Shown here: in pieces, positions 1 to 32,000 of the stretch
Layout of the letters: the number at the start of each line of letters is the position of its first letter
Position numbering within the stretch: position 1 is the first letter of the stretch
Assembly (NCBI GenBank): GCA_000503875.1
Contig: CP006913.1
Span: 240,001 to 272,000 of the forward strand
Direction of reading: 5' to 3'
Length of the DNA stretch: 32,000 nt
Origin: Candidatus Saccharimonadota bacterium
GTDB lineage: Bacteria; Patescibacteriota; Gracilibacteria; Absconditabacterales; Absconditicoccaceae
Program-made: the position numbers and the translations under genes
The notes under the pieces: generated by a model
Database searches by the model: none
What the model was told of the DNA's origin: nothing
What the model saw: only the letters and a program-made list of their open reading frames with translations

Positions 1-264
1 AAAAAAGCTGGTTGATCATCCGAAAACCTAAGAGACTCGAATCCAAAATATAGAGGAGTCAAAGTATTTGGAGGACAAACCATATCAGCAGGAAACATCA
101 TAATTAGACAAAAAGGATCTAAATATGAGTGTGGAAAAAACACTTATGCTGGAAAGGATTTTTCTATTCATGCAGCCGTAGATGGGACTGTCTCTTTTTC
201 TAAGAAAAATTTTGAAAGATTCGATGGAAGAAGATATCTCAAAACAGTTGTAAATGTAGAGTAA
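1..264 (+). CDS. rpmA: 50S ribosomal protein L27 (5' end cut by window edge)
   Basis: Frame 1 reads KKAGG(TGA 13-15)SSENLRDSNPKYRGVKVFGGQTISAGNIIIRQKGSKYECGKN...VNVE, with TAA at 262-264. This matches the L27 signature KKAGGS...GG..v.aGnIivRQRGtk. Confidence 0.93.
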
Positions 265-291
265 TTTTAATTTTATTAGTAATTGTAAAAG

Positions 292-522
292 ATGACTATC
301 GGTCCAAAGAAAAAAATATCCAAAACAGCTAGTCGTACAAGACACGCAACGTGGGAAACGATCAATCTTAAAAGAATGACAGCAACCTACCAAGTGGGAA
401 AATGTTCAAACTGTGGAGCAAGAAAACTCGCTCACAGAGTTTGTCCTGTATGTGGATATTACAAAGGGAAACAAGTAATTACTATCAAAGCAAAAGGTGG
501 AGAAAAAGTAATTGATGCCTAA
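292..522 (+). CDS. rpmF: 50S ribosomal protein L32
   Basis: Intact [24 protein letters not shown]...[25 protein letters not shown]. It has the L32 N-terminal basic motif and a CxxC...CxxC zinc ribbon. Confidence 0.9.
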
Positions 523-581
523 ATTGTTTAAGAAAGTACATATATCAACAATTAATTCTTAACTACTAATAATCACCTTGT

Positions 582-1121
582 ATGAATATAAGAAAAAGAA
601 TTAATGCAAGAAAAGTGGCGCTGTCATATATTTATCAGCACTGCTTTTTTTGAAATCTCTTACATCACAAGTCCGCAATTGATGAATCTTTATTCATCGA
701 TAATATTTTCCAAACACAAACAGAAAAGTTTGCAAAAGAAAAGGATGATTTTCTAGAAAAAATTGAAATATATCATCAATTCCCATTTGAAGAGCATGTG
801 GAAGAATTTGTGGAAACATTCTTTGATGAGTGGACAAAGGAAGATATCGATTTTGATTATTTACTCAAGGTTGTTCCAGCAACATTTACCTTAGAGTCTG
901 AACTTAGAGAAGAAGTAAATAAATATGCACAAACATTTTCTTATGACGACATGGATGTTATTGATAGAGGATTGTTCTTGTTGGGATACGCAGAATGGAA
1001 AGTATTACAAACCCCAAAAGAAGTAATTATCAATGAACTCATAGAATTAGCAAAAAGATATTCAGATGAAGGAGCTCCAAGGCTTCTCAACGGTATTATG
1101 CATAAAATTATAATGAACTAA
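582..1121 (+). CDS. nusB: Transcription antitermination factor NusB
   Basis: ATG at 582, one in-frame TGA (651-653), then the tracked ORF 798..1121. The C-terminus TPKEVIINELIELAKRYSDEGAPRLLNGIMHKI matches the NusB consensus P..VvInEaVElaK.f......kfvNGvL. Confidence 0.85.
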
Positions 1122-1122
1122 A

Positions 1123-1147
1123 GCTTACCGCAAGGTAAGTTTTTTTG
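1123..1147 (+). terminator. Rho-independent terminator after nusB
   Basis: Hairpin gcttacc-gcaa-ggtaagt followed by tttttt, 2 nt after the nusB stop codon. Confidence 0.8.
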
Positions 1148-1205
1148 TTTGCAATAATCTTGCTTTTTACTATACTCAAAGACACATTTTTAGTGAAGAA
1201 AGCGA

Positions 1206-2114
1206 ATGATGATAATAGGAAATCAAGAAGCAAGAAATCGTCTTCAAACTTACTTAGAGCAGCATGCTGTTGCAAGCTCTGGGCAAGTGAGTTTTTTCCT
1301 GTTATATGGGCCTGCCAATATTGGCAAAGCTGCTATCGCACTCGAGCTTGCCCAGTCATATCTATGAATATATGCTCAATGATGACTTTTACATATCAAA
1401 GATATGTCAGCAATTCTCGGTAAAAAACATTCAATAAAAATCGCAGAAAAATCTGAAACAGAGGAATATAAAACATTATATGAAGAGCACCACTACCAAG
1501 ATTTATGAGTCAGAGAAATAAATAATTGGCTACAGCAATCAGCCTTCGGTTGATCAAAAATTCTTCTTATAGAAAATATTGAAAGAATGACTTCTGAAGC
1601 AACCAATGCTTTTCTCAAAGCTTGTGAAGAACCACTTCCAAATAGAGTTATTATCGCTACGACTTCCAATAAATCAAAAATATTGGAAACTATCCTTTCA
1701 AGAGCTATTTCGATTCCATTTTCTCCCTTATCAGAACAAGAAATGGAACAATATATCAAAGAAAAAAATATCCAGATACATTCTCCTGAGGTCAAGGAAT
1801 TGCTTATTATGATGGCAATGGGTAAGCCAGGAACATTAGAAAATTTCGCAGAGCAACTTGCCAAGGACGAAGAGCGACAAAACGATATTCAAAAACTGAT
1901 AAAAATACTTCCTTATCCATGAAAAATCGTAGAAAAATACAAAATCTTTGAAAAATTTAAAGAACAAGGAATTCTGGAACAGTTCTTAGACGGTTGGATT
2001 GCTTATTGTACACATCATCATATTAGTCACACCACCAACCGACTCAAAGTTAAAAGACTTTTCCAAGGAAATATATCAAAAGAAAACGTTATATTGTACG
2101 GCTTATTAGGATAA
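1206..2114 (+). CDS. holB: DNA polymerase III delta' subunit (clamp-loader AAA+)
   Basis: ATGATG at 1206. The frame passes through 6 TGA codons and joins tracked ORF 1587..1922. Motifs: LLYGPANIGKAA (P-loop), SKILLIENIERMTSEATNAFLKACEEP (NALLKtLEEP box) and ILSRA (SRC-like). TAA at 2112-2114. Confidence 0.85.
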
Positions 2115-2140
2115 TATATTTATATATTAATTATCTCATA

Positions 2141-2743
2141 ATGAATAATACAGTAATATATGAAAATTCTTTTAGAACGGATAATTTAATTGTATACGGA
2201 AATTCTGAAGAACTGAAAAAAATATTGTTAGAATTAGAAAAATTGATGTATTGATATAATTATGAAATCAACTTAGGTTTTGTAAAATTACCCGAGTGTT
2301 CTACGATAGCTCTTTGTAAAGATAAGCTAGAAACTATCTTTGTAGCTCAAAATCCGCATAAAGTATGGAGTAATACTGAAGGAAAATATGATTTAGAAGA
2401 AGAAAACAAAGAAATAATTCCAGCTTCAATATGAGAATTTTGGAAAAAATTTGATAACGGATTCAACGATAGAGGAGAATTTAAACAAGGAGAAAGACCA
2501 TCAGTTAATGAAACAGAAGAAAGAGATTGATTGTTACTTAGTGAAGAAAACGAAAAAAAATTATATCAATTGGTAGATCAGTATAAAACAATTGTCTCTT
2601 CTTTTATCTCTCCAGCATCAGAAGTTTATCATTATTTAGGATACAATACTATTCCTTGATATGAAACTCGACGAGGATATAGAATGATAATTGTTAATAA
2701 AGATAGAGATAGTATATTTATTTATTGATCATGATCAGATTAG
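2141..2743 (+). CDS. Hypothetical protein (200 aa), invisible in the standard-code track
   Basis: ATG 2141 to TAG 2741-2743 is open if 7 in-frame TGA codons are read as sense, with no TAA/TAG. Also contains two consecutive CGA codons (YET-CGA-CGA-GY). No recognisable family. Confidence 0.6.
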
Positions 2744-2771
2744 AAATCTTTTATAAAAAAGTTGTTTTATT

Positions 2772-4763
2772 ATGAAAAAAATATTCTTTTTATTAATAGC
2801 AAGTATATGCATATCACCAGCATTCGCAAGCGAATGGAATTTACCTGGTATTGAAATTATTTCTCGTAAAGATCGATGAGCTGATGAATCAATCAGATAT
2901 ACCAAAATGTCCTATGCAGAACGTAAAGCACGATTAAAATCCAAAACAGAAGAGGAAATGAAAACATTGGAAGAGACAGATTTTGATGAATTTTTTGAAA
3001 AACAAAAAGCAGAATATGAACAAACAATGAGAAATGATTATTTACAATCAAATTTTCCAGAAGAACAAAAAGTTAATGATGTGGTTTATCAACTGGGAAA
3101 GAATTATCTCAAATGGCCACAAAGTTATCATTATGAAAAAAATAAAATTATAGTCCATCATACAGCTGGCGATACTTCATCATTTACTGGAAAAGAAAGT
3201 GTAATAGCATATCTAAAAGATGTTTATAAATTTCATACTATTACGAGAGGTTGGTGAGATATTGGTTATAATTTTTTGATTGATTCATACGGAAATATTT
3301 ATGAAGGAAGAGCTGGTGGTGATAATGTTATTTGAGCACATACTAATTGGAATAATACCCCAAGTGTAGGAATTTCTTTGATGGGAAATTTTGATATTCA
3401 AAAACCAACTCAAGAACAAATCAAAAGTTTGATTTCTCTGATTACTGCATTGAGTAAAAAATACAATATAGATCCTACTGCAAAAGCTGAATATCATAAA
3501 GTACTTACAGATATTCCTTATATGAAATCAGTTGAAGCTGGAACCGTTGCAGGTCATAGAGATGCAGGAGTAACATCTTGTCCAGGGAAAAATTTATATT
3601 CACTTCTTCCTGAAATAAAAACAATGGTAGTGAATACTATGGCAAAAGGAGTTTTGGTTAGTTCTTCTGAAATAATGAAGAGTATTCCAACGGCAAAAAC
3701 CAGCAAAACAGCCACAAAAAATACAGCAAAAGGATTGGATAATTTAAAAAAACGACAAGCAGCATATGATAAAATTTCACTAGCTCTTCAAAATACCTAT
3801 ATCAAAAAACATGGTACAAAAAAAGCAACAGTTTCTTCCAATAAAATTGCTTTTAAAATAAATAAAGATGAAGCTAAAAAATTATTGGATTCTGATATTT
3901 CCGTGTTATTATATGAATTATCAACAGCATTTATGCAACGGGATATTTCTTGTTCATCTACTTGTTTTTTTGTTACTCCATCATGAACTTACAAAGGAAC
4001 TTCAGCCAATATAGAAGTAGCCGAAGGTGGTTTACTTTTGCAGGTGGGATGAGAAAAATATACGGAGGAATCTATTAAAATTCAAGCAAAAGGAAACGAT
4101 CTTATCGAAATAAAAAATTATCCAAGAGTTTCTTATTTTAAAATACCTTGGAATACTTTTTATGGAAGTCTAACTTTTGAAAAATGACAACTTAAAAATC
4201 TCAAAACAGGAAAATTTGAAAAACAATATACTATAGTTAATACCTTATCTTTCCATAAATATCTCAAAGGAATTGTAGAAACAAATGATTCTGAAGATGC
4301 TGAAAAAATCAAAACAATGAATTTGATTTCAAAAGGATATGCATTATTTTATAAAAACTCGAAAAACAAACATCCATCAATTCCTGATGGTGCAAAATAT
4401 ACTGCTATAGATAGTCCAGAAATGTTTCAAAAATATGTAGGAGCTGGAGTAGAAAAAACATTAAAGACAGTACCTGCATTAGTAGATGAACAAAAAACTG
4501 AAGTCATTTTTTATGATAATTATCTTCCTATTTTACCATATTTTAATTGTTCACCAGGATTTACTCGATCAGCAAAAGATAAACGAGGATGGTCAGATAC
4601 GCCATATCTAGTATCGAGAATTGATATGGAAAAATGTACTGATTTTAATGGACATGGAGTATGACTCAGTGGAAAAGGAGCTCAATATTTTGCTAAACAA
4701 GGATGGACATATAAAGAGATTTTAGAATACTACTATCCAGGAATACAAATTTTAACATTGTAA
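2772..4763 (+). CDS. Secreted peptidoglycan hydrolase fusion: N-acetylmuramoyl-L-alanine amidase (PGRP/Amidase_2) plus SpoIID/LytB domain
   Basis: Signal peptide MKKIFFLLIASICISPAFA. Amidase motifs are ISRKD-W(CGA)-G(TGA)-ADES, HHTAG, GW-G(TGA)-DIGYNFLID and GHRD...TSCPG. C-terminal GHGV-G(TGA)-LSGKGAQYFAKQGWTYKEILEYYYPG is the SpoIID signature. It joins tracked ORFs 2907, 3378 and 4317, all in one frame. Confidence 0.88.
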
Positions 4764-4848
4764 TATGTAAGGAGGCGTTGTTTATGCGGCGTCTTTTTAT
4801 GTATATAGAACTGCCAATAAAAAGTTTTTATTATTAATAGATAATATT

Positions 4849-5712
4849 ATGAATTCGGTACTCTCTAAGCTGTTTATATGATCAAAACGTGAAGCGTTTG
4901 AAAATATTATGCATGCTTATCATCGTAAGGGATATGCAATAGTACATTATTTATATTTTGCAAATATTACAGGAAAAAAACTTTTTGATAATTATACTGT
5001 TTCGTTTGAAAAGGAGCAATTCAAAGAAGCATTAAAAGATGATTATAAAATTCTTTCAAAAGCTGTTATTTCTACAGCATATAAGCAAGCCTTATTGGAT
5101 GGGGATCTAGTTCTTCCTGATTGAATAGCATTACAAATCTTTTATCGAATGGCTTGGAAATTAAAAAAGCTAACAACCAAAAGACCTCGATTGGAAAATT
5201 TAAATGGAACAGATTTTACTATAGAATTTTTAGATTGGCTTTATGCTTCTGCAAATCCTGATAGTGTGCAATTAGTACTTTATGGAACTTATCCAGGTAT
5301 TTTAGAAAAAACAAAAAGTTTTCTTACCGAGAAAGGATATTATATTGCATATTCACAAGATTGATATACTAACTTTGATTGGGATCAACTTGATGAAATT
5401 ATGAAAAAAAACAAAAGAAAACATACTATTCTTATTATAGCAAGAACAACTCCAGAATATCCTATCCAAGAAATTTGGTCATGGAGTAATAAAGAAAAAA
5501 TTAAACAACGTAAATTAATTGTTTTTACTCAATGAGGAACTTTTGATTTTTGGGCAGGTATTCAAAAGAGAGCACCAAGGCTATGGAGAACTTATAAGTT
5601 AGAATGGTTATGGAGGTTAATTACCAATCCCAAAAGGAATTATAAAAAAGTTCTTGATTCAATTCTTATTATAAAGTACATTTTCTCTTATTTACTATTG
5701 AAAAACAAATAA
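4849..5712 (+). CDS. tagA: WecB/TagA/CpsF-family glycosyltransferase
   Basis: One frame joins ORFs 4909 and 5149 through TGA codons. Motifs: LPD-G(TGA)-IAL, NGTDF, P.QEIW, FTQ-G(TGA)-GTFDFWAGIQKRAPRLWRTYKLEWLWRLITNPKR (the family's vGg.fDf.aG...RAP.w....glEWlyRl..eP.R). Confidence 0.85.
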
Positions 5713-5722
5713 ATTTTTGTAC

Positions 5723-5755
5723 AACCACGATAAGAGATTTTCTTGTGGTTTTTTC
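5723..5755 (+). terminator. Rho-independent terminator after the tagA-like gene
   Basis: aaccac...gtggtt stem followed by tttt. Confidence 0.65.
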
Positions 5756-5784
5756 GTTGTTTTAATAGTAAACTTTTCTTACAT

Positions 5785-7851
5785 ATGCATGTTCTAGAAG
5801 AAAAGAAAATATATCAAGATACAGAAAGGTATATTGATACCCAACAACATTTACGTGATGGTATTCAATTTTCTTTGGTAGTAGAATTTCAATCAGAAAA
5901 ATTTGTAGAATATCAAAAAGATTTGCTTCAAGAATTTGTGGCAGATTTTGTAGATGGAATCACAGACACTGAAGAGCATGATAATGATGCAGTGAGAGCA
6001 AAATGTGAAACAGCACTTCAGGAATTAAATACAAAACTCAAAGCTTTTGCAGATAAAGTTCGTGATATAGAATATTTTCCTATCAAAGGATATATGCAAA
6101 TTATTCTTGGGACTACACTTATTTCTTCTATGATAGGAAATGCAACGGTTATGATTTTAAGAGATCGTAAAATTTATTATACGTTAACAAACTCTACAAA
6201 AGTAAAAGGAAAAATAGATTTGTTTTCTGAATTTATTGAAGGAGATTTAGAAAGTGGCGATGAGGTTATCTATATAGGAACAAGAATAACAGATGTTTTG
6301 GATGCATATGATGTAAAAGATATCGAACAAATCCTTCAATCAGAAGAATGAAGTATTATTGGATTTATGGATGAAGTATTAACATCAAGAATAGAAAAAG
6401 AAAATTTGGGATTTTTGATGGGATATACAATTCAATGAATGACAAGGAAATCACATATGAGCAAAAAAATATCACTAGATAATTTAACATCTAAATTTTG
6501 ATTTATTCAAGAATGGAAAGAAAAGTTTTTCAAAAATAAATATCAAGTAACTGTTGGTATACTCAGTCTATTTATAGCATTTATGCTCTATAGCTTAGTT
6601 ACCCAATTGCTCAAAAAACCACAAGGAGAAATATATATAAATCCTCAAGGAGTTACCGTTGATCTTACTATAGATGATATCAAAAAAGATATCGTATTGT
6701 TCAAATCTATGGATCCAACAGGTGATGAAAAAGCAATGAAATACCAGGAAATAGTTAATAAAATTACTATTTTAGAAAAAAGAGGAAGATGGATAGAAGA
6801 TCTTCAACAATTACAAAAAATTCTCAAAGCTGATTATTATAAAGGATTCAATATCATAACAGTAAATAATCTTTCTCAATTTGACGATCCAGTATTGGGA
6901 AGAAAAACAACATTGATGTCGTTCAATACAAGTGAAAAGTCTACACTCTGAGAATTAAGCAAAATAGAATATGCAAAAGATATTCTTATCGCATGATCAA
7001 AAGCAGCGTTGTTAGGTGTGGTCAACGAAAATAGTAGGGGATCATTAGTAAGTTATAATATTGATGATACAATAGAAAATTGTAGTTTAAATCTTTTGAG
7101 AAATGGGTTCTATTGTTATACTACAAACGGTAAAATTTACGTAATAGCTAGATCAGGAATAGAGTCAGTTACTACTGCAGATCCAGATGGATTTCCTATG
7201 TCAATATGAGGTATTGGAACGTATGGAAAATCAAATATGTATGTTTTTGCCAAAAATGTTACTAATTTAGCAGATAGTACATTGGTAGTAAGATACCGCA
7301 ATACATTATGATCTCAATCAATATACCAACAAGGACAAAAATATATGATGACTCCAGATGTAGCTACATGATTAAATTTTGGATCAGGATTTTCAACATT
7401 CACTATTGATGTAAATTTTCTATGATGGTCTCAGTGAAAGCTATATCAATTTCGAAGAAATCCAGCAACATCATTTAATCTAGCTTATCGTGAAATTAAA
7501 TTGTTGGGTGGTGATACAAAAACTATGAAATTATCTGATGATGTAAAAATCGTTACACCTTCAAATTCAAGATATGTATATTTGTTTGATAGAGTTAACC
7601 AAACATTTATGGTATACGAATCTCGTCCACTCAAAACAAATGATCAATATGCAACAAGTTATAATCTTTATTATTTGTTTAGTTTCGCTTTTGATCTAGG
7701 AAATAATAAAGTAGTAGATGTTACTATTCCAGATGAATTGTGAAATAGACCAGAATTATATGTATTGACTCAAGCTGGTATCAATAAAATTCAACTTCAT
7801 GAATTTGTTGATAGTATCAAAAACAATAACGTATTGAAACAAGTTAATTAA
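5785..7851 (+). CDS. Hypothetical single-pass membrane protein (688 aa)
   Basis: ATG 5785. One frame joins ORFs 5743, 6583, 7009 and 7501 through about 13 TGA codons, ending at TAA 7849-7851. A central TM segment (VTVGILSLFIAFMLYSLVTQLL) separates a roughly 230-aa N-terminal domain from a roughly 440-aa C-terminal domain. The N-terminal region faintly resembles a degenerate PP2C/SpoIIE fold (weak). Confidence 0.7.
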
Positions 7852-7869
7852 TATATTGATTTCTTCAAG

Positions 7870-7897
7870 AAGAGTGTCTCCGGGCACTCTTTTTTTA
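7870..7897 (+). terminator. Rho-independent terminator
   Basis: aagagtg-tctccggg-cactctt followed by ttttttt. Confidence 0.8.
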
Positions 7898-7901
7898 TTG
7901 C

Positions 7902-7931
7902 TTGACTTGTAAAATCAATACAAATTATTAT
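7902..7931 (+). promoter_or_regulatory. Putative sigma70-like promoter of alaS
   Basis: TTGACT (7902-7907), a 17-18 nt spacer, then an A/T-rich -10 (TTATTA/TATTAT). Confidence 0.35.
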
Positions 7932-7983
7932 ATATACGCCAAGAAAAAATCAGACTCTTTTATTTTATGTGAATTATTTTTGT

Positions 7984-9564
7984 ATGAAAACAATATCTTC
8001 ACAAGAACTTAGAAATCTACGAAATACATTTTGGGAATCTAAACAACACAAATATCTTAGCGAAGTTTCTCTTATTGCGGATAAGGAAAGTACAGCGATG
8101 TTTAATGTGGCGGGGATGCAACAATTGATTCCATATCTTATGGGTAAACCTCATGATCTAGGAAAGAGAGTATTTAATATTCAAAGATGTATTAGAACTG
8201 TTGATATAGATGAAGTAGGGGATGCTTCGCACCTGACATTTTTTGAAATGATGGGAAATCGATCACTCGGAGATTATTTCAAAAAAGAAGCAGTAGAACG
8301 AAGCCGAGAGTTTTTGACGAGCAAAGATTATTTAGCGATAGATCCAAAAAAGCTTGCAGTAACCGTATTTCAAGGAGATGAACATACACCAAAAGATGAA
8401 GAGACAGCGTCATATTGGAAGAATGTAGGTATGACCGAAGATAAAATTTCATATTTACCAGCAAAACATAATCGATGGAGCCCAGGACCAGTTTGACCAT
8501 GTGGCCCAGATACAGAAATATTTTATCGAGTAGGTGCGGGAGATTTGCCCCCTGTAGGAAGCAATGTAGAAAACGATGAAGATAACTGGATGGAAATTTG
8601 GAATAATGTATTTATGGAATTTTATCGTGATGAATCAGGTACGCTTACCAAATTGAAACAACAAAACGTAGATACCGGAATGGGATTTGAAAGAATGTGT
8701 AAAACATTGCAAAACAAAGAAACAGTTTACGAAAGTGATTTGTTTCAACCAATTATTGATGCTATTGCGATTTATACAAAACTTGCTTACAAAGATTATC
8801 AAAGAAGAATGAGAATTGTGGCGGATCATCTTAGAACTGCAATAGTTCTTATCAATGATGGAGGTTTTCCATCCAATGTAGGAGCTGGATATGTACTTAG
8901 AATGATTATTAGAAGAATGTATTATAATTTGATTTTGCTCAACGATTCGGTTAGTGATGGCTATGAATCATTATTTGACGAAATTATTGCTTTTGTAGGA
9001 ACTCAACGCAAACTTACAAATTCTTCTGCGATTTTCAAAGTGATCAAAGATGAACTCGCTCAATTCAAAAAAACGATAGCAAACGGAAATAAATTATTGC
9101 AACAGATGATAGATAAACATCCAGCTCAACTAGCAGGTAAAGATATATTTATGCTCTACGATACCTATGGATTCCCTGTTGAGCTTACCAGAGAAATTGC
9201 CAGTGAAAAAGGAATCAAACTTGACGAAACCGGCTTCCAGAAATCACTAGAAGAAGCTCGCGAGAAATCTCGTCAATGAACCAAAGAGATGTTTAAGAAA
9301 GGAACTGATTGGTCAAAATATTTAGATGGAGTAAAACCAACCAAATTTATTGGTTATGATCAAACAAATTCAGAGTCTCAGAAACTTATCAAAGATTTTG
9401 AGGTAGACGGACAAAGAGTTTTAATCTTTGATCAAACGCCTTTCTATGCAGAATCCTGAGGTCAAACCTGAGACAAAGGAAAAATTATTTTAGATGATGG
9501 AACTGAAGTAGAAGTAATTGATGTAAAAAAATATGAAGGAGTGTTTTTGCACTTGGTGAAATAA
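7984..9564 (+). CDS. alaS: Alanine--tRNA ligase, C-terminally short form (526 aa; no editing or C-Ala domain)
   Basis: Motifs: FFEMMGN-W(CGA)-SLGDYFKK, AVE-CGA-S-W(CGA)-EFLT, HN-CGA-WSPGPV-G(TGA)-PCGPDTEIFY, VDTGMGFERM, ADHLR, TPFYAES-G(TGA)-GQT-G(TGA)-DKG. The frame ends at TAA 9562-9564, inside the beta-barrel that precedes the editing core, and is followed by a strong terminator. Confidence 0.9.
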
Positions 9565-9593
9565 TTTATTGAAAAGAATATATTTTAATCTAT

Positions 9594-9621
9594 AAGCCCG
9601 CTGTGAAGCGCGGCTTTTTTA
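9594..9621 (+). terminator. Rho-independent terminator after alaS
   Basis: aagcccgc-tgtgaa-gcgcggctt (G+C-rich stem, one bulge) followed by tttttt. Confidence 0.8.
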
Positions 9622-9734
9622 TTAAATAGTTTTATATTTAATACTAATTATATCATAAAATAATCACTTGTAAATAATATTTTTAAGGATATGATTAACT
9701 CATAACGACGTGTTCTTTTTAATAAATAACCAAT

Positions 9735-11678
9735 ATGATCATGAAATTCTTTTCTAAATTTTCAATTTTTGGCTTGTTGGTTGTTTTTACTTTCTTTAGT
9801 TTTAGATTTGTCTCGGCCGCAACGACCCCATCTTTTGGTATGGCTGCGAGTTATGGTGTCCTTTCAAGTACGTACACCAATACATCAGTAACAACCATTA
9901 ATGGAGACGTAGGATTTACTACTGCACCAGCGGTTGCTCCATTGGGTATACATCCAAATTATTGAGTAGCTGCTCCCTATCCTCAAGCAGGTATAGATCA
10001 AGCTACTGCTTTAGTAGCATTATCAGCGCCTGCTCAACCATGTACATTTACATTTCCAGCTGGGGCAATAAATCTTGCTACAGATGTTACTCACGGAACC
10101 ATTTGAATATATGAACCTGGTGTATATTGTAGTTTGGGTGCAATGACAGTTGGTTGACCAATTAATCTCGACGGTGCAGGAACATATATTTTCAGATCAT
10201 TTCCAGCCGCACTTAACACGACAGTAGGTTCAGTTATTTCATTGAGCAACGGTGCATCAGCTTGTGATGTTTTTTGGATTTCAACAAATACAACACTTGC
10301 TGCAACCACAACATTTGTAGGAACAGTTATAGATAATTCTTTTATCACTGTGGGTGCAAATACTACGTGGTTGGGAAGAGCTTTATCATTTGGTTGAACA
10401 GTTACTACAGATACAGACACCATTACTGTACCAAATTGTGCCCCAGCTACCTTACATATTGTCAAACAAGTAATAAACGATAATGGAGGACTAGCAATTG
10501 CAAACGCATTCAATCTTCATGTTAGACGTGCAGGAATTGATGTTGTGGGAAGTCCAGCATTGGGAGCTGGATTACCAGGAACTTCATATACATTAAATCC
10601 AGGAACCTATGTAATAAGTGAAGATGCAAATCCAGCTTATGCACAAAGTTTTGCATGAGATTGTAATATATGAGGAAGTATTACGCTTGCTCCAGGTGAT
10701 GATAGAACATGTACAGTAACTAATAATGATATAGCAACACCATCAGGTGGTGGAGGATGATGAGTAACATTTCCAATAGATACTTGTCCAAATTGAGATG
10801 ATTCGCCAAGTTACTATGATTGAATATGTGTTTTATCTCCAACGATAGTCCATTCTTGAGTTGTTGTTCCTTTAATTGGTATTACAAAAGTACCAAGTCC
10901 ATTAGCTTTACCAGCATGATCAGGTTCAGTTATTTACAATTATACTGTTTGGAATGTAGGAGGAAAAATAGCACTAACTAATATTACTTTAAAAGACGAT
11001 AAATGTACTTCAATAAAATTTATTTCAGGTGATACAAATAATAATAAAAAAATTGATATAAACGAAAAATGGAAATATACATGTACAACAAACCTTTTGA
11101 AAACTACTACAAATACAGCAATTGCAAAAGGATATAGCGATGATAGTTATAATCAAGTATCTGTTGCTACCGCAATCGCAACAGTTGTTGTTGGCGCAGA
11201 TTTACCAGCACCACTTATTGATATTGTAAAAATACCTAGTCGTTTAACTCCATTTCCATTTGGAGGGGGAGATGTTGATTATACATATATTGTAACGAAT
11301 CCAGGTATTGTTTATATAAGTGATGTTACGGTTACCGATAATAAATGTAATCCAGTTTCTATTATTTGAGGAGATAACAATCGTAATCATCTTCTTGATG
11401 TTGATGAAACATGGACATACACGTGCAAAACAAAAGTTTCTGTTTCAACAAGAAATATCGCTACAGCAAAGGGTATTGCAAATTGATTTGCGGCTGTAGA
11501 TTATGCTTTTGCTGACGTACTTGTTTTTGTTCCTGGATTTCCAAAAACATGAGCAACAATTTATCAAAATCATACATTTAGAAATATATTAATAGTGTTT
11601 GGTATTCTATTAATTTCGACAGGATTTATGGTGATATCTAAAAGACGTAATATTCAATCAAACGATTTATCAAAATAG
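9735..11678 (+). CDS. Sortase-anchored surface protein: DUF3494 (ice-binding-like) domain, prealbumin/Cna-B-like domain, 2x DUF11-type repeats, FPKTG sorting signal
   Basis: Signal peptide MIMKFFSKFSIFGLLVVFTFFSFRFVSA. AASYGVLSSTYTNTSVTTINGDVGFTTAP is the DUF3494 N-terminal signature. ATLHIVKQVINDNGG...PGTYVISE...CTVTNND is the prealbumin-like fold. The C-terminus is FPKT-G(TGA 11550-11552), then a hydrophobic stretch, then KRR. About 17 in-frame TGA codons; TAG at 11676-11678. Confidence 0.82.
10860..11525 (+). repeat. Two tandem DUF11-like domain repeats inside the adhesin (protein level)
   Basis: Repeat 1 is ITKVPSP..GSVIYNYTVWNVGG..LTNITLKDDKCTSIKFISGDTNNNKKIDINEKWKYTCTT. Repeat 2 is IVKIPSR..GDVDYTYIVTNPG..ISDVTVTDNKCNPVSIIGGDNNRNHLLDVDETWTYTCKT. 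Confidence 0.75.
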
Positions 11679-11685
11679 TAATACG

Positions 11686-12303
11686 ATGAAACAAAAAATC
11701 TGATCAAGATATATATTGTTTTTCTTTAGTACTATGGGGTTTTTCTTACTTTCAATAATAGTTTCTTTTTGGGATTTTGACAATGATGAAATACAAAATG
11801 AATCTAAAGAATTTCCAATAGTACAACAAATTCCAAAGGAAGTACCAGAAATTTTGGTAAGAAATCCAAATGAAATTCGTTTGGAAATTCCCAGTATCTA
11901 CGTTGATGCTGCTGTTATATCTGTTGGATTGACAAAAGATGGCATAATGGATTCTCCAAATAATGGAGATGATGTTTGATTATTTACATTAGGGAAACGT
12001 CCTGGTGAAAATTGAACCGCTGTTATAGCTGGGCATTATTGAATATGGAAAGATGGAACGATATCTGTTTTTCATGATATTAATACATTAAAAAAATGAG
12101 ATAAACTTCATATAGGAGACGGAAAATGATGAAGCGTATCTTTTGTTGTTCGTGAAAGTAAAATATATGACCCAAATGAAGGTGTTTCAGAAGTATTCTT
12201 ATCAAATGATGGGAAATCACACCTCAACCTTATTACTTGTATCTTAGATAAAAAAACAAAACAATATTCTAAGCGTTTAGTCGTATTTACTGACAAAATA
12301 TAA
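11686..12303 (+). CDS. Sortase (class E/F-like transpeptidase)
   Basis: N-terminal TM segment. Motifs: PGEN-G-TAVIAGH (catalytic His), HLNLITC (catalytic Cys), KRLVVF (Arg). Starts 8 nt after the FPKTG protein. Six or more in-frame TGA codons. Confidence 0.85.
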
Positions 12304-12304
12304 T

Positions 12305-12613
12305 CTATTTTGTTTCTTCCAAAATTATTCTTTTTGAGAATCCTCATCTTTTTTCATATTTTTCAATTCTGATTTTTTCTATTTCTTCTTTTGAAATTCA
12401 ATGAAAATCTCCTATTGCATAGACAACTTCCAAAATATCAGCTAGTTCTTCAGCCACATTGGTTCAAGAAAAGAGCTCTTTTCCTTCTTCATAAAATTTA
12501 TTTTCTAATCTTTGTTTATATTCCTGATCACCAGCAATATGAGTGATAGCTTGCTCTCAATTACTTTCAATAATTGCTGGAATATTGTCTCTAACGAGTT
12601 TATCGTGGTGCAT
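12305..12613 (-). CDS. MazG-like nucleoside triphosphate pyrophosphohydrolase (small KLVRD..IP family)
   Basis: Minus-strand frame MHHDKLVRDNIPAIIESN-G-EQ...EELADILEVVYAIGDFH-G-ISKEEIEKIRIEKYEKR-G-GFSKRIILEE. It matches the all-alpha NTP-PPase/MazG-like 'house-cleaning' family. Four TGA codons; stop TAG at 12305-12307. Confidence 0.75.
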
Positions 12614-12641
12614 AAGGGAAAAAATAAAGTAAAACAATCAA

Positions 12642-13835
12642 TTATTCTAAAGCTTTGAGTAAATCTTCTTTTTTATCATCTCGATTGTTTTCTAAAATTT
12701 TAGGGACTGGTATTTTATCTAATCATAAATCTTCTTCATAAAGATAATGTTTGAAATTTTCTGCATTTATACATCCAGTAATATTTTGTCGCATCCACAA
12801 TTCTTCACTTCATTGTCAAAATCAGATTTTTCCTTCTTCTTTTTGTCAAAATTCTTTAAACTGTTCTATGAGTTTATTTTGTGTGTCTTTTGATCGTCAT
12901 AATGCATTGCCTTTACTTTCTACTTGATGAGTAAAATTTTCTAAAGTAAGACTGTAAATTGAAATATGTTGTAAATATTCAGGACGAAAAATTTCTGGTA
13001 AATCAAAATTAAATTCAAATCCATAAAAAATATAAGGCAAAACCCATTCTATTATAGTAAAAGCTTTTTCTGTATCTAATTTTTTGATGTTTTTATTTAA
13101 GGCAGCTATTACTCAGTCTTGAAGTCTTTTTAAATCGATCTTACTAGATGTTGCACTATAAAAAGCAATCAGCATAGCTTCATTATTTCGATTCCAACCG
13201 CCAACTAAATCAGCAAGAATTGCGTCTATGTTAAGAGAGTTATCTTCATTAACATATTTTTTTGCAGATTCCTGATAATTGTTTTTAACTGTTTCTATAT
13301 ACTTACCTCGTTCTTGTTCTTCCCAAGTTAATCCTTTTTTACATACATTATTAATCGTTGTTATAATATTTGTTGTATCGATATTTACTTCTATGCTGTG
13401 AGCATTTTCTATTTCTTCAAGTAAAGATTTAAGCTCAATGTAGAAATCTTTTTCATATACTTCAGAATTTTTATTTCAAAGAAAGTACATCTCTTCAAAT
13501 TGTTTAATTAATTTAATTAAAGATGATTTAAGTATATATTTTAATTCTGATTTTGGTACTTCTGACAAAAAAGAAATAATTTCATCTATATATTTAAGAT
13601 AAGAAAATCTTTTATTGATTGTAGATAAACGTGAGAAAATGAATTTATCTAGATCAAAATTTCCATCATCATTGACTATATTATTTCGGTTAATTGCTTT
13701 TGGATAATGTGCTCTACATTTTTGATCAAATATCTTATTCCAATTTATTTGTCTTCCTAGTTTTCCATAAGGGAAAATTTCTTTTTGATCAAAAATAATT
13801 TCTTTTTTTTCTAAAGGTGAAGGAAAATTATTCAT
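12642..13835 (-). CDS. Hypothetical protein (397 aa), upstream of and co-oriented with the MazG-like gene
   Basis: Extends tracked ORF 13476..13835 through TGA codons to TAA at 12642-12644 with no TAA/TAG. Contains about 6 CGA codons. No recognisable domain, signal peptide or TM segment. Confidence 0.65.
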
Positions 13836-13837
13836 AA

Positions 13838-13869
13838 GAAAAAATGTTAAGAATAAATCAATATTCTTA
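13838..13869 (-). terminator. Putative terminator after the DUF333 gene
   Basis: 8-bp hairpin taagaata/tattctta (13848-13869). On the minus strand it is followed by TTTTTT, 3 nt before the ATG of the next gene. Confidence 0.45.
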
Positions 13870-13893
13870 TATATAAATATATAAAAAAGTCAA
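13866..13893 (-). promoter_or_regulatory. Putative promoter for the 397-aa gene
   Basis: Minus strand: TTGACT (13893-13888), 16 nt, TATAAG (13871-13866). Overlaps the terminator hairpin arm. Confidence 0.3.
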
Positions 13894-13912
13894 TAGATGT
13901 TATTGATAAAAA

Positions 13913-14389
13913 TTATTCAGCTTCTCCATTTCCTGCGCTTGGATTTGGATCGTAAGGATTTGGACATTCACCATCAAGATTTGCTTGTGCATTACAAAGT
14001 GTTCCATCAATTCTTTTACACATAGGGGTATCAGTTCCAACTCCTTCTACTTCACCACCAGTAATTGCACAATATATTTCTGCGTCATTTTCATATCCAG
14101 TAACTTTCATTCCTCCAATAGGACAATCCCCACGTAAGAAAGCCCATTCTTCACATTGACGATTATCTTCAAAAAGACAAACGCCATATTCGCCCTTTTT
14201 ATTTTTTCTTGTTTCTAGTATTCCTCATTTTTCAAGACAATTTGTTGAAGCTGGATTTGCTATACCAGTTTGTTCTTGTAGGGGTGTGTTTTTAATTTCG
14301 AAATTAAACCAATCGGTTTTTGTATTAACAAATTTTAAACTGGCTAATACAATAATGGTAATAATTACTGTCCAGAAAGTTTTTTTCAT
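13913..14389 (-). CDS. DUF333-domain (putative hemolysin-like) secreted or anchored protein
   Basis: MKKTFWTVIITIIVLASL signal/anchor. NPASTNCLEK-G(TGA)-GILETRKNKKGEYGVCLFEDNRQCEEWAFLRGDCP is the DUF333 signature. A Cys-rich acidic tail follows. Extends tracked ORF 13913..14110. Confidence 0.72.
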
Positions 14390-14414
14390 AAACATGTGTT
14401 TAGAAAATAAAGGA

Positions 14415-14735
14415 TTAGGTGCTCTTCTTCAGTATTTTTATTTTTCTTATTCCAAAAAACAATGATACTAAAATAATTATTTTTATTAGATAATGTCAGT
14501 GTATATCAACGATATCTTTCGTCATAGGAGTTATATTTCCTACGAGAAAATGTACGATAACTGCGATAGGTAATGTTAAAAAAACTCGATTTAATCTTGG
14601 AACAATAATTCTTATTTTTTTAAATAGTCTGGATAACAATGGAGCTAGCAAGTACATTCATCCAAAGGCAACAACAAGATCAAAAATAGCATATCCACCA
14701 ACGCGAAATTGTCTAAGAAATTCTATTACATTCAT
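14415..14735 (-). CDS. Small membrane protein (106 aa)
   Basis: MNVIEFLRQFRVGGYAIFDLVVAFG-G-MYLLAPLL... with three hydrophobic segments. Two TGA codons. Lies 25 nt upstream of the DUF333 gene start and is absent from the standard-code track. Confidence 0.55.
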
Positions 14736-14808
14736 ATGATATATTTCAAAGTAAATATATAACTCTTCTATAATCATCCCCAAAAGCAATACAAGAAATA
14801 TATTCAAA

Positions 14809-14837
14809 ATAAAAAAAACGCTCAAATAATGAGCGTT
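14809..14837 (-). terminator. Rho-independent terminator
   Basis: Perfect 8-bp hairpin aacgctca-aataa-tgagcgtt. On the minus strand it is followed by an 8-nt T run, downstream of CDS 14865..15434. Confidence 0.8.
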
Positions 14838-14864
14838 AAATATAATGAATGAGATCTATTTTAC

Positions 14865-15434
14865 CTAGTGTTGAATTTGGCTCCTACGTAGTATATAACC
14901 AATGAGAAGTCCAAATAAAATAAGTAAGGAATAGATAACGATAGGAACGATGCTAGGAAAATATTGACTAATAAATATCCCAGTAAATAAGGCAGAACCT
15001 ATAAATATTACATTATTGGTTTTTTTGTTTTTCTTTCTCCAGAATAATCCAAAGAGAAATGCAACAATATAACAGATAGGTGTTTCCCAAGCGGTTTTTG
15101 GTATACCAATAGGGATAGAAACACTATCTTCTTCTATTTTATCGTTTTTCTTTATAAGATAAAACGATGTAGCATATCCCTGTTTTTTAAATCCCCATTT
15201 GTCATAAGAATGATCAGAGCATTCCTTAAGTTGGCTACTACCTTTATTCCAGGCCTCTACAACATTTTTACCATTATGTTTGCTAAATAATTCTTCAGAT
15301 ATTTCTATTTTCTCGATTTTTTTAACTAAGAAAATACCTTCATCTGTTTTTAGCACACCAAATTCTTCTTTATCCTGTGCAAATAAAGTACAAGATAAGA
15401 TAAGCATAAAGCTAATTGTTAATAGTGTTTTCAT
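14865..15434 (-). CDS. Hypothetical membrane protein with signal peptide (possible lipoprotein)
   Basis: Intact ORF. MKTLLTISFMLILSC (lipobox-like ILSC), then a soluble domain of about 110 aa and 2-3 C-terminal TM segments. Confidence 0.7.
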   Translation of the reverse strand: MKTLLTISFMLILSCTLFAQDKEEFGVLKTDEGIFLVKKIEKIEISEELFSKHNGKNVVEAWNKGSSQLKECSDHSYDKWGFKKQGYATSFYLIKKNDKIEEDSVSIPIGIPKTAWETPICYIVAFLFGLFWRKKNKKTNNVIFIGSALFTGIFISQYFPSIVPIVIYSLLILFGLLIGYILRRSQIQH

Positions 15435-15542
15435 CTTTATATATATTTTGGTTATTTTTTTTGTTTTTATTAATATAATTTATTATATCAATTAAGACTT
15501 TAAAGTCAATATAATTACAAAAAATGCGATATAAAAATTCTC

Positions 15543-15571
15543 TTGCATTTGCTCAAATATTTTCTATATAT
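15543..15571 (+). promoter_or_regulatory. Putative promoter of the DUF134 gene
   Basis: TTGCAT (15543-15548), 16-17 nt, TATATA/ATATAT. A second perfect TATAAT lies at 15587-15592. Confidence 0.35.
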
Positions 15572-15584
15572 GGGAATATTCCCA
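15571..15584. promoter_or_regulatory. Perfect 14-bp palindrome, candidate operator
   Basis: TGGGAATATTCCCA lies between or over the candidate -10 boxes, 21 nt upstream of the DUF134 start codon. Confidence 0.45.
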
Positions 15585-15604
15585 TTTATAATTAATTATA
15601 GTCA

Positions 15605-15895
15605 ATGACGCCATGTTCAGAAAAGGGGAGGAAGAAGAAGATTAGATGCATCGACTTCGCTCCTGATGCCTGTGTCTTCCTCCCCACTGGATGCTGTGGC
15701 ACCAACGGAGAAATTACGCTTGCTAAGGATGAAGTCGAGACACTGAGACTCAAAAATATAGAGGGATTAGATATTGTAGCTGGTGGTGAAAAAATGCAAA
15801 TCTCGAAATCTACCTTCGCAAGAATTTATGAAAGTTGTGTAGATAAAATTGCCGACGCGATTGTCCATGGGAAAAGAATTGTGTTAGAAAAGTAA
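15605..15895 (+). CDS. DUF134 (UPF0251) family putative DNA-binding protein
   Basis: KKIRCIDFAPDACVFLP.G......ITLAKDEVETLRLKNIEGLDIVAGGEKMQISKSTFARIYESCVDKIADAIVHGKRIVLE matches the DUF134 pattern (l..dE.EalRL.D.egl.q.eaA..M.vSr.Tf.ri...Ar.Kia.al..Gk.i.i). Confidence 0.75.
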   Translation: MTPCSEKGRKKKIRCIDFAPDACVFLPTGCCGTNGEITLAKDEVETLRLKNIEGLDIVAGGEKMQISKSTFARIYESCVDKIADAIVHGKRIVLEK

Positions 15896-15949
15896 CTTGA
15901 CCATTAAAAGTATAATCAGAATTATTTTAATTTATTATCAAAAAAGCCC

Positions 15950-16687
15950 ATGAAATACCTCATATGAGCCAATTTTAAAATGTACAAAAGTCATAAAGAT
16001 TTACAGGAATATTTTGATCAGTTTGTAAATAATTATGCCTGTTTTGTAAATATTGACCTGATGATTGCACCAATGACCGTGTGTTTGGGAACCGCTTCAG
16101 AAATGACCAAAGACAGTTGCGTGCATCTTGGGGCTCAGAATATGCATTACGAAGATCAGGGGGCATATACCGGAGAAACTTCGCCATTGATTCTTAAGGA
16201 ACTTGGTGCTGAGTACGTGATTATCGGACATTCAGAAAGAAGACAATATTTCGGCGAAACCAACCAGATGATCAATAAAAAGCTCAAATCAGCTTTGCAA
16301 CACGGTATTAGACCAATTCTTTGTATCGGAGAAAACCTCGAGCAAAAAGAACTTGGTATCAGCAAAGAAACCTTGAAAATCCAATTACGCGAGGCATTAC
16401 AGGGAATTGATACTCTTGATCAGATAGATGTTGCCTACGAACCTGTGCGAGCAATCGGAACTGGGAAAAGCGCGACTCCAGAAGAGGTCCAAGATATTCA
16501 TGAGTATATTAGATCAGTTCTTGGAAACGAAAAAAGCAGAATTATCTATGGCGGAAGTGTAAATGACACCAACGCAGACATCTTGATCGCTCAACCTGCA
16601 GTCAACGGCTTCCTTATCGGCTCTGCCAGCCTCGATCCTCAAAAATTCCTAAAGATCTTGGATGTGGTATCTAAGAAAAATAAATAA
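15950..16687 (+). CDS. tpiA: Triosephosphate isomerase
   Basis: True start is MKYLI-G(TGA)-ANFKMY, upstream of the tracked ORF. Motifs: GAYTGETSP, IIGHSERR, AYEPV-W(CGA 16448-16450)-AIGTG, IYGGSV. Confidence 0.93.
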
Positions 16688-16692
16688 ACCAA

Positions 16693-16905
16693 ATCTATCA
16701 AGGTCGATAGCACAGCGAAGTATTGTAAACCTTAAGTGAAAATGGAAGACTATGTTGTTAGCCATAGGGAGCCCTGGGACTGTTGGTGGGTGTTTGGCTT
16801 GTCTTATTGGGAGTGATATGGAAAAATATCTGATGAGAGCGCTGCTAGCGACTAGACCTTTTTGGTTACTTTTTGGGGCAATGCTAAAAAGTAACATAGA
16901 AAAAT
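16693..16905 (+). repeat. Structured intergenic element, copy A (candidate cis-regulatory RNA or ncRNA)
   Basis: It shares with copy B a 5' box, ATCTA..AAGG.CGATAGC(A/G)CAGCGAAGTA (16693-16722). It also shares a 3' hairpin, TTTTTGGTTACTTTTTG-loop-AAAAAGTAACAT (16859-16897; 10-bp stem 16865-16874/16886-16895). The core is G+C-rich. The 5' box can pair with CGCUGCUAGCGACU (16839-16852). Confidence 0.55.
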
Positions 16906-16933
16906 TAATTTTAACTTATTACTATAATCTACA

Positions 16934-18295
16934 ATGATAACTTCAACAAACCCATACACGCAAGAAACTACAAAAACCTATGAACAAATGTCCCGAGACG
17001 AGGTAGAATCCAAAATCAACCAAGCCCACCAAGCATTCTGAAAACGGAAAAAAACATCTTTCGCAGAAAGAAAAACATATATGAATAATTTTGCAAAATT
17101 AATGCAAGACCAATTCGAAGACCTAGCAAAACTAGATACCCAAGAAATGGGAATGCTTTATAAAGATGCAAAAGGAGACGTGACAAAATCAGCTTCTAAT
17201 ATCGGTTATTTTGCAGAAAATGCAGAAAAAATTCTCGCACCAAAACCATTTGATCAAGATGGTCTCAAAGGAGAAATTGTTTATCAACCCAAAGGAGTTA
17301 TTTTCTCTGTGATGCCATGGAATTATCCATTTAATCAAGTCTTGAGAAGCGCAATTCCAAATATTATGGCAGGGAATGTCGTATTGATGAAACACGCATC
17401 CAATGTCCCTCAAGTTGCCGAAAAAATCGAACAATTGTTTGCACAAGCAGGCTTTCCGAAGGGTGTATATACCAACCTTTTTCTTCCTCACGAATTTACC
17501 GAAAAAATTATCGCTCATCCTTTGGTAATTGGAGCAAATGTTACTGGTTCTGATGCTGTGGGGAGACAGATTGGTTCGCTAGCTGGAAAATACCTCAAAC
17601 CTTCTGTGCTTGAACTTGGAGGAAACGATCCCTTTATTGTTTTAGAAACAAACGATCTTGATGCTATTGTTAAACAAGCAATTAAAGGCAGATTTTCAAA
17701 CTATGGTCAGAAGTGTAATTCATCGAAAAGATTTATAGTCATCGAATCGATGTACGACGCGTTTTGCGAGAAATTTACTGCAGCAGTTAACGAGTTCACC
17801 ATAGGTGACCCGATGAATGAGGCAACAGATATCGGACCGTTGGCAAAAGCTTCCGCTGTCAAAGATATCGATGCCCAGGTACAAGCAAGTATCCAGCAAT
17901 GAGCCATCCTTTTGACAGGCGGAAAACCTTGATCAACCTTCGGACCAAATTTCTACTTGCCAACGGTCCTCAAAGATGTGGTTCCTGGTATGAAAGTCTT
18001 CGACGAAGAAGTCTTCGGTCCTGTTGCTCCTATAAGCAAAGCCAAAGATATTGAAGAAATTATTCACCTAGCAAACCAAAGTATCTATGGGCTTTGATGT
18101 TCAATTTTCTGAGATAACAAAGAAGACAAAGAATATATTGCACAACAGGTAGAAGTTAGTAATGCATTTATTGATAAAGTAGTGACAAGCTATGCCTTCC
18201 TTCCTTACGGAGGAATCAAAAATACCGGATATGGAAAAGAATTATCAGAACACGGACTGAAGGTATTTATGAATGAAAAAGTGATTGTAAAGTAG
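16934..18295 (+). CDS. NAD(P)+-dependent aldehyde dehydrogenase (succinate-semialdehyde dehydrogenase-like, YneI/GabD type)
   Basis: MITSTNPYTQE...AF-G(TGA)-K-W(CGG 17045-17047)-KK..ERK. Motifs: MPWNYPFNQV, ELGGNDPFIV (catalytic Glu), GQKCNSSKRFIV (catalytic Cys), EEVFGPV, PYGGIKNTGYGKE. It joins tracked ORF 17081 and runs through TGA codons to TAG at 18293-18295. Confidence 0.9.
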
Positions 18296-18352
18296 AATTG
18301 ATTTTTATTGAGATTTTTGTATATAAGAAAAGTAAAATAAAAACTAGATAAA

Positions 18353-18730
18353 ATGAATAAACAGGTATTATTAACATTAGATCAAGACGGTATATACGTC
18401 GGAGATTGTGAGTTAGATAGAAGCTTTTTCTTTGATCTCAAAGAAGCTGGATTTATCCAACGAGCTTCTTCCTTTGAAGATTTACCAGAAAAAATTTCTG
18501 CGCAATTCTCTGTGGAAGATGAAGAACTTATTCAAGACAAAATCGTCGTTAATATTTTTACAAACAACCCTGTTCCAGAAAAATGGGGAAGAACCGCAAA
18601 ATATCTCAATAGAGATCTTATCGGGACTTGGGATGGTAAAGATGTTATAGAATGTAACTTCCAATTGGATTTGGAGTATGTAAGCATTGTTGAAAAAGGT
18701 GTATCGATTACGATAGATATTCCCTTATAA
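18353..18730 (+). CDS. Hypothetical small acidic protein, paralog 1
   Basis: Intact ORF. Shares FEDLPEK...KIVVNIFTNNPVPEKW...IECNFQLDLEYVSIVEKGVSITI with the next gene. Confidence 0.7.
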   Translation: MNKQVLLTLDQDGIYVGDCELDRSFFFDLKEAGFIQRASSFEDLPEKISAQFSVEDEELIQDKIVVNIFTNNPVPEKWGRTAKYLNRDLIGTWDGKDVIECNFQLDLEYVSIVEKGVSITIDIPL

Positions 18731-18735
18731 AAATT

Positions 18736-18767
18736 AATTCCTGGTGTTTTTGCCAGGGATTTTTTTA
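18736..18767 (+). terminator. Rho-independent terminator
   Basis: attcctgg-tgtttttg-ccagggat followed by tttttt. Confidence 0.75.
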
Positions 18768-18778
18768 AATATTTTTTA

Positions 18779-18806
18779 TTGATATTATTGACAAAATAAA
18801 TATAAT
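18779..18806 (+). promoter_or_regulatory. Putative promoter of paralog 2
   Basis: TTGATA (18779-18784), 16 nt, TATAAT (18801-18806). Confidence 0.4.
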
Positions 18807-18843
18807 GTACAAAATAAAACTTAAAACCTAAAACATAAAACAT

Positions 18844-19242
18844 ATGAAAAACAAAGATGTTATTTCCTTCTTTTTAGGATGGGATGATGTTGAAAAGAGA
18901 TACGCTGAAGGTATTTGTATTGAAACCTCTTCTCTTAAATATCTTATTGAAAAAGGCAAATTATTTGCGAAAAATCTTGAAGATTTGCCAAAAGTCATGG
19001 AAGGAGAAGCTATTGTTATTCCTGAGGGAATAATAGAAGGAAAAGTTATGGTATGTATTTTTACAGAAACACCTATTCCCCAAAAATGGCTATCATCAAG
19101 AGATCTTTTTGATGCAAATAAAGCTCTAATGAATCCCGAAATTCTCGAAAACCCAGAAAGAAAAAATATAGAATTTTCTTTTGAGCTTCGAGAAGAAGAG
19201 GTAGAGGTTTTAGAAGAAAAAGTAGTGGTGATTGTATTCTAA
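18844..19242 (+). CDS. Hypothetical small acidic protein, paralog 2
   Basis: Intact ORF. LEDLPKV...KVMVCIFTETPIPQKW...IEFSFELREEEVEVLEEKVVVIV aligns with paralog 1. Confidence 0.7.
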   Translation: MKNKDVISFFLGWDDVEKRYAEGICIETSSLKYLIEKGKLFAKNLEDLPKVMEGEAIVIPEGIIEGKVMVCIFTETPIPQKWLSSRDLFDANKALMNPEILENPERKNIEFSFELREEEVEVLEEKVVVIVF

Positions 19243-19261
19243 AAAAGCCACTAAAATAGAG

Positions 19262-19290
19262 AATCCCTAGTTATATTAGGGATTTTTTTT
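19262..19290 (+). terminator. Rho-independent terminator
   Basis: Perfect 8-bp stem aatcccta/tagggatt followed by tttttttt. Confidence 0.8.
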
Positions 19291-19558
19291 AAACGAAATT
19301 ATTTTAAAAATATAATAGTATTATTTTAAATTTAGTACTAGTATTTTCAAAATACAAAAGAATATTATTATGTGATAGAAATAAGATCAACGTTTGAATT
19401 AAAAAAGAGAAAATAATATTTGAAAAGTAAACTTTAAAACCAGAATCTTTTTGATTCAACTTTTTTTGTTAAAAGAATTAAAACCTCTTGAAAATAACTA
19501 ACGAATCACTATCCATAATCAGATTCTAAATTTTTTAAATGTTTTAACTTTTATTAGT

Positions 19559-21661
19559 ATGGCTGAAGAGAGAAAACCATTGAGTATGGTGAGAAACATC
19601 GGTATCATGGCACACATTGATGCAGGAAAAACTACCACTACAGAAAGAGTATTGTTTTATACAGGTAAAAAGCACAAAATAGGTGAAGTACATGAAGGTG
19701 CTGCTGAAATGGACTGGATGGAACAAGAAAAAGAGAGAGGTATTACTATTACTTCTGCAACAACAGCATGTTTTTGGGATGGACATCATATCAATATTAT
19801 CGATACTCCAGGACACGTTGATTTTACGGTTGAAGTAGAGAGATCTCTTAGAGTTCTTGATGGAGCCGTTGCTTTGCTTGATGGATCACAAGGAGTTGAA
19901 CCACAAACAGAAACAGTTTGGAGACAAGCTGATAAATACGGTGTACCAAGACTTATCTATGTAAACAAGATGGACAAACTTGGTGCTGATTTTTATATGT
20001 CTGTTGATTCTATTAAATCAAGAATTACAGATAAAGGTGTAGTTATGCAATTACCAGTATGACAAGCTGACGAATTCAAGGCAATTATAGATCTTATGAA
20101 AATGAAGATGTATACTTTCACTTGAGATCATGGAATTATGGTTAATGAACATGAAATTCCTGCTGATATGCAAGCAAAATGTGAAGAATATAGAGAAGCT
20201 ATGATTGATAAAGTATCTATGTTTGATGATGAATTAGCAGAAAAGTTCCTTGGAGGAGAAGAAATCTCTATAGAACTTATCAAAAGAGCTATTAGAAAAG
20301 GAGTTGTTACCAACCAATTGTATCCAATTATGTGTGGATCATCACTTGGAAATAAAGGAACTCAATTAATGCTTGATGCAGTAGTTGATTATCTTCCTTG
20401 TCCACTTGATAGAGGTTCTATGAAAGGACATGACGTTGATGATGATGATAAAATACTTGAAAGAAAACCATCTGATGATGAATCAATTTCTGCAATTGCA
20501 TTCAAAATCCTTACCGATCCATTTGTGGGTACTTTGACGTACGTAAGAGTATATTCTGGAGTTATTCATTCTGGAGATTTTCTATTAAATCCAGTTACTG
20601 GACAAAAAGAAAGAGTAGGAAGGCTTTTGCTTATGCATGCCAACAAAAGAGAAGAAATATCTGAAGTTCATGCAGGACATATCTGTGCGTTCTTGGGACT
20701 TAAAGATACAAGAACAGGAAATACACTTTGTGATATGAACAAACCAATTATTCTAGAAAAAATGACATTTCCAGAACCAGTTATTGATATTGCTATTGAA
20801 CCAAAATCAAAAGCAGATCAAGAAAGAATGGGACTTGGACTTAGCAAATTAGCTTACGAAGATCCTTCATTCAAATATTATACTGATCCAGAAAGTAATC
20901 AAACAATTATTGCTGGAATGGGAGAGTTGCATTTGGAAATTATCGTAGATAGACTTAGAAGAGAACATAAAGTAGAAGTAACAACTGGAAAACCTCAAGT
21001 AGCATATAGAGAAACTATTACTAAATCTGCTGAAGGAGAAGGATTATTCAAGAAACAATCTGGAGGTAGAGGTCAATATGGACACGTACTTTTGAGACTT
21101 GAAAGAGTTGAAGAAAAAGATTACGAGTTTAAAGATGAAGTTACAGGAGGTAGAATTCCTAAAGAATTTATCCCAGCTATTGATAAGGGAGCAAAGGAAA
21201 GTGTTGCTCAAGGTATCTTAGCAGGATTCCCTATCATCAACGTAAGAGTATGTCCATATGACGGATCTTATCATGATGTAGATTCATCAGAAATTGCCTT
21301 TAAGGTTGCTACCTACAAAGCGATGAAAGATGCATTTATGAAAGCTGGACCAGTAATTCTTGAACCAATTATGGATGTTGAAGTAGTTACTCCAGAAGAT
21401 TATGTTGGAACAGTGATGGGTGATCTAAGCGCAAGAAGAGGTATGATTCAAGGACAAGATAAGAGAGGAAACGGAGCAGTAGTTAGAGCAAAAGTTCCTT
21501 TGTCAGAGATGTTCGGATATACAACAGATTTGAGATCAAATACACAAGGAAGAGCTGCATCTTCAATGCAATTCGCAAGTTACGAAAAAGTGCCTGAAGC
21601 GGTTGCAAAAAAGATTATTGATGAAAGAGCTGGAAAAATCAAAAAAATTGACGAAGACTAA
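19559..21661 (+). CDS. fusA: Elongation factor G
   Basis: [20 protein letters not shown] and NKMD GTPase motifs. Two in-frame TGA codons (20060-20062 in QLPV-G-Q, the conserved LPIG; and 20123-20125) join tracked ORFs 19559 and 20138. Full domain II-V sequence follows. Confidence 0.97.
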
Positions 21662-21687
21662 AATATTTAATTTCATTTCAAAAGAAG

Positions 21688-21714
21688 CCCTGCATACTAT
21701 TTGCAGGGTTTTTC
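21688..21714 (+). terminator. Rho-independent terminator after fusA
   Basis: ccctgca-tactatt-tgcaggg followed by ttttt. Confidence 0.8.
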
Positions 21715-21827
21715 TGTCATAAAAAAAGGATTTGTCAACTTAAAAAAAGAAATCTGACTTAATTTTTTTGTATTTTCTTGTTTTGAGAATATACTTGTAA
21801 TGAAGGATTTACTTCAAATAATTACGT

Positions 21828-23573
21828 ATGAAAAACAATTTAAAGCACCATTTCCAACAACATATTTTGTATAATCATGTATTTCACCTAGTATTAGGTG
21901 TGCTTTTTGGAATTTGACTTATTCTTCGTGTACTTCAAGGAAGCGCGCAAGAGACAAACTCGTTTTTCCCATTTAATTCATTTATTATACAACATAACAA
22001 CTCAACAAATATTCATTTTCAATATGGAGGAAATAATTTAACATGAATTTTGGCCTGGTCATGATTGATAACATTGGCAACGCCAGAAACAATTTATCTT
22101 ACAGGAACATCATCTAGCGCAACATGTTCAAAACAATTAGAATGATTATATTATAATGCAATTAGATGATCAAAGCTTTGGCCTTTAGATCAAAATAGTC
22201 TTCAAAAATTAAAAGAACTCGATGGTTCTTATAGTAATATGGTTGTTGTAGGATGATTATATACCAATTGTACAGGAACAAATATACAAAGCAATTTTGT
22301 GATTGGACAAGTAACGCATACTAACTTAGGATTGAAATACGAATTGTTTGCAGGAATGCGTTATAATCTTACTGACAACAATATGAATATAACACAAGAT
22401 TTATATTGAGGAACATTGACCTTTCAAGATAATAAATTTCAAGGAAGAATTTTTGATATATATGGTGGTGGAATAGGTGATTTATCAAATCAAACGCTTC
22501 CTGGGACTATTTCTTTGTGAGGATTCTCAGGTGCTGTATTTTTTCCAGGAATTAGTAGCGTGCTTAATGCAGAGCCAAAAAAATTATATACATCAAATAC
22601 CTTTAGTGTAGCAGGGCTTACATGAAGAACATTAATTTCTATTTCAAGTGGAGCATTACTCTATATTAACGGTTCTTGAGTAGGGACAACAGGAATGATA
22701 AATAATAATGATCCATTAAAAATAGAAATGTTTGCTAGTGATGAATATGATAAAACAATAAATTCATCTATACAAATTGGTTCTTTATCATGATTTTTTA
22801 CAATAACCACAAAACCTAAACAACCTGATGTATGTATACTCAGTACAGAAGAGAAAAAGAGTATTACTGAAGTATTTTCAGGATTGATAGCACAATACGG
22901 GGAAACAGCTAAGTTAAATACACTTATGGGTACTATGGAAAGTATGATTAAAGATATGCAAGATTTTAATTATGATTGTAATTTAGCATATTTAAAAACA
23001 TTGGTAGAAAATTATTTGAAAGATAAAGAAGGAGATACAGATACTATGCATATTGCACCGAACTGTAAAAAATATACGGTTGTTTATAATGAAGAAAAGA
23101 AAGGATATACTTCATCAAATTTGAAGGTTAAGCAGTATTTTGCAACACGTGAAAGTTTAATTAGATTTATTGATAGTAAAAATCCAGGTGATTGCCATGT
23201 AGTCGCTTATGATAGTGATAATGAAGAATATAAGGAATTAGACGATAATATGTATATAGCACCAAATGGAAAAGTTTATGAAATTGGTGAAACAGCTGGA
23301 ATATTTAGTTCTCCAACCATGGCTAACAAAAAAGAATTTTCTTCTAAAGATGCTCTCTTATATTATATTGATAGAAATAATCCTGTAATCGAAGTATGGG
23401 ATCATGAAGTAGATACGGATCGAGAACCAATAATTTATGCAGCAACAAATAGTAAAGAATACAAAATCTACAAAACCGACAAATGATTTATGTCGTATAA
23501 ACTGGTAAAAATAAAATATTTTTCAACGCAAGAAGAAATTATTGCTTATATTGAGAAGAACAACAAAAAATAA
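21828..23573 (+). CDS. Hypothetical membrane-anchored protein (581 aa) with three C-terminal repeats
   Basis: ATG 21828. N-terminal TM segment VFHLVLGVLFGI-G-LILRVL. About 14 in-frame TGA codons before it joins tracked ORF 22884; one more TGA, then TAA at 23571-23573. No TAA/TAG inside. Confidence 0.7.
23046..23564 (+). repeat. Three ~45-aa protein repeats
   Basis: MHIAPNCKKYTVVYNEEKKGYTSSNLKVKQYFATRESLIRFIDSKNP / MYIAPNGKVYEIGETAGIFSSPTMANKKEFSSKDALLYYIDRNNP / IIYAATNSKEYKIYKTDKGFMSYKLVKIKYFSTQEEIIAYIEKNN. Confidence 0.65.
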
Positions 23574-23576
23574 CTA

Positions 23577-24653
23577 TTATTCTTTTGCCATGGTCTCTTG
23601 AAGAAGTCTAGTTTGATTTTCAAGGACCATTTTTTCCATAATATCATCAAGATCTCCTGTCAAGACAACAGGTATGTTTGACCAAGATTCGTGAATACGA
23701 TGATCAGTTATTCTATCTTGAGGAAAGTTATATGTTCTGATTTTTTCTGATCTATCTCCTGTTCCAATCTGGTTTCATCTCAATGTTTTTTCTTTTTCCA
23801 TTTTTTTATCTAATTCAATCTGATATAATCTGGATTTCAATACAGAAAACGCTTTTTCTTTATTTTGTAGTTGGGATTTGCTATCTCCAATATTTACAAT
23901 CAATCAACTTGGGTTATGATGAATTCTAACTCCTGTTTGATTCTTATTGGCATTTTGTCATCCAGCAGAAGAAGCTGCATATGTTTCCATTTGAATATCT
24001 TTTGGATCAATAACGATATCTACGTCTTCTGCTTCAGGCATAATAGCAACGGTTACGGTCGAAGTATGAACCCTTCCTTGTGATTCTGTAGCAGGAATTC
24101 TTTGAACTCTATGAACTCCACTTTCAAATTTCATAAGAGAGTAGACTTTATTACCAGAAATTTTTACAGTAACATCTTTAATTCATCAAATATCAGAAAG
24201 TTGTTCATCTACAATTTCTGTTTTCCAACCTTTTCTTGTTGCATATCAAAGGTACATTTTCAAAAGTTCTGTAGCGAAAAGTCCAGCTTCATCACCTCAA
24301 GCTGCAGGTCTAATTTCTAAATAAATATCTTTATCATCATTTGGATCCGTCGGCAAAAGAGCAATCTTGATACGTTTATCAAGGTCTTCAAGCTGAATTT
24401 CAGCGTTTTCTAATTCTTCTTGAGCCATAGCTAGCATATCTTCATCTGTCTCATTTGTAAGTATATCTTTGGCCTCAGTTACTTGGCCAGCATATTTTCT
24501 ATAAGAAACAGCAAGATCATATACTTCTTTCAGGTTTGAAAGTTCTTTGTTGATAGCAATATATGATTTCATGTCATTCATAGCAGCAGGATCCATAGCT
24601 TGTTCCTGTAGTTGAAGATATTTTTTTTCTATAGTTTGTAATTTATTTAACAT
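23577..24653 (-). CDS. prfA: Peptide chain release factor 1
   Basis: PAA-G(TGA)-[19 protein letters not shown] carries the PxT tripeptide of RF1, not the SPF of RF2. SSAG-G(TGA 23958-23960)-QNANK is the GGQ motif. [22 protein letters not shown] follows. Five in-frame TGA codons; TAA at 23577-23579. Confidence 0.95.
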
Positions 24654-24707
24654 GGTAATAAGTGAAAATTTAAAACATTGTTATTAACTAATAGATTTCT
24701 CTTTTTT

Positions 24708-24913
24708 GTTTTTCGCTCCGCTGGGGATATTTTTAATGTTACTTTTTGCTCCCAGGTCAAAAAGTAACCAAAAACCCCTCGTGAGCTGTTACATTTTCTT
24801 AACGGTAGAAAACACAAACAAATTCGACTCCATATTTTCTTACCTAAAAATGTAAACGCTCACCTATTTTATTAGTGTAGATTACTTCGCTGCGCTATCG
24901 CCTTCTAGTAGAT
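24708..24913 (-). repeat. Structured intergenic element, copy B (candidate cis-regulatory RNA or ncRNA)
   Basis: Minus strand: ATCTACTAGAAGGCGATAGCGCAGCGAAGTA (24913-24883), then a long imperfect hairpin (GUGAGCGUUUACAUUUU...AAAAUGUAACAGCUCAC). Next comes GGGGTTTTTGGTTACTTTTTG-ACCTGGGAG-CAAAAAGTAACAT..AAAAATATCCCC. It fills the gap between the S2P stop codon and the prfA start codon. Confidence 0.55.
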
Positions 24914-24931
24914 ATTTTGATCTTTGTATCG

Positions 24932-25582
24932 TTAATAAAAAACTTGTCACAATATCATAAATAAGACATTAAAAATAGCTACGCTAACTGTAGAAAGAAA
25001 ATTTCAAATTATACCACTTCCTGGTCAGATAATCAAAATTAAAAAGAAAATAGATATGTACATAGTATATTTTTCTACAAATTCACCTACTTCCCAAGAA
25101 ATCATTTTTACCAATCTAAACCCATCAAGTGGGGGAATAGGAAGTAAATTGAAAACCGCTAGACCAATATTGATAAAAGAAAAAGAAAGCCAAAATGAAA
25201 AATAAATATCTGTTGGATTGAGTATAGCTTGAAGTCAAAGTCAGCTTATTTTTGATGAAATAATGAGCAAAAGAATACCAAAAACTGCTAATAATAAATT
25301 GGTAGCTGGTCCAGCAAGAGCAACCATTAATTCACCTAAATGAGGCTTTTTATAATACATAGGATTTATTTGCACTGGTTTTCCCCATCCAAAATGAATC
25401 AAAAAAATCATTAGAAATCCTATCGGATCTATATGTTTCAAGGGATTCGGAGTTAATCTTCATTGCAATTTTGGTGTTGGATCTCAAAGTCTATGAGAAA
25501 CATAGGCATGTGCATATTCATGTAGCCCAATAGAAACAGCAAGAATTATTGCTAATTGAAGTATTTGAATAATATCTATCAT
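24932..25582 (-). CDS. Site-2 protease family (peptidase M50) membrane metalloprotease
   Basis: [37 protein letters not shown]...FGWGKPV...LAGPATNLL...FNLLPIPPLDG, i.e. HExxH plus the NxxPxxxLDG motif. Extends tracked ORF 25241..25441 in both directions through TGA codons. Confidence 0.9.
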
Positions 25583-25606
25583 ATATACAAAATAAGGAAC
25601 AAAAAA

Positions 25607-27667
25607 TTATTCAACAAGAACATCTGATCAAGTATCAGAAAGGACATCATCATTAGGTGTTTCAATAGAAGGAAGCTCGTTGGATAAACCAAGTGCATTT
25701 TTAATAAAAAGAGAAAAATTTATATAATTCCAGATTTTTTTTCAATCGATATGAACAGTATTTACCAATTTAAGATTTTTATAAACAAGTTCTCTTCGGT
25801 TATAATCATATAATTCTAATCATTCATTTCCTGTTCAAAAAAGTTTTTCAGCAACATTTATTTTTACCTGCATAGGTACAAATGCTTTACCCAAAACGAC
25901 AAAAGGCATATCTTTGGCATAAATATTATTTACTTCATTAAGAACTCTTTGAGAAGATTTGTCTGTATATTGCTGAAGAAGTGAGATTAATTTTGTATTT
26001 TGATATTGAGATGGGTTTTTCATTGCGCTATCAGTTGCAAAAAGTTTTGTAATATCCTTTTTGAGTCCCATATCTATTGTATTTATCATAATATCATAAT
26101 CACCCAAGACCAATCTTCATTCTAATTCTTGCAATGATTTGATAGGTTCAAAAGTAAAGTAATTACCAATATCAAATTTAGTAAAAATCGATTGAAGATT
26201 TAGAACAATGGCTTGATATAATGGTTCATCATAATAGAGAACAGAGAGTGGTTCTATAGTTCAAGTAAACGTAGCTTTTGGTTCGGTAACATTATAAACA
26301 TCTACTGTTGCAAGAGTTATTTTTTTATTATTTTTCCATCATAAAATAATATATTTATTAAGTCCTGTTCAAAAACTTTTTAAACTAGTTCCTAATATAA
26401 ATTCTGCTTTTTTGTTTTTTGACGAATAAGAACTTGCTGAAATAAGTTTTTGTCCATATTGCATTGCAATTCTATCATAAGCCGTATCAAAAAATACAGC
26501 TAATCCTGTTTTACTTGGTTCTGTCTCCGTATAAAATACAAATTTTTTGTTTTCTCATTTGATAGTTATATCCCTAGGTAGTGGTTCTATTCAACTATCA
26601 ATGAGATCTTTTTTAACTACAGCATCTTGATCATAACTTGTATTTAGATATTCTTTAATATTTGTTCCCGTAGAAAGAAAAACATCAAACAATCCATCAG
26701 TATTTTTGAGTAAATATTTGTTATATCCAGTACTATAAAAATTACGTTTAATAAGTCATCATAAAGCTCTTCTTGTTCTTACACGAAGCTTATCAGAATT
26801 GGTATTAAAAAAAACAGTAATAATCTTATTGGTAAAAAGATTGTGTTGTTCATATCAAGGAAATGTTTTATCTCATAGATAAACATCTACGATAGAGCTT
26901 TTTTTCTCATCAATAACTGAATTAAATGCGTCAAAAGAAAGGTGATTTTTGATTTGATAAAAGTTTAGACTAGTGTCTGTACAATTTACCAGATTAAAAA
27001 TAAGGCTATATTGATCACTTGTTTGAGAAACAATATTAGCACAATTAGTATAAATAGGCTGTACTGCAAACAATTCCCTATAACTTTGGAAATCAAAATC
27101 TTTGAGAATATGTAACGGAAGAATATATTGTGTAAAGAACAGTTTGTTGTCTATTGATGTTGTAGGAAAGACAACTTTAAAAGAAGAGTCTGATTCTTTT
27201 GTTATTTTTACATCTTTATAAGGAGTTAATGTCCTAATTCATCGCTTATTTTTGATAATAATGTCTTGATAAGTAAACAAGATATCATCAAGTGAAAGAG
27301 GAGTGCCATCAGACCAAATAGTTCAAGGATGGACAGTTATGGTATAGGTTTTATTATCTTTAGTATTTACATTACACAAATCTTCTTTGAATTGCATTCA
27401 TTCAGAAACAATAGAATATTTAAGACAACTATTAAATAACAACCCTTGATAAAAAGAACTTTGTCCATCAGTACGAAGATATGGTAGGTAAGAAGTGCTG
27501 TCAAAAATTCATTCAACAAAAGTTCCTCATTTAGAATTTGTTTTATTGGAAGAAAACCAAACATATTTATACAAGATAAAAATGCTGCTGATAATCCACA
27601 AAATTAAAGTTACAAAAAAAATATATCTCAAAAATCTTTTGATATAATGTTTATCAAGAGTAATCAT
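25607..27667 (-). CDS. Extracellular solute-binding protein, family 5 (peptide/nickel OppA/DppA-like), N-terminally anchored
   Basis: MITLDKHYIKRFLRYIFFVTLILWIISSIFIL anchor. DNKTYTITVHP-G-TIWSDGTPLSLDDILFTYQ is the SBP_bac_5 core motif. In frame with tracked ORFs 26873..27073 and 25835..26113. About 20 TGA codons; TAA at 25607-25609. Confidence 0.75.
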
Positions 27668-27672
27668 AAAAA

Positions 27673-27897
27673 TTACTTACTATAAGGTAAAAGTAATGAT
27701 GAAACGACAAAAACAATACCAGAAATAGTAGCTATTTTTTTTACTTTCCCTTCAAGGGATTTTTTGCTACCATATTCATTTCCACCAGCCATTCCTCCTA
27801 TTCCTAGTCCAATACCTCCTTTTGGAGACATTAAAAGAGCAGCTCCAATAAAAGCAATTCCTGAAAGAATCATAATAATAATTAACAACGTGCGCAT
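27673..27897 (-). CDS. secG: Preprotein translocase subunit SecG
   Basis: MRTLLIIIMILSGIAFIGAALLMSPKGGIGLGIGGMAGGN...KKIATISGIVFVVSSLLL: two TM segments flanking a Gly-rich loop, 74 aa. The start is taken at the internal ATG (27897) of the tracked ORF. Confidence 0.7.
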   Translation of the reverse strand: MRTLLIIIMILSGIAFIGAALLMSPKGGIGLGIGGMAGGNEYGSKKSLEGKVKKIATISGIVFVVSSLLLPYSK

Positions 27898-27910
27898 AAA
27901 ATAATATTCA

Positions 27911-27950
27911 AAAAAATAAAAAAACGTATGCACTATAACATACGTTTTTT
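27911..27950 (-). terminator. Rho-independent (bidirectional-looking) terminator after the pilin-fusion gene
   Basis: 10-bp stem aaaacgtatg/catacgtttt with A/T runs on both sides. Confidence 0.75.
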
Positions 27951-27973
27951 CTAGGTAAAATCAATTGAAAATA

Positions 27974-30058
27974 TTAGTTGATAATCAAGAAGTTGGTAAC
28001 AATATATCCGGTTCCTATAACTATAATTCCAATGAAGATATATAATAAACTATTTTTGATTTTTTTCATAGCATCTGGACTATCTGGTTTGAGTAATAAT
28101 TGGAATGCTTGAACTAAAACCATAATGAGAATTACCAATGCAGCCAATCCCATTGCCCAGTTAATAATTTCATACAAGATAGGTAGATTTTTGTTTGCCA
28201 AAAGTCCAGATCCAATTTCTCATAGGTTACTAACTGCTTTTACTACGTCTTGCTGTTTTCCATAAATAAACTCAATAACTTGTTTTGCTCAAATAATAAT
28301 AAACATACCAAGTACATTCCAAGCAATAATAGTTCCTGCTTTTTTCTTGGCATCTTCATCAGTTCCAAAGACAAATGTTAATGCACGAGAGGCCAATAAA
28401 ACAAATAATACGCCAAGTGCTAAATAAATAGCCAATTTAATAAAAGGGAATGCAATTTTTTCATATATTTTTTGTGCTATTTCATATCATTGTAATTCTC
28501 CATAACCTATATTTCCAGTAAGAAAAATATCATTATAAAGTGTTGTTGAAATAAATTTTGCACTCATAATAACGATAATTCCCAATACTCAATAAACAAT
28601 ATAATTAGTACCTTCACTAATAGCTTTTTCATCACTAGAAAATAAAATTTTATAGAACCCCAAAAGAGAAATCAGAATTCCAATAGTTATAATAAGAGGA
28701 ACTAATACATCCATAATTTTTTTTAGTAAAAAATCTTTTACTGCATCTGCACCAGGTGTAGCACTTACATCACTTAAAATTTCTGGTGCATCAAGATTGT
28801 TTTTGATACTATCAATTGCTCTATTCATTGCGATATCAAATCTTTCTGCTTTGATGATAGCTACTGTTCATAATCGAGTGTTATTACTAACAACAGTTTC
28901 TTGATCTCGTTTCTTTAATTCACACGAAACTTTTTTGTCACCCAAAGATTGAGTAAATATATCTTTTAGAATTACAGTTTGTTTGAGTGATGTTCCAGGA
29001 TTAAGAGTAAATTGGACTAGTTTTTTAGATTGATAAATAACGAGTTTTTGTCCGTTATCCATATGCCAATAACAAGTTAATAATCCAGCGGGAACATTTG
29101 CTTTATTTACAAGATTAGTTCCTCGATTTTTTATAAGAACATCAAGGGATGGACTAGAATATTGTGCAAAACTAAGTAATCATCAAGGGAATTTTACTTC
29201 AAGTCTAAGGTCAACCCCAGTGACAAGTCATCAAGTAACCTTACATCCTAAATATTTAAACACATTTCGATTGCCAACAATTGCTCAATTATTACAAGAA
29301 AGTGTAGTAGAACTTTGAGCACAAGTTTTTGGAAACAATACTTCTTGTGCAGAATATGCAGTAATTCCAGAACCGTGAAGGATCGGAACACCTCCTATAT
29401 TACAATCAGCAGGAAGTCAGTCTAAACAAGTATCATATGGATATTGATTAAAATCACCAATAAATGTTCCATTGGTACAAGAAAACATAGATCATATGTT
29501 TACACATTTTTTTGGATAGATACTAGTCATAGTAGAATAATAAATTTTTGACCATCAATGAGGATAATCTGTATTATTTACTGTACATATTTTAAATCAA
29601 AGATCGGTACATCATTCATATATTGCATCTGGATTTCCTCATTCCCATATTCCATCTGTACAAGTTAGAATAACCTTTATTTGTTCACATGTTTGGGTAT
29701 TTGTTGACGTTGTAGATGTGTAACCAACCAAAGAATTTCTATTGGCTACAAATTGTTCTAGCCAAGGATGAATACATTCATTATCTCTTCTTTCGCGACA
29801 AGTTTCATAAGGATAATCATCGATATCATAACTATTTGGACTTATAAATTCTCAATTTTTACATTGAAAATTTGATAATGTTTCTATACATGTTTTATCA
29901 TATGTAGATACATCTATTTTATAAAATCCTGTATAATCCAAATGATTAACAAAATTTCATGAAGGGGTTTCACAAGGTTCTGTTTCTTGTGCAAATGTAA
30001 TAAAAGAAAATGTAGATAAGACTACGGTTAATAAAATGGAGTACATAAAGCGTTTCAT
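27974..30058 (-). CDS. Secreted Cys-rich ectodomain protein fused to three VirB2/TrbC (T4SS pilin)-like membrane hairpin modules
   Basis: ATG at 30058. Signal peptide MKRFMYSILLTVVLSTFSFITFA, four Cys-patterned repeats, an Ig/CARDB-like segment, then six TM helices arranged as three pilin-like hairpins. In frame with tracked ORFs 28868, 28589 and 27974. About 20 TGA codons; TAA at 27974-27976. Confidence 0.75.
27977..28730 (-). repeat. Three tandem pilin-like (TM-loop-TM) modules (protein level)
   Basis: IMDVLVPLIITIGILISLLGFYKILFSSDEKAISEGTNYIVYGVLGIIVIMSAKFI / IAFPFIKLAIYLALGVLFVLLASRALTFVFGTDEDAKKKAGTIIAWNVLGMFIIIGAKQVI / IINWAMGLAALVILIMVLVQAFQLLLKPDSPDAMKKIKNSLLYIFIGIIVIGTGYIV. Confidence 0.6.
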
Positions 30059-31065
30059 TATGATTTTTTTGAAGTAAAAGGTTTGATAATGGTAGTAATA
30101 AGAAGTACAAGTTCTCTCATTAATGGCAATGCAGGACTACGTCCCCATATCCAAAGCATAACACTATATCTTACCAAAACAAGAAGTACAGTAAGAATAG
30201 CTAGTCATGAAATATGTCAGAGGTCTACTTGCCAAAGAAGGATAATAATACAAATCAATAATAATCAATATTGTCGCTGAATGCTTCCAAATTTTTTGAT
30301 ATCATAGAGATATTGATATTCGTTTTTTATATTTTCAACTAAGAGTTTCCAATATGGACGATTGTAATTTCCGTGAAAAAGAAACACAATACTTCACCAT
30401 ACATATCACCAAATTTCTTCTGGATTTTTGTAAAATAAAGAAGAAACAAATTCTGATATAGATTTGGGTATAATATCGATATTTCCAAGTAAAGTTACTA
30501 TTCTTACGAGTATTACTATTCCTATAAATACAGCAAAAAATGGTGTTGGAGCAAGACATGATATACCAAATAAGATCCATAGAATAAGAGATTCTTTTAT
30601 TAAGATATCAGGTGTATCAAAACTATGTTTCATATATCGAAGATAAACAGAATATCCAGGTAAATATGCTAAAAAAGAATGTGCTTTATCAAGATTAGTA
30701 TATTCAGTGAATTCACTTTTGTTCGACAATGATGTTTTCTTTATTATTTTGATTTCTGTTATTGCTCAAATACATCCAATACCCAAAAGAGCAACCAAAA
30801 TACCAACAATAACTTGATAAATTATAGTAAGAATATCTATTGTATAAAAATAAGAAAACAGACCACTCAATAATGCTAATCCTACCAAAATAAGATTGAT
30901 CCATCCCAAAGAAATATATCCTTGAACAAAAAGACGATCTTGTTCGTTTAATTCGAGACTGTCTCCCTTAAGTAAATGGGTAATAAACGGAGAAAAAAAC
31001 ATCAAAGAAGCCAGACTTAATTGAATTTTTAATGATTGATTATTTGCTTTTTCCTCAATATTCAT
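30058..31065 (-). CDS. Polytopic membrane protein (335 aa), candidate VirB6/TrbL-type channel component
   Basis: Tracked ORFs 30766..31065 and 30406..30729 share one frame and are joined by a single TGA (30763-30765). The frame continues through 5 more TGA codons to TAA 30058-30060, which overlaps the next ATG (TAATG). There are 7-8 hydrophobic segments. Confidence 0.65.
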
Positions 31066-31100
31066 AAGATATATATATTCTAAGTGCTAAAAGCTAAGAG

Positions 31101-32000
31101 CTATTTTACATCAGTAGTAATAAATTCTTTCTCTGTTGGAGAAGCCAATACTTTGACCCCTACGTGCTGTTGCCCCGCAAAAATGAGCCCTTCTCCAACT
31201 CCACAAGATACCAACCTTCTTTGCTCTGCCTCAGAGAGTCCAAGCAGATCATTGAGCGCTTTGATAGAAGTGGTAGATTGTTTAAGCAATATTTGAAGAG
31301 ACGAGTTAGAAAGAATAGGTTTTCCATACTTACTTCTTACGAAGTCTTCAATATCTTGAGAGATGGTAGTAATTCCAAGTCCATATTTTCTGGCTCTTTT
31401 GATAAGTCCAAATAAGAATTCTGCAGAAGTTTCATGTTGAAGCATAATCCAGGCTTCATCACAGATAAGTAATCTTTTCTTTTTCTGTGATCTTACTTTG
31501 GTCCAGATAAAGTTCAAAACGTTAAACATCGCAGGTGTTTTTAATACTTCTTCAAGATCTCTAATACTAAAAACGGTCATTGCATTGTTGATATCTACGT
31601 TAGTATAGTTATTGAAAAGTTTTCCAAAGGTTCCAGTAACATATTTACTAAGTTTAAGCGCTATTTTTTCTCCACCATCCATACCATCCAAAACATTCAT
31701 CAAATCTTCCATCAATGGTGGTTGTTTGCCTTCATATGACATAGCTTCCAAAGAAAATCCTTTTAAGCTATAGGTACTTTGAATTGCTTTATCCAGAAGA
31801 GCTTCTTCTTCAGTACTTAAATCTCCAATCAATAATTTCACTAATCCAATAAGTGCCATAATCTGACTTCTCAAAAGATCTCCTTTCCCGTAATCAACAT
31901 CACTAATTTGTGGAGGAATATCAAATGGATTAATAAATTGTTGTGAACTTGTAGCAATATTTACATAGGTACCACCTACTTTTTGAGCAAGCGTTTTGTA
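31101..32000 (-). CDS. VirB4/TrbE/TraC-like type IV secretion ATPase (C-terminal part; continues past window end)
   Basis: FINPFDIPP, KKKRLLICDEAWIML (Walker B DEAW), ARKYGLGITTISQDIEDF, LSEAEQRRL. Open to position 32000; TAG at 31101-31103. Confidence 0.85.
   Translation of the reverse strand, partial: YKTLAQKVGGTYVNIATSSQQFINPFDIPPQISDVDYGKGDLLRSQIMALIGLVKLLIGDLSTEEEALLDKAIQSTYSLKGFSLEAMSYEGKQPPLMEDLMNVLDGMDGGEKIALKLSKYVTGTFGKLFNNYTNVDINNAMTVFSIRDLEEVLKTPAMFNVLNFIWTKVRSQKKKRLLICDEAWIMLQHETSAEFLFGLIKRARKYGLGITTISQDIEDFVRSKYGKPILSNSSLQILLKQSTTSIKALNDLLGLSEAEQRRLVSCGVGEGLIFAGQQHVGVKVLASPTEKEFITTDVK

Follow-up and report, generated by a model that had tools for sequence, protein, structure and literature searches.

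Tryptophan as the probable meaning of CGA and CGG in the candidate division SR1 bacterium RAAC1_SR1_1

The genes on a 32,000-nucleotide stretch of the genome of the candidate division SR1 bacterium RAAC1_SR1_1 (GCA_000503875.1, CP006913.1:240001-272000; here called the window) are best read with UGA as glycine, CGA and CGG as tryptophan, and arginine encoded solely by AGA, AGG, CGU, and CGC. Judged from sequence comparisons, the probability of this reading is about 0.9. CGA and CGG appear to be synonymous with TGG and to be wholly apart from the AGA/AGG/CGT/CGC block, CGG on thinner evidence. Correct as this interpretation appears to be, it is not new, because Shulgina and Eddy (2021, eLife 10:e71402, PMC8629427) reported a change of CGA/CGG to tryptophan for Absconditabacteria and list the same genome; the reassignment has been known for exactly RAAC1_SR1_1 since that publication. 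Theirs is the computational screen to which the preliminary description of the window had referred. New here are two CGG codons that both seem to behave as tryptophan codons, and the finding that crystal structure 7RGC in the PDB, the triosephosphate isomerase (TPI) of RAAC1_SR1_1, carries an arginine at the place where a loop-6 tryptophan is predicted for the native enzyme.

Source organism and codon usage

The TPI, EF-G, and one hypothetical protein encoded in the window were exact matches to AHB41064.1, AHB41068.1, and AHB41061.1, respectively, in GenBank (RAAC1_SR1_1), which, together with the published listing of this genome, assigns the sequence to the order Absconditabacterales. An ORF scan indicated that TGA has to be read as a sense codon to obtain the long ORFs of the window. 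TGA columns contained G in distant alanyl-tRNA synthetases (AlaRS), and TGA was aligned with GGN in relatives, identifying UGA as a glycine codon.

The in-frame codons of the ORF set were 161 TGA, 38 to 39 CGA, 2 CGG, and 91 TGG; CGA contributed about 30% of the tryptophan-type codons (40/127). A total of 40 codons in 15 of the 26 genes are affected, and not nearly every protein as had been proposed. The six codons cited for this proposal were all located as described (CGA at 2874, 8260, 8305, 8473, and 16448; CGG at 17045). Half of the sites (20/40) could be compared with orthologues (Table 1), and the other 20 are in lineage-specific genes without an orthologue among the nine SR1 loci used. 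No tRNA genes were found within the window.

Table 1. Positions of CGA and CGG codons in the window and of the release factor 1 gene. "Relatives" gives the orthologous codons in SR1 loci; "distant" and "SR1" give residues in 78 non-SR1 and 120 SR1 AlaRS, respectively.
Feature	Position	Strand	Comparison
CGA, DNA pol III delta'-like gene, C-terminal part	1875..1877	+	Relatives CGA, CTT (uninformative); Arg codons 0
CGA, DNA pol III delta'-like gene	2040..2042	+	Relatives CGA x2
Two adjacent CGA, hypothetical protein 2141-2743	2669..2674	+	No orthologue among SR1 loci compared
CGA, amidase, SRKD-CGA-TGA-ADE	2874..2876	+	6 SR1 relatives: CGA x3, TGG x3
CGA, amidase, variable position	2931..2933	+	Relatives TGG, AAT, ATC, TGA, ATC; Arg codons 0
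CGA, amidase	3753..3755	+	Relatives TGG, CGA, CGA, GAA, AAG
CGG, amidase	3939..3941	+	Relatives TGG x2, CGA x2, TAC x2; Arg codons 0
CGA, amidase, SpoIID-like part	4566..4568	+	Relatives CGA x3, TGG x2, TAT
CGA, amidase, DK-CGA-GWSD	4584..4586	+	Relatives CGA x5, TGG x1
CGA, WecG/TagA glycosyltransferase, aromatic column	5146..5148	+	Relatives CGA x2, TTT x3, TTC, TCT
CGA, WecG/TagA glycosyltransferase	5188..5190	+	Relatives CGA x5, TGG, AAA
CGA, hypothetical protein 5743-7851	7453..7455	+	Relatives CGA x6, TGG x2
CGA, AlaRS residue 13	8020..8022	+	Distant Y54 F21 W2 I1; SR1 R65/W54; relatives CGA x5, TGG x4
CGA, AlaRS residue 93, MMGN-CGA-SLGDYF	8260..8262	+	Distant W78/78; SR1 R62/W58; relatives solely CGA, CGG, TGG
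CGA, AlaRS residue 106	8299..8301	+	Distant W26 M19 F18 Y15; relatives solely CGA, CGG, TGG
CGA, AlaRS residue 108	8305..8307	+	Distant F35 Y30 W8; SR1 W48 R47 Y25; relatives TGG x6, CGA x2, TAT
CGA, AlaRS residue 164, HN-CGA-W	8473..8475	+	Distant W72 F6; relatives CGA x7, TGG x2
CGA, AlaRS residue 182, D/W-mixed column	8527..8529	+	Distant D35 W29 F5 I4; SR1 R90/W29; relatives CGA x7, TGG x2
Seven CGA (12681, 12789, 12894, 13188, 13308, 13686, 13950), hypothetical protein 12642-13967	12681..13952	-	No orthologue among SR1 loci compared
CGA, small membrane protein	14586..14588	-	
CGA, TPI loop-6 motif YEPV-CGA-AIGTG	16448..16450	+	W in 4/4 distinct non-self PDB TPIs shown; R in PDB 7RGC
CGA, aldehyde dehydrogenase (ALDH) residue 21, variable column	16994..16996	+	TGG in 91%-identity relative L002; P/A in PDB homologues
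CGG, ALDH residue 38, AFGK-CGG-KK	17045..17047	+	Y or W in PDB homologues; CGA in L002
CGA, hypothetical protein 18844-19242	19189..19191	+	
CGA, hypothetical protein 21828-23573	23421..23423	+	
Release factor 1 gene	23577..24653	-	Context for UGA=Gly; Pfam PCRF/RF-1 on matching gene of L001
Two CGA (25796, 27242), SBP_bac_5-like protein	25796..27244	-	
Four CGA (28874, 28907, 29123, 29267), T4SS-pilin-domain protein	28874..29269	-	
Two CGA (30274, 30637), membrane protein 30058-31065	30274..30639	-	

Protein columns and orthologous codons

In the 78 distant AlaRS, R was present in 0 of the 468 cells of the six columns occupied by CGA, and the log-likelihood by residue was -8.5 for W, -14.4 for F, -17.7 for Y, and -31.0 for R. 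Controls on the same alignment assigned TGG to W, AGA to R, and TGA to G. When the TPI and ALDH structures are considered together with these AlaRS, the CGA and CGG columns overall contained W, F, or Y and never R. The assertions that the TPI codon at 16448 falls on a tryptophan, the AlaRS codons at 8260, 8305, and 8473 on tryptophan or aromatic residues, and the ALDH codon at 17045 on an aromatic column were all borne out (Table 1). The amidase codon at 2874 also behaves as a tryptophan site; here, the proposed canonical WGADE was compared with SR1 orthologues only (TGG in 3/6, CGA in 3/6). The conserved arginine motifs cited in the preliminary description are encoded solely by AGA, AGG, and CGT.

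The 120 SR1 AlaRS showed the same mixture of R and W, with 0 K, in the six CGA and in six TGG columns, and their 18 AGA/CGT/CGC columns contained R and K with 0 W. At the codon level, the window genes were compared with the orthologous codons of the nine SR1 loci. CGA of the window faced CGA/CGG in 62 and TGG in 33 of 110 aligned cells, with 0 arginine codons; the 7 cells aligned with CGG were CGA/CGG (3), TGG (2), and TAC (2). In the opposite direction, TGG of the window faced TGG in 98 and CGA/CGG in 64 of 196 cells. AGA, AGG, CGU, and CGC are still arginine codons, with R/K columns devoid of W and neither TGG nor CGA/CGG in the 557 cells aligned with them. Counted by site, TGG occurred in at least one relative at 15 of the 20 CGA/CGG sites and an arginine codon at 0/20, and TGG or CGA/CGG occurred in relatives at 0 of the 134 arginine-codon sites. 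The association of CGA/CGG with TGG is far beyond chance (site-level Fisher test, P = 6e-17 for 15/20 versus 0/134 with TGG in a relative; P = 2.5e-15 in a further site-level Fisher test).

Candidate tRNAs and decoding

A pattern that combined a tRNA-Trp acceptor end with a YCG anticodon gave 0 matches in viral contigs and 68 in metagenomes; A1:U72, G2-G4, and G73 were imposed by this pattern and are therefore not independent observations in these matches. Of the 68, 61 were on low-GC contigs with long ORFs solely when TGA is a sense codon. Two families were present, UCG with the loop CUUCGGA and CCG with the loop CUCCGAA. The cloverleaf was 98% paired, with compensatory changes in 14 of 21 pairs. 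Synteny was kept (FtsW-F0-tRNA(UCG) and F3-tRNA(CCG)-endonuclease III), and the flanking genes also exchanged CGA/CGG for TGG. In L093, tRNA(CCG) was on one contig with an SR1 AlaRS, and the FtsW adjoining tRNA(UCG) in L112 and L149 was named Absconditabacterales/SR1 by NCBI. In the FtsW neighborhood of a 96%-identical relative, neither tRNA(UCG) nor tRNA(CCG) was found.

A20, the main determinant of arginyl-tRNA synthetase, was absent from all tRNAs of both families; a tRNA-Arg(GCG) that adjoins tRNA(UCG) in L154 possesses it. The closest annotated tRNAs of the CCG family were mostly tRNA-Trp, and a CCG anticodon is one base change away from CCA. The best full-length match of the UCG family was tRNA-Trp(CCA), and its first 25 bases are common to bona fide tRNA-Trp(CCA). 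The acceptor end alone is not specific for tryptophan, because it was also found on tRNA-Arg(ACG) in two phage-like tRNA arrays.

For RAAC1_SR1_1 itself, one tRNA each with the anticodons UCG, CCG, and GCG and none with ACG have been listed (Shulgina and Eddy 2021, PMC8629427). In line with what its relatives show, CGA and CGG would be read by dedicated tRNA(UCG) and tRNA(CCG) that lack A20 and whose acceptor end (A1:U72, G73) is like that of tRNA-Trp, and a normal tRNA-Arg(GCG) with A20 would read CGU and CGC. Tryptophanyl-tRNA synthetase (TrpRS) would charge both dedicated tRNAs despite anticodon positions 34 and 36 unlike those of CCA, and U34 of tRNA(UCG) may be modified, preventing reading of CGU and CGC. 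Codon capture may have given rise to this code after CGA and CGG had become rare in a genome of low GC content.

If both tRNAs are derived from tRNA-Trp with an altered anticodon, TrpRS must therefore have ceased to read positions 34 and 36; every deposited SR1 protein, 7RGC included, would then be an unintended Trp-to-Arg mutant at these sites. The odds are about even that these propositions hold jointly, including CGG as tryptophan in RAAC1_SR1_1 and its genus.

Competing explanations

Exempting CGG is the alternative that survives best: CGA would encode tryptophan, and CGG would be unassigned, arginine, or ambiguous in the genus UBA5124, including RAAC1_SR1_1, with the CGGs of the window being tolerated rarities. 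Codetta assigned glycine to UGA, tryptophan to CGA, and "?" to CGG in GCA_000503875.1 and "Arg" to CGG in a sister species, at about 1.4 to 1.6 CGG per 10,000 codons (Shulgina and Eddy 2021, PMC8629427), and the evidence for including CGG is weak because the window contains just two (n=2). Both sites are nevertheless tryptophan-like, position 3939 facing TGG, CGA, and TAC and position 17045 facing CGA in L002 and Y or W in the PDB ALDHs, with 0 arginine codons. At some positions, moreover, TGG of the window faces CGG in relatives, and tRNA(UCG) would wobble-read CGG anyway in a genome that is also listed with tRNA(CCG). An exempted CGG thus seems unlikely. The original claim of tryptophan instead of arginine holds for CGA on the basis of aromatic columns in distant homologues and TGG exchange in SR1 relatives; for CGG, both codons are consistent with it on thinner evidence.

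Ambiguous decoding, a mixture of tryptophan and arginine at CGA/CGG caused, for instance, by partial charging by arginyl-tRNA synthetase, is quite improbable. According to Shulgina and Eddy, experiments alone settle ambiguity, and the present reading is derived from sequences. The related tRNAs, however, do not contain the arginine determinant A20, CGA provides nearly a third of the tryptophan-type codons, and it occupies tryptophan positions that are invariant in essential enzymes (TPI loop 6; AlaRS, W78/78), at which extensive insertion of arginine should be costly.

Phenylalanine or tyrosine as the meaning of CGA/CGG would agree with the F/Y-rich columns of residues 13 and 108 in the distant AlaRS, but TGG columns of the window contained the same kind of F/Y admixture (residues 17 and 202). 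CGA/CGG was exchanged with TGG in 35 cells versus 8 for TTY/TAY, W exceeded F by 5.9 log-likelihood units, and the tRNAs resemble tRNA-Trp, leaving this meaning very improbable.

The standard meaning, with the tryptophan columns due to coincidence or lineage-specific replacement of W by R, is the one applied to these genes in GenBank, UniRef, and PDB 7RGC; it is refuted at the sequence level and barely credible, with R absent from all distant-homologue cells and 22 log-likelihood units below W, Lys absent from every CGA column of the SR1 AlaRS, and 0 exchanges between CGA/CGG and other arginine codons in 674 aligned cells versus 99 with TGG. C-to-U RNA editing at the first codon base would explain CGG as tryptophan without a new tRNA and is equally hard to credit, since edited CGA would be UGA and thus glycine, yet the CGA columns contain W, F, and Y, with G outside the four best-fitting residues, and the lineage has dedicated tRNA(UCG) and tRNA(CCG) genes.

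Relation to known codes

The code of the window and that published for Absconditabacteria (Shulgina and Eddy 2021) agree in organism, codons, and meaning, with a published tRNA set of GCG, UCG, CCG, and CCA and no ACG. Nothing essential differs, except that CGG was left uninferred there and the two CGG codons here point to tryptophan. That study used inference from Pfam columns; the present analysis adds orthologous exchange between CGA/CGG and TGG and catalogues both tRNA families, along with their synteny, across metagenomes.

NCBI translation table 25 (SR1/Gracilibacteria; Campbell et al. 2013) shares UGA as glycine but keeps CGA and CGG as arginine, so that its standard meaning for all other codons is contradicted by the window. 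Present pipelines still assign table 25 to Absconditabacterales, and the deposited proteins therefore have R at these sites.

In other low-GC lineages, a rare CGN codon has likewise been captured, CGG for tryptophan in Anaerococcus and RFN20 Bacilli (Onthovivens) and for glutamine in Peptacetobacter. These lineages share with SR1 a tRNA(CCG) with tRNA-Trp-like features, but CGG alone is altered in them, tRNA(UCG) is missing, and CGA remains arginine via tRNA(ICG). For RAAC1_SR1_1, in contrast, a tRNA(UCG) but no tRNA(ACG) is listed, and most of the reassigned codons are CGA (38 CGA versus 2 CGG in the window), so that CGA has not stayed with arginine as in a CGG-only code. The low-GC sister order BD1-5 (Gracilibacteria) shares UGA as glycine, tRNA(CCG), and, in some genomes, CGG inferred as tryptophan, but it is without tRNA(UCG), and its CGA is nearly absent (about 1 to 2 per 10,000) and inferred as "Arg" or "?".

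Codon inventory of the window

The window had a GC content of 31%, and its long ORFs required TGA as a sense codon; no tRNA genes were found in it. TPI (AHB41064.1), EF-G (AHB41068.1), and a 189-aa hypothetical protein (AHB41061.1) encoded in the window matched exactly GenBank proteins of RAAC1_SR1_1, the genome of which comprises 1,177,760 bp. This closed genome has been described with a GC content of 0.31, 37 tRNAs, and UGA as a glycine codon (Kantor et al. 2013). The ORF set contained 161 in-frame TGA, 39 CGA, 2 CGG, 42 CGT, 9 CGC, 187 AGA, 16 AGG, and 91 TGG codons. After removal of two doubtful ORFs, a set of 26 genes remained. The preliminary description had read CGA and CGG as tryptophan codons and expected nearly every protein to be changed by this; at least one CGA or CGG was present in 15 of the 26 genes, with 40 such codons in total. 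If the reassignment holds, these would be about 31% (40/127) of the Trp-type codons. The conserved arginine motifs cited in that description were encoded by AGA, AGG, or CGT only.

CGA and CGG as tryptophan codons

CGA is, on the basis of sequence comparison, a tryptophan codon in the RAAC1_SR1_1 genome, as indicated by three tests using distant homologues, the deposited AlaRS translations of SR1 bacteria, and orthologous codons. An ambiguous decoding of CGA and CGG is possible.

Tryptophan as the meaning of CGA was evaluated first on distant AlaRS proteins, 78 non-SR1 sequences among the matches listed (80 loci, 2 of them SR1) from Treponema, Clostridia, other Patescibacteria, and others. The Codetta-style log-likelihoods for the six CGA columns were −8.5 for W, −14.4 for F, −17.7 for Y, and −31.0 for R, and the controls in the same alignment were assigned as TGG to W, AGA to R, TGA to G, and GGA to G. 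Decoding of CGA as Phe or Tyr was rejected on these values. C-to-U editing was rejected because an edited CGA would be UGA and thus Gly, yet the CGA columns contained W, F, or Y. Standard Arg decoding had the lowest of these four values, with Arg in 0 of the 468 cells of these columns, and was also rejected. The expectation that every conserved column with such a codon is aromatic did not hold for AlaRS position 8527, which was a mixture of D and W. The CGA column of ALDH was variable in PDB homologues, the CGA sites of TagA and the amidase were located in alignment gaps or beyond the aligned domains of PDB proteins, and the other window genes had few chance homologues among the 80 AlaRS loci.

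In the second test, made within the lineage, the 120 nearest AlaRS proteins were all SR1-type with 55 to 98% identity, and their deposited translations used CGA as Arg. The six CGA and the six TGG columns were alike, with a mixture of R and W, some Y, and no Lys, while the 18 AGA/CGT/CGC columns contained R or K and no Trp at all. This pattern is expected if the deposited “R” represents a mistranslated CGA or CGG.

The codons of the window genes were also compared one by one with their counterparts at nine loci from SR1 relatives, the AlaRS of which were between 91% and 54% identical to that of the window. This covered about half of the 40 CGA/CGG codons, 20 testable sites; the remainder were in genes without a fetched orthologue. 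TGG was present in at least one relative at 15 of these 20 sites and an Arg codon at none. Conversely, CGA or CGG occurred in a relative at 26 of 35 TGG sites, and neither TGG nor CGA/CGG at any of 134 Arg-codon sites (site-level Fisher p = 6e-17 and 2.5e-15). TGA and GGN were likewise exchanged between the window and the SR1 relatives. For the amidase, for which a canonical WGADE motif had been proposed, TGG was found in 3 of 6 orthologues, a verification limited to SR1.

Codons in nine related SR1 loci at positions aligned to window codons
Window codon	Aligned cells	CGA/CGG	TGG	Arg codons	Others
CGA	110	62	33	0	TTY/TAY, 6
CGG	7	3	2	0	TAC, 2
TGG	196	64	98	3	31
AGA+AGG+CGT+CGC	557	0	0	mostly Arg	plus Lys

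Both CGG codons (n = 2) are consistent with Trp in these comparisons, and neither fits Arg. The reading of the preliminary description was thus borne out for CGA by the column and orthologue tests, and for CGG on two codons.

Positions of codons, genes, and tRNA genes
Feature	Position	Observation
CGA, amidase (a)	2874	
CGG	3939	relatives: TGG ×2, CGA ×2, TAC ×2
CGA, AlaRS	8020	Y54/F21/W2 (b)
CGA, AlaRS (a)	8260	W78 (b); search pattern permitted R or W here
CGA, AlaRS	8299	W26/M19/F18/Y15 (b)
CGA, AlaRS (a)	8305	F35/Y30/W8 (b)
CGA, AlaRS (a)	8473	W72/F6 (b)
CGA, AlaRS	8527	D35/W29 (b)
CGA, TPI (a)	16448-16450	YEPV-x-AIGTG; W in 4/4 distinct non-self PDB TPIs among the matches listed
CGG, ALDH (a)	17045	CGA in 91% relative; Y or W in distant ALDHs (PDB homologues)
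AlaRS	7984-9564	526 aa
Large surface protein, then sortase gene	9735-12303	Ice_binding, SpaA-like matches on the orthologue in L001, a comparison locus
TPI	15950-16687	PDB 7RGC, identical over 245 residues
EF-G	19559-21661	GTP_EFTU, EFG_III, EFG_IV, EFG_C domains
Type IV secretion-like block	27974-31874	
tRNA-Trp(CCA), L086	16750-16821	
tRNA-Trp(CCA), L088	16776-16847	
tRNA-Trp(CCA), L091	19283-19354	
tRNA(CCG), L119	2653-2725	63% GC metagenome contig; TGA = stop
tRNA(CCG), L135	2934-3007	27% GC; TGA = stop
(a) Named in the preliminary description and found at this position. (b) Column in the 78 distant AlaRS. Positions in L loci (loci fetched for comparison) are those of each locus.

Relation to the published code

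Reassignments of sense codons are very rare in bacteria, which makes the phenomenon important. This one is already known, since it was published in 2021 for the lineage and the genome: CGA and CGG are Trp codons of Absconditabacteria on top of UGA as Gly (Shulgina & Eddy, eLife 2021, PMC8629427). For RAAC1_SR1_1, the source table of that study lists CGA as Trp, CGG as “?”, and one tRNA each with the anticodons UCG, CCG, GCG, and CCA but none with ACG; for a sister species, CGG is given as “Arg” at about 1.4 CGG per 10,000 codons. A 2026 NAR paper treated the reassignment as established; no SR1 tRNA sequences were found in its supplements. The code of the window differs from NCBI table 25, in which UGA alone is changed, and from the CGG-only reassignments of Anaerococcus, RFN20 Bacilli, and Peptacetobacter, which lack a tRNA(UCG) and keep CGA as Arg. 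Small additions made here are the orthologous-codon test, which is independent of Pfam columns, support for CGG as Trp in the RAAC1 genus, and a catalogue of two tRNA families with their synteny.

tRNA(UCG) and tRNA(CCG) in relatives

A search of the AlaRS neighbourhoods of relatives for tRNAs yielded tRNA-Trp(CCA) and tRNA-Leu alone. The tRNA-Trp(CCA), with A1:U72 and G73, was conserved and nearly identical in three SR1 loci, a few kb from AlaRS and near recJ; the AlaRS of these genomes were just about 56% identical to that of the window. The pattern used to screen for further tRNAs combined a Trp-type acceptor end, the universal tRNA bases, and the anticodon YCG, so that A1:U72, G2-G4, and G73 were imposed by the search and are not independent findings. 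Its CCA version recovered exactly the three known tRNA-Trp(CCA) genes from the fetched loci. In viral contigs, no SR1 tRNA-Trp was found, and an earlier, looser YCG pattern revealed no Trp-like tRNA(YCG). The final YCG pattern matched 68 stretches in the metagenome collection, 61 of them on low-GC contigs with long ORFs only when TGA was a sense codon, a property to which the pattern was neutral.

Two families were present. The tRNA(UCG) family had the anticodon loop CUUCGGA (G37) and the D-arm GUGU/AAUGGUA/ACAC, the tRNA(CCG) family the anticodon loop CUCCGAA. The base following G18-G19 was U or C in every variant of both families, which means that A20, an arginine identity element (Shulgina & Eddy, PMC8629427), was missing. 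A tRNA-Arg(GCG) with A20 was located 70 bases downstream of tRNA(UCG) in L154. The cloverleaf was 98% paired, with both-sided changes in 14 of 21 pairs, and both tRNAs are, judged from such features, maintained genes and not decaying copies. When compared with annotated phage tRNAs, the nearest to the CCG family was a tRNA-Trp in 9 of 19 annotated matching records and a tRNA-Arg in none. Partial matches of the UCG family were mixed, and the tRNA that matched it best over the full length was a tRNA-Trp(CCA) sharing the first 25 bases. Both tRNAs may be charged by TrpRS, wobble at U34 would be restricted in tRNA(UCG), and CGA and CGG may have a history of codon capture.

L098 and L127, non-recoded contigs, contained dense, phage-like arrays of 9 tRNAs in <4.6 kb, in which tRNA(UCG) and tRNA-Arg(ACG) both possessed A20 together with the A1:U72/G73 acceptor end. 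The acceptor end alone is therefore no mark of Trp identity. An ordinary-looking tRNA-Trp with the anticodon CCG was present in L119 and also in L099; in L119, it was directly downstream of EF-Tu and a Thr-Tyr-Gly-Thr tRNA cluster, the usual position of tRNA-Trp. It may be real or reflect a sequencing variant. The Trp-like tRNA(CCG) of L135, a contig with unrecoded UGA, may originate from a Bacillota lineage reported to read CGG as Trp.

In many SR1-type contigs (L092-L159), the order FtsW, hypothetical protein F0, tRNA(UCG) was conserved, and tRNA(CCG) was located after a small membrane protein and before endonuclease III. The protein genes flanking both tRNAs exchanged CGA/CGG with TGG as in the window, and the ten most frequent partners of CGA or CGG included no Arg codon. 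The tRNA(CCG) of L093 shared a 126,447-bp contig with an SR1 AlaRS 57% identical to that of the window, and the FtsW proteins adjoining tRNA(UCG) in L112 and L149 were identical to NCBI proteins named Absconditabacterales and candidate division SR1. An F0 profile search matched 12 proteins, none from RAAC1. The FtsW of RAAC1 was found among the proteins (P0163); in L161, a RAAC1-like genome with a 96%-identical relative of it, a cation ATPase and no tRNA followed FtsW.

Consequences for annotation

Annotation pipelines still assign table 25 to Absconditabacterales, so that public proteins have Arg at positions where Trp would be inserted in the cell. For the window, this concerns the 40 residues in 15 of 26 genes, including Trp residues that are invariant in AlaRS and, in TPI, the loop 6 Trp close to the catalytic Glu. 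The TPI of 7RGC was expressed and solved with Arg in EPV-R-AIGTG, a motif otherwise invariant as EPVWAIGTG. In TPI, this position is occupied by the Trp in the N-terminal hinge of catalytic loop 6, which follows the catalytic Glu by three residues. Most likely, the enzyme in the crystal is a Trp-to-Arg variant of the native one that was not intended, and with Arg at a Trp position, structural and kinetic conclusions would describe a mutant. Predicted structures, alignments of protein families, and any expression of SR1 genes in other hosts are affected likewise.

Other genes in the window

The AlaRS extends no further than the tRNA-recognition and beta-barrel region and is without the editing and C-Ala domains; most of its 120 closest SR1 homologues also had about 515 to 570 aa. 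An extra, fragmented AlaRS copy was mentioned for the RAAC1_SR1_1 genome (Kantor et al. 2013). The EF-G is complete, stands alone outside any rpsL-rpsG-fusA-tuf operon, and is labelled “hypothetical protein P148_SR1C00001G0261” in GenBank. The type IV secretion-like block encodes a protein of 694 aa that carries a T4SS-pilin/TrbC domain at its C terminus, as well as a membrane protein. It also includes a putative VirB4-like ATPase, which runs off the window and is represented there by its C-terminal part. Followed by a sortase gene, the large surface protein with its Ice_binding and SpaA-like matches may be a surface or pilus protein anchored by sortase.

Follow-up and report, generated by a model that had tools for sequence, protein, structure and literature searches.

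Two intergenic spacers of a UGA-recoded SR1 bacterium share a hairpin of a cross-phylum structured repeat family

What is the GC-rich element that lies ahead of the ALDH gene and recurs ahead of prfA, and does it serve these two genes? We analysed the window, that is, the whole stretch of 32,000 nt (contig CP006913.1, positions 240,001 to 272,000), in which an earlier note had described two copies of one homologous structured intergenic element with conserved ends and a variable core.

Blocks shared by the two spacers

Alignment of the tpiA-ALDH and S2P-prfA spacers revealed three shared blocks that keep their order and strand: a GC-rich box of 18 nt (17/18 identical), an AT-rich hairpin (arms identical at 29/29 positions), and a 16-nt block near the start codons. 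The box and the hairpin were found as the earlier note had reported them, and the third block is additional. The sharing of blocks by both spacers is above chance expectation. The 5' box, CGATAGC(A/G)CAGCGAAGTA, lies at 16705-16722 (plus strand) and 24900-24883 (minus strand), and these were the two matches in the window at up to three mismatches (0 expected). The 3' block consists of TTTTTGGTTACTTTTTG, a 10-nt loop, and AAAAAGTAACAT (16859-16897, plus strand; 24774-24736, minus strand). The third block, AATTTT(A/C)ACTTATTAC, matched exactly only at 16907-16922 and 24670-24655, with looser matches in the window at chance level; for both reasons, a general start-region signal, considered because of a similar string at fusA, was withdrawn. 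The box core is present a third time as AGCGGAGCGAA (24722-24712), just past the copy B hairpin, and the pattern AGCRNAGCGAA occurred three times in the window (0.04 expected), always within these spacers and in the orientation of the elements. The parts of copy A, ahead of ALDH, are as follows.

16693..16704, plus strand: upstream flank of the 5' box, ATCTATCAAGGT, loosely resembling ATCTACTAGAAGG of copy B in the spacer alignment
16705..16722, plus strand: 5' box, CGATAGCACAGCGAAGTA, with an AGC-RCA-GCGA core in common with the canonical box of the family described below
16723..16829, plus strand: GC- and G-rich core, with no detectable relatives
16830..16852, plus strand: second box-like stretch, CTGATGAGAGCG-CTGCT-AGCGAC, with which the 5' box pairs in the predicted minimum free energy (MFE) fold
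16852..16897, plus strand: 3' hairpin module, CTAGACC-TTTTT-GGTTACTTTTTG-GGGCAATGCT-AAAAAGTAAC-AT, of the CTAGAC/GGCAATGC subtype of the cross-phylum hairpin family
16907..16922, plus strand: pre-start block, AATTTTAACTTATTAC, 11 nt upstream of the ALDH start codon at 16934

Copy B, ahead of prfA, consists of the following parts.

24883..24913, minus strand: 5' flank and 5' box, ATCTACTAGAAGG-CGATAGCGCAGCGAAGTA, recognised by alignment with copy A
24781..24864, minus strand: long core hairpin, AT-rich, GGTGAGCGTTTACATTTT...AAAATGTAACAGCTCAC, which is a dispersed repeat in its own right
24736..24780, minus strand: 3' hairpin module, GAGGGG-TTTTT-GGTTACTTTTTG-ACCTGGGAGC-AAAAAGTAAC-AT, also of the cross-phylum hairpin family
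24712..24722, minus strand: third box core, AGCGGAGCGAA, downstream of the hairpin
24655..24670, minus strand: pre-start block, AATTTTCACTTATTAC, 1 nt upstream of the prfA start codon at 24653

Both copies have the orientation of their flanking genes and occupy the whole spacer between co-directional neighbours (tpiA|ALDH and S2P|prfA). With GC contents of 0.38 and 0.33, these spacers are the most GC-rich in the window (0.13-0.32 in the others), which extends to both what had been remarked of the tpiA-ALDH spacer. The hairpin ends 36 nt before the start codon in copy A, within the 35-55 nt given by the earlier note, and 82 nt before it in copy B, outside that range. TGA is a sense codon in this genome, as the note had assumed.

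The view of one homologous RNA with a variable core had to be abandoned because the modules have separate histories and the hairpin belongs to a large cross-phylum family. No similarity to the copy A core was detected in about 780 kb of fetched loci and about 50 kb of the same genome. Long helices had been proposed for both cores, but the entire copy A spacer folded like its shuffles (z = +0.12), while the copy B spacer folded modestly better than shuffles (z = -2.2). The proposed pairing of the 5' box with 16839-16852 is indeed in the MFE fold of copy A, but it has no counterpart in copy B. The copy B core occurs at other loci of SR1-like contigs (L049, in two copies, L059, L067, L072, L095, and L103), in four of which (L049, L059, L072, L103) it is not accompanied by the 5' box, and at the prfA locus of three contigs (L032, L129, L130) it is inverted. 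Four of its 29 helix pairs stay paired despite changes on both sides. The copy B flank and box lie upstream of the point where copy-B-type repeats from other genomes begin to align, so the box is not part of this core repeat. The copy B hairpin module is found in identical form at several loci of SR1-like contigs, and the copy A hairpin subtype, flank and loop included, recurs in contigs L037, L087, L102, and L115 (42-54% GC), with a 4-T variant in the Microviridae genome MH572371. The 3' hairpin is the sole module of the window element with clear relatives.

Orthologous spacers of relatives were then compared (ALDH 77-92% identical, prfA 84-91% identical). Seven of them have neither box nor hairpin (L028, L030, L031, and L132; L032, L033, L129/L130, and L131). 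These spacers range from 31 to 447 nt and hold other palindromic repeats, in both orientations, or almost nothing. Since the element is absent from them, it is very unlikely to serve ALDH or prfA as a conserved leader or regulator. In about 50 kb of the same genome, of which about 18 kb lies beyond the window, we found two copies of the element only, and the 5' box and pre-start block, which are shared by these two spacers only, could be the mark of a genome-specific element.

We compared both spacers with known RNAs and signals. Rfam 15 gave no matches in the window at gathering thresholds, noise only in both spacers at E<=10, and, in 34 related loci at E<=1-10, nothing where the hairpin and the box lie; the statement that the element resembles no known RNA family therefore holds. 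ARAGORN detected no tRNA or tmRNA in the window. The box-like stretch of copy A contains CUGAUGAG at 16830-16837, for which a hammerhead was considered and rejected: there is no GAAA strand or three-way junction, no Rfam match at E<=10, and no such motif in copy B. Scans for a consensus intrinsic terminator (GC stem-loop followed by a T-run within 0-2 nt) returned 0 sites in either spacer, and no sigma-70-type promoter consensus was found in either. Across the hairpin family, a GC stem abuts the T-run at 4 of 68 sites, compared with 3% at control T-runs. A generic terminator, which the earlier note had named as a possible refutation, was ruled out by these scans and the family-wide T-run test; an ordinary bidirectional terminator is present elsewhere in the window (27919-27950).

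A polar two-domain repeat across phyla

Exact copies of the 3' hairpin arms were found at 91 sites in 86 metagenome contigs of 21-61% GC, from Bacteroidota, Spirochaetota, and SR1-like bacteria. The hosts include Saprospiraceae, Chryseobacterium, and Spirochaetota, with a variant in Parabacteroides and a microvirus. Together with the covarying helices described below, these sites bear out the earlier note in that the hairpin is real and has further, covarying copies in other genomes. The repeat is organised in two domains. Domain 1 is an outer helix of 8-12 bp that covaries around CTGT(Y)TGAG...(R)(Y)GAGTT and carries an apical insert of 1-128 nt; the canonical box, CTGTYTGAGCG-N-AGCGAGTT, sits within this helix, and an interleaved hairpin follows 3' of the box. 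Domain 2 comprises, in order, X, a pyrimidine tract, a pyrimidine-rich arm, X', and a purine-rich arm, such that X is complementary to X' and arm to arm. The unit is polar: all 24 box modules found have a hairpin on the same strand 3' of the box.

The helices of the wider family covary. The outer helix is 81% paired compared with 46% in shuffles, shows compensatory changes at 10/10 pairs, and has a covariation score of 0.86 (0.23 in shuffles, with a score as high in 0/500); the covariance model and this covariation test covered the box helix of the two-domain unit. X/X' complementarity averages 3.55 bp over 23 distinct versions, compared with 2.2 bp for permuted partners. The arms covary as well in copies outside the selection by the search pattern (GGCTAC/GTAGC, GGGTAC/GTACC, GGTCC/GGAC), with tracts from T3 to T7. 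The pyrimidine tract ahead of the hairpin tracks the arm in length and in its interrupting C's, for which a direct-repeat register fits at least as well as a parallel (Hoogsteen) one (35 cases versus 4). At least nine copies are present in assembly ERZ857757 and six in the 4.5-kb locus L087, where the paralogues differ through compensatory changes.

In viruses, the canonical box was found in 22 contigs, P2-family prophages included, and intergenic gaps of P2-like prophage late operons are among the sites of the family. Cultured phages and plasmids yielded weak variants only, each of them in unannotated DNA, from Parabacteroides and Bacteroides 'plasmids' and from two Microviridae genomes; the hairpin variant of the microvirus sits in a non-coding region. 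Across taxa, the orientation relative to the flanking genes is unbiased (++ 13, -- 9, +- 9, -+ 8), and no gene association of the hairpin family was seen in about 80 sites. All-against-all clustering of flanking ORFs at metagenome and viral sites revealed no recurrent neighbour protein (transposase, TnpB/IscB, reverse transcriptase, or recombinase). The family is therefore multi-copy and intergenic, spans at least three bacterial phyla, and is tied to no gene or orientation. In SR1-like genomes, eight of nine hairpin copies are 35-82 nt upstream of a co-oriented gene, which hints at a local role in expression in this lineage.

Both window copies show the features of the 3' domain, namely a T-tract, an arm GG(T)TAC-T(n)-G, a loop, and a complementary arm C-A(n)-GTAAC-A. 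Their hairpins are exactly the commonest version of the family, and copy A also has the CTAGACC flank and the GGCAATGC loop. We conclude that the 3' hairpin in the window is a true copy of domain 2 of this polar, two-domain structured repeat, which is widespread. The X/X' complementarity of copy A (2 bp) and copy B (3 bp) is inside the permuted range. The 5' boxes, in contrast, do not conform to the canonical box. A covariance model (R1) built from 29 boxes did not detect either of them (16693-16740, 24870-24915), even with filters off and E<=10; compared with minimal boxes, the window boxes keep AGC-RCA-GCGA only, with a possible outer pairing of 4-5 bp, and that of copy A has neither the junction strands nor the outer helix of the canonical box. 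We also considered the 5' box of the window as a widespread motif in itself, but its 24 single genome-scan matches in unrelated taxa and three viral matches in unrelated contexts were treated as chance.

Literal-sequence and concept searches of the literature retrieved nothing relevant to the family; matches to CUGUYUGAGCG were eukaryotic 5.8S rRNA and primers. It is a strongly structured repeat without an Rfam model or a description in the literature searched.

Possible roles and origin of the elements

On balance, we favour the reading that each spacer is a mosaic whose pieces are small non-autonomous repeats that form hairpins, neither spacer being a dedicated regulator of ALDH or prfA. Such modules would accumulate and turn over in the intergenic DNA of the SR1-like lineage. 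In the window element, the hairpin domain is intact and the remainder lineage-specific or degenerate: the 5' box retains only the AGCG-N-AGCGA core, the copy A core is unique, and the copy B core is a separate, probably mobile hairpin. The distribution of the units, from which their mobility is deduced, suggests that they may spread as selfish DNA. A trans-acting factor may recognise the folded single strand (DNA or RNA) and copy or move the units, and horizontal transfer may take them from one phylum to another, with phages as plausible carriers. Those in the window would then be at most passive spacers between genes. No transposase was found near the family sites. Terminal inverted repeats, target-site duplications, and filled-versus-empty pairs were not recognised, the orthologous sites being too diverged or occupied by other repeats. 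The AGCG-N-AGCGAA cores that flank the core and hairpin of copy B are not a target duplication because they are 15-20 nt from the repeat borders. The earlier note had allowed that the blocks might prove to be parts of a mobile element; the result is close to that, except that the repeat family is not a known one.

Covariation between paralogues in one genome indicates selection on the fold, which counts against the favoured reading in so far as such selection would suit a ribozyme or another functional RNA no less than a transposition substrate. The two copies only in about 50 kb of this genome, which leave its abundance there in doubt, and the placement of the SR1-like copies ahead of co-oriented genes are further points against it. 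For the family as a whole, we tentatively raise the possibility that the box-hairpin unit, with its conserved 20-nt junction box in a covarying helix and its interleaved, pseudoknot-like pyrimidine/purine hairpin, represents a cross-phylum class of structured nucleic acids that has not been described before. It may work as an RNA (new self-cleaving, or otherwise catalytic or mobile) or as the folded ssDNA substrate of a mobilising enzyme, and may move among Bacteroidota, Spirochaetota, Proteobacteria (in prophages), recoded SR1 bacteria, and microviruses.

Other explanations assign a function to the elements themselves. One rather doubtful but serious candidate is a class of functional structured RNAs, perhaps small self-cleaving ribozymes or else some catalytic or protein-binding ncRNA, of which the window hairpins would be (partial) copies transcribed with the flanking genes. 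Such RNAs typically have a patchy spread over phyla and phages, many copies, and no link to particular genes, and many hammerhead and twister ribozymes are in intergenic gaps of prophages and phages. The family resembles ribozymes (hammerhead, twister, pistol, hatchet) in its patchy cross-phylum and phage distribution, its copy number, and its independence of genes, and likewise in its conserved junction nucleotides within strongly covarying helices, its optional insert, and its two interleaved covarying helices of pseudoknot-like topology. The fixed polarity of box and hairpin, the occurrence in P2-like late-operon gaps and a microvirus, the compensatory differences between the L087 paralogues, and the few wobble pairs of the arm helix, which are G.T on the strand shown (e.g. 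GGTTAC/GTGAC), point the same way. However, the strand signal expected of an RNA is missing, as G.U did not exceed A.C in X/X' (11 versus 19) or the outer helix (5 versus 14), and with only 0-3 nt, the linker that joins X' to the 3' arm is shorter than is usual in classical H-type pseudoknots. No Rfam ribozyme or ncRNA model matched, even permissively. The family box CUGUYUGAG...GAGUU is superficially like the hammerhead CUGANGA...GAAA, as is the CUGAUGAG of copy A, but it has no GAAA and closes on itself with two helices instead of a three-way junction. The window copies, with no canonical box, would be fragments at best. Triple-helix pseudoknots, such as those of telomerase RNA, SAM-II, and ENE-type elements, share with the family interleaved helices and a pyrimidine tract ahead of a helix with pyrimidine and purine arms, but the connecting loops of the family are very short, and the register of its tract does not single out Hoogsteen pairing.

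It is unlikely that the hairpin was co-opted as intergenic punctuation, that is, as a terminator of unconventional type, a protector of RNA 3' ends, or an insulator that separates co-directional genes, possibly with a promoter or leader supplied by the pre-start block. This explanation would account for the way in which both window copies fill their spacers, for the placement of the SR1-like copies, and for the variant in the microvirus non-coding region. The hairpin has a T-run on its 5' side and often an A-run on its 3' side, so it looks alike on both strands. It resembles a Rho-independent terminator as a hairpin by a T-run in an intergenic spacer, but the T-run is 5' of an AT-rich stem and is not the tail of a GC stem. 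Neither spacer has a consensus terminator or promoter, the window holds an ordinary terminator elsewhere, no preference of orientation or position exists across all taxa, and relatives dispense with the element in these spacers, one of them only 31 nt long. Still less probable is a double-stranded DNA site for a dimeric protein, laid out like an operator or like the core site of a Xer/tyrosine recombinase. The exact-arm sites, GTTACTTTTTG, N5-10 (mostly 6-7), and CAAAAAGTAAC, form a near-perfect inverted repeat with 11-bp arms that are letter-identical across phyla; they show no strand asymmetry and are often multi-copy, as are the pdif sites of Acinetobacter plasmids. On the other hand, the arms of the wider family covary instead of staying conserved, its spacer varies from 4 to 16 nt and shows X/X' complementarity to the upstream flank, for which a protein site has no need, and no recombinase or regulator gene recurs nearby. 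The least probable explanation is a cis-acting structured leader, riboswitch-like or protein-binding, that co-regulates ALDH and prfA. The blocks in the same order and orientation upstream of both genes, the GC-rich spacers, and the lack of a known family match would suit it, but the orthologous spacers do not have the element, the cores are unrelated, the copy A fold is at chance, the copy B core is inverted in relatives, and the hairpin family follows no gene. We know of no functional link between ALDH and RF1.

Comparison with known repeats and consequences for annotation

Modular intergenic repeats include BOX of Streptococcus pneumoniae, the BIME/REP mosaics of Enterobacteria, and ERIC/IRU. 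The window spacers and their orthologues are like these in that short hairpin modules of variable order and number, in many copies and either orientation, turn over fast in non-coding DNA. BOX, BIME/REP, and ERIC/IRU are genus- or family-specific, whereas the hairpin module found here is letter-conserved across phyla, and the wider family differs from them in its polarity and its two domains, one of them with a conserved 20-nt box. REPs bear GTAG or CGTC tags and are associated with RAYT transposases; no such tag is visible beside the window hairpins, and no such gene was seen in the DNA covered. Like MITEs (Correia/NEMIS and IS200/IS605-derived palindrome elements), the family is small, structured, non-coding, and dispersed in many near-identical copies, also in phage genomes. 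IS200/IS605 elements have a distinct hairpin at each end (left and right), which the polarity of the family, with a different hairpin at each end, recalls. Unlike for MITEs, terminal inverted repeats, target-site duplications, and a cognate TnpA/TnpB were not found at the family sites. Furthermore, transposase-binding ends are normally conserved in sequence, whereas the helices of this family covary freely between lineages.

These results remove the annotation of a novel riboswitch-like leader common to ALDH and RF1. If the family is selfish DNA, it is unusually promiscuous, being common to genomes of 21% and 61% GC and to standard-code and UGA-recoded bacteria, and its presence would mark horizontal transfer into CPR bacteria. 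As a functional RNA, the family would form a new class of wide distribution.

A coding explanation for copy A was also considered. The minus-strand 82-aa and plus-strand 61-aa ORFs across it share only such content as the DNA repeat imposes, and the explanation was rejected because loop lengths within the family are not divisible by three and the hairpin lies at the ORF start. The NCBI record calls a 61-aa ORF over copy A. Modelling and masking of the element would stop spurious ORF calls across it.

Shared blocks and folding of the two window copies

Copy A (plus strand) and copy B (minus strand) of the element occupy the spacers between the following genes.

Genes flanking the two copies (window coordinates)
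15950-16687: tpiA, 5' neighbour of copy A
16934-18295: aldehyde dehydrogenase gene (ALDH), 3' neighbour of copy A
25582-24932, minus strand: site-2 protease (S2P) gene, 5' neighbour of copy B
24653-23577, minus strand: prfA (RF1 gene), 3' neighbour of copy B

The earlier note had described the tpiA-ALDH spacer as G+C-rich, and the two spacers have the highest GC of all spacers in the window, the GC of which is 31%. The shared blocks were confirmed: the 18-nt 5' box has exactly two window matches at three or fewer mismatches, with none expected, and the 5' arm of the GGTTAC hairpin (3' hairpin) is also found exactly twice. Both copies have the same block order and run in the coding direction of the genes on either side. 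An additional 16-nt block near both start codons is exact at only these two places, and the box core occurs a third time, as AGCGGAGCGAA, shortly past the copy B hairpin (pattern found three times versus 0.04 expected). The long-helix folding proposed for both copies fared less well. Against shuffled sequences, folding of the copy A spacer showed no advantage (z = +0.12) and that of copy B a modest one (z = -2.2). The case for 5' box pairing with 16839-16852 is also weaker: copy B offers no equivalent. Two ORFs cross copy A, one of 61 aa (NCBI record, code 11; window 16752-16937, plus strand) and one of 82 aa (window 16649-16897, minus strand) that begins within the hairpin (ATGTTACTTTTT); both are probably repeat artefacts.

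The earlier note could match the element to no RNA consensus. In Rfam searches, neither spacer matched a family at the gathering threshold, and relaxing the cut-off to E ≤ 10 added only noise. A tRNA/tmRNA search found none, and neither spacer contains an intrinsic terminator or a sigma-70-type promoter by consensus scan. The genome does have conventional terminators, as seen from an ordinary bidirectional terminator-like hairpin between two minus-strand genes (window 27919-27950; AAAAAACGTATGC...CATACGTTTTTT), and these do not look like the element.

Turnover in orthologous spacers

We compared contigs of relatives that carry orthologues of ALDH (identities 92, 89, 84 and 77%) and of prfA (91, 87 and 84%). 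Three relatives have tpiA-ALDH spacers of 128, 105 and 31 nt, versus 246 nt in the window, and the S2P-prfA spacer of relatives measures 303, 140, 447 and 269 nt versus 278 nt. The 5' box and the GGTTAC hairpin were absent from all of these orthologous spacers, with mismatches allowed. Instead, another palindromic repeat, GTCATTGCGAGCGAAGCGTGGCAATCC..., is present at the tpiA-ALDH spacer of two relatives (L028 and L030) in opposite orientations and at the prfA spacer of a third (L033), and the long core hairpin of copy B is inverted in L032, L129 and L130, without box or 3' hairpin. Both spacers are therefore hot spots of hairpin-repeat gain and loss, which is incompatible with a conserved leader of ALDH or prfA. 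The palindromic repeat, GTCATTGCGAGCGAAGCGTGGCAATCCA...TGGATTGC...TCGCAATGAC (L028 5605-5690, plus; L030 3310-3385, minus; L033 9893-9975, plus), does not occur in the window. A third family of hairpin repeats (...TCGCAATAAA(A/G)GACAA...TATCGCTGCTTTTTGGCTACA...TTATTGCTCGATTT) was seen in S2P-prfA spacers of relatives (L129 3600-3760, L131 3760-3930, L032 8465-8500) and in locus L080, ~150-250 nt upstream of its hairpin copy.

The modules of the element have separate histories. The copy B core together with the hairpin recurs at several unrelated loci of SR1-like metagenome contigs (L049, twice; L059, L067, L072, L095, L103), and L080 has the 3' hairpin without this core. Pairing of the copy B core hairpin is kept, with compensatory changes at 4 of 29 pairs. 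Similarity among the copy-B-type repeats starts at ATAAAATAGGTGAGCG, downstream of the window 5' box, and the box is therefore not part of this repeat. The box was not recovered anywhere else: it gave only 24 single matches in unrelated taxa across 185,579 species genomes, matches in unrelated contexts among viral sequences, and none in the relatives or in ~18 kb of extra flank of the same genome. The copy A core has no relative at all. An extra small hairpin lies between the T-run and GGTTAC in L049 (7240-7290), L095, L103 and L067, and in L076 and L107 (~6080-6145). It is 42 nt long in SR1-like contigs and ~19 nt in a ~50% GC contig, with an identical insertion point in two unrelated lineages; nested insertions seem to favor this junction.

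A cross-phylum family of structured repeats

Copies beyond the two spacers were sought in a metagenome collection with the two hairpin arms and a 6-16 nt loop (24 specified bases). This query returned 91 sites, ~80 of them distinct, in 86 contigs with GC ranging from 21 to 61%. Some hosts could be named by exact-sequence look-up of flanking proteins.

Hosts of hairpin loci (assignments based on few flanking proteins)
L071/L086: Saprospiraceae
L041/L100: Chryseobacterium
L036/L039: Spirochaetota

In several other hairpin contigs, protein C-termini look like T9SS sorting domains, which are typical of Bacteroidota. Parabacteroides has four-T hairpin variants in intergenic DNA that carries no annotation, and another is present in Microviridae MH572371 (L124), a 4-kb microvirus. 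The latter variant, at 3875-3975 within the 330-nt non-coding region, is of the copy A subtype (CTAGCC-TTTT-GGTTACTTTTGGGCAATGCCAAAAGTGACAT) and is followed by a second T/A-tract hairpin. Copies are often multiple: one assembly with uniform coverage has at least 9, a 4.5-kb locus (L087) has six box modules, and some contigs have tandem pairs. In assembly ERZ857757 (~48% GC genome; L034, L042, L044, L081, L088, L090, L091, L099, L055), the hairpin lies inside a repeat of at least 400 nt, with a conserved ~250-nt region upstream and a train of small T/A-tract hairpins downstream (GCTTTTCG...CGAAAAGC, GTTACTTTTG...CAAAAGTAAC). In L038 (3414-3444 and 3489-3832), a hairpin copy lies ~45 nt past the 3' end of a tmRNA gene (tag GNNTELNWAVA) with an adjoining tRNA-Leu gene, an association not seen for other copies.

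The k-mers CTGTTTG and GCGAGTT were strongly enriched 5' of the hairpin (15-19 sites upstream versus 0-1 downstream). They form the two strands of a junction that an outer helix of 8-12 bp closes; the helix sequence differs between lineages, and the apical insert between the k-mers measures 1-128 nt. When 29 minimal boxes were aligned without gaps, 81% of the outer helix was paired versus 46% in shuffles, with both-side changes at 10 of 10 pairs and a covariation score of 0.86 versus 0.23 in shuffles (0/500 as high) and 0.12-0.32 with slid partners. The hairpin arms also covary in copies unselected by the search pattern (GGCTAC/GTAGC, GGGTAC/GTACC, GGTCC/GGAC), with tracts from T3/A3 to T7/A7. 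Bases immediately 5' of the T-tract (X) can pair with the first bases of the hairpin loop (X'), with a mean contiguous stem of 3.55 bp versus 2.2 bp when partners were permuted (at most 2.59 in 200 permutations) and 23 distinct versions of at least 4 bp. The pyrimidine tract before the hairpin tracks the tract of the arm in length and interrupting C's, and a triple-helix pseudoknot was therefore considered; however, the Hoogsteen-parallel register fits no better than a direct-repeat register, and we claim no triple helix.

The ~780 kb of fetched DNA contained 24 distinct box modules, and each was followed by a family-type hairpin on the same strand. The minimal box alone matched 22 viral contigs, versus an estimated ~1 by chance, and the interleaved design was present in 15 of the 20 that extend far enough, with still other pyrimidine-rich and purine-rich arms. 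Four of the box-bearing viral contigs are P2-family prophages, and the relatives of their capsid protein all infect Proteobacteria. Eukaryotic 5.8S rRNA has a conserved stretch near its 3' end that matches the junction strand CUGUYUGAGCG exactly, which we regard as a coincidence.

Origin of the window copies and their genome setting

Both window 3' hairpins are exact family members, and the copy A hairpin shares its CTAGACC flank and GGCAATGC loop with a subtype in 42-54% GC contigs, the four-T variant of which is in the microvirus. The window 5' boxes have only AGC-RCA-GCGA in common with the canonical box, lack the junction strands and outer helix, and were not matched by the box covariance model at E ≤ 10 with filters off. 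In the window, intact 3' domains are thus combined with sequence that is either lineage-specific or degenerate. We somewhat favor the interpretation that the window spacers are mosaic copies of non-autonomous structured repeats. The repeats show modularity, turnover, multi-copy dispersal, occurrence across phyla and in phages, structural constraint and no gene association. They might be mobilised in trans via a folded single strand and spread by horizontal transfer, and their role in the window would be passive.

The main rival, in which the family would be a class of functional RNA, for example a ribozyme, is appreciably less probable, and the two interpretations are not mutually exclusive. 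G.T versus A.C counts singled out no strand (X/X' 11 versus 19, outer helix 5 versus 14). Permissive Rfam scans of 34 family loci matched the family to no model and searches of the open-access literature turned up no description of it, though a lack of entries in both is no proof that the family is undescribed. The remaining explanations fit the data more poorly. A punctuation or terminator role is unlikely. The T-run is not the tail of a terminator, with a GC stem next to it at 4 of 68 sites versus 3% of control T-runs. Family sites had no recurrent neighboring protein family and no preferred orientation to genes (++ 13, -- 9, +- 9, -+ 8, counts that rest on crude gene calls in metagenome contigs). 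SR1-like sequences are an exception, with 8 of 9 hairpin copies 35-82 nt upstream of a co-oriented gene. A protein-binding DNA site is quite improbable, and a cis-regulatory leader of ALDH or prfA, a reading implied by the earlier note, is slightly less probable still, because the element is not kept at orthologous loci and the hairpin family has no gene association.

TGA is a sense codon throughout the window: table-11 ORFs are broken up and TGA read-through restores long ORFs, as in ALDH (in-frame TGA at 17040) and prfA (23577-24653). The window RF1 in the protein database has Trp at in-frame TGA positions, that is, a code-4 translation. Window genes appear in public protein collections as code-11 fragments (NCBI MAG) or with Trp at TGA (code 4); one such protein, P0121, has Trp at TGA positions, though code 25 predicts Gly. 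Homologues of window proteins carry the source names Gracilibacteria, Absconditabacterales or SR1. Contig DPJE01000002.1 (GCA_003543185.1) and ENA and Logan assemblies, one from a sediment metagenome, are 99.99-100% identical to the window. An alanyl-tRNA synthetase-like ORF (window 7969-9564) has a tRNA-synt_2c domain but only ~530 aa and could encode a truncated AlaRS; the next gene, which is unrelated, is for a surface protein. A type IV secretion/pilus-like gene cluster (DUF87/TraG-like ATPase, T4SS pilin-like protein; window 27974-31874 and beyond, L126 8913-9965) adjoins secG, the S2P gene and prfA, and this gene order is kept in L032, L033, L129 and L131.

Follow-up and report, generated by a model that had tools for sequence, protein, structure and literature searches.

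A three-gene unit predicted to encode a VirB4 ATPase (gene A, virB4), a membrane protein of an orphan family (gene B), and a fusion of three VirB2-like pilin hairpins behind a large ectodomain (gene C) is located on an SR1 (Absconditabacteria) chromosome, amid housekeeping genes, and is syntenic across species. The coordinates in the window (the whole 32,000-nucleotide stretch of DNA that was analyzed) are listed in Table 1. The start ATG of gene C overlaps the stop TAA of gene B (TAATG at 30058), and the unit is closed by a common intrinsic terminator, so the three genes are tightly coupled. The terminator has a 14-bp stem (27951-27918, minus strand) followed by a T-run (dG -15.6 kcal/mol, z = -4.2), and its fold was equalled in 0 of 200 shuffles. 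An earlier note on this DNA had described three minus-strand genes, namely a VirB4-type ATPase with a DEAW Walker B motif, a 335-aa polytopic membrane protein, and a 694-aa secreted protein with pilin-like modules, together with the overlap and a strong terminator. All of these features were present once the region was read in genetic code 25; the note was silent on the dependence of the ORFs on an alternative code.

Table 1. Features of the three-gene unit and its terminator (window positions; AF2, AlphaFold2 model).
Feature	Position	Strand	Description
virB4, 3' part	31101..32000	-	C-terminal 299 codons + stop; cut by window end
virB4, whole gene	to window-equivalent 33140; L001 9014-11053	-	679 aa
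virB4-gene B spacer	31066..31100	-	35 nt; 1-80 nt in relatives
Gene B	30058..31065	-	335 aa; code-25 ORF; predicted ~6 TM as three hairpins
Gene C	27974-30058	-	694 aa
Signal peptide (predicted)	29990..30058	-	aa 1-23; MKRFMYSILLTVVLSTFSFITFA, followed by QE
Ectodomain part 1	29234..29989	-	four ~62-aa repeats, 4 Cys each, C-x8-C-x-[ND]-G motif; 16 Cys total
Ectodomain part 2, Ig-like beta-sandwich (predicted)	28859..29233	-	aa 276-400; AF2 pLDDT 80-88
Juxtamembrane linker + helix	28739..28858	-	aa 401-440 (RFDIAMNR...); 80-95% identity among close homologues
Pilin module 1, VirB2-like two-helix TM hairpin (predicted)	28529..28738	-	aa 441-510; module HMM 1.1e-13
Pilin module 2 (predicted)	28259..28528	-	aa 511-600; module HMM 1.5e-14; HHalign 70% vs non-SR1 pilins
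Pilin module 3 (predicted)	27974..28258	-	aa 601-694 + stop; Pfam T4SS_pilin PF18895 1e-12
Intrinsic terminator	27908..27951	-	ends three-gene unit, upstream of secG

The long ORFs of genes B and C were seen only under code 25, in which TGA encodes Gly. Under the standard code both genes split into short ORFs, and an ORF scan of the region with table 11 returned fragments of 50-107 aa and one 257-aa piece of the ATPase. Once TGA was treated as a sense codon, the long-ORF coverage of the window increased from 19.3 to 46.8 kb. TGA was assigned to Gly because the invariant GGQ motif of RF1 is written G-TGA-Q. Gene C contains 18 TGA codons and gene B contains six. Database protein P0139 has Trp instead of Gly at all 18 TGA positions of the gene C product and differs from it nowhere else; it is a code-4 mistranslation of gene C. 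At the TGA columns, homologues of gene C carried either Gly or their own mistranslated Trp. The match to P0139, these Gly/Trp columns, and the presence of gene B and gene C homologues behind virB4 in many independent genomes indicate that the genes are not chance ORFs. The gene B product was 100% identical to a protein of RAAC1_SR1_1 (SR1/Absconditabacteria), and the earlier guess of a CPR bacterium is right for an SR1 genome using code 25. The deposited record carries a table 11 annotation, and many copies in databases are code-4 translations with Trp for Gly; in code-25 lineages, surveys based on deposited proteins can therefore overlook these genes or see them in distorted form. Such mistranslation may contribute to reports of T4SS components being "absent" in Gracilibacteria; the genetic code is never mentioned in PMC12102498.

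The full virB4 gene (P0001, 100% identical) was recovered from the source contig (GCA_003543185.1, DPJE01000002.1; locus L001). Upstream of it in this locus lie a divergent 109-aa ORF, the C-terminal part of priA, a 136-aa ORF, a UPF0020 RNA methylase gene, trmB, atpD, a lipoprotein gene, atpG, and atpC. Read in code 25, the approximately 42 kb around virB4 contained housekeeping and envelope genes alone; genes for a relaxase, a T4CP, or an integrase were found neither in the 9 kb upstream (beyond position 32000) nor in the window, 28 kb of which lie downstream of the unit. The window contained no tRNA gene, no flanking repeat signature was found, and the GC content of the three genes (0.28-0.34) was the same as that of their surroundings. 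The same gene order was present in at least ten related code-25 loci (including L002-L006, L008, L010, L083, and L084/85), while L009 had the set without gene B and L088 had it without the tri-pilin gene. Counting L088, a gene B homologue lies directly downstream of virB4 in at least ten loci. In several relatives the unit is flanked by priA upstream and by secG, an SBP gene, M50, and prfA downstream, and the order and housekeeping flanks were kept across genomes in which VirB4 is 59-72% identical and the gene B product as little as 35% identical. The proposal in the earlier note of a chromosomal apparatus rather than a conjugative element, lacking relaxase, coupling protein, and integrase, is supported by these surroundings and by the VirB4 assignment; neither of the two refuting outcomes named in that note, an ordinary ICE upstream or an FtsK/HerA-type ATPase, was observed. 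The idea of a relaxase-less T4SS is not new, because the same conclusion has been published for Patescibacteria as a whole (PMC12102498; PMC10633639).

Profile matches and motifs place the gene A product as a true VirB4-family T4SS ATPase. The full 679-aa protein scored 366.3 bits against NCBIfam NF045971 (conju_CD1110; cut-off 325) and matched Pfam P-loop_TraG at 5.6e-27 (94.9 vs 25.8); the scores for TIGR00929 VirB4_CagE (114 bits) and TraC (212 bits) were both under cut-off. The Walker A motif GAGKS (G353, K354, S355) was invariant or nearly so in 20 homologues, and D561-E562-A563-W564 of the Walker B motif, LLICDEAW in the window, was invariant among them. Identity was 40-72% to VirB4s of Patescibacteria versus 28-34% to the best plasmid VirB4s (Firmicutes, Actinobacteria). 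The best-scoring curated model was an MPF-FATA one; by identities and profile scores, the protein may group with the Patescibacteria VirB4s, nested in MPF-FATA.

Gene B belongs to what appears from sequence comparisons to be an orphan, clade-specific family with about six TM segments (214 representatives at 50% identity). No match was found in Pfam, NCBIfam, or PDB sequences with the single sequence or with profiles of 8 and 79 members, and no VirB6-type match in Pfam or NCBIfam was consistent across the 8 or 79 family members. One member matched Pfam PrgI at E = 0.37. An HHalign comparison of the family with the PrgI-like proteins encoded at other Patescibacteria loci gave a probability of 0.3%, which does not support VirB3/PrgI as the identity of gene B. 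The AF2 model was poor (pLDDT 58.8, pTM 0.36), and Foldseek against the PDB returned no match at E <= 0.001. Distant members in L082 and L086/87 do not adjoin virB4 (unlinked paralogues). Since no similarity was detectable to VirB6, TrbL, PrgH, PrgI, pilins, or CedA (a CedA model was possibly not in the library), it is adjacency and topology alone that suggest a role for gene B. Its position corresponds to that of VirB6 in ICEBs1/Tn916-type clusters, VirB6 following virB4 in Tn916 and ICEBs1 as the polytopic gene B does in SR1.

Gene C is predicted to encode three fused VirB2-like (PF18895) hairpins behind a signal peptide, 4-Cys repeats, and an Ig-like domain. At 694 aa, with three modules behind a ~400-aa ectodomain, its product is unlike the small single-module PF18895 subunit (~70-150 aa). 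The 4-Cys repeats gave a beta-rich AF2 model (pLDDT ~78-88) and matched no Pfam family; they were 63-78% identical among close homologues, and their number varied. Foldseek matches of the Ig-like domain were generic Ig/FnIII/ML/arrestin-like sandwiches (E 1e-4 to 1e-3, ~130-150 columns). The ectodomain contains 16+2 Cys in total, and in the linker R406, F407, D408, and A410 were invariant. The whole protein scored 48.4 bits against PF18895 (cut-off 26.6) in two stretches, the best being 627-690. Module 1 showed a weak Pfam TrbC match (aa 436-506), an HHalign probability of 75% against non-SR1 pilins, and a blastp match to module 2 at 3e-7. Module 3 was the most conserved (88-95% identity among close homologues) and reached 93% in HHalign against non-SR1 pilins. 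The module HMM recovered all three modules. Hydropathy indicated the TM hairpins, and AF2 placed helices at 431-469/473-509, 520-560/564-596, and 621-652/657-689, with the hairpins modelled at a pLDDT of only 55-65; no sequence match to solved pilins was found. Lys residues are abundant in the loops of the hairpins, and acidic residues in the linkers. Among close homologues the ectodomain was 62-78% identical versus 80-95% for the pilin modules. Related standard-code lineages encode the same modules in arrays of single-module and two-module genes (1+2+1 in L036, L047, and L051). Fusions of two modules were found at loci of the Peribacteria and Peregrinibacteria type, and other classes have single hairpins followed by C-terminal domains, SLT_3 among them.

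A T4SS of MPF-FATA descent, chromosomal and lacking a relaxase, with VirB2-like pilins encoded near virB4, has been reported across Patescibacteria (Quinonero-Coronel et al. 2025, PMC12102498). Epibiotic growth of Southlakia epibionticum requires the T4SS and its pilin genes (Wang et al. 2023, PMC10633639; PMC12857230), and no coupling protein or relaxase was recognized in its T4SS cluster, SEML1_0006-0019 (PMC10633639; PMC12857230). The SR1 unit resembles these systems in its VirB4 of probable MPF-FATA ancestry, its chromosomal location, the lack of relaxase and T4CP genes at the locus, PF18895 pilins next to virB4, a monoderm organism, and a presumed epibiotic role. In other classes of Patescibacteria, PrgI/VirB3-like and TrsD-like genes lie directly upstream of a ~600-aa VirB4 and the pilins form arrays of separate small genes, as seen both in the loci compared in this analysis and in PMC12102498. 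In contrast, the SR1 clade has neither upstream gene (none in L001-L010), a VirB4 of ~680 aa, an orphan 6-TM gene downstream, and a pilin array fused behind a large ectodomain. Gracilibacteria were likewise noted as an exception for the adjacent PrgI/VirB3-like and TrsD-like genes (PMC12102498); the genome may encode these and further T4SS parts at other sites. Like the MPF-FATA conjugation systems (CTn2/CD1110, Tn916, ICEBs1, pCF10), SR1 has a VirB4 that passes the CD1110 equivalog threshold; however, no relaxase, T4CP, VirB8-like, cell-wall hydrolase, or integrase gene lies nearby, and VirB2-like pilins, present in SR1, are generally missing from MPF-FATA systems. Gene C shares signal-peptide-dependent N-out TM hairpins in several divergent copies per locus with VirB2/TrbC/TraA pilins and the tandem virB2 arrays of Bartonella, Anaplasma, and Saccharimonadia, but its three copies are covalently joined and preceded by ~400 aa of Cys-rich and Ig-like domains. 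The Mycoplasma ICE transfer module likewise sets a VirB4 beside a pilin-like two-TM protein in a wall-less or monoderm lineage with reassigned TGA, but the SR1 matches to NCBIfam Mbov_0397 VirB4 (264 bits, cut-off 590) and, in module 3, to the Mbov_0395 pilin-like family (24 bits, cut-off 40) were under cut-off, and the Mycoplasma genes belong to true ICEs.

The earlier note proposed a function in host interaction or DNA uptake, which is so far an inference. Probably, the three genes form an apparatus for an epibiotic or predatory lifestyle, in which VirB4 drives pilin assembly on a gene B platform and the ectodomain of gene C contacts the host. Once its signal peptide is cleaved, the gene C product would be a membrane protein that exposes the ectodomain and the inter-module linkers on the outside and keeps the Lys-rich hairpin loops inside. 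The gene B product may form all or part of the membrane platform or channel, a role played elsewhere by VirB6 and VirB3. VirB4 extracts and assembles VirB2 in characterized systems. Here, a VirB4 hexamer would dock on the gene B platform, and ATP-driven extraction and assembly of the pilin hairpins would yield a surface filament or conduit. The fast-evolving ectodomain might provide an integral adhesin or host-recognition element that makes contact with host or prey cells, and the apparatus would function in attachment and macromolecule exchange, not plasmid transfer. Several points count against this proposal: gene B resembles no known platform protein, its AF2 model is poor, and some distant family members do not adjoin virB4; the hairpins were modelled at low pLDDT and match no solved pilin in sequence; and a covalent hairpin trimer with a 400-aa ectodomain may be unable to polymerize like VirB2.

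It is also possible, though unlikely, that the gene C product is the channel itself, a 6-TM pore resembling an "extended VirB6" with a large external domain, and that gene B encodes an accessory or assembly factor. The three hairpins, which are all conserved in the clade, give exactly six TM segments; VirB6 proteins extended by large hydrophilic domains have been described (PMC12857230); and the arrangement would explain why VirB6 homologues were reported absent in Gracilibacteria (PMC12102498). However, all three modules match the PF18895 profile and single-module pilins of other classes, the separate and two-module arrays of standard-code lineages look like a pilin array that was later fused, and gene C had no match to the VirB6 or TrbL models of Pfam and NCBIfam. 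We regard as unlikely a bolder version, in which the gene C product either polymerizes into a filament of three-hairpin protomers with a host-recognition domain or is a living intermediate between VirB2 pilin and VirB6 channel, and in either form makes up, with the gene B product and VirB4, a three-protein minimal bacterial T4SS. To our knowledge, a pilus of three-hairpin protomers each displaying a host-recognition domain has not been described. If gene C were such an intermediate, it would directly support the proposed evolution of VirB2 and VirB6 by duplication of one from the other.

That the unit is a Ced/Ted-like machine importing host DNA for nucleotides or genes seems rather improbable. 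Archaeal Ced/Ted are, like the SR1 unit, minimal domesticated T4SS derivatives built from a VirB4, a protein with ~6-7 TM, and one or more VirB2-like pilins; they are chromosomal and free of relaxase and T4CP (PMC9905601). The SR1 ATPase locus weakly matched CedB (42 bits, NF041017) and CedD (27 bits). The CedB score is nevertheless far under its cut-off of 700 and the CD1110 score, gene B has no NCBIfam match (again, possibly without a CedA model in the library), the organism is a bacterium, and three pilin modules are fused to an ectodomain. In Southlakia, moreover, the T4SS is essential whereas DNA uptake through comEC is dispensable, and protein export or some other role is preferred by the authors (PMC10633639, PMC12857230). 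A decaying remnant of an integrated conjugative element is very improbable. The ATPase does exceed the threshold of a conjugative-element family model, and pilin module 3 weakly matches the Mycoplasma ICE pilin-like family. However, all three SR1 ORFs are intact, order and flanks are kept in diverged genomes, the GC content matches the surroundings, and signatures of integration are lacking (integrase, relaxase, T4CP, tRNA, flanking repeats). Finally, it is scarcely credible that gene A encodes a non-T4SS FtsK/HerA-type translocase with unrelated neighbours: Pfam DUF87 (HerA central domain) matches it at 6e-12, as in all VirB4 proteins, but NCBIfam HerA gave 19 bits against a cut-off of 970 while VirB4-family models gave 114-366 bits, no FtsK model was among the listed matches, and the same unit encodes T4SS pilin domains.

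New here are the SR1 layout, the fused tri-pilin with its fast-evolving ectodomain, and the gene B family. In the only lineage of Patescibacteria open to genetics, epibiotic growth requires the T4SS. With an ATPase, an orphan membrane protein, and a pilin-fusion protein, the SR1 version appears unusually small at its locus, which makes it attractive as a minimal system in which to study structure and the role of relaxase-less T4SSs. The fused tri-pilin is relevant to the evolutionary link that has been proposed between VirB2 pilins and VirB6 channels, and its combination with a rapidly diverging ectodomain suggests a way to build host specificity into the apparatus.

In the standard code, the region of the three genes showed short open reading frames only, and reading TGA as sense raised the long-ORF coverage of the window from 19.3 to 46.8 kb. 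The prfA gene spells the invariant GGQ motif as G-TGA-Q, and the stretch RPAA-TGA-GDEA likewise requires Gly, indicating that the genome uses code 25. The sole differences between C and P0139, a code-4 database translation of it, were Trp residues in P0139 at precisely the 18 TGA positions, and C homologues carried at those columns either Gly or a Trp arising from their own mistranslation. These results confirmed that TGA is recoded and that C is one long ORF. Once read in code 25, the gene coordinates and the TAATG overlap given in the earlier note were exact. The deposited annotation of GCA_003543185.1 used table 11 despite the code-25 genome; genes were therefore broken up, with virB4 present as pieces of 192, 60, and 350 aa. 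The 350-aa fragment (P0001), located on DPJE01000002.1 of this assembly (L001), was 100% identical to the window sequence, and B showed 100% identity to a RAAC1_SR1_1 protein (candidate division SR1 bacterium), which identifies the organism as an Absconditabacterium. Among database copies of B and C derived from metagenomes, many are code-4 translations with Trp in place of Gly.

Coordinates of the features discussed, in the window and in database loci
Feature	Sequence	Positions	Strand	Remarks
ATPase gene (virB4)	window	31101-32000	-	truncated by window end
Gene B	window	30058-31065	-	335 aa, code-25 ORF; TAATG stop/start overlap onto C
Gene C	window	27974-30058	-	694 aa, code-25 ORF
Pfam-less ORF	window	2141-2743	+	200 aa
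Amidase/SpoIID protein	window	2772-4763	+	663 aa
Pfam-less ORF	window	5785-7851	+	688 aa
alaS	window	7984-9564	+	526 aa
Surface protein	window	9735-12303	+	647 aa
Pfam-less ORF	window	12642-13967	-	441 aa
GC rise over tpiA and aldehyde dehydrogenase genes	window	16000-18000		GC ~0.40
Pfam-less ORF	window	21828-23573	+	581 aa
priA-like ORF	L001	7421-8485		~354 aa, outside window
Pilin hairpin with extracellular domain	L060	9053-10333
Pilin hairpin with extracellular domain	L067	10095-11864
Pilin hairpin with extracellular domain	L074	13431-14408		SLT_3 domain
Unlinked B-family gene	L082	743-1783
Unlinked B-family gene	L086	4451-5458

The upstream 10 kb of L001, beyond the window end, was re-annotated in code 25, which gave a full virB4 of 679 aa. 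Upstream of it lay a divergent 109-aa ORF, the C-terminal part of priA, a 136-aa ORF, an RNA methylase gene, trmB, atpD, a lipoprotein gene, atpG, and atpC. On the other side, a hairpin 3' of C with a 14-bp stem and a T-run (dG -15.6, z -4.2) agreed with the terminator proposed there, and secG came next. The rest of the window contained nusB, holB, an amidase/SpoIID protein gene, wecG, alaS, an ice-binding-like surface protein gene with a sortase gene, tpiA, an aldehyde dehydrogenase gene, fusA, prfA, genes for an M50 peptidase and an SBP-like protein, and several family-less proteins. Across the ~42 kb around virB4 (window and upstream flank), there was no relaxase, coupling protein, or integrase, which bore out the claim that the visible part lacks mobile-element hallmarks; tRNAs and Rfam families were likewise absent from the window. 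The priA-like ORF matched the PriA C-terminal domain alone and recurred in the same short form upstream of virB4 in five other loci (L002, L004-L006, and L010); this short form reflects either truncation of PriA or the splitting of the gene through a frameshift or a start-site problem.

Other genes of the window were also inspected. The 647-aa surface protein combined Ice_binding-like, SpaA-like prealbumin-fold, and DUF7507 domains and ended in FPKTG, a hydrophobic stretch, and a KRR tail, resembling a sorting signal, with the sortase gene directly next; it is probably a sortase-anchored adhesin or pilus subunit. The 663-aa secreted protein, encoded ~25 kb from virB4, carried Amidase_2 (N-acetylmuramoyl-L-alanine amidase) and SpoIID-like domains, and this cell-wall hydrolase could in principle attack the host wall or play a VirB1-like role. 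The alanyl-tRNA synthetase ORF spanned the catalytic domain of class II (tRNA-synt_2c), with the usual editing and C-terminal domains apparently missing. All four ORFs without a Pfam family were typical of CPR "dark" proteins, two of them having N-terminal hydrophobic segments. The GC content rose to ~0.40 over tpiA and the aldehyde dehydrogenase gene, compared with 0.25-0.34 elsewhere, and this rise could reflect strong conservation or foreign origin.

The full ATPase passed the NCBIfam model "VirB4-like conjugal transfer ATPase, CD1110 family" (366 bits, threshold 325) and scored 19 bits against 970 with the HerA model, confirming its assignment to the T4SS VirB4 proteins and not to FtsK/HerA. 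Walker A and Walker B (DEAW) were invariant. Identity was 59-72% inside its own clade, 40-47% to other Patescibacteria classes, and 28-34% to the best plasmid-borne relatives, the VirB4s of Bacillus, Streptomyces, and Clostridium.

Gene C encodes, in order, a signal peptide, four Cys repeats, an Ig-like beta-sandwich, a highly conserved linker, and three two-helix TM hairpins. The repeats are ~62 aa long and contain 4 Cys apiece, with the motif C-x8-C-x-[ND]-G. The structure was modelled from P0139, so 18 Gly residues stand as Trp; in this model the beta-sandwich reached an AF2 pLDDT of 80-88 and matched generic Ig, FnIII, and ML folds in Foldseek, while the Cys repeats and hairpins gave no match. 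The hairpins hit Pfam T4SS_pilin at 48 bits (cut-off 26.6) and matched one another (blastp, 3e-7 and 1e-4), and C was matched three separate times by a profile built from the single-module pilins of other classes (HHalign probabilities 93%, 75%, and 70%); the pilin-module profile had no match among PDB sequences. The loops of the hairpins are rich in Lys and the linkers are acidic, a charge pattern that fits a predicted N-out topology with the ectodomain and linkers external. One homologue already carries the NCBI label "pilin", and our literature search turned up no description of T4SS pilins in which several modules are fused.

Gene B encodes a protein of about six TM helices arranged as three hairpins with conserved motifs. 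Its family (214 representatives at 50% identity) had no match in Pfam, NCBIfam, or PDB sequences, whether queried with 1, 8, or 79 diverse members, and the profiles of 8 or 79 members gave no support for B being a diverged form of VirB6, VirB3, or CedA. HHalign likewise supported neither a relationship to PrgI-like proteins or pilin hairpins nor an internal triplication among the three hairpin segments. The AF2 model of B was of low confidence and too poor for use, and Foldseek returned noise only. Distant family members in two lineages (L082 and L086) lay apart from virB4, between AhpC and NUDIX genes or between PolX and UDG/MutS genes, indicating that the family is not solely T4SS-linked.

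A scan of GTDB species representatives yielded 80 virB4 loci. Code 25 is used in every one of the nine closest (L002-L010); a C homologue lay downstream of virB4 in eight, and B lay between them in seven of these. More distant B-family members kept this gene order in L083 (virB4-B-C-secG-SBP-M50-prfA, as in the window), L084/85, and L088, the last without a tri-pilin. The C homologues of L002-L010 ranged from 311 to 957 aa and always ended in three pilin modules, the size difference residing wholly in the ectodomain; among close homologues, the modules were 80-95% identical versus 62-78% for the ectodomain, with variable repeat number. The other Patescibacteria classes differ in layout: PrgI-like (2-TM) and TrsD-sized genes accompany a VirB4 of ~600 aa, and single-TM proteins and separate pilin genes come after these; some Peribacteria- and Peregrinibacteria-type loci had pilin-module arrays of 1+2+1. 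Three loci in other classes (L060, L067, and L074) encoded a single T4SS_pilin hairpin with a large C-terminal extracellular domain, which in L074 was SLT_3 lysozyme-like, making a pilin-VirB1-like fusion. In BD1-5 Gracilibacteria, the 3-TM genes of 400 aa that precede virB4, candidates for pilin fusions, proved to encode SpoIIE phosphatases; this membrane-anchored SpoIIE/PP2C-type phosphatase of ~400 aa is encoded directly upstream of virB4 in L045, L049, L050, L059, and L064 (~1.2 kb upstream; Pfam SpoIIE 8e-43 in L049), which hints at phospho-regulation of the BD1-5-type T4SS.

In most Patescibacteria, VirB4 forms a clade nested in MPF-FATA, the T4SS clusters are chromosomal and without relaxases, and VirB2-like pilins lie close to virB4, often as arrays of 2-11 genes (Quinonero-Coronel et al. 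2025, PMC12102498). In Gracilibacteria, that study reported VirB6 homologues as absent and TrsD and VirB3 as unlinked to virB4; it used deposited proteins, its text does not mention genetic code, and GCA_003543185.1 is not among the entries of its text-form supplementary tables. In Southlakia, the T4SS is essential, as are its pilin genes, and no coupling protein or relaxase was recognised in the cluster (Wang et al. 2023, PMC10633639). A 2025 review singles out these Patescibacteria T4SSs (PMC12857230). The observation made in the earlier note is confirmed, and its reading of the trio as a non-conjugative chromosomal T4SS-like apparatus is supported, its central idea being already in print. 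Identification of the locus as the SR1 form of the T4SS known from Patescibacteria is well supported.

On the basis of gene linkage, topology, and what is known of the families, we infer that VirB4 would act on a B-containing membrane platform and would assemble or operate C, the tri-pilin protein; the variable ectodomain of C may contact the host. The main rivals dispute this mechanism and leave the T4SS identity unquestioned. One is that C, with its three TM hairpins, works as a VirB6-like channel. The other is that the trio imports DNA in the manner of Ced; the Ced/Ted importers of archaea are likewise composed of these three parts, and the N-terminus of their 6-7-TM pore is reportedly homologous to pilin (PMC9905601). 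A non-T4SS ATPase, set against the CD1110 and HerA scores, and a decayed ICE, set against the ~42 kb around virB4, are effectively excluded. The novelty here lies in an architecture specific to the clade and in the orphan partner B, together with a caution about annotation in alternative genetic codes.

Follow-up and report, generated by a model that had tools for sequence, protein, structure and literature searches.

A triple-pilin gene beside virB4 in an SR1/Absconditabacteria-type bacterium encodes three differentiated pilin homologs within one chain

Pilins of minimal type IV secretion systems

Patescibacteria depend on host cells, and in the one species that has been tested genetically their type IV secretion system (T4SS) is essential (PMC10633639). 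In a Patescibacteria T4SS that lacks both a coupling protein and a relaxase, the pilins themselves were found to be essential (Wang et al. 2023, PMC10633639). VirB2-like pilins are encoded near virB4 in 1,135 assemblies (Quinonero-Coronel et al. 2025, PMC12102498), and for Patescibacteria arrays of 2–11 separate pilin genes beside virB4 have been published (PMC12102498; PMC10633639). Within the class Gracilibacteria, VirB6 is reported to be absent and VirB3/TrsD to be only rarely linked to virB4 (PMC12102498), and the Vampirococcus genome paper makes no mention of a T4SS. The gene described here lies in a stretch of 32,000 nucleotides, referred to as the window, from an uncultivated SR1/Absconditabacteria-type bacterium. 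Like the VirB2-like pilins of Patescibacteria, its pilin units belong to the PF18895 family and occupy a chromosomal site beside a Patescibacteria-type VirB4; like the arrays, the system has several divergent pilin units, and neither a relaxase nor a coupling protein lies close by. Unlike the separate small pilins of those arrays, however, the three units form one polypeptide in a fixed order, are encoded by the sole pilin gene of the locus, and follow a 400-aa ectodomain. What was already known is PF18895 pilins in separate-gene arrays, and what appears to be new against the literature that we searched is their fusion within one chain. An earlier note on this DNA was aware of no described equivalent. 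That statement was too broad with respect to the PF18895 family, the NCBI name “pilin” and the Patescibacteria arrays, all of which were known, but it holds for the single-polypeptide triple-pilin fusion and for the ectodomain fusion, neither of which is mentioned in the literature that we searched.

The Gram-positive pilin PrgF has been modelled on a VirB6-like pentamer, with its termini outside and its loop in the lumen (bioRxiv 10.64898/2025.12.18.695078). The triple pilin shares with PrgF and with VirB2/TraA/TrbC the hairpin of two hydrophobic helices, the short charged loop, a Sec-type leader (read from the sequence), a presumed dependence on a VirB4 machine, and termini expected to lie outside with the loop inside. 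Unlike those small stand-alone proteins (about 50–150 aa, a single hairpin), it comprises 694 aa, three hairpins and the 400-aa ectodomain, and it scores 18.5 bits (whole protein, E=0.0024) to 21.4 bits (core) with the TrbC/VirB2 model PF04956, below the cut-off of 27.9. Unlike canonical conjugative pilins, too, it is accompanied by no cyclization or processing enzyme that we could see.

Two further systems are close in other respects. Archaeal Ced, a DNA import system, consists of the ATPase CedB, the polytopic protein CedA, and the small two-helix pilins CedA1/CedA2 (Beltran et al. 2023, PMC9905601). The present cassette has the same minimal set of a VirB4-family ATPase, one polytopic protein and two-helix pilin units; it is likewise chromosomal without a relaxase or coupling protein, and by analogy a role in import is plausible. 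It differs from Ced in that its pilin units are fused and bear an ectodomain, DNA import being a feature of Ced, and in that its ATPase, represented by a C-terminal fragment, reaches only 30.5 bits with the CedB model (NF041017; cut-off 700) and groups instead with the VirB4 models of mycoplasmas and of the Firmicutes CD1110 family. As in the mycoplasma ICE, module 3 matches the Mbov_0395 pilin-like model (NF045849) end to end (24.1 bits, E=2.2e-5, positions 6–77 of 80), and the VirB4 fragment matches the model of the partner, Mbov_0397; unlike the Mbov_0395 proteins, which are single units of ~80 aa on mobile elements, module 3 stays below that model's cut-off of 40. Finally, unlike conjugative T4SSs of the MPF_FATA type, the VirB4 cluster is accompanied by no VirD4 coupling protein or relaxase, judged by Pfam labels, either in the window or within 8–10 kb in four related loci (L001–L004). 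Minor pilins of type IV pili carry C-terminal lectin-like domains, the adhesin being a rare tip subunit. In functional analogy only, the triple pilin may resemble them as a membrane-extracted, polymerizing subunit with a variable binding domain, but both fold and machinery are unrelated, and here the adhesin would sit on what is apparently the sole pilin.

Three pilin modules in a single reading frame

Genetic code 25 (UGA = Gly) is in use across the window and gives long open reading frames throughout, while a table 11 reading of the triple-pilin region yields short frames alone. The 694-aa frame contains 18 in-frame TGA codons. Because the corresponding codons in seven orthologs are TGA (57 times) or GGN (39 times) and never TGG, TGA is read as Gly. 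The ratio dN/dS is below 1 along the entire coding sequence. Positions 27977–28730, the span on which the earlier note focused, correspond to aa 443–694 of the protein. Feature coordinates are collected in Table 1.

Table 1. Features of the triple-pilin gene and its cassette (positions in the window)
Feature	Position	Strand	Basis
Terminator-like hairpin, 14-bp stem and T run, directly 3' of the triple-pilin stop	27918..27951	(-)	Consensus match only
Triple-pilin/ectodomain protein, complete CDS	27974..30058	(-)	Code 25, 694 aa + stop
Pilin module 3, aa 610-694: helix, loop KPDSPDAMKKIKN, helix; C-terminal end of the protein	27977..28231	(-)	PF18895, NF045849
Pilin module 2, aa 522-606: helix, loop GTDEDAKKKAGT, helix	28241..28495	(-)	hhalign to module 1; in-register alignment
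Pilin module 1, aa 436-518: helix, loop SSDEKAISEGTN, helix	28505..28753	(-)	PF18895, hhalign, hydropathy
Conserved “RFD” helix, aa ~404-421, immediately before module 1	28796..28849	(-)	Alignment and AF2
Ig-like beta-sandwich domain, aa ~278-402, 2 Cys	28853..29227	(-)	AF2 strands, Foldseek
Four beta-rich repeats, four Cys each (16 Cys), aa 29-272	29243..29974	(-)	Cys positions, AF2 strands
Signal-peptide-like N-terminus, aa 1-23, MKRFMYSILLTVVLSTFSFITFA then QETEP	29990..30058	(-)	Hydrophobic segment; sequence reading
335-aa polytopic membrane protein, orphan family, upstream of the pilin gene	30058..31065	(-)	ORF; about six hydrophobic helices
VirB4-type ATPase, C-terminal 299 codons, cut at window end	31101..32000	(-)	PF19044, NCBIfam

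The hydropathy profile of the protein shows, apart from the N-terminal signal-like segment, exactly six hydrophobic segments, and AF2 predicted six long helices that are paired via turns of 3–4 residues. The whole protein matches PF18895 (T4SS_pilin) at 48.4 bits (E=1e-12; gathering cut-off 26.6 bits). Modules 1 and 3 pass that cut-off by themselves (28.4 and 37.2 bits, respectively); module 2 alone, at 13.3 bits, falls below it and is tied in by its homology to module 1. Profiles of the modules aligned to one another in register with hhalign (modules 1 and 2, E=5.8e-6; 1 and 3, 1.2e-3; 2 and 3, 4.9e-3), and 35 modules gave a near-gapless mutual alignment. PF18895 was matched by 30 of the 31 core orthologs, confirming the earlier proposal that the hairpins are homologs of T4SS pilins. 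The three hairpins are differentiated PF18895 pilin homologs within one chain. Of the loop motif proposed with them, [S/T/P]-D-x-[D/E]-x-x-K-K, the exact form was found in loop 2 only (GTDEDAKKKAGT), the fit of SSDEKAISEGTN and KPDSPDAMKKIKN being loose.

A link to VirB2 itself is suggested by profiles of Pfam and NCBIfam; for this protein both PF04956 and NF045849 stay below their cut-offs, and PF04956 was detected at E<0.01 in 12 of the 31 core orthologs (best, 1.6e-6). An uninformative hhalign comparison of the module profile with an Agrobacterium tumefaciens VirB2 sequence gave no significant match. Structure models were computed from the database copy of the protein, in which the 18 UGA codons are translated as Trp, and those of the hairpins were of moderate quality (pLDDT 60–85; pTM 0.29 and 0.47). 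When the core model was compared with the PDB by Foldseek, the best match (E=0.44) was among generic helical bundles, and no solved T4SS pilin was recovered; similarly, a 35-module profile found designed helical proteins only, and no pilin, among PDB sequences. No transporter or permease family or fold was matched by either sequence or structure search.

Conserved core, variable ectodomain and cassette

All 18 cysteines of the protein, an even number, are N-terminal to the pilin modules, and together with the signal peptide they bear out the earlier description of a secreted protein with a Cys-rich extracytoplasmic part. The Cys repeats were modelled as beta strands at a pLDDT of about 80–88, and the ectodomain containing them had no Pfam match and no PDB sequence match. 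In a Foldseek comparison of the full model with the PDB, Ig-like beta-sandwich matches fell on the ectodomain alone, the hits being beta-glucosidase (GH3) chains, a macroglobulin domain and NPC2 (E from 4e-5 to 1e-3). The repeat content of the ectodomain differs widely between orthologs. Between it and module 1, the RFD segment is a helix in the AF2 models, and R406, F407, D408, A410 and N421 are invariant in an alignment of 24 sequences; in relatives of ~310 aa, a related RFD-type helix comes soon after the signal-like segment at the N-terminus.

The triple-pilin architecture is kept among relatives from 97% down to 30% identity, which argues that the gene is not a chimera, and module order and length are invariant across more than 120 clusters. 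Relatives range from 312 to 1,027 aa, and the longest ectodomains reach ~770 aa in sampled genomes and ~1,060 aa among metagenomic proteins. Of 124 representatives with three modules, about 75 lack the ectodomain and are proteins of ~310 aa. As such forms are so frequent, the three-hairpin core must have a function of its own, and it is not primarily a membrane-embedded base for display of the Cys-rich domain, one of the two roles that the earlier note had suggested. Selection differs between the parts: dN/dS is 0.07–0.09 for the core vs. 0.25–0.34 for the Cys repeats, and module 3 is generally the most constrained (0.02–0.06 in the four closest orthologs). The core is thus a conserved unit under strong purifying selection, and the ectodomain is under weaker selection and evolves faster. 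Each of the three modules is conserved with its own ortholog, and the linkers are conserved as well.

Chains of 4–8 modules, as well as a pilin-PKD fusion adjoining PKD proteins, occur in other candidate-phyla (CPR) bacteria. P0147 and P0148 seem at first to be relatives with a single module but resemble pieces of triple pilins; they are suspected of having been split at UGA by use of the wrong code, and they were left out as evidence for stand-alone forms. A tblastn search of PLSDB plasmids with the core found no match. The triple-pilin gene family is real and widespread.

A cassette of VirB4 ATPase, orphan ~335-aa polytopic protein and triple pilin, in this order, was found in 34 species-representative genomes and in loci L001–L004, so that the adjacency to virB4 and the survey of relatives both supported the earlier observation. 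The triple-pilin gene is two genes from virB4, and the same arrangement recurs in nearly every related locus that extends far enough to reveal it. The VirB4 fragment matches PF19044 (P-loop_TraG, E=1e-15) and, as its best model, the VirB4-like CD1110 family of NCBIfam (E=1e-47); the full-length protein in relatives has 680–710 aa. The stop codon of the 335-aa gene overlaps the start of the pilin gene (TAATG). Its product has no Pfam, NCBIfam or PDB match and no detectable similarity to VirB6, and the 33 homologs recovered by a profile search are unannotated, none having a Pfam domain. In nearly all related loci, the family sits between virB4 and the pilin gene, the place expected for a VirB6/PrgH-type protein. 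Neither the window nor any related locus contained a further pilin ORF, and the flanks of the cassette are housekeeping genes. The triple-pilin gene is the only pilin homolog seen in this three-gene, chromosomal, T4SS-like cassette.

Filament subunit, membrane component or polyprotein

As the best reading of these sequences, which we hold tentatively, the protein would be an uncleaved chain of three pilins that displays a variable adhesin and is handled by a minimal, VirB4-dependent apparatus. The N-terminus would be inserted outside the cell, leaving each charged loop in the cytoplasm, and the C-terminus, the two linkers of ~30 aa and the ectodomain would face outward. Solved VirB2-type pili expose the two ends of each subunit at their outer surface, with the loop lining the lumen. 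A three-module chain that stays uncut is therefore topologically compatible with the pilus lattice, in which the modules could, for example, be successive subunits along one helical strand. VirB4 and the 335-aa protein, the latter as a VirB6-like platform, may extract the triple pilin from the membrane, the product being a pilus or short conduit with a pseudo-trimer as its repeating unit. On its exterior, such a filament would present the variable ectodomain, acting as an adhesin that binds host or prey. Because no coupling protein or relaxase is nearby, a conjugative plasmid is an improbable substrate, and a role in import or export where the host cell is contacted seems likely. Two side observations touch this pilus model: packing could be impeded if one subunit in three bears a bulky domain of 400 aa, which speaks against it, and the overlap with the upstream gene and the terminator-like hairpin downstream speak for it.

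The strongest alternative, although we consider it unlikely, is that the six helices stay in the membrane as part of a T4SS channel or as an anchor for the ectodomain, giving an adhesin or channel subunit that does not polymerize. Six hydrophobic helices with a core packed at moderate AF2 confidence would suit such a component, as would three modules that are differentiated and non-equivalent, and a large ectodomain is perhaps awkward on a filament; moreover, Gram-positive-type T4SSs were long believed to be without pili (PMC12102498). Anchoring, however, is not the main purpose of a core that commonly lacks any ectodomain. Its homology is to pilins and not to channel or transporter families, pilins are essential in the sole Patescibacteria T4SS tested (PMC10633639), and the Gram-positive homolog PrgF acts as a pilus former (bioRxiv 10.64898/2025.12.18.695078).

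It is less probable still that the protein is a polyprotein, cut after insertion (e.g., by signal peptidase near SAK/GAK at the outer ends of helices 2 and 4) into three pilins at 1:1:1 plus an ectodomain that is either free or linked to module 1. The small-residue-Lys motifs, IMSAKF and IIGAKQ, are indeed conserved at equivalent positions in modules 1 and 2, but they lie within predicted helices and not beyond them. The canonical pilins TraA, VirB2 and TrbC are matured by proteolysis, whereas this cassette has no dedicated protease gene. Other Patescibacteria encode 2–11 divergent pilins as separate genes (PMC12102498), which speaks for cleavage; here, the order and length of the fusion do not vary among the >120 clusters, and the linkers are conserved to the same degree as the helices and are predicted to be partly helical. 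Taken together, the conservation pattern, with differentiated modules, ortholog-wise conservation and conserved linkers, appears to weigh modestly against cleavage.

An artefact or unrelated family (a chimera, a stop-broken pseudogene, or a six-helix transporter of pilin-like composition) is effectively refuted: although the gene is fragmented under table 11, some homologs bear oxidoreductase or MnhB labels and hydrophobic helices can produce spurious profile matches, code 25 is backed by TGA/GGN covariation and window-wide long frames, conservation extends from 97% to 30% identity in 34 species genomes, dN/dS is 0.07–0.34, PF18895 is matched by 30/31 orthologs vs. 1/31 (E=0.005) for Oxidored_q3, and neither a transporter or permease match, by fold or sequence, nor an assembly chimera, the outcomes that the earlier note had set against itself, was found.

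Under the reading of an uncleaved pilin chain, a wider proposal can be framed, possible but on the doubtful side: that T4SS filaments of Absconditabacteria/Gracilibacteria-type CPR bacteria may be built from a single-chain, pseudo-heterotrimeric pilin whose hypervariable, Cys-rich N-terminal domain would coat the filament and set host or prey specificity, with a three-gene minimal T4SS merging pilin, adhesin and fixed stoichiometry. With three genes visible in all, the cassette would offer a particularly simple setting in which to ask how the T4SS pilus of a monoderm is assembled. Here the array is frozen in one chain, in a fixed order and at 1:1:1, suggesting that in other CPR classes, too, the products of multi-gene arrays may combine in heteromeric filaments and not serve as alternatives to one another. 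The fast-evolving ectodomain, variable in copy number, is a candidate determinant of host recognition for predatory or epibiotic SR1-type bacteria, and natural tolerance of an N-terminal fusion of 300–1,000 aa would be of interest for pilus display scaffolds. There is also a lesson for annotation: triple-pilin genes are often mistranslated or split in public gene calls, with UGA read as Trp or the gene left in fragments, and some homologs are publicly annotated as “NADH:ubiquinone oxidoreductase subunit 6” or “MnhB”, while one ortholog has been named “pilin” by NCBI.

Gene model, pilin hairpins and ectodomain

Under the standard bacterial code, the target region contains only short ORFs of 64-79 aa; translated with code 25 (UGA = Gly) it becomes a single ORF, and across the whole window (1-32000) the residues contained in ORFs of 100 aa or more increase from 6,389 to 15,527. 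In a codon alignment of the gene with seven orthologs, the orthologs have TGA (57), GGN (39) and never TGG (0) at its 18 TGA sites, indicating that UGA encodes glycine, not tryptophan; the tryptophan at these sites in P0001, the database copy of the protein, is a translation artefact. The family is often miscalled in public gene sets (P0001, P0147, P0148, P0141, P0216, P0225), and some homologs carry labels such as 'NADH:ubiquinone oxidoreductase subunit 6' or 'MnhB'. We suspect that apparent single-module database proteins are triple-pilin fragments created by wrong-code gene calling.

Features of the window and of related loci discussed in the text
Feature	Location	Strand	Description
Surface protein plus sortase	window 9726-12303	+	whole span
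Sortase gene	window 11614-12303	+	
RF-1 gene	window 23577-24680	-	
SecG gene	window 27673-27897		
Terminator-like hairpin	window 27918-27951	-	14-bp stem and T run, between pilin stop codon and SecG gene
Triple-pilin gene	window 27974-30058	-	694 aa, 18 in-frame TGA codons (code 25)
Three-hairpin span	window 27977-28730		aa 443-694
Four-Cys beta-rich repeats	window 29243-29974	-	aa 29-272
Orphan membrane protein gene	window 30058-31065	-	335 aa, about six hydrophobic helices
P0015	L009 6156-8861		Absconditabacteria MAG
Seven-module protein	L040 8001-9926		Peregrinibacteria MAG
Eight-module protein	L041 8001-12379		9 matched stretches in the search listing

Where three pilin-like hairpins had been proposed, hydropathy analysis revealed exactly six hydrophobic segments beyond the N-terminal signal-like one. 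The loops joining the paired helices are SSDEKAISEGTN (first), GTDEDAKKKAGT (second) and KPDSPDAMKKIKN (third); the charged-loop motif described in the earlier note has an exact fit in the second alone. Assignment to the T4SS pilins was upheld by Pfam: the whole protein matched PF18895 (T4SS_pilin) at 48.4 bits (E=1e-12; cut-off, 26.6 bits), and, taken singly, modules 1 and 3 passed (28.4 and 37.2 bits), while module 2 failed (13.3 bits). The second family suggested at that time, PF04956 (TrbC/VirB2), remained below threshold (18.5 bits against a cut-off of 27.9), as did the score of module 3 against the NCBIfam mycoplasma ICE 'Mbov_0395 pilin-like' model, which it matched end to end. Among 31 diverse core orthologs, 30 matched PF18895 and 12 matched TrbC/VirB2, with no other recurrent family. 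Module profiles built from 24 orthologs were mutually in register (hhalign E=5.8e-6, 1.2e-3 and 4.9e-3), an alignment of 35 module sequences was nearly gap-free, and AlphaFold2 modelled the hairpins as six long helices (pLDDT about 60-66). The three-hairpin observation is confirmed, far above chance level, and the protein genuinely belongs to the PF18895 pilins. It breaks the 'small stand-alone' pilin format twice, by fusing three differentiated units and by carrying a large, fast-evolving ectodomain.

Residues 1-23 look like a Sec leader. The four repeats that follow, each of about 55 aa, contain 16 cysteines; a beta-sandwich (aa ~278-402) contributes two more, and ahead of module 1 lies a conserved helix (aa 404-421) in which an R-F-D motif is invariant. 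AlphaFold2 predicted the N-terminal part to be all-beta (pLDDT about 80-88). In a Foldseek search of the PDB the beta-sandwich alone was matched, to beta-glucosidase (GH3) chains, a macroglobulin domain and NPC2; no relatives of the Cys repeats were found in Pfam or the PDB. Across orthologs, cysteine counts range from 0 to 35 because the number of Cys-rich repeat units varies widely, and the Cys-repeat version is typical of the sampled Absconditabacteria/SR1-type genomes.

Conservation and distribution of the three-module core

An initial search returned 25 homologs (97% to 30% identity; 433-1,068 aa), one of which NCBI names 'pilin [Candidatus Absconditabacteria]', and every homolog inspected had the same three modules at its C-terminus. 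The hairpin profile gave 5,776 matches at E<=1e-3 among 1.84 billion representative proteins. When modules were recounted in 173 proteins, 124 had exactly three, with the chain stopping 0-2 residues past module 3 in nearly all. In about 75 of the 124 the N-terminal part is just 37-110 aa, yielding ectodomain-less proteins of ~310 aa; about 50 carry 160-1,059 additional residues. It is the three-hairpin core that is conserved as a unit, rather than the ectodomain. In P0015, the final ~25 residues of module 3 (…KKSREAFCIFLLVFLLLELDILLPTS) are wholly unlike the otherwise invariant ending, suggesting that a frameshift or an assembly error occurred close to the 3' end.

With each species represented by one genome, a scan identified 34 loci, in genomes labelled Absconditabacteria, SR1, 'Peribacteria' or Gracilibacteria. 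After re-annotation with code 25, nearly all showed the same architecture near virB4, the common order being VirB4 (about 680-710 aa, and 750 aa in L039), a protein homologous to the 335-aa membrane protein, then the triple pilin of 312-1,027 aa, in some loci SecG, and an SBP_bac_5 protein. Housekeeping genes (RF-1, M50 peptidase, EF-G) flank the loci, and no additional pilin ORF was found in the window or the related loci. As gene order is shared across loci, the architecture is not chimeric, ruling out the assembly chimera that the earlier note had allowed for. In the most distant relatives (L035, L037, L038 and L039), the pilin spans 312-426 aa and has at most a small ectodomain, and the 335-aa neighbour is cut to 128-153 aa or undetected; in L039 the pilin gene directly follows virB4.

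Against the four orthologs nearest to it, the window gene gave dN/dS values of 0.07-0.09 for the pilin core, 0.02-0.06 for module 3, 0.13-0.26 for the Ig-like domain and 0.25-0.34 for the Cys repeats, which evolve 3-4 times faster than the core. Orthologous modules are about 55-95% identical, whereas paralogous modules share about 20%; the inter-module linkers are likewise conserved. Each module is much nearer its ortholog than its neighbours, so the triplication is old, and one position cannot be exchanged for another.

Longer chains also occur: the recount gave 4-8 modules (the search listing shows as many as 9 matched stretches), with near-identical repeats in several. The seven-module protein has a VirD4-like gene close by and an adjoining PKD-repeat protein. 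After the eight-module protein come a 155-aa pilin, a 383-aa protein matching both pilin and PKD models (probably a pilin-PKD fusion) and a large PKD protein. Thus, joined pilin units, and Ig-type domains on pilins, recur in candidate-phyla bacteria.

Neighbouring genes and published systems

The stop codon of the 335-aa gene overlaps the start of the pilin gene (TAATG), and nearly all related loci encode this protein in the same position, with virB4 on one side and the pilin gene on the other. No similarity to Pfam, NCBIfam or PDB entries was found for this protein, and its 33 homologs are all unannotated. Its position makes it a candidate for a VirB6-type platform, and it may be the VirB6-type component reported as absent in Gracilibacteria (Quinonero-Coronel et al. 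2025, PMC12102498). The next gene upstream encodes the C-terminal part of a VirB4 ATPase, for which the best model was Firmicutes 'CD1110' VirB4 (E=1e-47), followed by TraC and mycoplasma VirB4. The terminator-like hairpin after the pilin stop codon suggests that the pilin gene is the last of the virB4 operon. Elsewhere in the window, a sortase gene follows one for a 647-aa surface protein that contains Ice_binding-like, SpaA_2 and DUF7507 domains and has at its C-terminus an FPKTG motif, a hydrophobic helix and a KRR tail; the two look like a sortase-substrate pair.

Most Patescibacteria have a chromosomal T4SS of monoderm MPF_FATA descent, usually relaxase-free, with VirB2-like pilins (PF04956, PF18895) near virB4 in 1,135 assemblies and 441 arrays of 2-11 separate pilin genes each; term searches of the main text of that study returned no passage on a multi-unit pilin protein or pilin-ectodomain fusion (PMC12102498). 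The Southlakia T4SS cluster has a series of essential pilin genes and lacks coupling protein and relaxase (Wang et al. 2023, PMC10633639). Our literature searches for PF18895 and T4SS_pilin, of limited coverage, yielded no paper on the fused form. Hence, the statement that no equivalent had been described holds for the fused form in the literature found, but not for VirB2-like pilins near virB4. Triple pilins are a widespread sub-family, undescribed in that literature.

A possible single-chain pilin

PrgF, an essential VirB2-like pilin of Gram-positive bacteria, has been modelled as seated on five copies of PrgH, a VirB6-like protein, and every solved conjugative pilus has the charged loop facing the lumen and both termini outside (ter Beek et al. 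2025, bioRxiv 10.64898/2025.12.18.695078). An N-out orientation after the signal peptide, which we infer, would put all three charged loops in the cytoplasm and leave the ectodomain, the two ~30-aa linkers and the C-terminus outside, as each hairpin needs if it is to act like a VirB2-type pilin. Such pilins have both termini on the outer pilus face, so an uncleaved three-unit chain would be topologically compatible with the lattice; its units could, for example, be successive subunits along one helical strand, without clashing with a five-fold base. On the strength of this orientation, we tentatively favor, at somewhat less than even probability, a single-chain pseudo-trimeric pilin that would be extracted by VirB4, together with the adjacent membrane protein, to form a pilus or a short conduit, and would display the variable ectodomain as an adhesin. 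The absence of a coupling protein and relaxase nearby argues against plasmid conjugation.

That the protein is instead a non-polymerising membrane or channel component is rather unlikely, as the core often occurs without an ectodomain and resembles pilins only. Cleavage of a polyprotein into three pilins, as the earlier note had contemplated, would sit poorly with the conserved linkers; the small-residue-then-Lys motifs of modules 1 and 2 (SAK and GAK) also fall inside predicted helices, and we regard such processing as unlikely. An artefact or unrelated transporter is highly improbable given that no transporter match was found, that synteny is conserved and that the gene is under purifying selection. 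Between the three-part cassette and the archaeal Ced import system, the resemblance is confined to layout.
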